From Kudoa neothunni (taxonomy: Eukaryota; Animalia; Cnidaria), in NCBI GenBank assembly GCA_964304625.1, contig OZ199838.1, forward strand, positions 13,617,002 through 13,681,001: a stretch of 64,000 nucleotides of DNA, read 5' to 3'. The position numbers and the translations under genes were made by a program. Position 1 is the first letter of the stretch, and every line of letters begins with the position of its first letter. The notes under the pieces were generated by a model. That model was given only the letters and a program-made list of their open reading frames with translations. It made no database searches and was not told the DNA's origin. Positions 1 through 64,000 of the stretch are shown in pieces.

Positions 1-1842
1 GAATTCTCTAGTTGGGTGCTGTCGAAGAGTGGGAACATTGTTTTATCCCTGTGCAGACGAACGACACCCATGAGATTAATTTTACCTAATGGAATTTATT
101 TGTACTAAATTTAAAAATCAAACTTTTATTATATTATTTTAAAAAGTTATTCCAATAATACATTACATTTACTTACGGTAAAACGAATGTCTATTCCCAA
201 ATATTCTTCAACGAAATACATAAACATGTACCGACGTGGCTATTTAGCACAATTCTAACGGTTCCATTTCTATATATTTTTTTTAATTTAATATTAATTC
301 TTATAAAAAATGAATTAATATTATCCTTAAATGTAAACCGTGATTCCTATTTCAAATAATCTTTTGAGGATTCTTAAATAATTACCAAGGCACTTTTAAT
401 GCGGCTCCTTTTGAGATATATTTAAGTTTTTCCTCAAATGAATTGATTCTAATTGAAAATACAAAGATAAAAATGATTTTAAACATTTTTCCCTCAAGTT
501 TTAGTTATCGTTATAGGTAATTTTGGATTAAACCTGAAATTTGAAATCCTGTTTGAGCTGATGTTTCATCTTTTTGGGGGAAAATCAATTGGAAATACAA
601 CAAATTATTTCGCTATGATTTTAAAGATTGAGCCGATTTACTCACTTTATGCCAAATGATCGAATACTATCAAAATAAATTATATAATTGAATCAACATA
701 TTTTTTTCAACCTTTCGTACCTAACGTTCATTTAAAATTTGAACAACCGAGAGAAAAAAATCGCATTCTGCTGGCGCTTTATTTTTAATATTTTCTCAAA
801 ATTAGTTTTAAAATGTTAAAATGAATTTTGCCTATTTAAAAGCAAATTAATAATGACTGAAATGAATTACAACATTAAAATAAGCATTCGAAAATTTAAA
901 ATAACGCCGTTTTAAACAATGCAATTGATTGTTAGGCATAATCGTATTATATTTCATAAAAAATATCGATAACATATAATTTCCCATATTTTAAAAAATT
1001 ATTCATATATATATATACATGTATATTAAAAAGTGGGAATTAATTTAATAAAGTTATACTTAACTTACTGTTGCGTATTGTCCGATAAATCATTATAGCC
1101 ATTATTTATAATTATATAATGTATTTACCTCCGGAGAAAAAAATATACGCTGAAACTCAAGCTATTGTAGAAACATTTAAAACCTTCCACTTATAATATT
1201 TTTAGATATAGAATAGCAATCGAATGTACTTCTTTTTAAGGGCTTTAAGTATTTTTAGTTATGGAATAGTTTTGAAAATGGGTAGTTGACACCAAAATTG
1301 GCTCATATGACAAAAAATTGACCGATTTAAGCATATTAATTATATTAAGCTAATGCTTATAAAACAGATACAAAAGAAATTTTCAACGCATTTTAAAGAC
1401 CGTGAAATTTATAAGAGGTTATGATACATACGAGTAGGATTCTTTTAATCTTCATTTTATCCTGTAATTCAATGGTAATGACTGATAAAATTTATTCTAA
1501 GAATTTTAATTTTTTAAATCGTTATGACTAACTGTTCGGAAACAATATGTCATATTCAAACAATCAACATCAAATTTTGGCATAAAAAGGTTAACTTTAT
1601 TCTGGAATATTTTCAGATGTATTTTATTTGGGGAAAAATTAATTGAGCACGTTTTCATTAAAATAATAATTTTTCCGTCTGCCTATTGATTAATGCGTGT
1701 TTCATATACAGTGCTTGATTTTCTCTTAAGAAAAAATATAAAAAATAAAGCTACGACAATAACAAGTGAATAAAATAAGTATTCTTTTATTTCCGAATGA
1801 TAATTAATAATTATCAGACAAATGGGAACCACGGAATACAAT

Positions 1843-4800
1843 TCAACGAAATAGTGGATTTTCCTCCTTGATAAATTATTAAGAAATTGTAAGTGTTAAA
1901 ATACTTACTCCTTGTGTTTTCCGAGCCTCCGTAGATGCTTTAAATTTATTGTACTGTGCCTTATCGTATTGATGTTTGACTACCCAGGCAACTACAATCA
2001 GACCCAGCGAAACGACGATAATAAGGATGGCAATGATAAGTATCCAAATGAGCGGGTTTATTGGAGGTTTGCAATCTTCAAAAGTAACACAAAAATTTTA
2101 CTATGTATGATTTAATTATCATCACCTTGTTGTTTATTCAAACTTTTAATTCTTATAATTTTTGATTTTCCTTCAGCACTTATATGACTATCGTGAGTGA
2201 TTGAAAAATATATGGCGCAATTGTCATAGGTTGTTGCACATTTAAACTTCTCGTCAGTGTCTTCTAGTTCATCAATTTGATAGGTTCCAAGACGGTTACA
2301 CAAATAACACTTTTCATCATTAGTAGATCCATTGCCAAACATGTGACAAATGACGCAATTTTCCAGCTGATTACAAGATTCCTCTTTTGACTTATAGACC
2401 AGTGATATTTAAACATCATCAACTACTCAACTAATCATTACCTCATTCTCACAAAATTCCCCGGAAAATCCAAAGTCACACAAACACTTTCCACAGCTGC
2501 ATTTTCCTCGTCCACTGCAGCTCTATAATTGATTCCATAATGAAAATATTTATTATGGGGTGGGGTTTCATTTACAATATTATTCTTTTTCAATAAACAC
2601 TTTTCATTCCAAAAATCGTGTGCGCAGTTCTTCTGCTCGCAGACAGCCCCTATATATTTGGGAAAACATTCACATTTTCCACAGTTGCATCTTCCACGGG
2701 TGGGTCCACCACAGAACTCGTCCAAACCTGATTGACACCTGGAATTATCACACTCGCAGTGATTCCCAGAAAACAATCCAGATTCAAATTCCTTATATCC
2801 GAACAAAAATATGGAAAAAAACAAGGATAAATTAAATTTACCCCACAAGTACAACGATTGCATTTACATGTTCCGTATCCGCTGCACAACAGACCTTGCC
2901 TATGGCCGGGTGTGTTGCAGTCCTTTGTAGATTCATAGCAATCGCAAAACTCGCCAGAACTGTTGTCAAATAAAATAAGAATATAATGTATTCATAAATC
3001 ACTATGAATCGTAACAGTAACATTTTCCACATATCAAATCTCCATTTTTATTACACGTTTCGCTTTTTATTTCCTAAATAAAATGATAGTAAAGCTTCTA
3101 ATATTGCGTCATTAACCCTTAACGTCTAACCATTGGATTCGCGCGTCCACCTCCCTATTATTTTGTTGTAAAACCTGTTATAATTTGTGTAATTTCGCCA
3201 AACCATTAACTTATTTTATTATGTCGGTCGGTAGATAATGCTTTTTTAAAAATGTAGATGAAATTCTGACGAATATACACAAAATACAACATGCATAATA
3301 ACAAAATTTATAAACAAAATAATATAAAGATGGGCGCATGGAACTGAAGGTTATCCTTTAAGGGCTAACCCTCTAATGGTCCCAAAAACGATGAACGTGT
3401 AATGGACTTTGGAGTAAACTTTACACCACATTTTTTTGAATTATATCATTTTAAAAAATCTATTAATCAATATTATAGAATAATTTTTAATTCCTATGGA
3501 TGAAACACTGGAAAATGCACATTATATTTTGACGTAATCCATGTGATAATCGGCTTCGTTTACGATCCGTCTTATGTCGGCACACATCGAAATTTCATTA
3601 AAAAAAGTGATTGCGTTAATGCGGCGAAATTAAACGTGTTGCGCCAGTCAAAATATTAAAAAAAACATAAGGATTCTTGAAAGTTATGAGAAGTTAAAAA
3701 CAGTTTTTAAATGCGTGAAATGGACAATAAAATTTATAACAATTTTCGCACCATTTAGGAGATTTTTTATCATTTTTTCCTCTCGTTGTTTTCATATTTT
3801 GCTCGCTTTGCGTTAAGAACAGGTTCCAGTTGGGGAGCATAAACAATGATGAAACCTGTTTTTGTTGCTTTGTTTGTGGAATTTGTTGTTAACGATGTTT
3901 TGTATAATTGTTCAACGATTTCTTTACGCAAATCACACATTTTAATTTATTACGAACATAAGATACCAACATATACTTTTCACCGAAAACAAAAATGCTG
4001 ACACAACGGGCTCTATTTGGTGATGATTGGAGGCATGGTAGTATCTCTTTAGTTTTTAACGTAATGTCTCTCTTGTCAATTTTTTTTTCAAACAATTTTT
4101 CAACAAGAAACATCAATAAGAAGACATTTTCGTCAACAACATGATGTTCATTCTCTGATAAACAAAATTCACCAATGAAATCAAGAACCACACATCCTCA
4201 AATAATTTGCGCGTGCGATTTAGTTAATTTATCAAACATTTCATTACTTTCTACAAAAACTACTCATAGGAATTTTATTACATTTATGTTCGAAATTGGT
4301 TAAATTTTTTGGAATATTTTGAATCAAAAATAACATGGGTTAACTTTTACCCCAAAGACCATTACAAGATAAAATAAAAATTAAAACTTATACAATAATT
4401 TTTCGGCAAACATTTTTTCGTCAGCCAAAGACAAAATTTTATTTGAAGAATATCTGAAACCCATTGGGTATTTGTTGACTTTATACAAAGATATACCATC
4501 AATAAAATCGTTTTGGGGTAACGAAAAATATATTCTTCTAATTTTTTAAATTGTTAAAGTTTTTAATTATGAATTTCTTTTAATGGTGTATGATTGAATA
4601 CATGATTAATTATTTATTTTAGTCATGAAAAAATATTTACATAAGATGGATGGTTATGACTTGAGCATTCACATTTGCAGTCTCCGGATAACTCCAATTC
4701 GATTACTCCGTAGTTGATAATTCTCACATTGTATCTAAACTTACACGCATCCAAAGCATAATAATTTCAAAAATACGTCCGTGGGGTACTATCTGGAAAA

Positions 4801-6685
4801 CACAAAGATTGGTTAAGAGTAATTTCAATTTCTATTCTTCCAGTATTGGCGCAATCCAAGGTGCCAGAAATGGACTTTGTGAGGTTCCTTATTGGTCAAA
4901 ACAAAGATGAACGAATTATATATATATATATATTTGAGAAATACTCGCACAACGGTACTATTTGGACTTCTACATAACTATCGTTGTTAGGAGGAATGAT
5001 TTTTATTTGAGATAAAGCTTCCTAATACATATTATTTACGTCAAGAAATCGAATAATACTTCTGCCGCATTAGTTATAGCTTTCACCACATGTTCTGGCT
5101 TTGAATAAAATATCGGTTTAGCACTGATATCTCTTAAATCATTTGCGATATCCTACTCAAATAATTAAACTAAATGATAAGCACGATATATCCACTGCAA
5201 AATATGCAAAAGTGGTAGGTTGAGACGTCATAAAAAGCAGTTGAATATTATTTTTGCTTAGCTCTTTCACTATAACATTATCGTCGGGGTAATCCTAAAA
5301 AAATTCCTACTAAGTTAACAAATTGGCTGATCATTACTCTAAACTGTTGATAGCCTGAGTTTTTATCCAACTGACATCGATTGATGTACCTTCTTAAAAT
5401 GGCCATATTCTAATACATTTTTACTTCATTAAGTAATATTCAAATAATACCCTTCCATCACCAGCCGTTTTGGGGAAAATATTAGTTATAACAAACATTA
5501 CTTTGGTTGATGTTCTGTTGGTAGACCATCCAATCTATTGTTTTTAATTAAATTACAAATAGCTAATATGTACCTCATTTACGCACGTAGCTGCTTGTGC
5601 GATAGCTGTGTATGCTGATTCGGGAAAGTCGAAGCTTGCGAACGTGCTGTATTTAATTTTTAAAAGTTTTAACTTTTCCTAAATAAACAAATGTGACGTG
5701 ATCCACATTGAGTTGGTTAACAAACCAATAAGAAGGTTTGATTTTCAGTGAGTGGAACATAATTGAGGAATTCATATTCAGAACCTCTACGAATAAATCA
5801 ATATCCACTTGTCTGCAAAAGAATAGAATTAGTACGTCCTAACTGGAGAATACTCTTTGTCAAAGAACAATCCTATTCCCACCCGTACACTTGTAGCGCC
5901 AGTTTCAAAAGATTGAGAAACTAATAAAAAATTATAAAAACCAAGCAAAATAAACCCTAATCATAATTTAACTGCGCTTAAATATTATGTCTTTTCTTTT
6001 AACAATAGGAAGTTGGATGATGATTAAATTTATAGTTTTTTCAATTAATACATTCTAATATAACGTATATTTTATCATACTTGTTCCTGAAAGATCTGAA
6101 ATTAGTTTAGATCTGGTGGCTGTAAGTTCAGCTGAGCTATCCATCAGAACGTATATCTCAAGTGGAAGGGATGTAGGGACGGTAATCACTGACTTTATTC
6201 CGCTTATTTTACCTTATATATGTATATATATATATATATATACACTTTTATATTAAATAATTTTCTATTAAACTCTATTAATGACTACCATATCCAGGTC
6301 TTAGATATTTGACCCTGAATTTTTGTGGTTGAATAGTTATCCCATCAAGTTCCAAATGATCGAGAATCTTTTTAAATAATCGCCTTATTGCAACCAATAG
6401 ACTAAAAATACAGTGATTTCTGGTGAACTAAGTTTTGTAACATTATCGCAACGGACACGGCTGGTTTTTAGACATCTATCGCCATTATACACCTATCCTT
6501 GGTCAGAATATGTTTTAGAAATATTGGATGAACTTTATCAGAACACCATCCAAAATTTTCCACCTTTGAACAACACAAGGAGCACTCGTCAACATATTGA
6601 AAGCTGATTTTTAGTAAAACCACTAAAATCGTTTAATTCGGGGGTTTAAAATGGTAGTACCGGAAAAGTATATATAAGCCCACAT
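1843..6685 (-). CDS. Integrin beta subunit, paralog A (multi-exon, divergent beta-I domain)
   Basis: Manual splicing gives MWAYIYFSVVLLKISFQYVDECSLCCSKVENFGWCSDK (signal/PSI), IQPQKFRVKYLRPG, LPLEIYVLMDSSAE, RVGIGLFFDKEYSP, FDFPESAYTAIAQAATC, IGWSTNRTSTKVMFVITNIFPKTAGDG, DYPDDNVIVKELSKNNIQ, four I-EGF repeats (e.g. CECDNSRC...FCGGPTRGRCNCGKCEC), beta-tail, TM LIWILIIAILIIVVSLGLIVVAWVVK and tail ...EENPLFR*. The last exon is uncertain. Confidence 0.93.
3112..4366 (-). mobile_element. Degenerate piggyBac-like transposon relic inside the 1.57-kb intron of integrin paralog A
   Basis: TTAA-CCCTT terminus-like sequence at 3112. Imperfect inverted repeat tgtaatgg(a/t)ctttgg(a/g)gtaaa at about 3398 and 4337-4366. 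ORF 3889-4191 (..SIFVFGEKYMLVSYVRNKLKCVI..) resembles the piggyBac transposase segment F.F....LVSY.PKKNK.V. Boundaries approximate. Confidence 0.6.
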
Positions 6686-7093
6686 TTGTATTTGTACACA
6701 GTTAAACTGTCTAACTAATTAATGTGATGATTTTTGCCTTTTGGGAACATTGTTGTAGACTATCAGTTACAGTGATAAATTTTCTTTGTATATTAATTTT
6801 CATCTAATTATAGGCCATTCACCCTTAGGTTTTATAAGGACTCTTAAAATGTCTAAATTAGGGTTACTCGAATTTAAAATTTATTGAATTGAACAACAAC
6901 CATTAATTCCTGAGTGGTTCTCAACACCCCCAAAGAATTAGAATGATCCTTGTATTTTCTTGTGAGTAACTGGATGGAGAGTACTAAAATGAATCTCAGG
7001 TCATTTGTAAATTTTAACAAATTACATTAAAATTAGGAAAACTTTAATAACTTTTATGGGCTATTTCTAATGGATTCAAAACACAGTCAGTGA

Positions 7094-7950
7094 CCGGTTT
7101 TACGCACTTTTTAAAAAGAAACACAATTTGAATAATCATATGTACAATCTATATATAATGTTTTTTAATGTTGTTTTGGAGAATTTGGATCTAAATAATA
7201 TAATAAGGTTGCGAAATTTCCAGTTTGTTAGTCACGTGGTTGGAGGGTTTTATGCATTTTTCGGAACGTTTTTGAAAAAAACGTAGATGAATTTTGTTTA
7301 ATGTTCGAAAGAATTTAATGAAATGAAAGAAAATCAAATGAAATAGTAAAGCAAGTCCACAATATTTCCTCCAAAACAGCCAAATTTGTTATAAAACACC
7401 AGACATATCCTCTATATCCAACCCCTATGGCATCTTAAAAACATAAATAAAAATTTTTAAATGATTGAGCACAAAACGATTATTGTCTTCATTTGGGAAT
7501 TTATTAAAATGAGTCCAGAAAATTATCCAGGTTTGACAAAAAAGATCGATCGATCATGATCGCAATGGTGAAAGCTATATTTCAAACATTTGGACGAATT
7601 TTTGGTGACCAAAACAACTAATTATTTTATTTCTAAGTGAAAAAAATTATTTGTTTCTTAAATTTATGCAATTCAAATATATTAAACAGCTACGTATATT
7701 ACTATATGCGCGCGTTAATAAATGCGTAAACTGGACGTTACCAATTTCACACACATTTTTCCGCGATCCTGAAGGGATTACTCAAACCCGGTTAACGACT
7801 ATGCTTTCAATTAAAAAAGATTTAACGTTTTCATCAAAATTTACGAATTTTAATTATGTTATTTGATAAATAATTGAATAGTTTTTTGTAATGCGCGCGC
7901 GAAAAAGTGCGTAAAACCGGAAGTGACCAATTTTACACATTTTTCTCGCA
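7094..7950. mobile_element. Non-coding element with inverted and direct subterminal repeats (MITE-like, family unassigned)
   Basis: Perfect 19-bp inverted repeat ccggttttacgcacttttt (7094-7112) / aaaaagtgcgtaaaaccgg (7902-7920), plus a ~60-bp imperfect direct repeat at about 7707-7765 and 7892-7950. No TSD identified. Confidence 0.5.
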
Positions 7951-8458
7951 GTATCGACTCGAAACTCTCGAGGAAATTGCGTAAATCCTCTAACCTACTA
8001 CACAAGTTATATCTACACCATTTTAGTCCTTAAAGATCATTTATGCGGTTCGAAATAGTTATTTATTATTGATTTAATACAGTGAAAAAGATCCCGTACG
8101 TACGTAATCACTTATTTTCCCAAAATAAAATTTTAATTGAAATTTATTAATTAATTAATTAAAATAAAAGGTTATATTCATGCATAAAAATAAAATTAAA
8201 AATTAGGTAGTTATACATGGTATGGAGAGGGTAGAATAAAAAAAAGTTGCATCTCATGCAACGATTCTGCCTAATGAGACATTATTCTTTCTATATATTA
8301 AGTAAAAATTAATTTGCGATGTAATTATATTTTAATCAATTTAAAAAAATAATTCAATTCGAAAAAATAATATCGTTTAGAAGTATTCTTATTCTATTAT
8401 GTTTAATTTTTATTTCAAAGAAAGTCATCCTAAGTTTCACATATACTTTTTATCAGAA

Positions 8459-11400
8459 TCAAGCAAAAATTGATCCAAATACAGGTTCATTCTGAACTTC
8501 GTCTCGGTGTTTCAAAGGAGATGGCTCATTCTAACCAAATAAAAAAATAAATTGTGTTTATTACATCTGGAAAAATACATTTTCATTGGCCGTAAAAACC
8601 GTTCTGTTGTATGAATCCTGATGGTAAGACTTTTCATATTGGTATTTAAAGAAATATGCCATGAAAGTGCCGGCTATTGGCACCACTATGAGAGATATAC
8701 AAATAATTATTGATAACGCGAGTGGACTCAGCACGTATATACAATCTACAAAATATTCTAAAAAAATACAAAATTTTATATTACCTTTATTTCTGTTTGT
8801 CTTCATTATTGAAATGGGAACTTTATCGAATGTTTCGGCTGAAATTTTATTCACAGAAAAATACACCAAGCAACCATCAAAAAACGTCGTGCAGGTGCGA
8901 TTTTTAGGGAATTTCTTAGCGCTTATCACATTAAAAATCGCTTGCATGCTACAGATAGAGCAATTTTGATTGTAGACCACATCCTTATTATAGATCTCGC
9001 AAATAACACAGTTACTATATCTATCACAATCATTAATTGGATGCTAAAATTTTTAGATATTAATTAATACTACCAAAATAAAATCACTTCGTTTTCACAA
9101 TGTTTCCCAGAAAATCCATAGTTACAAAACACAATAACCACACATACACTTCCCTCTTCCTCCACATTCCTATAGTTCATACAGGATTGTAGATGTAATG
9201 GATTAGATAAAGTACTATCGTGCTCCGAGGTTCAATGCATGTTTGTTTCCATAGTTCATGCCCACATCTTCTTCTCTCACATTTTTCTCCCTCATAGTTT
9301 GATTTACACTTACAAACACCACATTCACATTTTCCGTGTAAATTCCCGCCACAAAATTGATTTTCCTCTGTGAGACAATTACTATTATCACAATCGCAAT
9401 ATTTTCCCGCTATCAACCACGATGTTTTATTCTGCGGATAATTTATTCTCAATAATTTGAAATATGAAATTTATAATTACCTTACAAACACACTGATTAC
9501 ATTTGCAATTTCCCTTTCCACCACAGAGCAATCCCTGAGGGTCGCCAACCTTTTTACAGTTGCTGGTTGAATGGGAGCAATCGCAATATTTACCAGAACT
9601 AGTAAATAACAGTGATAAAGAGAAAAAAAGCTTCTGTATTACAAATTTTTGTAACAATAACATTTTCCACAAATAAGATCTCCATTAGAATTGCATGTAA
9701 TACTTGCCACTTCCTAGAATCAGGTTTTATAACAATTCAGTAAGGGATACGCAATAAAGTCAGCAAAATACATATGTAGGGTGACTGGGACTGTCGCAAT
9801 CGCAATAGCAGCCTGTAGCCAATTTGAGATTTATCTTATTTCGGCCCAGTATTAATATCGTGTATCTAACATGAAAAAAATTAGATGCCGCTCTATTTTG
9901 GCACACACTCTAATTGCTTGTCTTCCGGAAAACAGATTTTTGGCTCTATCTCTATCAGCAGGGTAACTGAATCAAGTGAAGATAACGTAAGGTGAGATGT
10001 CGTCTGTTCGACGGCCACATTCCCTCTATTAATATTCCGTTGTAAATGCGTGCAAATAAATGATATCTCAATTTAATATAATTACTCCATATTCAAATGA
10101 TGAAGCTTAAAAATTAAAATAAAGAAATATTTATGGTTTTTTTTCAATTAGATATCACTCAATTTGTTCAATATATATCTAAATACCTTATAGTTACGAA
10201 ACTCAAATAAACTGAGGTTTAATCATTTCAAGAGGATTTTTGTCTAACGTATAAATTTATCATTTTTATGTAAAAATGTAAAATATAACTATATAAATAC
10301 TATAAATAATAATATTGAGATAATAATAAATAGCAAGAAGGAAAATTCTTTTTCTATACAAGTAAAGGTCGTAACGTTACTCATTAAATATTATTTATTC
10401 CATAATTATTTAATGCACATTGAAGAAACGTAATTAATCAATAGTTTATATCTGTGTGTGTGTGTCCTTTATTGGCATAATTGAAGAATTCTACAAAACT
10501 CCACATACAGTAGGTGACTACTCGAGCGCACCACCTGCCATGATTTAATGACTTACACAATACTGTTACTAATTGAAATCAATCACTAATTGAAATCAAT
10601 CGAATAAAAGCATAACAATTACAATAAATTATTAAAACCTTAGTTTTTTTTTAATTCGCTTAAAATAAGAATTAGCTCAAATTTACGACTTTTGAGCACT
10701 AAGTTTAAGGATAAAGTTGCCCAAATGATGGATCGTGGGCACTTGAAGGGAACCAAGCTGTTTCGTTCTTTGAATGATAAAGTGGATATAATGTCATATT
10801 ATCAAAGTATATCGAATGGTGAAAACAGAAAAACTAAAATTCTCTTTTATTTTAACTTAGAATCTCTATCCTCTTTAAATTAGATTTTGGGTAATAGAGA
10901 ATCCATAATGAAGTCTCATAATGGAGTGAAAATTACAAATAACCACCAAACGTTTAAAAAATTTACTATTTCTTTAAATGATTCTCTTATTTATTTGAGC
11001 AAAATGTACAATTTTTGCAGAAAACGGAATTGTCGAATGCTATCTTACGGTCATAGATCTAGAAACAACGATTTACGACTAAAGAAAGTCAGAGATTTAC
11101 CAGTAAAATATTAATAACTTTTTCAAAGCGAAATCAAACTAATAAGTATGATAAAAACTTTTAGTTATATTTTATTGAGTATATTATTTAATTTTTATTG
11201 GTACTAACTCTTATATCGTCTTCTCTTGAGTACAGATAATTTATTTGTTATGCAACACTCTCTTAAGATATAGTAATTCATTAAAAAAGTTCTATGCATG
11301 TTTTTATTTAAAATCGTCAAAACCTTATGATTGAGATAAAAAATAATTTTGATTGTAATAAATTGGATGTGTGAATTGCATTTATTTTTTTTAGTTCTTG

Positions 11401-13416
11401 TTGACAGAAATCGTTAGTATTATCATCATGTTGTCTAAATGGTTTGTTTTCTACAAATTTAAGTCAAGGATCGCCTAGATTAGCCGCATATAACCTTTAT
11501 ATCATTGTTATAGAAAAATTAGTTTTATATTAAAAACCCAAATTTATCTTCACGTTTTTAACCAATTTCCATATTTTTCGGTTATTTTAATTACTTAAAA
11601 ATAACAATAACCTTTTAATAATTTTATAAAATTTAAAAACCTAATAACAATATTTAGATGTGGTGAATTTAATATTTAGAGTGATGAATATAGATATGTA
11701 AATAGCTGACGTTTATATTTGGAATAAAGAATATTTTTCAACAAATATAACTGAATAAACCTCTCAATTAAGTTAATTATACTAAATATTACTTTTAAAT
11801 TTATAATTGTAAAATTGTATTTATTATTAAATTAAAATCTTTACTTCGTGCTTTTTATATTTATTTCCGTATATTCATCCTCCTCAGGTGCGATAAACTC
11901 CATATTATTTATAAATTTCTATATTCATAGATAATAAAACACCATTTTGACTACCAAAGTTTAACCTTTGTTTCCTCCTTCACCACCGTTATTATGTTTT
12001 TAATATCATTCACATATAGCGATTTTATACCTATATATGCGAGGTCTTGACTAATTTGCTAAAGAAGAATAATTAAATATTGTTTTGACTGAAATATATT
12101 CGTTGAGTACATTGTAAAAATGGTATGTTTCATTGATAGTGGATATGAACAATAGATTCATATTTTTTTCATGCAGCACGTTAAATACGTCGTAATCACC
12201 AGCATAATCCTTATCAGAAAATAGATACCAAATATCAAGTTGATATGCTAACTCTAAATTGATTTGTGTATTCCCCTAAATCGTCAAGGTCGCACTTGTT
12301 CCGAAACTTTTTTACAATGCCCATACTCTAAAATACATAAAATCAAATAATTTCTTTAATTTACCTGAGCAACTAAATGAAATTACCAACGCATCACCGG
12401 CAGTTTTGGAGGTTTGTGAGGTAATGACAAACATCACTTTTAGTACATTCGTATGGTTGCTCCACCCTACCTGTAAATAAATTATATTGTGCCATTATTT
12501 CATCATAGTTCTACTTTTGATTCGCATAAAGTAGCTTGTACGATCGCATTATAGATTGAGTGGGGTGAACTGTCCTTACCTACATCAAAAACTAAATTTT
12601 TCAAGCTTTTCAAGCTTTTCTAAAATATACTACATTAAATATGCCAGCTTTGTTAGTTACTTTTAGGATGTGGGCATCTCGCGTTAAATTAATAAAATTC
12701 TTGAACTCTCCAATATGTTCACTAAATATTAAGTTTATAAATCCTCATTATTAGAACCTTACATTACCTTCGCACGGGAGCATATTCCTTATCAGACACA
12801 ATTCCAACTCCCACCCCAACTGATGATACATTTAATTCAGTCGTTTCTACTACAATCTCATTAATAAATTAGTCTACTCACTTGATTTACAAATGGTGTA
12901 GAATTTCATAAAATATAGCTCAATAAAACGTCGTAAGCTCGTTGAATGATCAACAATAATGTATATTTCTAAGTGTGGTGGTTTTGCAAGATAGATATTA
13001 GTCTTGACTGAAGTCCTTATACCTATTTTACGTCAAAACATCAAAAAAACTACAACATACCTGGCTTTAAATATTTCAGCTCAACATATTGTGGATTAAT
13101 GTCTAGTGAATGGTTGGTAATACGATTTAAAATCTAAAATCTAAATTTTACCGTAATATAGTCAATATCAAAATACCTTTTCCTCATGGTCTTTGAAAGT
13201 TACAATTTTACTACATAAACTGTTGCCATTTGATAGACAACGGTCAAACAAAAAATTCTAATAAAATATATTTCTTAACAACTTTTGAAGACTTACTTTA
13301 TCAGCACACCAGCCCACATTGTTTCCATTGATGCATCCGGAGCATTTGTCGTGTTGTCTTGCTAATGATAATATACTCGATAGTAACACCAAGTAAATAA
13401 TGAATTGTTTTATCAT
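8459..13416 (-). CDS. Integrin beta subunit, paralog B (multi-exon, divergent beta-I domain)
   Basis: MIKQFIIYLVLLSSILSLA signal, DKCSGCINGNNVGWCADK..DRC (PSI), INPQYVELKYLKPG, HLEIYIIVDHSTSLRR, VGVGIVSDKEYAP, FKNFINLT, KDSSPHSIYNAIVQATLC, VGWSNHTNVLKVMFVITSQTSKTAGD, GCYCDC, four I-EGF repeats, TM ALSIIICISLIVVPIAGTFMAYFFK and tail ending NEPVFGSIFA*. Contains a ~1.8-kb intron (about 10027-11845). Confidence 0.93.
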
Positions 13417-15053
13417 CACAATCAATATTATATTGTTTGTAACAACTGTTTTCAGAAAAAATAATCTTTATATGGGATCGGTATGGGATTTAAATAAACC
13501 AAAGCTAAAGCAACCAACGTGAAATTAGGCATATTGCATGGACTTAAATACAGAAGGTTAATTCACTGTCAATATTTATATTTAGTTGATTTATTTGGTG
13601 AAAAAAAATAAAGGAGTCTGAATGGATCTCTCTTTGAAAATCTCTGGTGAATTCACCTCTCGCCCTATTTAGTCTAATACTAAACACAAATCCCATCCTA
13701 AAAGGGTTCCTTATTAAATAATAATAATCTCTCTGCTTTAAATCATCTTATAATCAATCATGTTTATTGATAAATTTTTATTTCAGTTTAAATAGCATAT
13801 GCCAGTGTGTCCTAAACTTTTTTCTCTCATGCCTCCCTCTTTCTTTATAAAAAGTCCAGTGCACACCTTTTTTTAAAAATATTGTTTTTTTAATTTAAAC
13901 TGCTTGTAATTTTTATTCAATGTTCAAGTCTCCTTAAAATTTAAAATTGATTAATATATACTTTATTTCTCATCAAAATAAAAATGTTTTCGGTCAGATC
14001 TAATTTAATTTATCTATGGACCTTAAAAATTAGCATCTTTAGTTCCTCACTCCCCCAAAAACAGCGTTCCGTGAAACTCATGATAATCCAACTCACATTG
14101 GGAAAGACTCGATGTATACAGGGTTTATAAATCGAAAATAAATAATCTAGACATAAAATTAATCAATGTTATATTAGGTTAAATCAAAAAAAAGAAAAGT
14201 CGATGATTATATATTAGACAAGATTGGGATTAAAATCATTTCGATTCTATTTGGATAAAGACCATGTTAAATGTTATTATTTATTTGGTATACAATTAGT
14301 CATTGTTTCTGGTATTGTGTTTTGATATTCATAGTCGTTTAAAAGTCAACGAGATCAAAAATTGATTTGTTGATTGTTGATGTAATAGTGACCTATATTC
14401 CTTAATAATCTCACCGTTAACCATGCAACATGAATGTTCAGGATGTTCCGCGTCCCACCAGAGGAGTTCGTTAAAGTTCCAAAAGTTTCCTTGATCCACC
14501 CTAACTTTTTCGCACTCCACTACTAATGGGAAACACTTGTTTAGGCCTTTAACAATGCTTCCAACTAGGATTTATTGCAATTAACACTTTGCAAATACTG
14601 ATAAAGTTCATATCCCTCAAATACTCCGACATTCCATTCATATAACACTCTAAAAATTAACACACGATAAGATTTTTATTTTAATTATTGCCAGAAATAA
14701 ATAGCGTAAAAACCAGTGATTTGGCGATTAAACCATATAAAGTTTATTGCGCGATCCAAAAAACTAAAAATCAAACTATTTAAGCCATAAAATTTCACTG
14801 TTATTTCACGAATCAAAAATAAATGATGTTTGAACTTTAATGTGCAATTTAAATTAAATTTATAAAAAAATATTCCGACATTTATTTTAAAATATCAAAA
14901 TTCAAAAAACATAGTTAACGCCTGCAACAAAACATTGAAAAATTTTATTGATGAATAATGTAATCCAAGAATGATGAGAAAAATGTTATTTGTAATATAA
15001 TATAATATGCTCGAATAGCTGAAAGTTTTCCATCATAGTAATTGGTCAGTCGT

Positions 15054-18000
15054 CTATTCGGGAACAACACCCTGACTTAGACGATAGAGGGGATTTTCAT
15101 GCTAAATTGAAATCATTGCAACACATTCGATTCGATTCAAATATTAATATTTTAAAAAATATATATTAAATCTATTTAAATTATTAATTATTATTATTAT
15201 TACATATTTAGTATCGCTAAATATCTTTATAACTGGCATATCAACGGGATGAATATTTGGGGTTTAATAAACAAAGAAACAGTTTAAAAAATTTGAATGG
15301 TTCTCATTAGGTATATATTACGAATAGTATTTTAAGACAGTAACTAACTAATACCATATGTTTTCGTGATTCTTTTTCGCTTCTCATAAGCTTTAGATAC
15401 TGGTTTTTATCGTAGGTGTATTTGGCAAACATCGCAATGCAAGCTATTATTGTGATCAGGAAAAACACACCTACGAATGTCGCCACTAAAATAGCTTTAA
15501 CGTTGACTTTTTTCTCACAGTCGTCTTTAACCAATGGTTTTATGTTTACAATTACACTAGAAGGATCATTTTCATCAACTGTGTAAAAATAAACACATTT
15601 TTCTTGGTATGACTGACACGTGTGATCAGTATTTTCTATATTATTCTTATCAAAAATATATGCCGCCAAACTGTCGCATGCACCACAATTTTTATTCTCT
15701 TTTGATGGAAACAATTTACACGCGACGCAATCCGTATGTTTGGCACATGGATCGTTAAGGTCCTACATATGAATATTGGTTTTACCTATCACATGTTTCT
15801 ACGAATATTACGAAGAGCTCACAATTTTCACCAATAAATCTATAATCACAAGCACAATCTCCGCACGAGCATTTTCCATGACCACTGCAAACCTACAATA
15901 TCAAACGCATAATAATCTCAACTGGGAACCAAGCTAGAAAATTACTTTATTGTATTTATTGACAGGGCATTTGCCTTCCCAAAAGGAACATTCTTTCTCC
16001 TCACATCTTTCACCGGTGTAACCCTCGTTACATATGCACTCTCCACAAGCAGGGGTGCCTCGTTCGGGACCTCCACACAGTTCTTCAGAGCCCGTGAGAA
16101 GATGGCGGTTATCACATTCGCAGTACGTCCCACTGATCAAATCAACAGAAACCTTCAAATATTTTAAATTATAGCCATTTAGATTAGATGAAAATGCTTA
16201 CATTATCCGGCAAGCATTTACATGCATTGCACTCACACGTACCGACCCCATTACAAGTACGGCCTTCTTCATCATCTATAGAAATACAACTCGCAGTGGA
16301 AATTGTATTAAAACACCTTTGTTCACCACTATCATGGATATGAAATTATTTTTACATGATACAATCAATTTTTGTATTTAAACAATATTTTTTATTAATA
16401 CTTAAGGTAATATAACACATATCACGATAAATTACAAAAAATGCCACTTCCTATCATTAAAAAGGGTAACTACCTAGTTTGAGGCAAACATTGATCTTTT
16501 TGGAGAACTTTACCATGGAATATACATTTCTCAGCTGCCTATATAATAAAATAGAAGCCTGAAGACGTTTTCTTCAAAAAATATCGAGTTCAACAACAAC
16601 CAACTTACTTGTTGTGTATTTTGTATTGGGGCTATACATTTATTGTCACACAGTGTTGATAGATCTAATTCTACTGTACCATAGTTGACAATTTTAATGG
16701 AGTATCTAAAAATATGGGATATATAAATTTAAAGGTCTGTTAACAGAACCTTCTAATTAATTTTTCCGGAAAACATTTTTTTGGTGTTATTTCAACATTC
16801 CATTCGAACAGAGACTCAGAATTTACACATGTGTAATGATTGTTTATAGGACCTTGATTTTTACTATACATTGCGGAGTCCGTATGAAATGGATTCAATC
16901 TAACTTACGTGCAACCGTCAGATTTTAGGTCTATCTTGAAAAAGTCATCTTCAAGTGGAATTTTCAAATTTATTTTCGATTTCACATCCTATGATCATGA
17001 TAACGATCACTAATCATTTTTACGTTACCACTGTAATGGTGTCTCTCAACCATGCAGCTATACCTAAGGATGTATCATATGGTTTGTTAAAAGCATCAAG
17101 GTAGTTGGTTAAATCATCTAGCTAAAGAAAAGGAGAATGGTTTCCAACATTAAAACTATATACGTATAGATTGGTCTCAGAAGAGTCTTTCGAGGTAGTC
17201 ATAAGTGTGACATTTCTATCCAACAAGATTCTACGTAAGCTGTAATTGTCGATGTAGTCCTAGGAGTGTAAATGTATATTTAGATATTATAGGTGATTAT
17301 TTATTTTTTTCGCGTAAACAAACATTATCTATACATAGAACGATTGAACAGTTTGCCCACCGTCCATTTGGCATTGCTCTTTGAATTTTCTTACTACTCC
17401 CATTCTCTATTTAGTCTGATTGTAACTGGTGAAAGGGAATTGGTTCATACCCATCCTTCTCCTGCAGTTATAGGTTTATGCGTAAGATACACCAATACAA
17501 ATTTAGAGGCATCAGGTTTCCAGCCAATCTATAATAGAAACGATCAGAAAAATTACTCTTCAGGGATAATATTTCTGCTTAAATAATTAGTAATTGTTAT
17601 AAAATATGTATAACATGCGTGTGATCAATTACTTTTTTAATTTTAGACTATATGATACAACTTTAGTAATAATAAGATTTTAAAAAATCCCAAAATTTTA
17701 TGTGGTTTAAGAGGTTTTGTAAGTTGTTGAAAGCAAACCTCCATTTGAGTTAGAATTTAATCTGAAGACAGCGATTGGCTTCACATAGTAAAAATAGATT
17801 ATTTATACATATTTAATATTAAATTATATTGTTTATATTTAAACAGTAGCACTACGCCTTTCTTAGGTTTATTAATTTGAACAAAATATATAGGCATATA
17901 AATTTGGATTTTTTTAATTCTATCAAGATAAAATAATAGAATACCTCCTTGTCACATAAAACAGCATGAGCGACTGAATCTAATGCGGAACCTTGATCAA

Positions 18001-18917
18001 TGACATCTTCAGTGATATGGGCATTTAAATTGTTTAGTGTATCCTAATGCATAATAGAAAATTTTGAAGGTTAATGTAAACCACCCGTAAGTTGTCCAAA
18101 ACATTGGTGAGACTGATTATATTTTTGAATTCGTAGTCACGGTTTCTAAATGTAGTCTGAATTCGCATTAAATGTATAAGTTAGTTACAAATCTCTATTT
18201 GGCGTAGTCATGGAACGATAGATTTTGTCGTAATAGAATCCGAGTCCAAAAGCATAAGATCCTTCAAATGGTGCAAAATACTCAACTAAAAGATTTTCTT
18301 AAGTTTATAGAATAAATTTTTAATAATTTACTAAAAGGCTTTAATTCTTCTTTCATATTTTCTACTTCGTTAGAATTTACACCAGGAAATAACAAATAAA
18401 TTTGATGAAAGGTAGGTTTCTTTGCTTGGACTGCAAGGTTAAATGAGTAGAGATTGTCTGAAAATTAAACTGGTTCGTATATCACATTTTTGGCACAAGT
18501 TAAAGCTATACTTTCTTGTAAGTTTTTGATTGATACATGTTGAGGGTTTATTACTAGATTTTCTTCGTTGATAGCTTTTACAACCTAAAATATCATATTA
18601 AAACATAAGACATCCTTCATAATAATAAATACGGTATAATTTATATTTAAAATCCCCGTATAACATTCATAGTCATCTTGCATTTTATAGTTTCTGACCA
18701 ATAAACCTTTATAGACAGATAATCATCAGTAGGGGAATAAAAAATTAATATACTAAATAATAACAAAATCAGGGGACGCTTCGCCATCGTTTTTACGAGA
18801 ATACCAGCCAAAATCCTCGTAACTGATAAGGATAAGAATTTTTTGATAGGATAATAAAGACCAATTTTATCTTGATTACAAATATAATATGAAATTATTT
18901 TTAAAAATTGGATTCAT
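15054..18917 (-). CDS. Integrin beta subunit, paralog C (most divergent; MIDAS absent, PSI and I-EGF1 reduced)
   Basis: INPQHVSIKNLQE, TFHQIYLLFPGVNSNE, AFGLGFYYDKIY, YEFKNIISLTN, SALDSVAHAVLC, IGWKPDASKFVLVYLTHKPITAGEG, DYIDNYSL, I-EGF repeats, beta-tail and TM (ORF 15307-15714), last exon HENPLYRLSQGVVPE*. The start codon and first exons are uncertain. Confidence 0.9.
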
Positions 18918-20191
18918 TTACTTTTTATTTTCATAATTTATTACATATCTCATTAATTCGAAAAAAAATTAACTCATCTGTTAAGTAAACTCCGAATAAC
19001 ATCTCACAATTAAAATAAATTTATTTATATTTTAAAAATCTAATACTTAAACAATACAAACATTTTCAGGTTTAAATTTTCCCTACGATAAATATCAAAA
19101 TTATTCAACTTTTTAATAAATTGTTAATTAAATTATACCTTACCTATTTTTTATGTTACTTTCGCATTCTCGTTAAAATATATCTACCTAAGAATTTTAA
19201 AACATAGGCAAGTGATAAATTTCTAATAAGAATCTATTATGTTTTCTAGTTGAAGTTGAGTTAAATTTTTATTAAAAATTAATCGATTAATTCTATGCGG
19301 AACATTTCTATTATTTAGACAAAATAATTAAACTGTGTTATTGAGCGCATTATTCTTAAGGTACAAATATCAGCATGATAATTAGTAATCTTATTCGGAC
19401 ATTTCCGCCAAGCGGCTGAGTTCTGAAAATTCATGCACCCCTTACTTCATTTTCTATTCATAAAGCATTCGAAATATTTTATATACATGTCCCCACCTTA
19501 TTTTTATATTTATCACGTCTGTTATTATTAAAAGATTAAAATATATCCAATTAATATTTTGAATTATAACCAAACTAAAACATTATTACAATAATATCTT
19601 TAAAACTTAGGGGGTTTAATATCAAATCACTTGGTGATAATTAAATAGTTTTAATTGATAATTTCTGTCGAATTATAGAGTATAACATGTAAAAAAGTAT
19701 TCTGCCAAACCTTGAATTTTATATTTTTATTATAAAAGTTTAATTATTAAATTAATCCTATTTAATATAGCGACTGCTGTTTATAAATAGAAAATTTTGA
19801 TCATCAAACGGCGGGAAAGGTTACACAATAATTAAATAAAATACTTTTACTTCTAAATGAACCAAAAAAGAGTCATCTAGATATTCTACACACTGAACAA
19901 AAAAACCACAAACTATCTAAGTGTACGTGGCACTTTAGATAAGACTTATCTATGGTAATAGTCACTACCTTGGTGTTAAATTGAAGTTGCAAAATTTTGT
20001 TTATAGTGTACATGATAGAAACCTTTTTAATTTAAATTTAAAATATATTAGTTAGCTATTCTACGCCATGACATAATGACTGATAAAAAATTTTGTAGAG
20101 TTACAAGTGGCAAGGTTCTCATGCCACATTGTGCGATCCGTAAAATAATTTTTTCTAAGAGACGTTTATCGATAAAATTTTTATACTTTAA

Positions 20192-21330
20192 ACTAGGGGC
20201 TAAGACAGTTCGGTTTCGGTTATTTCTAAAACGGTTTTCGGTTTTGTAAATAGCTTTTTGAATCATCAATCCCAATTTTTTTCCTCACAAAAAATATATA
20301 AAAATATGATAGATTTATATCTTAATATAGTCGTTATTTGTTTAAATATTCTCTTAAACCCCAGATTTTGTGTTACTGTACAGTTTAATTTTATATTAGC
20401 TTTTATTTTTTTAATTAATTTATTGTTTAAAATTGTTTGTTGCTATCTTTAAAAACAATTAAACACATTTGAAGATAAAATTTTTTCAAACACAAAAAAT
20501 CGCATGATCTAAATTTCAATTCAGTTATTTCTATTTTCATAAATAAACACAATGGTTTCAAGTTTTTAGTTGCTCAATTTTGTTCTCAAGAGGAATATAA
20601 CAAAGTTTCATGATGAGAAACATCCTTCTGAGACAGTACTCGTAGACCTGACGTTAGAAAGAATTTTTCGAACCCTTTCTAAATAATCTGACATCACACC
20701 GTGATCAATAAAATTGGTAATTTCGTCAGAATCCGAAAAATATTTAGACCTTTTCGGTCTGGATAAGTAATTTATCAAATCGTATAAATTCATCTCAGAT
20801 TCGGAAGGTTCATCATTTTGGACTTGATCATTCGGTTGAATGAAATCAATTGCTTCATCTAACTTCAAATTTGACGATTTTTTGTAGAAAAACTCGCTTC
20901 ACAAATGTTTGAATCGATGCTTATAAACATAAATATATTCGGAACAAATGGTGGGTTGTTCCAAGCAGCGATCGATAAATTTTATTACTAAATTCTCTGA
21001 AATAGTTCCGTCAACACGAGAGAGATCCTCAATTGTATTGGTGAGTATAAGGTCACATTTGTTTCATTTTTCTTATTTATTTGTATGTTTAACAAAATAA
21101 ATCCAAATGGCAAATACCATCAATGCGATACTGAGTAAAAAGTTGTTTACTGTTAAAACATGTGTCACTCTCAAATTTTTTTGGCCCATTACTGTTTTAA
21201 AAACGTGTTAATTTTTCTAAAATATTATATCAATTAAAAATACAAGCTAATTTAAATTAATTAAAAAATAGATTTTTAAAATCGGGTTTGGTTTTGTCAA
21301 AAACTGTACCGATACCGAATACCAAAACGT
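20192..21330 (-). mobile_element. hAT transposon relic (C-terminal dimerisation domain fragment)
   Basis: ORF 20608-20868 ends ..RVRKILSNVRSTSTVSEGCFSS, matching the hATC motif L..PATS..SER.FS. TAGGGG-initiated end with repeated ttcggtt/cggttt motifs near 20192-20250 and related motifs near 21280-21330. Boundaries approximate. Confidence 0.65.
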
Positions 21331-22006
21331 ATTTCAAATTATTATTTAGCTCAAATAAAGTAGAAAGAGCGACACATCGATAAAATTATTAATTTTTGTA
21401 TAAAAACATCTGTTTAGGAGAGATTAAATAGTCATGAAATTTGTAATAAATAATATGGGTCGGTGAATATACATGCATTATTTGTTGTGCAGAATGAAGT
21501 TTTAATTTTGGGCCATGAGTCAAATTCCTACAAGTGTAGGAATAAGATTTATAAATTTTACCTATTTATTCAGTTAATTTTGGTATTATCGTAATACTCA
21601 GCATTATACATAGCGATAAAATTTAATTATATATTTTATCCACCCGAAAGTATTCAATAAAAAGCGAAATTTGTTATACCTGAATTTTCACCCAAAGAAG
21701 AATTGTAATTCAACAATTTTTCAAGAATTCAATTACGCCGGCGCACATCGAAATACTAGAAATCTGATAAATATCAACCCCTGCACGACAAAGTCAAAGC
21801 TTTTCTGCATACTAAATTTTAGAAAAATTGTTAAAAAATAATGTCGCTTCTTATAGATAATATTTTTCTGTAGATTTATATATAGATAGAAAAGGAATAA
21901 ATAATCTAATACAAGCTATCTGGATAATTTGAGTAAATAAAAATATTCAATTTATACTACATTAAATTCAAAAAAGAACACCAGCAACAAACGTGACAAA
22001 TTTATT

Positions 22007-22637
22007 TCAATCGCCACACTTCTTGTACCCGAAGAACCCCTCTGAATCCTCACAATACTCATACTTTTCAGAGTTGTTTGGATGCTCTAAACATCAACAA
22101 ATCATTAAAAACAACATCAATCTAAGCAAAACCTTCATTTGAAGAGGGTTCATCGCACGAGGAGCCATCATCGGATAGCTTTTGAATTTTAGCGTCCGCT
22201 CCTACTAGTTTAAGTTTAATTTGATCAAATGCGGCACATCCATTTCCTGATCTGCATTGTTCTAAGTATTCCGATAATATTACACAAGTCTATAAAATTC
22301 AGTCGTCAATCGAACTTCAAAACACAAACATCTACGTCCTCCACAGAATGATCATCCACACAAATGTTCAATTCATTTTCAATAAAACTGTACATAAAAT
22401 CAGCATTAGCGTAGACATCAACTGTTTCTGCATCAAAAAAATAAAAATCTATAATCCTTAACCATAGCTACTTGATGATGCTTTTAGCATTCGATCAGTG
22501 ACATCCTGGATGAAACATTGTATTTTTTCATCTGTGTCTCTGCCCCCAGTAGATTGCTCATGAGCAAAAACTAATATTGGCCAATGACGCATAACATAAT
22601 TGGCTCCGTCACAGAAATATTTCACGTTTTGGTCCAT
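22007..22637 (-). CDS. TSR2: Pre-rRNA-processing protein TSR2 (WGG domain), about 4 exons
   Basis: Spliced translation MDQNVKYFCDGANYVMRHWPILVFAHEQSTGGRDTDEKIQCFIQDV...FIENELNICVDDHSVEDTCVILSEYL...EDSEGFFGYKKCGD*. Matches the TSR2 pattern W.AL..A.E..(W)GG.DS.EK ... EF...V(E/D)D.S ... DG(W/F). Absent from the ORF track because the exons are short. Confidence 0.8.
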
Positions 22638-23690
22638 AACCTAACCCCGATAGTACGCATGCGCATGGCAATAATTAATTGTTTTTTGTGCTAATATGTT
22701 AAAATAGAGATTAAATTAAACTTTTATTCTTACTAAAAAACAATCATAAGATGTTATACGATTCCATCTAAAATATGAATTAATTTCAGACCTTAATACT
22801 AATTTATATCTAAATATAAGAGTTTAACTCTGGAATTAAGAAATTAGCAACTAATGTTAAAATAATGTTACGACGCGAGAAACACACGATAACAACCAAC
22901 AGAACAGTTACATACTGTATGCGCGCTACTCGTTGTCATAAAGGGAATTACACCCGTAACAAATAACTAAATATAACTTTAAGTTGGAGTAGTAAAATAA
23001 GGGGAGAAATAGAGAGGAAGATTTCATACTTGTAGCTAATACTGAACCACTTTAATTCTATTTTTCCAAGAGAGAAAACATCCTCATGTCTACGGCAATA
23101 TGTGGTTACTAAATAATTTCAATGTTTTCAAGTGATTATATTTCAAAAATTATTTCATAATTTTTGGGGAAATTTTTAAAACGATAAATAAAAAAATCTA
23201 GAGTTAAGATAGACTTCTATACGATTAATCCCTATAATATTATTCGACCAAGTTCGCAAATTGTTCAATAATCCCAGCATAAATAGGAAGCAATAAATTT
23301 GAGACCTCATACTTAAAATAAATATATATTATTTTACGCACAAAGTTAATTTACATGATATGATGATTTAAAAACTGAAAAGGGAATTAATTTAAAAAAG
23401 AGCAGTTTCGTTATATTTTTAATTATAAAAATATTTAGCTTAATATGAACAAACCCGTATTCTCTTAAAAGATAGCGGTTACTTTTAATATAAAAATCAC
23501 CCCTTCGTACATTATTTCATTTTTAGACACCGATCAAATTGAGAGTGTGGAATGAGGCTTCTCATAATATTGCTTTGTTTAGATTGAATTTCGATATAAG
23601 TTAGGTTCCAAGAATTGGCAGATAATATATTTTAATATTATAAAGCCAAAAATTTGATAGGTTACATTCCGGAGTAAATCACGAATTTAA

Positions 23691-24676
23691 CACTCATACT
23701 GAGTTTGGGGTCATTTTTGACTCCAAAATAAATAATATATTATAACATTAACGATTCGACATAATAAATAAATTTAAATATTATCTTTGATGTTAAAATC
23801 TTTCCAACGTTTTAGACCCCTCTAAGGTTTTCTAGAAGGATCCTGAACAGCAGTCAGCATAACGTGGCCCGTGTGCCGGATCCTGCCCCATGGTGTTCCA
23901 TTCGGTCATGGTGAGTGATGGAGAGTTTACTATAGAATTCATCTATTTGGGATAAATTTGGGATTTAGTTCCATTCTATGATATTTTAAAAGCCAGACTA
24001 ATATTAATTCGTTCATAAATATAAAGTCGCCATATTTTTTTATACTCAAGTTTAGTGACTGTTTACGTTAGACTTACAATCAGAAACATGAATAATTATT
24101 AAATATGGCTAACAATATTTAGAAGATTTGAAGGAATAAAGCATATGAATTAACAGAAATATGCGGCGTCACACAAGTTATTCAAACTAAAAAATCAACA
24201 AAATTATAGAAGGAAACCTCCTTATTTATATTTTTTATTAAATTTTATTTAAAATGCAGTTAAATTTATATTAATATTAAATTCTTTTAAAATAATTGCT
24301 TTCAGACCTATGAACAAATTTTTGTTTAAATTCTGGTCCCGCAAAAATATAATTGTTCATCCCCGAACAAGAAGAAAATATAATGTTAGTATCATTGAAG
24401 AAATTTCAAATGAATACGCATTAACAACGTAGCCAACCAGAATCAAATTTCGCGAAAACGAGATTAAAATTGTATGAAACCATTATTTAATCCTCATATA
24501 CCAATATTTTTGGAAAATTGCATCCAAAATTATAATTAGATCATTATATTTTAGAAATTTTAATATTTTTGTCGTTTTTGATGAAGTAATTAATTCGTAA
24601 AACTACGATTTCTATCCTGGGATCAAAAACGACCCCAAATCCATTAATGGTGAAAATTGTCGACTCAGTACGAGTG
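23691..24676. mobile_element. piggyBac-type non-autonomous element (MITE)
   Basis: TTAA on both sides (23687-23690, 24677-24680). TIR cactcatactgagt / actcagtacgagtg (13 of 14 match). Internal inverted repeats ggggtcatttttgactcc / gggatcaaaaacgacccc sit at asymmetric spacing from the TIRs, as in piggyBac. Confidence 0.88.
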
Positions 24677-25354
24677 TTAATAATTGACTCTAACGAGGCT
24701 GCCTTAAATAAAATCTAACAATCCCGTTGAAGGATTAATTAATGCAGTTTCTAATATTTTTCTTTAGATTCTTTTATATTGAAACCCATAATTTATGACA
24801 TATTTTAATATAGTTTTATTAACAAATTATTGAAAAAATTTAGCTTTTAAATTCTCCATTGCAGCCTATGGATTTGAGGGCTTAGGTGACTATTTCAGGG
24901 TAATTTGTTAAAATTTGGTTTTCTAAATTTGTGAAGACCAAAAATTTCTTAAATGCGCTATATTAGATTACAAAAATAGAATAATTATAAATAAATAAAT
25001 ATATGATTGTACGAGCCCATTTTCATTTGCTTGGGATACAAAATATCAACGCTTTTTGACTCTTGGAGAAGCAATCAGAAGTCACTTAAAATTATTTAGG
25101 ATGGTATAACATTTACGAGTTTCAATATAAATCTATTTTAATAAAACAATTTAAATAAATATTAACAAGTTTCGAATAATGAAAGAAATTAAAATATCTA
25201 AAAACTCATCTTTTGTTTAAAAATTTTTTAATAATCATTACTTGCACCCTTTAATGAATTTACTGAATAATGAATGCACATTATTATAATAAAATTAATT
25301 TATTCATTTACTCTCACTAAATATTTGGTCATTCTGAAGTACCCTTATTTTATA

Positions 25355-26406
25355 CTAGCTGGAACTGTCCAGCGTTGCTTGGGGAAGATTTCGCCTAGAG
25401 GCTTTTTTTAATAGCATTCAAAAAATATATTGAAATATCGAATTAACCCATAAAAACAAAATAACTAAAAATTTTTAAGCAAATTACTATAACGATTTGG
25501 GTTATGTAATTTAAATTATTATAATTTCTGTGAAGGAAAGTATCAATCCTGGCGTCCATTTAAAAATTTCGTGGCTCGGTAACTGGGTGCACCACTAACT
25601 TTTTAAGAGATAAAAAAAATAGAAAAAATAAAAGAGATAGAAGAAAACTTACGAAAATTAATCGATATTGTTAAAATTAGCATTGTTTAACTCGGCATAA
25701 ACATACATGCGCTTTTATCATAAACAACCACAAATTGCGTCGATTTCAACATAAACAATTTAAATAATTTGGTGAAATAAAAGTACAACCATCCGCATTG
25801 AATTTAATCACATAAAATAAAACTTAGCGGACAATTTAATGAAACCTATGAACGCAGTATTTCCATTATAACGCTTCAATCAACGTAACTTTAACGTTCT
25901 CCACGAATTCGTTATTTATGAAACATATATAGATTTTTTACCACATTGAAAACCATTAATAGAACTTATAAAATATACTTATCAAGTCATATACGTTAAA
26001 ACTCCGCAAATAAGGAGTGTGTTTAAACAGACATCCAAATAGAAACGCCAACCTTATATATAAAGATAGATAGAAGCAGTTAATGAACATATGATGGAGC
26101 ATATAAGGGAGATAGTTAGCTTCAACCGACCATAACCATGAAATAAGCAAGTGCTAATCCTATCGTTGAACTCATTTAATCCGAAAAACAAACTTTAGAT
26201 CGACAAAATCACTATTTCATAAATACTTTTTGGAAACTTTCGTAGTCCGAAAACAATTAAACGATTTTTTTAAATATCGCAAATTTATAAAAATTTTATA
26301 TATGGCTCTCTATAAGGAAAAAATTATCCGCACATGCGTACTTAGAGGCATACACACACACACACAAACAAACATACCGACAGTCCCCTTTTATATATAT
26401 AAAGGA
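25355..26406 (-). mobile_element. Non-autonomous Helitron, copy 1 (~1.05 kb)
   Basis: On the minus strand it starts TC(ctttatatatat), ends gcaacgctggacagttccagCTAG with a GCTGG..CCAGC hairpin, and sits between A and T with no TSD. Near-identical to 59776-60823. Confidence 0.9.
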
Positions 26407-27346
26407 TTACGCATTTGTTTTTAATCATTGAGTAAAAAAATTAAATTTCAACAAGTTGCTTAAAAATTTTATAAAGATCATGGTTATGATGTACAGTCAA
26501 CAACGATTATTGCGCATTATTCGTTATGTGTCATTATTTTATCGTTTTATAAGGTGCATTTCTGTCTTATAAGTCCTTTAAGCTATTAAGGAAACATTTG
26601 GAATTATTTATTTACGTAAATTTTTTTACAGATGCTAGAAAATGGATATTGCGCAATAATTTTAGTCACCATTAAATTTAACAATATCCCCAAATCAAAG
26701 TGTATTGTCATTATTTGGTGATTTTTATTTTAAAGAAGTACAACGAAATTAAACGTTGATTTCAAAGTTTTTCTATTTTTCTATTAATAAAAATTATTAA
26801 TGATTAATTTATTAAACAGTAAAAATCGAATTAATAGTCAATGCGGAAAAACGGGAATATTTTTTAATTATAAATTTTATTCACGTCAATAAATTTATTA
26901 ATACATTGGTTTCATTACATTATTGCGTGTTGTTCTTCAAAACTGAGTAGATTCGTTAATTTTAAACTATGTGTGGTCATTGTACATAAATAAAAAAATA
27001 TAATTATAAAAAGTTTTGTACGCTTTCATTATTAGATTGTTTTAGGGTGAAATCAACTTTAATATTTTGAATAAGATAGTTGATAAGTCTGCGGAGTTTA
27101 TTCGCGGATAAAATTTAAAAACTTTTTAAAAACAATGTAGAAAGTATTTTTATTATATTTAATGTAGACAATGTAACTACGAAAAATGGATAATGATAAC
27201 AATGTGGATGGAATTTAAATATTTGTTATGAAAAACTGTGGACATAATTACCGAATACAATTTGATTTCTTTCATACATATATCCCTGAGGGCCCAATAT
27301 CAGTGATCAAATTGGCGATAAATCAAATATACGTGATCCGATAGAA

Positions 27347-28036
27347 CAGTGGTGGGCAAAGTGCGGCCCTCGAAGAAATTTTGTGTGGCCCGCGGACGGG
27401 TTTATGAGGCTGAAAAATTGCGCGAGAATGTACATGTTTTCAAAATCTAGAAATATTAAGACACCATTTACCTTCCATAAACAAATAAATAAACAACCTT
27501 TTGATGAATATTATGGATTTGTAAACTTTAATTTTACGCGATTTTATTATCTGATTTGATGTTTTACCTATGCTTGCACCGTGCCTATGATTACCATATG
27601 TAAATGTGAATGAGGTAAGATCTAATACGTCCTTAAACAAAATCACGTCATAAACTTCAGAAAAAAATGGTACACGAGATTCAATTAACAATAAAAAGAA
27701 TCTAAAAATAACTAAATAGCAGAAAAACATATGAGCATGCGATACTCATACATAAATTAAGTTTGACGCAATAAGAACCATATCCATATTTTCCATTACA
27801 TTCGCTGAATTTAAAAAAATCTAATTTTTTAACATATTTGAAAAGCGATAAAATCTATTATTCCGATCACCAAATTTCTATTTTTTTAAATTATTTAGTT
27901 CCTTTTAAATTAATTTATACACTAACTTTTTTATTGTACCAAAAATGTTAGAAAAACCGCCATTAGGTATTTAAGTTCTCAGAGAACATTTAATCAACAA
28001 TGTGGCCCGCAGAACCAAAAGTTGGGCCCACCACTG
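27347..28036. mobile_element. hAT (Buster/Charlie-type) MITE
   Basis: Perfect 8-bp TSD CGATAGAA (27339-27346, 28037-28044) with central TA. 11-bp TIR CAGTGGTGGGC and subterminal tgtggcccgc / gcggccc motifs. Confidence 0.92.
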
Positions 28037-31000
28037 CGATAGAATCTTGGAGGAATCCGACCAATGACAATCAATTATAACAAAATAATTAAATTTTACT
28101 TTATTTCGGTTTAGTGAATCAATTAAAGTCAATATTTATTTATTAATAATAAACTAAAATATCTATCTCCAAAATTCGCGAGAAACGTATATAATGGTTC
28201 GGATGGATTGACTCATTCATTAAATCTTATATGAAATATTAAAATGATGTAATAAACAAATAATAGGCACGTATAACATGTTTGAAAATAATCATTCACT
28301 ACATTAATCGTAAAACATTACTAAGTTTTGTCTTATGCCTGCGCAATCTAAAGGTTATATGGATGTTTTTTGCTGTTTAAATAATTTTTTACATATAAAA
28401 AGGAAGAAAATTATTATAGGAGGCGAAAGATTTTGTTATAATTGCACAAGGTCACCTGATTATGCTCTTCTGTAAATAAATATTTTATTACGTACTCCTG
28501 AAATTGATAATATTTTAATTTTATGTAACTCTGAATGTATAGTTTACCTTTCAGAATAAGATTTTCATCCATTAATTAAATTATAGACAAATGAAGAGAA
28601 AAATTTATATTGAGATTATACACTTCAAATAGATTGGTTGGACATTATGATAATAAGTAATTTCGAAAAGGTTAAATAATTATGTTAAACATTATTTAAA
28701 TAAATTAATTGTAGGTGTTATTATTTTTTATTATAAATGACGTACAAATTTGTATTATTATTACGTGGGAACAACGGCTTAAAAAAATCCGATGGTAAAT
28801 ATCTTCCATTATTAATTAAATACCTCCTAAATTTAGCAAGAGAAAACCGCTAAAAAAATTTATAAACTAAAACTTTATTGTTAATTATTGTAAAAATTTT
28901 AATATTGTATTTAAAGTTGTTTTTAAATACCGAAAAATGCCTATAATTATAAATGATAAGTATTAAAAAGCGAATAATATATTGGAACAAATTGCGTGTT
29001 TCGGATTTAATTATCGTGTGTTTTACGCCACAATTATAAATTAATATTTTTAAAACCGATTTTTATAAAAATATTTTATTACTTTCTTCAACTGTGATAG
29101 TATCTCATCGCATCATTGTTAAAAAAATAAAAATGAATATAAAGATAAAAAATAATATCAGATGAAAACACAAATTTTAAAATTAAAGTAAACGTAAACT
29201 AACAACTTCATTCTAAATACTCGCGCACCTGTATGTGTCGTGGTTCTTACGTGTATCTTTTGTTTTTGCTTACCCAATCAGACCTTGGTAAATCCAAATC
29301 TGTTTATAAATGAACTCACAAAATTATACTAAAAGGAAAAATTTATCGATAATTAATCCGGAAGGAATAACTTTCTAAATTCACAAGACTATCAAGCTTA
29401 GCTTTAGTTCTCAAATTTTAAAGTTTAACTAAATCCAACAAGGTGGTTGTATCATTATTAATCAGTTAGATCATGCAAAACGTGAGAAATTATAGAATAT
29501 GATTTTTATTCTTATAAGAACAATCCAACTATTTGAAATGAAAATTCTCAATATGATGCAAATCACAATTAAAATGACCACCTCACGTACGTATTAAACG
29601 CGGAGAAACTGGAGAATACTTTCTCAGAAATATGTTGAACATTTTAACTTAGACCCAAATGGATTGAATGGCTTCTACCCAGTGATGGACGGGATATCTA
29701 AAATTGTAAAGTATAGATAGAAATGTACTTTTATAACAAGTTTCCCAAAAAATAAATGTTAATTAGATTGTTTTAAAGAAGATAACTGAGTTTTATTTTT
29801 CATGCGCGCGTGATTATAATTGATTAAAAGTTGTCGCTATACCATTCCTTTAACTATTTTTCGTACGCGCAATCTGTTGCAAATAAAACAATCCTGTTAT
29901 GTTTTAAATACCAAAATATTGTTACTATTAATCTATTATTGTTTGTTTTATCTTAATTTTTTTCAATTTAATATATCTCTTTTAAACAAATCACCCTAGA
30001 GTTATTGATAAAATTTACAGTTATTCGATTCAAAATATATAAATATTTAATCCCTAAAATATGTTTTTCAATTAAGTTAAATTAGATTTTGATACGAAAA
30101 GCATTTTTATGTAATAAGTTGTCCAGAACCTTATTATTAATGCTGTATGTTGTATTATAATTTATAATGCATTAAATTAACGAGTCTCATCTTAGATCTC
30201 TCTAACATCTTAGGTGAACGAAAAAAGTAGAAATTTGCACCACTGTGACCAAGAAGATAACTTGGCGCCAATTTTTAACCAAATATTGTCATATACAGAA
30301 AACAGAACCAGCTGAAAATTGTAATATTTTCTATCTCAATTATGAAAAATCGAAATATCAAAAACTTCAGTCTTATCGTTATAAATGCCATTTTTATTTA
30401 TTTTATCACACCCAATTTGTAATATTTGACTTAGGTCGAGTTAAAGTATTTAATAAATTATTCTCCAATTATTATACTCATTAGGTTGAATTATATTTAT
30501 TAGAATTATAAAATAATCCTTAAATCGGTTTTATAAATTTAATTAAAAACTTAAAATTTTCACAAGACAACTAATTTAAAGTTTTTACTCATTTATATCT
30601 CAAACTAAAAGTTAGTGCCAAGTAAACACGACCATCAATTTTTTCCATAGGTGAGTGTCTTAACGCCCAGTTGAGAAGCGCTAATGCGGTAAAAATAACT
30701 TTAGCATCATCGCTCTCACTCGACTCGATTAATCACAATATATTAATTCGGAATGTGAACAAAAAACTTTGTTCAAACCTTGTTTAGTTAATCACATACG
30801 AATGATTTTAATTCTCAAACATTGTAATATTGGCGGGGTTAATCGCGAGAGGAGTCAAATAACATCCTCTGCAATCAAGACTTATCGTCCTTGTCACAAA
30901 ATATATCGAATATTAAAGTTCATCCATTAGGGCCAACCTAATAATCAACTTAAATGGGTTGGAGTGGAATTACGATAATTACCGTGAGCCTTCGGAAATT

Positions 31001-31283
31001 AAGTGTTTATTTATTTTTTACGCCACATTACAACTGCAACGCATTCGATATAGCAAAAATGCACCTTATATATGAAAAGGATAACAGTACAGGTGGAATG
31101 TGTCTAAATTTTCTAGTTTAACCATAATTAAATATGATAATATAGTTTAATTTGTAGTTAACCAATAAACATAATCAAACCTTGGCTGGATACTAATAAA
31201 ACTAACTTACGACACTATAAACAAATAGATTGGATTATACCCAAATAGTTTTATCTCACGAGAGCTAATCTGGTTATTGAGCT

Positions 31284-33955
31284 ATGCCAAAGGTGTCGCT
31301 AGGTAAATTGTTATTTTCTGCCCACCCTAGTCACTATTCATAAAGATCGTACTTTTGCTCCCGTGCCAGAATGTGTGCGAGGAAAACGCTTCATTCTTAA
31401 GACCGACCCTAAAGGAGAAAAACTTATCTACTGCGTGGCTAGCAGCGTCATTATAAGAGATATAAGTGTGAGTTTCGATAATTAAATTTTTGGTTTTGCC
31501 ATATGTTATAAATGAGTTTGAGTAATTGGTGAGTTTTTTTGCCAATCGTAGGTGTTTGTTTAGCTTGGATATTTTATCTCTAAAAACATTTGTTGCTATT
31601 GTTAATGTGTGGATATTTTTAGAATCCCTCAAAATGTGAAGAAATAACGCTTCACGCTAAGAAAGCTACTGTCGCTGCTATGTCTCCTAGTGGATGTTAT
31701 ATTTGTTCTGGAGGTACATTTGGTTGATTGATTTGGCTGGTTGTTAATTGAGATCATTAACTCATGTAGACATAACCGGAACTGTCAAAATATGGGCATA
31801 TGACAATGAAGAACATATGATCAAAAAAGAGGTTGGTATTATTAATGGACCTATTGAAGACATATGTTGGTCAGGCGATAGCAAAAAGATTGTGGTTGTC
31901 GGTAGTGGAAAAGAAAAGTAATTTGTTTTTGGATATAGAATAGTGGGTTAAATGATATTTTGAAAATAGACATGGTTCTGTGATCAATTGGGATAGCGGC
32001 TCATCAGTCGGTCACATTATAAACCATTCAAAAACTGTTTTGACTTGCGACATGCGACAACAGCGACCTATGACTGTGCTCACAGGAGGGGAAGATAGTA
32101 ACGTGATCCAATTTTCGGGACCCCCTTATCAAAAATCCAACAGTTTCAAGGTAAGCACATTCACTTTTGTGTTGGTTAATCAAAGCCTTGATTAGGATCA
32201 CGCAAGTTTTGTCAATTGTATCAAATACTCTCCAGATGGCTCCAGAATCGCCAGTTGTGGACAAAATGGATCTGTATATAAACAGCTCATTGTGATACAT
32301 CGCTAAATTTCATTTCTAAGGTGATCATTACAGATGCCACAAAAATGGAGGAACGTTTCCAACTGCATGAAGAGGGAGCTCAAAAAGCTCATTCTAAAGC
32401 AGCCTATTCTGTAAATATTAATTTAGTAGTGTGATAACTAAATTAAACTTTTACGTATTAAAGGTTTCATGGAGTCCAGATGGCAAATATTTGTTGAGTG
32501 CATCTGGTGATAACACTTGCAAGGTGTGGAATGTGGATGAGAAGAAATGCGAAACGTAACAACTCGTTTCATAATATTATTTATAAATTCTGATATATGA
32601 GATAAATGTCGTTTTTGTAGTGTGTTCAATTTGGGTACATCATTGAGTGATAACCAAATGGGATGCTTGTGGGTAAAAGACAATTTGATTTCGGTTTCAT
32701 TGTCTGGTAAAATCAACTTCCTTAATCGAAACGATCCTACCACCCTTCTTCGTTACTTTTGGGTGATGCTATGGTGTTATGATGTGATGTGATTTTCGAT
32801 TTTTAGGGAAACAACAAAAGTGTCGTTTCTATGATTGCAAACAAAAACATGAACTACATATTCACCAGCAGTTGTGAAGGCCATATTAGTAAAGATTGTG
32901 TGTTAACAGTGGTGCAAATATCGGTGGATTATTTGTAGATCGATTTACTGTGGCTACAGGAGATTGTGAGATGATAGAGGGTGCTGGTTTCACCACCCAA
33001 GTCACCGATATCGATTCCTTCGAGGACAAACTAGTGGGTTGTGGTCTTGATGACAAAGTTAGATTCGCATCTATTAAAGATATGAAATACTTGTATGTTG
33101 TTATGTGCTAGTGAGACTATGAATAGAATATTCTCTTCATATAGGGACATCCCTGCTATTTCTCTCGCAACTCAACCTCAAAGAGTAGTTATGATCGATG
33201 AGAATATGTGTGCTGTTGGATGTTTGTCTGATGTAATCGACTATCATTTTTAAATGCTTTTCAATAATGCGTATACATTTAGATAACACTTATTTCCAAC
33301 AACGCTATTGTTAGCACAGTAGCAACCAACTACCCAGTCAAGGGACTTGCTGTTAGAAAAGGCTCAAAATGCACAATTGCTGCTGGCGGGGAGGTATTGC
33401 AATAATTGCATATGTTATTCTTTATCTTTGATGATATGATCAATTAACTTTGTGTTTTTAGAACAAAAATGTTGTGTTTTACAAGATTGAAAACAACAAA
33501 ATATCCATGGACGAATCATTGAAACAGATCCCTATTGGACATGATATTTGTTATCTTCGCTACTCGGATGATAACAAGTTTTTGGCTGTCTGTACAACAA
33601 ACAAAACTTTGATGATTTATGATGCAGATTCTCTCGAAGTATTTCATAGATCTGTCACAGTGTCACAGAATTATGGATTCACTTTCCGTTTTTGTTGTAG
33701 ATGATTCAGCAATGGACTGGACACAGCAACAGAGTTTCCTGTGCAGCTTGGAAGCCTAATGAATACTACATAGCCAGTTGTGGTGTTGATGGCAACATTA
33801 ATGTGTGGTCAAAAGATGAACGCTTCTTCCGTATCGAATGCAGAAATGCGCACAAATCATACAGCATCCCGTCCATTGTCTGGTTGAAAGATAACATCAT
33901 TGCTACTGTTGCCCAGCAGGGATTCTCTATCAAATTATGGAAAGTTGAACTATGA
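31284..33955 (+). CDS. WDR1: WD repeat-containing protein 1 / actin-interacting protein 1 (AIP1), many short exons
   Basis: TFAPVPECVRGKRFILKTDPKGEKLIYCVASSVIIRDI; HAKKATVAAMSPSGCYICSG; GPIEDICWSGDSKKIVVVGSGKE; WDSGSSVGHIINHSK; RPMTVLTGGEDSNVIQFSGPP; HASFVNCIKYSPDGS; NQMGCLW; C-terminal WTGHSNRVSCAAWKP...IKLWKVEL*. The start ATG (31284, requiring a 28-nt intron) is tentative. Confidence 0.93.
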
Positions 33956-34926
33956 TTTCACTAAAACCATTTTTCAATAGCTATTAACAATTATTACTAC
34001 CATAATTCTAGTATCTAGTTTGTCTATCACTACGATTACTGTTGGAACTTTATTAGTCGTTGTTCTTGGATATTTTAATATCCTCGGCCTTTTTCTTTAT
34101 GCATTCCTTATATATTTCTATTCCACTCTCTTTATAGGCAGATACGCAGGTATCTTTAGTAGGTATTGTTTTATTAGGTTGAACTTAAAGCTTGTTTGTC
34201 TTATGATCACCTAAGGAACAATGCTACTGTGAAAGTGAAAAATTATTAGCATTTGTTGTGTTCATTGCTTTTAAGAGTTCGGATATAACTTTTTTGTGTT
34301 AGCTAAATAAGATACATGACGAAGATTATAAGATTGTGGAGTACTAGCTGATTCTGTGGACGTTTTAGGTAACGCAGCTTCCTTAACACATGTCACTGTT
34401 TCCCAACTCAAATTGGACTTACATTCCATTTTGCTGATAGAACAAAATCCGCACCCCTTCAGCGTACGATAAGGCGTAGCTGACTCAAAATTATTTTCTA
34501 TTGTGCTTAAATCTCTCATCCCCCAGTTAGGAAGCGCTGCATCATATGGGCGCGTAATGCATAAGTCGGGATTGAATTGCGACCTCAAGATTCACGATCA
34601 AGGGCCAAGCATACATATCATGTATTTGTCTAACTTTTTAGATAAACTTTGAAAAATTTTTTGGAGTATTAGAATATATAAATACATTATTCGAGATTAT
34701 AATGTATCAATTTTGATTTTTACTATCAGCAACTAAAATATATACTGTGTTGTAATTTTATTCAATAATGCGAAAAAAATTCAATCATTTAAGCTGACAC
34801 AGGCTGATCAGACTTGCTTAAAATGGGAGCCACATTTAATGATCTTCAAATTTTTGCGAGCCATTAGATGTAGAAACCATATTTCGGAATTTGTTATTAT
34901 ATTTATATTTTGTCTAAAGTTTTAAT

Positions 34927-34990
34927 TAATCCTCATACACACGTTAAAAAATCACGTTACCCACGCCGGGGGTCATTTTGACCCCCCAAC
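34927..34990. mobile_element. Isolated piggyBac-like terminus
   Basis: TTAA-tcctc followed by the palindrome gggggtcattttgacccccc, similar to the internal repeat of the 23691-24676 element. No partner end found. Confidence 0.4.
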
Positions 34991-36617
34991 CTTTCTGAAA
35001 AAACTCTTAGGTTTTTTTAATGGCTTTCATATATAATAAAGGTTCATTTATTGTTATAGAAAACATAGACAATTTTTATGACGAATTATTTGGAGATCTA
35101 AAATAGACAACGATTCGTCTGGGGAGTTTTATACTCCGCCAGGCGGATGAGAATATATTTATATTAGGCCGAGGAAGATCGTCAGCACGAATGATAGAAA
35201 TTGCGATGCGATGACGTCGTCTCAATGTGACTTGATTTTCCTCGTTGAGCATAAATACACATTATGCAGATTGGTGGATGAGCCTAAATTAAGAATTATA
35301 GGTTTACTATTAAAGTTAAACTCATAGGTTCCTGTATTTATAGGTTCTGTATTCACGAATAGACACCATGAAAATCTTTCTCATATTTCTGATTAAAGCA
35401 AATACATTCGTAGGGACAAAAAAACCAACGTTCCCCGAAATTATTACACAATATTGTAGATACATATGAAAAATGGTTTACATCGTTGAAAAATAGTTCG
35501 AATCCAATTAATATCCATTAATTAACGACAATTTTGCTAAATTTATATTAAAAAATGTTCAGATAGAAACGTACATGTTTCGTGAATGAGTGGAGATGAC
35601 TTATTCTAAGTTAAATTGCGTGCGTTGAGATATATCAAACAAAAGGTTTCTAACCACCGTTAGATATGCTTTCATTTAAACTAAAATGTTCATATTACAC
35701 AATATTAGGAGAAAAAAATGTGAGTGTATTTATTGAACGGTGTAAATAGGGCAGACAAAGTGTTTAATTTTTATTCTTTAAATTTTCAAACAATTCTTGC
35801 ATAAAAAATTAGATTAAAATATGAAGTCAGAGTTGAAATATCATCTATAACGGGGGAGTTATTCGTTTCCATGAGAATAGCCACTGTCTATAATTTTTAA
35901 AAATGACGAATAAATCTGTTAGTCTTCGAATACGAACTAAATGTTGACAGATCTTATGGTAAAACCATGTAAATGGCCTTATTGCTAAATTCAATCTCAT
36001 CATAATAGCCTTGATAGTCTGGTCGTAATCGGTGGTTTAAAATATTCCTTCATCACATATAAATTATGTATTATTTAAAACAGTTGTTTAGAAATTTTTC
36101 TATTTCCAAAAGGAGAAAATTTTCGGTGAGTTACAATTTACGTCGAGCATTTGAATAAGAGAGTAATTTCTTAATATTTATTAAGTATATTCTAATAATA
36201 TTAGTTTTTCTAGTATAACAAACGCTCTTTATTTAAAATACAATGTCAGTTGCTTATGTATTATTCAGAGTTATTAAAAAAATGGTGAAGAACATGATTT
36301 TTTATGTATTGAGGCTTAAAATGTCTTTGAAGATGAAATATAAAATTTTTTAATTGTATATTATAATAATTAATTTTCAAAAATAAACTAGAGATAAACA
36401 ATTTTTTTTTCTCTTAGGTGTGTTTACAGGAGAACATCGAATAAATCCGATGGGGTTCAATAATGAATAAATGTTAAATTCGTGCGTTATTGTTAATCAG
36501 GATAACTGCATGGTCCTATGAATTTCAAAGTATCCAAATAACTTTGTGAGAAAAATTTAACGAAACGAAAAGTCAAGTCTAAATTTTTAAAAACCACGTT
36601 TCAACTCCTGAGAGTTA

Positions 36618-36651
36618 AATGCGGCTCGCGAGCCGGGGTTTCGCCACCTCT
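36618..36651. mobile_element. Isolated hAT (Charlie-like) terminus
   Basis: Reverse complement reads CAGAGGTGGCGAAACCCCGGCTCGCGAGCCGCAT, typical of Charlie/Buster ends. A possible eroded partner lies near 34800-34865. No TSD. Confidence 0.45.
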
Positions 36652-36660
36652 GCTTTAATA

Positions 36661-37842
36661 TAGTGTTTCAAGTTCAAGATGCATTTACGTCCAATCATGA
36701 AACAAATATTATAGATTCAGCTGATATAATAATTAATTAAACCGTGAAAAAAAGAAAATATAACAAAACAAATATGACTTCACGAGATTTAATTTTAAAT
36801 TTATCAGAAGTTCGTTATTTTTAATTAATTAGCTATATAACTTTAAGGAATAAGTCCCAACTAAACAAATTGCCAAGTATGTTGGAATTCATCCAACAAC
36901 TGCCACAAGAATTCTTAAATTGAAGGATTCTATGGGAAATGTGGAAAAGAAAAAAATGGGAGGCAACCGACGTCAATTATTATACGACGAACATCAACAA
37001 TTCCTAAAACAACTTGTTGACGACGATCGCACTATAACATTAAAATCTTTAAGGGAAATACTAAATTCACAATATAACTAACATTAGTGTGTCCAGGCAA
37101 ACGATTGCTAATGTTCTTGAAGGATTTCACTATTCATTACAAAAAATTTCCATAGTTCCTGTTGGCAGAAATCTACCCGAGAATATAGAGAAAAGAAAAA
37201 AGTAAATTATATATAACAAATTAAAATGAAATTTAAATTAGTTATGTAATAAATTATCTTCAACAAAAGCCAAATTATTCCCTTGTTTTTTATATTGACG
37301 AAGCAGGATTCACTTTATCAATGAGACGCTTTTTTTGAAGGTCCCCTATTGGATCTAGAGCAAATTTAATCATGAGGACCGTCCGCTCCAAAAATATTAC
37401 ATTGATAGCCGCAATGAGCGCCCAGAAAGTATGGTCAACCAAAGTACACGAGGGCTCAGTAAATGAAAATATATTTTCTGAATATTTCATCCAACTTTTT
37501 ATGGAGTTACAATTGAACGGTGTATCAAATGCATTGCTCATAATGGACAATGTAAGGTTCCACAAAACTGACTACATCATGGATCTCGTGATAGAAACAA
37601 ATCACTCGATTCCGTTTCTACCGCCATATTCCCCGTTCCTTAACTTGATCGAGGAACTTTTCAACCAACTAAAAGTAATAATGAGACACAAGAACCAAAC
37701 AACCAAAACTGAACTCATAGAGGCGATAAAATCTAGTCCAAATGATGCTCAAACAACGAAGTTATTGAAAATCGATTTATTGTTTTGATATTTAATAATT
37801 ACCTATTTTTTTCAAATAATGCGTCTTGAACTTGAAACACTG
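36661..37842 (+). mobile_element. Tc1/IS630-like DD34E transposon with defective, intron-containing transposase
   Basis: TA TSDs at 36659-60 and 37843-44. ~24-bp TIR (c/t)agtgtttcaagttcaaga(t/c)gcatt. HTH region, YIDEAGF, IMDNVRFH..LPPYSPFLNLIE (34-residue spacing). In-frame stops and a frameshift. Confidence 0.92.
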
Positions 37843-39789
37843 TATATATACATATAGAGTTTAAAATCGATAAAACACTATTGTCAATTACGACAATGAC
37901 TGATTTAATAATAAATTCATGGACAAATACAAATGTTAATCTTTTAGTCTTTATAAAAATTAAAAACTAATTTATTGATAACTGGTTCATTATGCGGCAT
38001 TAAAATTAACGAAAAAAAGTTAATAAGGTTAAATATATTAAAAATTGCCCAGATTCCAATGTTTCTCGAACATTGAGTATACCCGATTACTCATTATCCG
38101 AAATAGAATCTTTACAGTCTCCATTTAAACACTTTAAAAGACTAATACGTTTTCGTACAAACCAACACACACCTCACACAGCCATTTGCAAACGCTCAAA
38201 TTCTCACGTTGGTTTATGCGAAAACACATTAGTCGTTTGTTGTCGCTAAACACCAGAACAAACTATTAATCACGACATTAAAGTTTTGCAAGGAAGGAAT
38301 AGCATACTCAACATGAGACCAATGAATTGGTAGTCGTACAAAAAGTAAATCCAAATATCTTCCAGGGTATTTTCTAAATAAAACCATGATTATTTCAGTA
38401 TAGAATAGCCATTAATTTCTTACAAGCATGAATCATTAATACATGAATTGATTCGAATATAACGGAAAAAGGACAAAATTGAACTAATCCAGCTTTGGTT
38501 TTGTTATCAAGTCTAAAATAATATTAAAGGTTTTTTCATAGAAATATCAATAATCATACCATTCGACGTAAACAACAAAGTTGATTTGTTGTATTCAGTA
38601 GGTATCTTCCAAAATATGTAAGTGTTATTCATCCATAATAGAGGAATTGGCGAAAGTAAAAAACCAGAAAAAGCTAATCTAAAAAATGAAATAGATACGG
38701 ATATTTCTAAAATAAAATCATTTAATACGAATAACAACCTTGATTTGTTGTAGCGAAAACATATCTTCCAAAATCATATTCAGTCTTCTAGTTTTATGGA
38801 ATTTTGCCAAAGCATAAAATTCATTGAATATTTAGCTACACAGGGAGATTAATAAAACAAAGAATTTCAATAAATCATACTATTGGCAGATAAAACAAAA
38901 AAATTAGGTTTTTGAACGAAGATTACATAGACAACTATCATTCGATTATCGTTGAATTGACACTATATTTAATGTAAGAATATTAAATGTTGCATGTATA
39001 TTTATACCATGACATTGATAATTTTGTTATCTTAACGCTTCCGAATAGACTATGTTCTTTGATTTTCCATCGGGTGCCAATACGTAAAGGTTTCGTTTTG
39101 AACCAACGCGAGGCACGGCAACATATAACTGACCGTGTGAAAGATAGGGTTCTTGAAGGTGCATGTTGTGGGAAGAAAACAACAAATAAAGTGTTTGTTA
39201 TAATCCCTTATTAAATATAGCGGCGCCCAAATGTGAACGTGTGACCTCATTAGTGGTTAGTATCGTTTGTTGGTTTGGATACGTGTCCTTTCTCTAATAC
39301 ATAACAGTGCAGACCAGCTATTTTAAATGTTTGTCCTGGGGATTTATTAGTGGACATTGCAAAAGAAACTTTAATTGGAAACTGTAATCTTCTGACGGTA
39401 AATGGTACGTCTGATGGAACAATGGGTATTCTTGGGATATGTACATTTTCGCTCGTTGCACTGCCCGTCATGAATGTTTTCTCAATCAGATGAGCCACCA
39501 GATGTTTAACTATCAATCGAGTTCCTTTGCATAGACGTGGTACGTCCTGATTCCTCAATAACATAATGGGAGCACCAATTTTAAGAACTAATCTGTGTGA
39601 GGGTACACCAGGCAATTCTAAGCAATTTAAAAACTCAGTAGGATAGTTGACACATTCGGTTGGGTCAACATTAGTGTCGATAGGTCTATAAGTCATTTCT
39701 TCTCCAGGCAACAGTTGAATCATCTCGTTGTTTATGGTGTTCACCACTTGATTGGTAGGGGCAAGAATTGCCCTTTTATATAACTGTTG

Positions 39790-40105
39790 TATCCTCGAGT
39801 GCACGGGGCAGAAAGAAACAAATGAAAAAAACTCGAAAAAAGAGAATGCTAATTTTAGTAAAAAGTAACGTTATATGTGGTGAGGCGGACCCTACATCCG
39901 ATTGCCGAACATGTGAACATTCACCTCTGGGTATTCCTGTGTGAATTTTACCCATTTTTTAGTTTTACCGTTTTTTAGTTAACCGCATTACTCACTTATT
40001 GGCAATCGGAGTAGGCCCGCCTGATAATTCTGGTTCCTTTAAATTGTTTATGGTTTTTTGACGGATATCGTACGGTTGGTCACGATACCCAAACATAACC
40101 AAGAT
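39790..40105. mobile_element. ~310-bp insertion in the Helitron helicase containing an inverted repeat
   Basis: Helicase homology breaks between ..EKVF and RAILAP. The insert holds aggcggacctacatccgattgcc (about 39882) and its near reverse complement ggcaatcggagtaggcccgcct (about 40001-40022). Boundaries approximate. Confidence 0.55.
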
Positions 40106-43105
40106 AAGTTGGAAAACTTTTTCACTCAAGTCGTCCTTATTACTGACTATATTAGCTTAGCGATTGGATCCAAGAGTCTGTTTCCTCCGAGTCGCTAATA
40201 AATTTTCCATCATCAATTTGCAGAATGTTTGAGGAAAACTCTCCAGATTCCAAGTCGTTGTAAAGATGAACCTTCATGTTGATGGTCAATCTTAGAGATT
40301 TCATTGTTGACCATAGGTATAACGATGTTAAACATAACTTAATCTGGTCCCCTCTTGTACCTTTTGGTATAACTGGCAAAGTTTGACGGAAATCTTCAGA
40401 GAGTATCGTTGTGATTCCGCCAAATGGGACATTATTTTCCGTAATGTCTCTTAATGGTCGATCCAATGCTTCTAGTGCGATCCTGTTCGCCATTGTACAT
40501 TCGTCCCAAATGATTGCTGAAGTACGTTTTAGCATTTCCAGGGATCCCCTTCCCTACTAATCCTGCATGTTGCGGTGCAATCATCTAATAGTTTTAAGGG
40601 AAGCTTAAGGTGTTGTGAGCAGTTCTACCACCAGGGAGTAATGTGAAGGCAATACCAGACAAAACCACCGCCAGTGCGATTTTGTTATATCTTTTTATTT
40701 TCGCTAAGAGCAAGTTGATCACAAATGTCTTTCCTGTTCCGCCGGGCGCATCTAAGAAAAATATGTGTCCATGATTATGTTGATTGTCCAGACTTTGTAG
40801 TATAGTGTTAAAAGCGTGCATCTGTTCATCAATTAACTTAGGCTTGTTAAACGTAACAAATTCATCTAATTGTTCTATATTAGACCCAAGCTATCGTCAG
40901 ATTTCACTGGGAAGGTGGTTACCAAAACTCCTGTCTATGTCAGGAAAACCCGAAGTATCCAACTTCTCACCACCCATTCCCATTAGCATATTTTCAATGT
41001 CTGTAAGTGCCATGTTGAAAATAATAGAGTTGCGTTCAATGGAAACGTTGCTGTTTTCCAGTTGAAGTTGACGTAGGTAATCTTCGGAGAGGACGCTCCT
41101 AAAGGTTGTCCAAATATTGAAATTGCTAATTCTAACCGTCTTCTTAATTGCGTTGGAGAATTCGTAACCACAGCCTCGGCCATAGTATTTTCCCAATGGC
41201 TGTCATTTTTTAATAAGCCACGCAGCATACATACTTCTCTGTATGTTGAACATAGGCGACCATCAATCGTGCGTAAATCCTCTAAGCACGTCAGTCCCCT
41301 AACTTCATGAAGCAAGATTCTTAAATAAAAACATTCATGCTGGTTAGGATGAATGGTGTATACTCTTCCTAACGTTTGATCAAATTTAACACCCGGATGT
41401 CCTTCAACCGGAACGCCACGCGTTCTAAGAACTCATTTGTTATTTTTCCATGTATAGTAGGACGGTATTTGATTGTAAAAGGGAGTTTTTGCAAAGGAAT
41501 CAACCCCACAAATTTTGAAAAACGCAATAAATGTTGTATTCTTGGGATTTTGTAGCTGACTTAACAACGTTTCTTCGGTGAAGTATATGCGTTGGCCATT
41601 TTCCAGATGAACACTCAAATGCTGAATGGCGGGATACCGATTGTGAATTCCAAAACCAAATGTCCGCCAAAAAGCTTCGCTACTGCTAATGTATCTTTCC
41701 ATCTGAAACTGCATAATTTCATCGTTGATGTATTGCTGGTTTAGCGAATACATTGCAGCATCGGATCCTTTATTTATGTATTTGAATACATATTTGATGA
41801 ATTTTACCGAATTGCAAAACTCTACGTTAATGTGACCATTGAATATTTTTGATAGTAGTGGGCAATATGGCATTTTCCACCTATTATCAATAATGACGTC
41901 TCTGTTCCCTCTTAATCTGAGTAGAACTTCCAATCCACTGTCGCCTGGTTTCCTTCTCCTATACAAAGGATAACCATCGTCGTCAGTTTGAGTTTGTTGC
42001 AAGAAATTTTTTGGATATTTCTTGGTACATCTTCCATCCTTCATGCAAGGACTATGAGGATTGATTACGCCACATGGACCATGCACCATGTGAGTTTTTA
42101 TTATTTGGAATACATCGTGATCTATGGTTGAATCAGGCAACTCTGCTGATACGAAACTATCAATATCACTGGTTTGTATGTAGCTTCCCATTTAGCCATA
42201 CCAAGATATGAGCATGTGGTAGCCCTCGTTTCTACCACCCAACAGTTTACATATCTCATTGTATATCGCCAAAGATTTTCAATTTGGTCGAGCAACACAT
42301 TAATTTTTTTAATCTAAGTTGAAAAACTCTTGTCATTTGCACTTTGACCGTTGAATAACTCGTCAGTAATTTCAGTCTAGACAGGATCGCATGTAAAGGT
42401 AATGAGGAGATCAGGGCGGTCATGGCATCTAACATAGATCATTGCATCCTGAGTCTCCTCATGCTTATATCGAAGCGAACCAGTGCAGGTGGAAGATAGT
42501 ATACAAAGTTGACCTCATTCCACATTTCCTCCATCATTCAATATATTGTCTCGCAAATGGATGTTGGAATCAATACGGAGTTCCTTTTGATGGGTTCGTA
42601 TATAGCAATATCTTTTAGATTCCATTTTCGCGAACATACCAACAGCGAATTATTGAAATAACGCCCTGTATCTGTGCAAAAGATTGTAACTGTTTTCCTT
42701 CGCCACAAAATGGTATGAGAAGAAATCTTTGCACGAAACGGTCTTGCGTGTTCCAACCATGGGAATTCCAAAGTGGTAACCAATTCCACCGTTAATGTAA
42801 ATGAGAGAATACTGCAAAGCGTCATATGAACGATGTGTTTCATTTATCCTTTGGAGTCTATCATCTCTGCTCCTAAGCACAATACCTCTGTTGCCACGTT
42901 ACATTTCCGGAATAATAACAGCAACCTCGTTACATACAGGAGCATTAAACCTCCTTTGATGTTCTCCTCTAGGGCGTTTGTCGACGTCAATGATAATTTG
43001 GAAATCCACGGATGCATGAATTTTTAGAGCGAATTTAAAATTTTGGATGTAACTATTCTTCTCATGTAACATATTCTGAAGTAACACTATAGTGTATGCT
43101 CCAAA

Positions 43106-44299
43106 TCTACTATAAAAGCAAACCGGAAATCCGTGTGTTTGTACGCCAATTAAACTATTTATAGAGAGACATAACGCTCCATTTGAGCACATGGAAAGAT
43201 AAAATTTTGTTTTAACACAACAAAATTATAAAAGATTTGCGTCCTACGAAATAACAATAAAAACAATTTCACGTAGTATGATTTGAGGATTTATGCAAAC
43301 ATAAATGAGATCATTTCGTTAGAAGTTTTAAAAGTTAATTTTAAACGTACCATAGTGTTTATTTTATGTTAAAATTATTAAAAAGTAATTGAATTAGTTC
43401 AAATAATGAAGGTAATATTAGGTTATGTAGCCAAGCATTAATATGAGATTCATTTGTTGGTGTTTAACGAAATTAGTGCTATTCATATAGTATGATTTAG
43501 ATTTTGCTGTGAACAACAGAGAAAATCGATTTTTTAGGGGCCCTGAGGAGGAGATTATAAACGCTCAGTAGTGTTTATTCATTTTTAAAAATATTAAATA
43601 GGGTTCATGCTTCTAATTTTTTAAGGTTAGCTAATTAAACTACAAATTGTCCTATTAATTGATTACTCTGTCAAAATTTTTCAACAATTTGTTTATATCA
43701 AGGAATAACTTTAAAATCCTAAGCGGTGCGTATTAAGATTCACGTGTAATTTCCACTTTATTTAGGAAAAGTTTAAAATTCTTTTATTTTTTGTGTTAAA
43801 CATAGTTATTTACATTAAGTACTCCAAAATTTGTTTATAATGAATAACAGAGACCTATCGGTTAACCCATTGGTTGCTGTGCTTTGTATATTAATGCGTT
43901 ACAAAATTAAAATAATTTAGAGCAAACTCATGTGATATTTATATTCGCTTTCTTTAAACGTACATTTTTGTGAACGTAATATGTAAAACGTAACAATTAA
44001 TGGTCAAGAAACCTAAATAGATCATATATTCACATACCAAAGTTTGGTATTTCAGTAGATTATAAATATATGGCGTAACACTACATTTTATAACCAAAAA
44101 CCAATTAATAAATGATTATTTTTAAGTTTTACACCATTTTTATATTAGTTAAGTAAATCAAACTTTCTTTGTGTAATCTTTGTTCTATTTGTCCGAATAC
44201 TCTTAATTTACATTAAACTTTAAATGATCTTGGCCAACTTAAGGCTTTAGTCTATTTGGCCGGCAAGGAAGCCTACGCGAAGCGGGACTTTTGCGCTAG
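43106..44299 (+). mobile_element. Non-autonomous Helitron nested in the RepHel gene
   Basis: A|TCtactataaaagc... start and ...cgcgaagcgggacttttgcgCTAG|T end. No TSD. Host RepHel homology resumes on both sides (..RIYPN / ..TIVLLQNMLHE). Confidence 0.85.
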
Positions 44300-44515
44300 T
44301 TGGGATATATTCTTGCTCTGATTTCAGTTTGTAAATTGCAATCTTCTAAGAAGTATATTTGTAAAAATTTTTCCTCTTCATTCTGCTGAGGTAGTAACAA
44401 CTCAATTCTATGGCAAATTTGCCCTTCAACTTTAAAAGTTGGCATGAAACCATGCTCGGAAACTATATTTGCGCCAAAAGACGTCATCTGGAACGCAGCG
44501 TTGTATTTTCTAATA

Positions 44516-46020
44516 TAGGGTTTCCCGATCAATGTGAGAACTGTTGAAATTAATGCAAGATGGTTTAGATTAAATTGGTCGTAGTATAAATAATTTTTAT
44601 TTCGTTTATTGTTTAAGTAACGGTAACAACATTAGCTTCCATCCTTAACCTCCGCGGTATAAATTTAAAAAAGGGGCTCCCCGATTTTAACACGTGACAG
44701 TTCCCGATCAAGTCAAGATTTAACGTTTTTTGATTCATAAAGTAAATAACTATATTTAAATTATAATGAGTTTATTTAAAAACATATTATTTATATTTAT
44801 TTCGCCGTAAACTTTTGATACTAGGATGGAACTAAACTCAGAAAATATCCGAAATAAAAAAATGATGTCTACTATCCCTGATGAAGATAGAGTTAAAATT
44901 ATCAATAAATCACTCGAAGGAAAATCTACGAAACAAATATCTGAAGATCTTTACATTAATTATAAGTCCGTTTGGGGAATCATAAAAAATTATAACAAGA
45001 ATGGTTGCATACGTATCCAGAACCGTGGTGGCGATAAAAAGTCAAAGTTGTCCCATGATCAAAAACATGAAATTTTATAATGGGTTGATTCTGGTTGTTT
45101 ATTGAGGCTAAATGATATGAAAAGAATGATTCAGGAAAAATTTAATATTTCTGTGAGCAAAAGCACGGTTGACAGAATACTTCAAAATTTTCATTATACA
45201 ATAACATGTACTGTACCGATTCCTGAACGGAGAAATTGTGTGTCTACAATCGAAACTAGATATACCTACGCAAAGGATTTTAGAAAATTCGAGCTGGACA
45301 TGGAGGATAAAACATTTATCTTTATGGATGAGTAGGGTTTGCTGTTGTTACGCGACCAAAAAGAGGACGGGCTGCTCGAGGTGCTTCTCCATATGTTTCT
45401 GTTTCGGCTGCAGGAGGCAGAAACATTTCAGTAGTGGCAGCCATGAATAAATATGGAATGATATTTCATAAAATTCACGATAAGGCGGTGAACGGAGAGG
45501 ATTTTAAAAGTTTTCTAATTGAATTAAAGGAGGAATGTACTTTAAAAAACATTAATGATCCTACCTTTATTTTGGACAATGCGCGTATTCACCATTATAA
45601 AGGGCTAAAAGACACTATAGACATGCTCGGACTCAAGTTATTCTTGCCGCCATACTCCCCATTTCTGAATCCAATAGAAAATATATTTTCTGTTTGGAAA
45701 AATTTGGTAATACGAGGAGAAGCTAAAAATGAGATGGAACTTAAGGAGTTAATCTCTAATGAATTTGATGAAATTACCTCTTCCCGTTGTGATGGCTTCT
45801 TCAGAAAAATGCTAAGGTATCTCCAAAAGGCTGAAAATAGGGAAATAATAAATCAGTAATATATTTTTATCCAAATATATTTAAATATATATTGGTTGTT
45901 ATTATATTACTGAATAGTTTTTATGCGCAATTTAAGTCTAAGTTAATTAAAATGAGTCTCATTAATTGTAATAGTTCTCGGTTTGATTGCAACAATTCTC
46001 ACTTTGATCGGGAAACCCTA
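44516..46020 (+). mobile_element. Tc1/IS630-like transposon nested in the Helitron
   Basis: TA TSD (44514-15, 46021-22). ~35-bp imperfect TIR tagggtttcccgatcaa(t/a)gtgagaa. Transposase 44826-45859 with FMDE, LDNARIH..LPPYSPFLNPIE, one stop (45078) and one frameshift (about 45332). Removing the element restores the Helitron motif FLRNIRKYN. Confidence 0.95.
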
Positions 46021-48179
46021 TATTCCTCAAGAATTCTTTCGAACCTGTAGTTATACCAGACAACAGCGTATGTAATAATTCCGGAGGTGTAGGCAAGATA
46101 TCCAAAATAACTTTTCCACCAGAGCAGCACATACCGGAAGTCTCATCATACCATTTTTTGCATGTAAAAATTCACAACGTAATTCAATTTTTCCTAATGT
46201 AACATTCTTGTCTCTCACGTAATCGAGGTTAGGGAGATAATTGAAGCCAGCGCGATTCCATACAGGAAGCGTCCCAGAAATAGTTCGTTGATTGGAATCG
46301 TTTCAATTGTCTGAATTAGTTGAAAGCTAAAATTTTCAACTGTTTGTCGTCGTTGATTAGCCGTTTGAACGGCTTCTAAAACCAAGCGTTCTTGTCTTCG
46401 CTGGACATTTTCATTTTGATCTCGTCGTAATTGAGATAGTTCCTCAGTTTTTTGGGATCGAAACTGTTGTTGACGTTGAAGATTTTGCTCCCTCCTTGGT
46501 TGAGTTGGTATCTCAATTGCTCGAGAACGCCAAATTCGTTCACGCATTCTGCTCTTTTCCAATCGTAGTCTTCTTTCCTTCACGGTCTCAAGTGCTCTTC
46601 TATTAAAATTTCTAATTCTATTACCTCGTCGTCTTCTCTCTCTCTCTCTCTGCTCCTGACTCTCCTTCTCTTTCGGCATTCAAAACGTTTTGAAATTGGT
46701 TATTTTTAAGTCTTCGGGTATCCATAATTTTTGTATAAATAAAGGATCAACCGGGAAAAAAGCGAATAAATCATTGCTAAATCCTCGCTAATTTAAACGG
46801 GGACACATAGATTTGTCATAATCTTATTATTACGTTATTTGTTGTTAAGGGATATTATTTTTCGTAGGTTATTTTACATTTACAGTGAAAATTCATCAGT
46901 CCTCTGAATATCCTTATTTTAACCGAAATAACTTTATAAGTTGATGATGTGGTAACCTTAATAATTCTCAAACACTATTTTTCACTAATTTGGTAAAGTT
47001 GTTTTTGTACTATTAATGATTAAAATTATAGTGAGATTATAATGGTAATTAACCATCAATATTTTTTACGATATCATCATAGTAACAGTAACATTGTGGT
47101 AATAACACTGATACAATTCCAACATACGTAATTTGGATTGTCGTTGGCGTCTGCAACCGAAATACAACAATATAATTGTCTCGCATTAAGGTAGAATTAA
47201 CTTTTTATTCAAAAATGGCGTTCGTTTTATCATTTGCTAATCACTGAAAAAGTTATTCCACGAATCTTATTATTCATTGCGTGAATCCTTATATATATGA
47301 GCTAACATTAAAAAAAAATTATTGCACAATTCAAGGATTTCTGTGAATCGATCATTATATATTTAAAACTCATCAAAAATATAACAGATATGGTTGTATT
47401 TAAGTATATTAGAATACTCCTTATGACAAATTCTTCATATAGAATAAAACTGAATGATGTTATGTAAGGCAGCGAAATAATACATCATTTAAAGTAAGAC
47501 ACCAGGATTAACAAATCAACAAATGTTCATTATTGTTATTTTGAACATACCTACTTGTTAATTCTTACAACTTAGTTGTTAGTTCAAAGCAACATCAATA
47601 ATGCAATTTAATCTGTTGTAAACACGAAATAGACTGATTTATTTAAATTCATAATATTATGAATATTACTACGCAATCCACTTTTTGTGACATTAGAAAC
47701 TAAAGTAGCCAAATTTCTGTAACAACACGTTAACATATATGATGGGCTTGTAATGATGGAAAAAGGTGGGCTGATTATAATAAATATTGTTATATAGGGT
47801 TTAACAAACAATTCGACATTGGAAACTATTTTTTATGCTTATCTAAAGGCACGCTTATTTAGACATTCCAAAAGTCCTCTCATATGTGTATATAATAGAT
47901 ATAAACGGTAAAGATGTATATCAAAATCATGGATATAGAGCTTAAGCTTGAAACATTAAAATCTTTCTTAATAACTTGTAGAAATTCAGCATACATAAAC
48001 ATCGATATGAAAAAACATAAATAATCCTATTGTTGAAAATATATAATTCGCTTAACCAAACTAAAACCAATAACAACACAATTTCCTGCATTATTTATGA
48101 ACTTCTGTCAGTGTAATAACTAATAAAAGAATTTTTAAATTATTTTTAACTATCAAAAGTCACATTAATCTCTACCGGT

Positions 48180-48290
48180 ACGGAAAAAATTAGCCGCACA
48201 TACATACTTAGGAGCACACACACGTTGACAAACAAACAAACACACACACACGGACACTTTAGCTTTATATATATATATATATATAGTAGA
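48180..48290 (-). mobile_element. Helitron 5' terminus with (TA)n/(GT)n/(GTTT)n microsatellites
   Basis: Minus strand A|TCtactatatat...gtccgtgtgtgt...ctaagtatgtatgtgcggctaattttttcc, sharing this motif with the 5' end of the 1.05-kb Helitrons. May be the 5' end of the large RepHel element. Confidence 0.7.
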
Positions 48291-48553
48291 TAAGGATGTC
48301 AATATATAAAATTTCATTAAATTCTTTCAGTTAGTTTTTGAGATATTAATTGACTGTGAAATAGCCGTTGCTTTTTTTATTTAACTATACTTTTTATCGT
48401 TATGAATTAGTTCTAATACATTGGTAATATCTTTCAATCAAAATTTTATATTTATTTTCTAGACACACTTTTTAAAATTGTTTAAGAATTATATTTAAAA
48501 AAGTATTAAGGTATATAAATGCGTGCGCGTCGACACGAGCGCCCTTTGATCAG

Positions 48554-51500
48554 ATGAGTAAACCTACGACGTACACCATAGGAGGTGTGGATGTGGAGTT
48601 TCCTTTCAAACCCTATCCATCACAGATTAGTATGATGAACCACGTGAGTTAATCTTTTTGCAGTAGGAGGTATTGGAAAACGTGTTTAGATTATTAAAGC
48701 ATTAAACGAGAAACAACATTCGTTATTGGAGAGCCCTACCGGTAGCGGTAAAACATTGTCGCTTTTATGTTCAACATTGTCATGGCAACGGCATGATTTA
48801 ACGAGTAATCACCTTAAATTGACTGTGAGCGTGTATTTTAATGTTTCTGTTAGAGCACCAAGTTTCAACAAGTAGATAATTTTTGTTGATAATTTGTGAA
48901 TTGTCTGGAATTTAATAGCTCAGTCTAAAGTTGAATCTACACAGGATTCCAGTATTAATGTATCGAATAAAGAGGTAATCGGCGTATTCTTGGTCCGCCG
49001 TTGGCATAACAACCACTATTTTAGAATGTCCCCCCTGATAAAAAATATGAACCACCTGTGGTTTTTTACTGTACTCGAACTCACAAGCAACTCACTCAGG
49101 TGGTATCCGAATTGAAATCCACAACATTGGCGAATGATTCGCTAAGAATGACCATTCTATCGAGCAGAGAGCATTCTTGCGTTAATAAGAGTGTGCTGAA
49201 GAAATCGACGAAAAACAGAGATTTGGTAGAAGCATGCCAAGAGTTGCTGAAGAAACCGAGACATTCAAGCGAAACTTGCCCCTTCTATCGCGGTATGGAT
49301 AAAATTGCAAGCCATAAAAATCTCAAAAAACACAATCTACCACCAGCATTCGATATCGAAGAGTACGTGAGTTTGGGGAAGAAATGTAAAGCATGTCCTT
49401 TTTTTGCATCCAAACAATTGATGGACACCGCTAATCTTATCCTCTGCCCCTATAACTACATTATTGATCCTTTGATACGTACCTCGTTGGACGTGAATAT
49501 AATGGATGCTATTGTTATTATTGATGAGGCACATAATATCGAAGATGTGTGTCGATCATCGATGAGCTATGCATTCACCGAACGACAAATAGTCCAGTGT
49601 ATGGTGGATTTGAATAGGTTATGCGAGATTTACACGTGTGAGCCACACATTAAGGCAGTATATCAGGGGTTGCATGGGTTTGTTGGTGGAATCAAGCATT
49701 GGTTGGCCACATGTGGTGCTCAAACAAAAACAGTTAATTTTACCACCGACCGATTTGTGGTCAAAGGTAATGAGGCGGTGAAATCGTTGATCGAATACGC
49801 AGGGATTAACCAACAAATTTTGAATCTACTAGACGAATATTTGTACCAGCTTAAAACATTCAAAGAAGATCAAATGGAGATAGCAATGTCGTATGGTGAT
49901 GACAAAGAGTATCATATAGCTGAGATGTCGGATGCAACCCGCCAGATCATTCAGAGTTGTGCGTTAATATTTAGCAATTTATTGAAAGGAGAATGTTGTA
50001 ATGATTATGTGGTTGCGTTGTCCAAAGAACGAGTACAGGCTGTTGATGAGTTCCAATTTGATAGGTCTTATCGAAACCGTTCATCTTTCTCTAAAGAAAT
50101 CCAACCCAATTACCCTTCTGAAATACAACTCACCTGCTCTTTTATATGTTTGAATCCGGCACTTGCATTTAGGCTGTTGGCCGATCAAACTCGTAGTGTA
50201 TTGTTAGCTTCTGGAACACTGTCGCCAATGAGTAGTTTTGGGCCGGAGTTAGGGGTTGATTTTAAAACAGTCTACGAAGCAAATCATGCGAAAACCAATC
50301 ATCAAGCATGGATTGCTGGTCTTGGTGTGGGGCCCAAAAACACGCCGATGAAACTCACTTTCCAATTCTACAATATGTTGGAAGTTCAGGATCAAATTGG
50401 CTCTGTTGTGATGGACGTGTGTGCTGCTGTTCCCAAAGGTGTGTTGTGTTTTCTCCCGTCATTCAACATTCTCGAGATGTTGATTAAACGTTGGACCAAC
50501 ACTCGTCTGTGGAAACGATTAAACGATACCAAACATGTTTTTTGCGAATCCAGAGGATCCAATCATCACGATGTAACTTTGATGAAACAATCCAATAAAC
50601 AATAACCATTTTGTTTTAGTCGGATAAAATGATGATCGAATACACCGATTGCTCTTTGGGAAAATATGACAACACCCAGAAACATGGTGCTGTTATGTTT
50701 GCTGTGTGTCGAGGCAAGAGCAGTGAAGGCATCGATTTCAGTGATGACATGGCGCGTGCCGTTATCACCATAGGGATTCCATTCCCCAACATTAAAACAA
50801 CTGAAATTTCCGAAAAAATGGCTTACAACGACGCCAAACGCAAATACTCTACTGAGCTTTATTTGGATGGTCGCGAGTGGTATAATATACAAGCGTATCG
50901 TGCCATCAATCAAGCCATCGGACGTTGTATACGTCACAGCGAAGATTGGGGAGCTATTATATTGCTGGATGCGAGATTCAGTGAAAAAACCAATCGCAAA
51001 AATACCTCAGTCAACAATCTTTCTAGATGGGTTCGCGATAAGTTGGTATCGTTTGAAGATTACGCTTCTTTCATGAGTCAACTTCAGAATTTCATTGGGC
51101 TTAAGTCGCATCAACAACAACTCTCCCAATCCCCTTCTCTCTCCTCAACTGCCGTTGTACCAGACGAACTCTCGATTTTGCCATCAAAATCATATTCTAA
51201 TGATGAGACTGATAATGGTGATGATGATGACTTTAAGCCCCTTGGTTCCTCTCGAAAAAGACGTCTTTCCACAACGAAAAAAGAAAAATGCGTACGATCG
51301 TTGTCAAGCGACTCATCTTTGTCCCCAATTATAATGTCTGGTTCTGCTGATTTTTTTATGAAATCCAAAAATAATAGTGGTCATGTAATTAGTCCCTCGA
51401 GTGAAGTTAAGAAAGTAAATCGAGAAATTTTGAGTTTTATTAACATTAATTATTTATTTTGAATGATTTAGGAAGAAGATGAGATGTGCGTGCCAGTTGA

Positions 51501-52997
51501 GTCTGTAGAGGTATGTTTTAAAATTTGTTGTTTAAATTTTTACGATAATGCATGCTCCTGATACCAGAAGCTCTAATTTATGATTTATAAATAGATGAAT
51601 TTATTTTAATTATATTTTGAATATGAAATTAAGATTAAATTAAGTTTATCTAAACTTCACAATGCGCTACATTGGGGATTATTATGCGAGAGTTGCCGAG
51701 CGCGCGAGAACATATAATCGCATGGAGGAAGAATTTGGTCTAACCCCAAATAAATATTCTGTATAATTTTTTGGAAATAATTAATGGCACAAAAATGATG
51801 TTATCTCTTGAGGGCTACCATCTGATGAGACGCGACCTTTACCGATGATTATAAACTTGCAAGGTTTAATTTTACCCGTGTTATAAATTCATTGTATTTC
51901 AACACGTATATAATTTATTTTTTTAAATCCTTCGAAAAACTTATAGTTTAGTTCCTCGTATTTGTAACTTGTTCTTATTATGGTTATACCTCGTTAGTTA
52001 ATATGTTTTACGTAGGCCCTGAAAGATAGGGGAAAGTTCGCTTGTAATAAAAAGCTGAACTTTAAATAATTTATAAAAAATTTTAACTATTACACAGATA
52101 AGTCTTTCCTTATTTTTTCAGAGTAATAATCATTCATTTCTGTTTTAGATATATGCATACATACGTTAACCTCCGCCAAGATTAATTTGTTGGTCGATTG
52201 ATTGATTGATTAAGTGAATGTTTATTTCTTTAAATTCACAAATTAAATTTTATTATAGTTTGTTGGTCACTTCACAATAATTTTGCAATCGCGTTATAAA
52301 TTAATGGCACTTTGTTTGAAAGTAACAACAACAGTTAAAATCGTTTGGTTTTCTTCAAAATAAACGAGTTTTAGGTTAAACTTTGTTGTCGCATAGTCTT
52401 GTTGTTGAGTATTTTCATTGCTATACATAGCTAAATAAAGTAAAAATCTGTGTTAGTTGAGCTTGCACTTATTTTTGATATACGATGTGTCGATTGATTA
52501 TTTAAACAACTCAAAATTCATAATTAATGCTGCTACCTTAGACCATAACACTTTGTAACATCTGCTCAAATTCCGTTTCTGCTCCCTCCGAGGAGTTATG
52601 CAAAGGTAATTCTCTACTTAAACTCTACTCAAGCTAACTCACTGTATTTATAAGGACATAAAACATGTGGTGACGAATGTATTTTGTCAAATTTTTTAAA
52701 GTCCCACTCCAACAAAACGTTATATGAAATTTCTGAAGGATTTTTTGGTGCCAGTATTAAAATGGCACAAACTATGGATCATTCTGAAGCTCAATATCCG
52801 AGTAAAACCTTTGTAAGTTAATTGTTATAATATTTCAACCAATAGGTGAAATGTTCAATGCTATTTACTGTGTCAATAACAATGTGTTACATCTACCAAT
52901 GAAATGCTCGAACTGTGAAGCAGATGAGGTTTGCTGTTGGAAGACTATCAAACTAGATGATTCAAAATCAACTTCAAACATAACTTTTTCTATTTAA
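48554..52997 (+). CDS. BRIP1: Fanconi anemia group J / BRIP1 Fe-S DEAH helicase
   Basis: [30 protein letters not shown]|[28 protein letters not shown]; [17 protein letters not shown]; four Fe-S cysteines (REHSC, EAC, TCPFY, ACPFF); [10 protein letters not shown]; LASGTLSPM; [13 protein letters not shown]; [27 protein letters not shown]. Exons downstream of 51414 (to TAA 52995-52997, which overlaps an AATAAA) are less certain. Confidence 0.93.
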
Positions 52998-54089
52998 TAA
53001 AGTAAATTTGTCTTAAAACAAATTTTTTAGACTTATTTCTCTTAGCTTTTTGATTACACAATTAGAACATGAATTTTTTATCACTTGGCTCTAAATGACA
53101 GCTTAATTATCTTTCATAGTTGAAAAATGTAATTTTTAATGTCACAAGCGTATATATCGGTTGACATAATGATACTTTCAGTTCATCATGAAATTGTAAA
53201 CTTCCAGAAGTTTCAACAAATTATTTTATACTGTATTTATGACTTAATATCGAAACATTCAGCTTTCCGTGCATTTTTCTATTTTGGTGATTTATAAGTA
53301 TGAGTGTTGTGTTTCGCTTACACTTGCGTAAGCGAGGAAACGAGATTTTTTTGTAGTTATTGCAACGAATATCATATAATGAACGTTATTCGAGTTTTTG
53401 GGTTCAATTACGATATTTTTTTGGCCAGATTACAAATTATCAAGTCGAAAATTTAAAAAGTTCTTTATTTTATTTGAAGAACATTCTTGAACTGAATATT
53501 AAGAAAATTGTACTGAAATTTGAGGAATTCTATTACAAGGTTTTCAATATGTGGTGTCTCGATGTAGCCTGAGGCTTACAAATGTTTCGCGGCCTGGCAG
53601 TGACTTAGTGTAAATCCTTTTAAAAATAAGAAAATGACTACGGGACTTGTAAACAACATTTAGGTATCATTAGTTTTGAAACAATTAAATCTGTATACGG
53701 CCTGCGAGTAACAGTTACTGGGATTTAGACTTGTCGGTATGCATGCGTCTATACTGTTTAGAATTAAAAAGTTTCATGACAATATCTTCTAACTTTAAAA
53801 ATGATAATCATAACGTGTAATCTGCGGCGGTTTATTTGTTGTCCAAGTTTGCGCATGCATGCGACATCGATGTAATTACACCGGCCGTTTAATTATGTTT
53901 TAACAACAATTTGGTAATTACTTTTGAGTAAAATCTATTCGAATCATATTATACCTTGATAGGCTAATTTACAACAGCTCAGTGGAATTCATCGGGTATG
54001 TTCGATAAAAATAAACTAATTTAGAAGATAAACGTATTTTAATGTAAATATATTTCATTAATTGTTTTTATATACATCGAAAATGTAGT

Positions 54090-54881
54090 TTTAGGGGATT
54101 TTTTTCTTTTTATTGCACCCCGAATTGATTCGATACGGTTGGTATGCACACGTTACCGTGTCTTATGTTCAAACGAGTGATTTACCGTCTCATGACTATA
54201 GTAAACAGCACCAAAGTTGTTGTAACTAGCCCAGCGATCTGTCCAGAGTATTGACATTGAATCAGGATGAACATTTTGAATTTTTATATGCTCAAGTGTA
54301 GGTTGATTTCGAATGATGGTTAGCATTTGAAATATATTATCATATGAGTCTATACCATCAACGATCCATATGTTTTGATTTACCAAAACTCTTCCTCGGT
54401 GATACTTACGTTTGCAAATCTATGATTCATCAATTTGTACTACCACTGCATGTCTTCCGATTGTTTCATTATGTAAATCAAAGTAGTTGAAATAAACTTC
54501 TCTGATAAAATTCCACCAGTCACAAACTATACTGCCGGAACCTATTTACAGTTGTTTCGACAGCTGTGGATACGACATGTGGATGTCATTGATTTATATA
54601 CATATCAATGCAAAGATTTGCCGTAATGTTGGTTTGGAACCCTCAAAAAATGCTCCTCGGTAACGGTAAAGTATGTGACTCCAGAAAAACACCATCTTGC
54701 GTACGTTTTTTCTCGCTTTTTCTTTTACGATTATCAATAATAAATCAAAAGAATATTGAATGCAAATATTGAGCTCAAATAAATTACTTCTAAATTTACG
54801 CCTAATTCCTGTCGACTACAGTCGAATACACGTGTCATCTACATCGTTTTGCAATAAACACCGAAAATAGCTTATTATTTG
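54090..54881 (-). mobile_element. Merlin / ISXO2 (IS1595-like) DDE transposase relic 1
   Basis: VVVQIDES*ICKRKYHRGRVLVNQNIWIVDGID...LWTDRWASYN...HETVNHS..VHTNRIES motifs, with stops and frameshifts. Confidence 0.85.
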
Positions 54882-55504
54882 CGCTTATTTTGTGCCAATT
54901 AATGTATTACTACCATTATTTAAATTTTCTTAAGCCTTACATACCAAATTTAGCGTAGTAAACCTTCTAAATAAGCTTATCTAATATTAAGAAATAATGT
55001 GTCATCTATCTTTATTTCTAAATGTCAAATTAACTTTTAAAACGTTTAGTCACGTCTATAATTGTTTATTTTAGTATATAATTTAGCTTAGAAAATAAAT
55101 AATTTAATTTTAGTTTATTTTTTTATGTCCAAATTATTCTTTGCAACAACTGCTATGCCATGAACGCGCAGCTGAAGTGTTGTGCAATATATTGACCTTA
55201 TGACCAGTTGTATGAAAATTCATACGTTCAAATTTTCTTACAAATTTTAATGTAGCACTTTCTATATGAATATTTATTTTATTCACTAATATTTTTACCC
55301 AATTTTAATATTCCAATGAATGTAACTATTAAACGTATTCATTTAAAATAAATTGGAATCAACCTGATTTATTTTTACTCGAAAAATTTAATATAAAATT
55401 TATTATTTACATATCCAACTTCCAATATAAAATTTCTAATTATACGTCCTCTGACATTTATTACAACACATGAAAACGCATTTATATAAAATATGATAGA
55501 CTTA

Positions 55505-56490
55505 TTAATAACCACATTTGTATAGTAACATAATTTTTGTTAGTATATTATTTAAAAGTTGAAATTTTTCTCCCATAATTGATCGAAACCATTCTTCGCA
55601 CAAATATTCGGGCACATTATGGAATGAAACACCCAGTTTGATTCGGAGAAACTTTGTTTTAAGTCTCCCCCAACAAGCTTCTATGATGTTTGTATGGGGC
55701 ACCGTCTCTGACATATTCAATTGAGTGATTGATTTTTATATGCCTGTAACCAAGTGAATTCAGGTTACTACAGGCTTCACCATTCATCACGACAAATGAT
55801 AGATCCTTTAAGAACCTCATTTTGGATGATTGGAATAAGAGTTCCCCGGTCACTTTTCTGGACGTAGAAATAACGGACTTCCCATGAGTTGCCTTTTCCC
55901 GTCGTCGCATATCTTACAAAGACAAAGTCCGAAAACCCAAGGGCCGTCTACACGATCTCCATATCTCTCCCGTCTCTTTCTCGTGTTTCCTATATTCAAT
56001 TATGAGGCAAAACACTGTGATAAATAACCATCAATAATTTCATCCGAATATTCGACCTCGGATGGAGAATATCCGCTATCACTCATATCATCATTTCCTG
56101 TTGCGTCATATAGTCAGTGGAAGTGGCTAGAATCTGAGTTGATAGAGATTACTACTTGGTACAATAAATTCTTTATCTGATGAAACTTTTCATTTGTCCC
56201 CATTTAAATATCTCACCCGATTATTCTTCCTCTTGCCGTGAAGAAGAGTCTCGTCAATTTCGATGACGTAATCTTCTCCACCAAATTTTTGTCGCTCCTC
56301 CAAACTTGGTACGCATATTTTTCTAATCTTGTGGAACCATAAAAAAGTGGTAGGTTTGGGAAATATTTATTATCTTACCGGTCGACATAATGGTATTGTC
56401 CATCGACCAGTAATAAAGTATTTTAAATATTTTTGTTATCGTTAATTTTGTTGTTGAGGTAACGGAATCCATAACAGAGAAAAAGATACC
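55505..56490 (-). mobile_element. Merlin / ISXO2 transposase relic 2
   Basis: FGGEDYVIEIDETLLHGKRKNNR, GPWVFGL, LGYRHIKINHSIEYV, HTNIIEACWGRLK..YLCEEWFR across several frames. Confidence 0.82.
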
Positions 56491-56495
56491 GTTTC

Positions 56496-56521
56496 GGGGG
56501 GGGGGGGGGGGGGGGGGGGGG
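56496..56521 (+). repeat. G26 homopolymer
   Basis: 26 consecutive G read directly in a strongly AT-rich context. Confidence 0.9.
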
Positions 56522-56860
56522 AACACCAGTTTTACACCTTAATTACATTAAGTCGTTATTTCACAGAAGATAATTGCGTTTTACAGCTGTAAGTGAAGGA
56601 ATAACCAATGTTGTTTCTATCGTAACACGAAGTTTCGGTCCTTGGTCTCCTTACATTTATTTTTCTCTTTTTAAAATAAAGGTTGTAAAATTCAAACACC
56701 GGACAGCTTTTAGATAGTCCTTTGCTACTAAGGTGTAAAAACCTATCATGGTCATTAATTAAACAGAAAAAGTCATCGTCCCCTCTAATACTTAAAAAAC
56801 TCCATTATAGCGGGTTTCACGTGATAAATAAACGCAGACAAACTTGGTACCGTTGATAAT

Positions 56861-57087
56861 AAAAATAATAAGCTATTTTTCGGTGTTTATTGCAAAACGA
56901 TGTAGATGACACGTGTACCTGACTGTAGTCGAATAGGAATTAGGCGTAAATTTAGAAGTAATTTAGTTGAGCTCAATATTTGCAGTCAGTATTCTTTTGA
57001 TTTATTATTGATAATCGTAAAAGAAAAAACGAGAATTAAACGGACGCAAGATGGTGTTTTCCTGGATTCATATACTTTACCATTACC
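56861..57087 (+). repeat. Inverted copy of about 54659-54881 (5' part of Merlin relic 1)
   Basis: aaaataataagctatttttcggtgtttattgcaaaacgatgtagatgacacgtgta...caagatggtgtttt is the reverse complement of 54659-54881 with scattered substitutions. Confidence 0.88.
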
Positions 57088-57599
57088 CAATTATCTCATA
57101 TTCTCTTTCTAAGTATAAGTTTAAGTTTTTATACGAGTGATATTCGTTTTCTGTGTCATTCTTTATTTCAAAAAGCTGTTCTAACAAAAATCGTCGATAT
57201 TTTCGAAAGTAAATTCCATCGCGCTATAAACTCCGATTGATGCCGATGAACGACGTTGAATTCCACTGAACTGTAAATTAGTCGCAAGTACAATAGAACA
57301 TGTATCTTGACCTATAATAACATGCATTTTGATGCAGGTGTTTATAACATTTGATCGATGGATGGATTGCATTTTTTACAATTTTATTCTCTCTAGAGCA
57401 AACTTTTAAACAGCTAATATAGCTGCCTTATGAATAACTATTATAGGGACAATTTTTTGGGTCAATTGCGCAATAAAATAAGAAAATAATTTTGGGGTCA
57501 AAAATAACCGCGTGGGCACATACTGAATTTTTCGACGATTAAATCCTAATAACGATGACTACGGCAGGCTTGCTTAACTATCGAGCCTGAATACCACCA

Positions 57600-58554
57600 A
57601 TCTGTCGATGAGCAAATTATTCCTTTTAGAGCGAAATTGGGCTTTAAAATTTTTACGAGGAATAGCGCCGGTGGAATTACCCATGAATTTTACTTTGGGT
57701 CTGGAACTACATTAAATGTTAAAACATATACGGGGAATAAGTCGTCAGACATAGTGTTGAAGTTGTGTGAAACTTTGAATAGTTTTAAATATCATATATA
57801 CCATGATAATTGCTTTTCAAGTTTTAACTTTCATGAAAAACTTTTGGAGCCTGGTTACTTTTCTATCAGTACCATAAGAAAAACACGAATGACAAAGTGT
57901 CCTTTTAAAGCAGAAAAGGAGTTTAATAATCAACCTAGAGTAAGTTTTGAATATGGAATCTATTGTTTAAATAATTCAAAAATAAATCTCTGCTTATTGA
58001 ATGGATGGCTCATTCATCGCAGGCAGTGTAAACTAATCGATATAGATAGTGAAAAGATTATGGATCTTCAAAACTTTAAATTGGAGATAAGTGAACACCT
58101 AATGTTTTATTGCCAAAACATAGAACGTGTTAAAAAAAGGGATAGATTATCATCCACCAAAGTAACTGTCAACCAAAGTATTTCTTATTGCTTACGAACG
58201 TCCGATGGAATGTTTCATCATCCATAATATAGAAATGGGAAAAAGAGATGCAATTACTGTTCAATGTATTCTAGGATTTATTGCATAAAATAAAACTATA
58301 TAAAAACATCATTTTTGTCCTTATTTTCTTTATAAACATTAGTAGTGTGTTCGGTTTTTTTTTGCGCGCGCGTATTGATTCTTTTGCAATGTTGGGAGAC
58401 CGAGTGATGCCATATGGCAGCATGCATTTAACTTTTTTATTTTGGCACCGTCACACCCCAAATGTTACACATAATTTATTTTACTTTAAACATGTCGTAT
58501 ATGTTATCAAATATTTGTTTATTACAGCCATCAAACAAATCTCGGTGTAAAGGG
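57600..58554 (+). mobile_element. Internally deleted piggyBac (PGBD2/3-like) transposase relic with right terminus
   Basis: VDEQIIPF-like segment at about 57604; ORF 57637-58227 GFKIFTR..YHDNCFSSF..TIRKTRMTKCP..NGWLIHRR; Cys-rich tail remnant HHP..KKRCNYC; end AAAGGG-TTAA at 58549-58558. Confidence 0.8.
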
Positions 58555-59775
58555 TTAAAATGATGTAACTAACTTTAAGTAAAAAGTGATACCAACGAGA
58601 ATAATTCTAAATACGATGATTAGGTAGAAAATAACCAGCCGAATAAAAGAAGAAATAATATTAATATAAATATAATTTTCTCAAATGAATATTAGATATT
58701 AAGCGTTAAACACCTCAAAAGACATAACTGAATGAAATTTCTGAAGCATCCTCAACCAAGTTACTTGATAATGACTTGTCTGAAGACTTGAGCAATATGC
58801 AAAGTGACCAACAGATAGATAAGCACGAAATCGACGATAATTACTATATATAAAAAATCATAGGGAATTTTTTTATATAGATTTAAAATTTTCCTCGAAA
58901 ATATGAACAGTAGGGCGACCTAATGGTTGTAATCTAACAGTCATTGGATTTTCCAAAAAGCGAAGATGAACAATTTAAATTCATATAAAGTAAACAAACA
59001 ATAAAATATTCCATTAAATATTAATTTCATTTTCATTTTTTAGAACAGGAAAACAAGTTAAAAATCACAATTATTTGATCTTAAAACAGTTATAGCCACT
59101 TTTATAATAAAGTTGACTAAGTAAAATATTATTGCTAGTTTTTTCTCAATTTTGATTAAGAAAAGAAGATTGAATTGATAGAAAAAAATAAATACAGATA
59201 TGAATTCTTTAAGAAAATTACAACTTAATTAATGCATAATTAGCCAATTTAAAGGTAAAAAGTCGACAAATTTATTTTCTTGTGAAAATTTAATAACAAT
59301 AGTTTATTTATTGGTATACGTATTTGTGAAATTAAAATTTTGATAAAAGTGTTATTTTAAGAGATATTTTCATCCGTTGCAATAGCCAGTGTCTTAAATT
59401 CTACTTGTTCAAATGAAATCATAACATAATTCTAAGTATCTGGAATTTTTTAATTGTCCATCTTTTCAGCAATCTTATTTCATTAGTTTATACTAACATA
59501 ATTAGTTTGTAAATGCTTATTGTCACGAATTCCTATCTACTCAAATGTAAGTCACACGAAAAATTCGGTGTTTTAGTCTTACTTTTGTATATCTTTAAGT
59601 GCAACCTAATATTTTTAACATTTCTATAATACTTATCCGGAAGATTTAGTTCTATGAAAGTGATAATTCTGCTCACGAAAAATCCACCACGCTAAGGTTT
59701 ATTGTAGCTTTTCGAACCCCGAATTTAATTCAGTGACTGAAATTTTTTTTGCTCATTCTGTTAAATTTTAAATAA

Positions 59776-60823
59776 TCCTTTATATATATAAAAGAGGACT
59801 GTCGGTTTGTTTGTGTGTGTGTATGTATGCCCCTAAGTACGCATGTGCGGATAATTTTTTCCTTATAGAGAGCCATATAGAAAATTTTTATAAATTTGTG
59901 ATATTTAAAAAAATCGTTTAATTGTTGTCGGACTACGAAAGTTTCCAAAAAGTATTTATGAAATAGTGATTTTGTCGATTTAAAGTTTGTTTTTCGGATT
60001 AAATGAGTTCAACGATAGGATTAGCACTTGCTTATTTCATGGTTATGGTCGGTTGAAGTTAACTATCTTCTTTATATGCTCCATCATACGTTCATTAACT
60101 GCTTCTATCTATCTTTATATATAAGGTTGGAGTTTCTGTTTGAGTGTCTGTTTAAACACAATCCTTATTTGCGGAGTTTTAACGTATATGACTTGATAAG
60201 TATATTTTATAAGTTCTATTAATGGTTTTAAATGTGGTAAAAAATCTATATATGTTTCATAAATAACAAATTCGTGGAGGACGTTAAAGTTACGTTGATT
60301 AAAGCGTTATAATGGAAATACTGCGTTCATAGGTTTCATCAAATTGTCCGCTAAGTTTTACTTTATGTGATTAAATTCAATGCGGATGGTTGTACTTTTA
60401 TTTCACAAAATTATTTAAATTGTTTATGTTGAAATCGACGCAATTTGTAGTTGTTTATGATAAAAGCGCATGTATGTTTATGCCGAGTTAAACAATGCTA
60501 ATTTTAACAATATCGATTAATTTTCATAAGTTTTCTTCTATCTCTTTTATTTTTTCTATTTTTTTATCTCTTAAAAAGTTAGTGGTGCACCCAGTTACCG
60601 AGCCACGAAATTTTTAAATGGACGCCGGGATTGATACTTTCCTTCACAGAAATTATAATAATTTAAATTACATAATCCAAATCGTTATAGTAAGTTGATT
60701 AAAAATTTTTTAGTTATTTTGTTTCTATGGGTTAATTCGAGATTTCAATATATTTTTTGAATGCTATTAAAAAATGCCTCTAGGTGAAATCTTCCCCAAG
60801 CAACGCTGGGCAGTTCCAGCTAG
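59776..60823 (+). mobile_element. Non-autonomous Helitron, copy 2 (~1.05 kb)
   Basis: A|TCctttatatatat... to ...gcaacgctgggcagttccagCTAG|T. Collinear reverse complement of 25355-26406 with few differences. Confidence 0.9.
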
Positions 60824-60881
60824 TTTTATATAAAATACCCAAAAATTGGAGCGGTCATTTCAAAAATTAAAAAGATACACA

Positions 60882-61519
60882 CATGGTGCCAAACGGCAAC
60901 ATTGGGACGCGGCTTATTTCAATATGCGGGAGTGCGACTGTGCTTGTTTTTATGTTACTTTGTTTTTAACCAAGAAGTCACTCTTCCACCACCTTCACCA
61001 CCACCATCAGAAATGAAATATTAAATTATTGATTTCAATTTTAATAGTACAAAAAGCAGTTTCTGTTTTTATTGAGGCACAAATGAACACTGCACTTAAT
61101 GCAAATATGTTCAAATAATCTATCATTGAAGAATCGGTTGAAGTAAGTGAAACATTCAAATATAATATCTTCAATTTGTTCAAAATTATCAGTTGTTTAA
61201 ATATCGTTGTTTATTTAATTTTTCGCGTTCATTGTCTAGTTTAAACGGTAGTCATCCTACTCCCCATCACTAGAACTGTATTCGGATACAATATCATCAT
61301 ATTGACTATACGATATGGAATCCGATTCCAGTCCAACGTCTGATTTGTCCGCACCTGGTAAAAATATGATTTTTTAAAAGTCTGTTCTTTTTATTCCATT
61401 CTCCGATCTAGTCAGAATTCATTATAAAGAATATAAACACACTTAAATCGAGGACCGAACGTTGCCGTGTGACAACGCCCGCTATACCCGTTGGCCCTAT
61501 GTTGCCATTTGGCAACATG
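60882..61519. mobile_element. Eroded MITE-like element with ~24-bp imperfect inverted repeat
   Basis: catggtgccaaacggcaacattgg (60882) vs cctatgttgccatttggcaacatg (61496-61519). Resembles the tgccatatggca palindrome in the piggyBac relic at about 58407. Confidence 0.45.
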
Positions 61520-64000
61520 GATTAATCTATCCCTATATTATACATATCAAAACGTATTTTCATCTTAGATCCATTTTTAGAATAAAATTATTTAATACTA
61601 TATGTGCATATTTTTCAATTTTACTGAAACCTCAAAATTCCAAGTTCAATTACTGGCTACTTTTATCCTTTTGTTATATTTGCCGTGGAGTTAAATATTC
61701 ACCCGTATTGCTCTCGACATAAATCAAACAAATTTTCATAATTCATTTTTATGAAATCAAATAAACATTAACTATATTATTATAATAAAGATGGGTTTAA
61801 AAAATGTAATTAAATGGTTAAACACTCACAAAATTAAAATGTTGACATTTGGCCACATTAAGGTTCAATGGGCTAAGCTAACATATTAGATCATTTGGAG
61901 GGATTAATCTGTTTAATAATTTTACAGAGTTTTTTTATATAAGGTAGGTCTCACCGAGCTAGTTCAATTTTGAGACAATGATTTCCATGGCATTGTTACT
62001 AATACCATCAAATTATACTTAATTGAATTTCCATGATTTTTGAAATATCATTGTATAAAATTAATCGAATATTATCTTTGAATTGTATACCAAATTACAT
62101 TTATAACAGTGTAACGAATGATAACAATTTTAACATTGTTATGGGAAATTATTTCCTCAGAAATATCACAATAAACATTTAATAATTATTCGAAATTTTA
62201 TATAAAGGGGCGCAATTAATAATCAATTTTCCTACGCTACTCAATACTATACGATGACACACAATTTTCACACTAACAGCACATGAGTCCCACTGAAAAA
62301 GCTGCGATGTGTTCATAAACGGCCATTCGGTGGAAATCGTTATCAAATATTATCCCGAGTACGTGTGAAAATTTTTTATTATTCCATGGTTTACGGTCGA
62401 AAGTTGTGTTTAGCTATTGCTCATTTTGTGTGATAAGCCAGCAGCATCTATGATAGTTGAACTTCAACCTATACACCGTGTTAATTAAATCTTTGTTATG
62501 CGCACCACAAATGGAACATGATTGTCACCGCCCCTGGTATTAGTTTCCAGGCAGCAATTATAATAAAAATTGGTACATTTAATAAGTTTTTATGTAACTC
62601 TTATTTTCTTAATTGTTGTTAAACACTAAAACAATTATTACAATCAATAATCATTTATTTTACCCTATCAAACTTGACCACGGTTCTTCATCCTATCAAT
62701 TAAAGGATGTGCCCTAATCAGCGCCTGTCAAAACCACTAATATCTCACATTATTTCGTTGGCATACGACTGATCGTGTGGTTGATTGATTGATTGATTTT
62801 GTGCTCAGTTTCTCATTCTGAGTTATTATTAGGTAATTATCTATTTATCAATGAGGTTGTGTGTTGGTAGTACTGTTACAACTAATATTTGGTTGTCGTA
62901 TATGTGTTGTTATTTGCTGCAGCTATCGACCGTCCATTCATTTCTGATGTAATTTTGTTTTTTTCCAGGCTGTTTTTATCATTCTACAAACAAACAACTC
63001 TAAAAGTTTCACATCAATTACACTGGTTCACTGGATATTTTCACGCGATACAACCGACCCTAACTGCACGATCGCCTCTACTATTTCCAATTTCTATAGT
63101 TGGATATTCTGTGCTTAGTTTTTTACTATGAAAAAATATGTTAAAAAGAAAGTTTGCTCGCTGAAAAACGCCACCGCTGTTAGTAATGAGTGTGGTGATA
63201 TTTCCCATCCTTGCGAGGAAACCGCCGGTCAGCATATTAATCGTGCTACTCCATCTAATTCAAAAAATAAAGATTTCAAAAGAAAGGTAAACGATGTGTC
63301 ATTTATTCATTCAAATGTATCGCATTTTTCGCACGCATCCTTAACAATTAATACCCATTTTAATTTTCGGCGTGTTTTGTGCTTAATCTCTTAATTTCGT
63401 TTGTAATTTTTTAGCATGGCGCTCAATTCGAGTTTTCGTTGCGACTATCATTTTATCAATTAAGAGATCAATCCGTATTTGTGCATTGTGTTGTCTTTCT
63501 TATCAGTTAATGATAGAACTCGCTGTGAAAATTTCCAATTAAATAAAGAATTGCGGCGATTAAATCATTACTCAGCGATTTTGATTTCATTAGGGATACA
63601 TAATAAGTTAATCTCACTGGATGAATGGATGAGCGCACCGTGAAATGTGATATTGTGCTTAGCCTACTTCCCTTGTTAATTCTCCATGGGAGCATTCTTA
63701 AATCATACACTACTTAACAAATAAACCATTGGGGAATTTATAACTGTGCGGGATTCGATGTGGATTTTGTATAAAACTGATAATTTTGTGTAAATTGCCG
63801 AGATAATTAATAGATTTGTCCAGTGTTTTATTATCACCGCTTCTTAACTAATATTACGTTGACCCGGTGTTAAATATAAGTCACACATTGTTTGAAATTA
63901 ATCTACTGTGAAAAGGCTGCCACGATTTGATTCATTATTTAATTGATATTAATTGATTGCGCACATTTAATAATTACGTACCTAATGCTACAACTAGTGC

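What the first reader, a model, noticed from the sequence alone, without database searches (positions are those of the whole stretch)
1843..18917. Tandem array of three integrin beta genes, each with a dismantled metal-ion ligand-binding site
Seen: three same-strand genes with largely shared exon boundaries and full integrin-beta architecture but very divergent sequences. Known: ligand binding needs the beta-I MIDAS (DxSxS, the Glu of D.PE, the Asp of [ST]D; beta3 D119/S121/S123, E220, D251) plus the ADMIDAS DD. Here A has DSSAE (6127-6141), keeps PE, changes TD to TN (5481-5483) and has no DD. B keeps DHSTS (12937-12951) but has PE to PH (12560-12562), TD to TS and DD to RR. C replaces the motif with FPGVNS (18372-18389), has no PE, and has TD to TH (17478-17480). 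The exons I translated stay in frame. Inference: an expanded family of cation-independent 'pseudo-integrin' surface proteins, possibly decoys, alpha-independent adhesins or host-interaction proteins in a parasite.
Basis: partly seen in the sequence, partly recalled or inferred. Interest (0 to 1): 0.85.

Follow-up and report, generated by a model that had tools for sequence, protein, structure and literature searches.

The report
Integrin-beta paralogs with degraded metal sites
Three neighbouring genes of the fish-muscle parasite Kudoa neothunni are real integrin beta paralogs whose ligand-binding metal site is altered (A) or largely lost (B, C); they belong to a parasite-specific expansion that also holds copies with an intact site.

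Summary
Spliced models give three minus-strand integrin beta genes: A (22 exons, 736 aa, intact), B (20 exons, one frame break in I-EGF4) and C (19 exons, 699 aa, intact, no PSI domain).

Against canonical integrins:
- A changes 2 of 5 MIDAS residues (S123E, D251N).
- B changes 2 (E220H, D251S) plus two SyMBS residues.
- C keeps only S123 and D158.

Three corrections:
- The array has five genes. The two just before the window keep the full MIDAS and SyMBS, and a canonical beta lies on contig 3.
- The ADMIDAS Asp pair and the specificity loop are missing from the whole Kudoa-specific clade, including the copies with an intact MIDAS.
- A is modified rather than dismantled, and B may be decaying (frame break, no NPxY).

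A and C look functional. Their reading frames are open, all introns are GT-AG, the cysteine framework is retained, pN is well below a saturated pS, and the tails carry NPLF and NPLY. C has two paralogs that share its derived traits.

Other first-stage notes flag similar arrays elsewhere in this genome. The cation-independent receptor reading is an inference.

The parts
1843..6685 (-). Gene A coding region: 22 exons, 736 aa, intact. It has a signal peptide, PSI, hybrid and beta-I domains, four I-EGF repeats, a beta-tail, a transmembrane segment and a short cytoplasmic tail.
   Evidence: Spliced model with all introns GT-AG and no stop. A local profile built from 64 canonical integrin betas scores it 401 bits over positions 30-766 of 782. 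Pfam Integrin_B_tail scores 35.2 bits on 2115-2408.
6127..6141 (-). A: DSSAE in place of the DxSxS motif (S123 becomes Glu)
5619..5636 (-). A: SFDFPE. The SyMBS/MIDAS loop is kept (D217, P219, E220); N215 becomes Ser.
5481..5483 (-). A: Asn at the D251 position
1849..1860 (-). A: NPLF motif in the cytoplasmic tail, the last exon
8561..13416 (-). Gene B coding region: 20 exons, about 740 aa. It is open except for one frame break in exon 18. The tail has no NPxY (it reads NENVFF).
   Evidence: The local profile scores 272.5 bits before the break and 36.2 bits after it. Pfam Integrin_B_tail scores 26.1 bits, below the curated cut-off.
12937..12951 (-). B: DHSTS (DxSxS kept), followed by L-R-R-F where canonical betas have M-K-D-D
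12560..12577 (-). B: KDSSPH in place of NxDxPE (N215K, D217S, E220H)
12417..12419 (-). B: Ser at the D251 position
9126..9129 (-). B: T-run holding a one-base frame break inside exon 18 (I-EGF4), with a stop two codons later in the ancestral frame. An AG acceptor 10 nt further in (exon start 9159) would keep a 739-aa open frame, but I-EGF4 would then keep only 3 of its 6 cysteines.
15054..18787 (-). Gene C coding region: 19 exons, 699 aa, intact. It has a new signal peptide and no PSI domain, then beta-I/hybrid, I-EGF repeats with cysteine losses, a beta-tail, a transmembrane segment and a tail.
   Evidence: The local profile scores 281 bits over positions 94-767 of 782. Pfam Integrin_B_tail scores 28.7 bits, below the cut-off.
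18372..18389 (-). C: FPGVNS in place of (M)DxSxS (D119P, S121V, S123 kept)
17990..18007 (-). C: DVIDQG in place of NxDxPE (no Asp217, no Pro-Glu)
17478..17480 (-). C: His (within LTH) where canonical betas have the Asp of [ST]D. Depending on the alignment, D251 falls on this His or on the Thr before it.
18792..18821 (-). C: out-of-frame remnant of the ancestral PSI exon (reads YEDFGWYSRK, compare ..NFGWCSDK in A), directly upstream of the present ATG at 18787
   Evidence: read directly from the sequence
15946..16152 (-). C: I-EGF3 exon with a paired loss of two cysteines. The two C-type paralogs at C1:14.53-14.54 Mb share this loss.
15084..15095 (-). C: NPLY motif in the cytoplasmic tail, the last exon

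Best explanation
Shown. A, B and C are tandem paralogs of the integrin beta chain in Kudoa neothunni. They are the last three genes of a five-gene, same-strand array. The two genes just before the window keep the full MIDAS and SyMBS. All five belong to a Kudoa-specific clade of beta-derived genes that had already lost the ADMIDAS Asp pair and the specificity-determining loop. Within that clade the remaining metal ligands were then replaced to different degrees. A has S123E, D251N and N215S. B has E220H, D251S, N215K and D217S. C keeps only S123 and D158, and has also lost the PSI domain and one I-EGF3 disulfide. A and C are intact genes under long-term constraint.

Inferred. A and C, and the C-type paralogs, are made as type I membrane glycoproteins. 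They keep the integrin scaffold: hybrid domain, cysteine-rich stalk, beta-tail, transmembrane helix, the membrane-proximal YDK..Y..F motif and a talin-type NPxY/F. C and B cannot clasp a ligand carboxylate through a MIDAS Mg2+. They therefore work either as metal-independent recognition or adhesion subunits, or as non-ligating partners that occupy alpha subunits and talin. A may still hold a metal in a changed coordination shell. B also lacks NPxY and carries a frame break, so it is the likeliest to be decaying. Tandem duplication with fast divergence of the ligand face fits a surface-receptor family that is diversifying in a parasite.
For: Organism. G000 has 40,260,978 b and GC about 30%. Its fourth contig is 18,219 b by subtraction, exactly the mitochondrial contig length reported for K. 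neothunni. Assembly span 40.2 Mb, N50 12.0 Mb, intron median 49 and exon/intron GC of 36.8/26.0% also match (PMC12239612; my exon/intron GC is 0.36-0.38/0.25-0.27 with median intron 44-49).

Gene models. All introns are GT-AG. A and C have 0 stops in frame against 40-73 in the other two frames.

Family membership. A local profile built from 64 canonical integrin betas aligns end to end: A 401 bits, C 281 bits, B 272+36 bits, shuffled controls at most -2.5. Integrin_B_tail Pfam hits occur in all three.

Metal-site table.

Neighbours and other copies. Gene 0 matches PF00362 at 98.8-99.5 bits and has DSSAS, NIDFPE and ATD. Gene -1 has DSTLS, NNDDPE and ATD. The C1:9.67 Mb gene has DSSQS, NNDEPE and ATD. 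The C3:7.23 Mb gene is canonical, including SDE at ADMIDAS and a DRNEYRKF..NPLY tail.

Tree. The Kudoa clade has 100/100 support, as does the C-type subclade (C with the genes at C1:14.53 and 14.54 Mb).

Constraint. pS is saturated (0.70-0.92) while pN is 0.30-0.37 for A, 0.44-0.45 for B and 0.49-0.51 for C. A keeps 50 of 58 canonical cysteine columns, the same as its MIDAS-intact paralogs; B keeps 48 and C 39.

Tails. NPLF in A and NPLY in C.

Literature. MIDAS and SyMBS are essential for ligand binding while ADMIDAS is not strictly needed (10.1101/2020.04.29.069435). Free-living cnidarian betas keep DxSxS (PMC2397394). D119 and D217 mutations are used to abolish RGD binding (PMC12852126).
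Against: No orthologs of A, B or C were found in another species (one search was blank, and only gene 0 has an ortholog, P0001), so constraint on each lineage alone is not measured. Pairwise pN/pS averages over two lineages, and dS is saturated. In C's beta-I domain pN/pS is 0.74-0.78, which is weak constraint. B has a frame break. Alpha subunits could not be confirmed with Pfam models, so heterodimer formation is unsupported here. Glu at 123 in A and His at 220 in B can themselves bind metals, so 'cation-independent' is not demonstrated. No structure prediction was possible for the joined models.
Confidence: 0.6

Rival explanations
1. Decaying duplicates. The copies with changed MIDAS are pseudogenes, or are on the way to becoming so, and the residue losses simply reflect relaxed selection after tandem duplication.
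For: B has a one-base frame break with a stop two codons later, no NPxY and the longest Kudoa-clade branch, 1.82. Gene 0 next door also shows two frame breaks relative to its ortholog. C's beta-I domain has pN/pS of 0.74-0.78.
Against: A and C have fully open frames of 736 and 699 codons, where the other two frames hold 40-73 stops. All 21 and 18 of their introns keep GT-AG. Synonymous sites are saturated, so a dead copy of this age would be riddled with stops. Cysteine frameworks are retained and cysteines are lost in pairs. The C-type lineage duplicated after its losses. B is otherwise open across 20 exons, so a break there must be recent or an assembly error. An acceptor 10 nt further in keeps B's frame open.
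Confidence: 0.2
2. Still metal-dependent. The sites have been rebuilt rather than lost. A (Glu at 123, Asn at 251, SyMBS nearly whole) and perhaps B (DxSxS kept, His at 220) still bind a cation and ligate in an integrin-like way.
For: A keeps D119, S121, E220, D158, D217 and P219. B keeps D119, S121, S123, D158 and P219. Glu and His side chains are common metal ligands (general coordination chemistry, my own knowledge). Constraint on A equals that on its MIDAS-intact paralogs.
Against: The equivalent single substitutions at MIDAS positions abolish ligand binding in studied integrins (also my own knowledge of beta3 D119, S121 and S123 mutants). C has no plausible ligand set left: D119P, S121V, E220G and no Asp at 251.
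Confidence: 0.25
3. Modelling artefact. Wrong exon choice hides alternative or mutually exclusive exons that carry the canonical residues.
For: There is no RNA evidence. Several alternative GT/AG combinations keep the frame open in C (3024 chains). C has a 416-nt intron next to the exon that carries the D251 position.
Against: Spliced alignment with templates that carry the canonical residues (P0001 and amphioxus beta1 P0004) picked the same motif exons and found no better-scoring alternative. Exon lengths and phases match those of the MIDAS-intact paralogs exon for exon. A Kudoa-clade profile finds no further exons in 19000-64000.
Confidence: 0.03

Closest known systems
Canonical metazoan integrin beta subunits (for example vertebrate beta1/beta3 and cnidarian betas such as Acropora AmItgbeta2)
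   Same: The whole-length architecture and order of domains match, as do the cysteine-rich stalk, beta-tail, single transmembrane segment, membrane-proximal acidic residue and NPxY/F (A and C). A profile of 64 canonical betas aligns end to end.
   Different: The MIDAS is incomplete in A, B and C. The ADMIDAS Asp pair and the disulfide-bonded specificity loop are absent. C has no PSI domain. The tails are short, with one NPxY/F or none (B). Free-living cnidarian betas keep DxSxS completely (PMC2397394).
MIDAS-intact Kudoa paralogs of the same clade (genes -1 and 0 just before the window; the gene at C1:9.67 Mb)
   Same: Same 22-exon structure as A for gene -1 and the C1:9.67 Mb gene. Same loss of ADMIDAS and the specificity loop. 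44-48% identity to A. Same tail type.
   Different: They keep D119, S/T121, S123, N215, D217, E220 and D251. Gene 0 has lost about half of its introns and shows two frame breaks.
Type II integrin beta homologs of Amoebozoa
   Same: They are integrin beta homologs in which the MIDAS and ADMIDAS motifs are reported as hypervariable (10.1101/2020.04.29.069435).
   Different: They are non-metazoan, have a different architecture (extra or replaced N-terminal domains), and their SyMBS is reported as well conserved. Here the SyMBS is lost in B and C.
Dictyostelium Sib proteins (my own knowledge; also named)
   Same: They are type I adhesion proteins with a VWA-type domain, a cysteine-rich repeat region, a transmembrane segment and a talin-binding NPxY tail that act without a classical alpha/beta integrin pair. 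This is a possible functional analogue.
   Different: They are not integrin beta orthologs. No relationship was tested here.
VWA domains that bind ligands without a metal (von Willebrand factor A1 and A3; my own knowledge)
   Same: They set a precedent that the VWA/beta-I fold can bind partners after losing a working MIDAS.
   Different: They are different proteins in different contexts. This is an analogy only and was not tested.

Membership tests
Integrin beta chain (homology and architecture) | Beta-I (VWA-type) domain inserted in a hybrid domain | tested here: met
   Spliced alignments to P0001 and P0004 and a local profile of 64 canonical betas. Pfam PF00362 itself hits only gene 0's large exon. 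The A, B and C exons are too short to score exon by exon. The joined proteins were not sent to Pfam.
Integrin beta chain (homology and architecture) | N-terminal signal peptide and PSI domain | tested here: inconclusive
   A and B have a hydrophobic start and PSI cysteine pattern. C has a signal-like start but no PSI; the profile match begins at position 94. No signal-peptide predictor was available.
Integrin beta chain (homology and architecture) | Four I-EGF repeats and a beta-tail domain | tested here: met
   EGF_2 and teneurin-EGF Pfam hits, and Integrin_B_tail hits of 35.2 bits for A (over the cut-off) and 26.1 for B and 28.7 for C (under it). Alignment A1. Canonical cysteine columns kept: A 50, B 48, C 39 of 58.
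Integrin beta chain (homology and architecture) | Single transmembrane helix and cytoplasmic NPxY/F | tested here: inconclusive
   A hydrophobic stretch before the tail is present in all three. A has NPLF and C has NPLY. B has NENVFF and no NPxY.
Ligand-competent integrin beta (metal-ion sites) | MIDAS: D119, S121, S123, E220, D251 | tested here: not met
   A is D,S,E,E,N. B is D,S,S,H,S. C is P,V,S,G,T/H.
Ligand-competent integrin beta (metal-ion sites) | SyMBS: D158, N215, D217, P219, E220 | tested here: not met
   A is D,S,D,P,E (4 of 5). B is D,K,S,P,H (2 of 5). C is D,D,I,Q,G (1 of 5).
Ligand-competent integrin beta (metal-ion sites) | ADMIDAS Asp pair (D126, D127) | tested here: not met
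   A is A,T. B is R,F. C is N,E, across an alignment gap. The pair is also absent in the MIDAS-intact genes -1, 0 and the C1:9.67 Mb gene. The canonical C3:7.23 Mb gene has D,E.
Ligand-competent integrin beta (metal-ion sites) | Non-covalent heterodimer with an integrin alpha subunit | not testable with these tools
   Pfam alpha-subunit models PF08441 and PF01839 find nothing in the genome. Alpha arrays are claimed only in unverified first-stage notes.

The most novel reading that the evidence does not exclude
The Kudoa-specific clade is a working, diversifying receptor system. MIDAS-less beta chains (C-type, B-type) pair with the parasite's own expanded alpha chains, or act alone. They bind host or parasite partners without the Mg2+-carboxylate clasp while still coupling to talin and actin. 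This would be a metal-independent integrin within Metazoa, retained and duplicated in a genome that has otherwise lost most of its genes.
Probability: 0.25. Interest if true: 0.7.

Novelty: new variant of a known kind. Interest (0 to 1): 0.5.

Why it matters
The MIDAS is treated as a universal feature of metazoan integrin beta chains. An animal lineage that keeps and duplicates beta chains without it would show that the integrin scaffold can be reused for another binding mode or for regulation. In a myxozoan, integrin beta expression has been linked to adhesion and virulence in Ceratonova shasta (PMC6843538), and integrins have been proposed there as drug targets. Knowing that most Kudoa copies lack the canonical site therefore bears on which copies matter and on whether RGD or cation-directed inhibitors could work. 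It also gives a natural series within one array, from intact to modified to lost, for studying how the site degrades. No paper in the held library describes this.

Tried and rejected
I stopped there, so there is no RNA or read evidence, and read laying was not used.
- Pfam on open frames and on in-frame exons cannot see the beta-I domain of A, B or C because the exons are 25-46 aa.
- The search for homologous proteins with C's largest exon found nothing. The other two searches were not spent, because exon-sized queries cannot reach full-length relatives.
- The one search of protein representatives went to gene 0's 257-aa exon. It returned one close relative (P0001, 68% identity, Logan SRR33529766) and otherwise canonical integrins at 36% identity or less.
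- Pfam models for alpha subunits and Talin_middle found nothing in the genome. I_LWEQ hits at C1:6.20 Mb and C2:5.15 Mb are compatible with talin or a HIP1-type protein and are not diagnostic.
- Exhaustive GT/AG chaining for C gave 3024 open chains, so I chose exons by homology, exon length and phase.
- Stretches fetched near other first-stage notes (C1:10.544-10.569 Mb; most of C1:2.925-2.935 and 2.512-2.540 Mb) gave no profile hits or only EGF-type hits. The family count of at least 12-13 loci is therefore a lower bound.
- dS is saturated, so no usable omega could be estimated.

Full report
**Source.** The window is G000:C1:13,617,002-13,681,001 of a 40,260,978-base assembly in four contigs. 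Contigs 1-3 are 17,154,348, 12,040,071 and 11,048,340 b, which leaves 18,219 b for the fourth. That is exactly the length of the mitochondrial contig reported for Kudoa neothunni assembled out of yellowfin tuna data. The reported span (40.2 Mb), N50 (12.0 Mb), GC (30.4%), median intron (49 bp) and exon/intron GC (36.8/26.0%) also fit (PMC12239612; my values are). An earlier follow-up note of this scan (s1-698978) named the same species. The paper does not mention integrins, and it says that very few RNA reads mapped to the parasite.

**Method and limits.** Exons here are 25-250 bases and introns about 44 bases. I therefore wrote a spliced protein-to-DNA aligner and curated the junctions by reading the three frames. 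The joined (spliced) proteins exist only in local scripts and were built from coordinates. They were used for MAFFT, a local HMM, Nei-Gojobori counts and a tree. They were not sent to Pfam, the homology searches, the atlas or structure prediction, and that joined step is left out. Those tools saw the models only exon by exon, by reference. A 200-base withheld stretch just before the window (L001:8794-8993, read as N) was left as it is. It probably covers 5' exons of gene 0.

**Gene A.** The coding region runs from 6685 to 1843, with 22 exons and 736 aa. All 21 introns are GT-AG and there is no stop.

**Gene B.** The coding region runs from 13416 to 8561, with 20 exons. All introns are GT-AG and the frame is open except in exon 18 (9088-9169, I-EGF4). 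That exon is one base out of register with A's 81-base exon at the T-run 9126-9129, and a stop follows two codons later. The 14 codons before the break and everything after it still read as conserved integrin sequence in their respective frames. An AG acceptor 10 nt further in (exon start 9159) would give an uninterrupted 739-codon frame, but I-EGF4 would then have only 3 of its 6 cysteines. Without reads I cannot tell an assembly or haplotype error from a recent break.

**Gene C.** The coding region runs from 18787 to 15054, with 19 exons and 699 aa. All 18 introns are GT-AG and there is no stop. C starts with a good signal-like peptide and goes straight into the hybrid domain. A recognisable remnant of the PSI exon lies out of frame at 18792-18821, just upstream of the ATG.

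**Family membership.** Pfam finds Integrin_B_tail and EGF domains on single exons of all three genes. The short beta-I exons do not score. A profile built locally from 64 full-length canonical integrin betas aligns end to end. A scores 401 bits over positions 30-766 of 782, C scores 281 bits over 94-767, and B scores 272.5 plus 36.2 bits. Forty shuffled controls score at most -2.5.

**Metal sites.** The table uses beta3 numbering and comes from the alignment with six canonical betas (consistent).

| Gene | MIDAS D119/S121/S123/E220/D251 | SyMBS D158/N215/D217/P219/E220 | ADMIDAS D126/D127 |
|---|---|---|---|
| A | D S E E N | D S D P E | A T |
| B | D S S H S | D K S P H | R F |
| C | P V S G T-or-H | D D I Q G | N E (across a gap) |

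The only slip is 'DD to RR' in B, which is R-F.

- A six-frame Pfam scan of the genome puts the strongest PF00362 match (98.8 bits) 0.7-1.2 kb before the window start, on the same strand. This 'gene 0' has DSSAS, NIDFPE and ATD, a full MIDAS and SyMBS.
- A further gene ('-1', C1:13,607,377-13,612,592) has DSTLS, NNDDPE and ATD, and the same 22-exon layout as A. The array is therefore -1, 0, A, B, C.
- A gene at C1:9.67 Mb is also MIDAS-intact.
- A gene at C3:7.23 Mb is canonical throughout: DLSQS, then SDE at ADMIDAS, NVDHPE, ITD, and a DRNEYRKF...NPLY tail.
- Two genes at C1:14.53 and 14.54 Mb resemble C. They share its non-Asp at position 251 and the paired loss of two I-EGF3 cysteines.
- Profile searches find at least 11 loci by the I-EGF3 exon, plus weaker EGF-only hits at C1:2.52 and 2.93 Mb. 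This is a lower bound.

**Relationships.** In a maximum-likelihood tree the C3 gene groups with the canonical outgroups. A, B, gene 0, gene -1, the C1:9.67 Mb gene and the C-type trio form a Kudoa clade with 100/100 support. The C-type trio is itself supported at 100/100, and the rest of the clade is unresolved. Branches are long and the tool warned of possible long-branch effects. Because the outgroups and several members of the clade keep the MIDAS, the intact state is ancestral. The different replacement residues in A, B and C suggest separate degradations, but the unresolved topology does not prove that. The ADMIDAS Asp pair and the disulfide-bonded specificity loop are missing in every member of the clade, including the MIDAS-intact ones. 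Those two losses came first.

**Constraint.** Synonymous differences are saturated in every pair (pS 0.70-0.92). Nonsynonymous differences against the MIDAS-intact paralogs are 0.30-0.37 for A, 0.44-0.45 for B and 0.49-0.51 for C. The EGF stalk is the best conserved part, and C's beta-I domain the least (pN/pS 0.74-0.78). Amino-acid identity to the MIDAS-intact paralogs is 44-48% for A, 35% for B and about 28-31% for C. The coding frames of A and C have no stop, while their other two frames hold 40-73. At this divergence a dead gene would not stay open and keep all its splice sites. A keeps 50 of 58 canonical cysteine columns, the same number as gene -1 and the C1:9.67 Mb gene. B keeps 48. C keeps 39, and its losses fall in the PSI domain and as pairs. 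Gene 0 against its ortholog P0001 from another sample shows pN 0.22 and pS 0.79. These are pairwise averages. No ortholog of A, B or C was available.

**Cytoplasmic side.** A ends ...YDKAQYNKF...NPLFR, and C carries NPLY. Both keep the membrane-proximal acidic residue. B has Glu there and NENVFF instead of NPxY. The genome has I/LWEQ-domain loci, which fits talin but does not prove it. Alpha subunits could not be confirmed with Pfam models. Only unverified first-stage notes claim alpha arrays.

**Interpretation.** The literature held here states that MIDAS and SyMBS are essential for ligand binding whereas ADMIDAS is not strictly required. Free-living cnidarian betas keep DxSxS, and D119/D217 mutations are used to kill RGD binding. 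On that basis C and B cannot use the canonical clasp. A is a borderline case, with a Glu at the Ser123 position and an Asn at 251. The most likely reading is that A, C and the C-type paralogs are expressed membrane proteins that keep the integrin scaffold and talin link but bind differently or not at all, while B is decaying. This functional part is inference, and I put it at about 0.45. The structural facts I put at about 0.95. The nearest precedent found is the 'hypervariable' MIDAS of type II amoebozoan integrin beta homologs. I found no report for Myxozoa or other animals.

**Verdict.** This is a new variant of a known kind, of moderate interest, and it needs expression data and orthologs. 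Other first-stage notes of this scan describe similar MIDAS-poor beta arrays elsewhere in the same genome.

Noticed in passing
L001:6362-8750 (C1:13,614,367-13,616,750, just before the window; minus strand): Gene 0 is the MIDAS-intact neighbour. It has lost about half of the family's introns (11 aligned blocks against 22 exons). It also shows two frame breaks about 95 nt apart (near L001:7565 and 7475) relative to its ortholog P0001, which reads straight through. This could be a pseudogene, a haplotype variant or an assembly error.
   Followed up: partly
L001:8794-8993 (window -208 to -9): A 200-base stretch reads N (withheld). It probably covers 5' exons of gene 0. I left it alone.
   Followed up: no
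L007 (C1:14,527,000-14,536,999) and L008 (C1:14,537,000-14,546,999), plus strand: Two C-type integrin-beta-like genes lie 0.9 Mb from the array. They share C's paired I-EGF3 cysteine loss. In L007 the N-terminal half of the beta-I domain aligns very poorly.
   Followed up: partly
window 3074-4640 and 10026-11844: A and B each have one intron of 1.6-1.8 kb, at different positions, in genes whose median intron is 44 bases. The longest open frame inside (3892-4197, 102 aa) has no Pfam match. Insertions are suspected but not identified.
   Followed up: partly
window 39253-42191 (minus strand): A run of open frames with PIF1-like helicase and Pif1 2B domains (108.8 and 56.9 bits), interrupted by stops. 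It is probably the remnant of a Helitron-type element.
   Followed up: partly
window 37339-37785 (+), 45332-45856 (+), 57559-58224 (+): Transposase fragments: two DDE_3 (Tc1/mariner-type, 81.7 and 76.8 bits) and one DDE_Tnp_1_7 (piggyBac-type, 44.7 bits).
   Followed up: partly
window 49025-51459 (+): A gene with DEAD_2 (173.9 bits) and Helicase_C_2 (140.5 bits) domains in two unusually long open frames of 526 and 280 aa. This is an XPD/RTEL1/FANCJ-family helicase.
   Followed up: partly
G000 contig 4: By subtraction its length is 18,219 b, identical to the mitochondrial contig reported for K. neothunni. This fixes the identity of the assembly.
   Followed up: yes
L013:1810-2444 (C1:2,523,809-2,524,443, +) and L010:5647-5724 (C1:2,930,646-2,930,723, +): Only hybrid-end and EGF-type exons of further, much more divergent integrin-beta-derived genes are detectable by profile. 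Their beta-I exons, if present, are beyond recognition exon by exon.
   Followed up: partly
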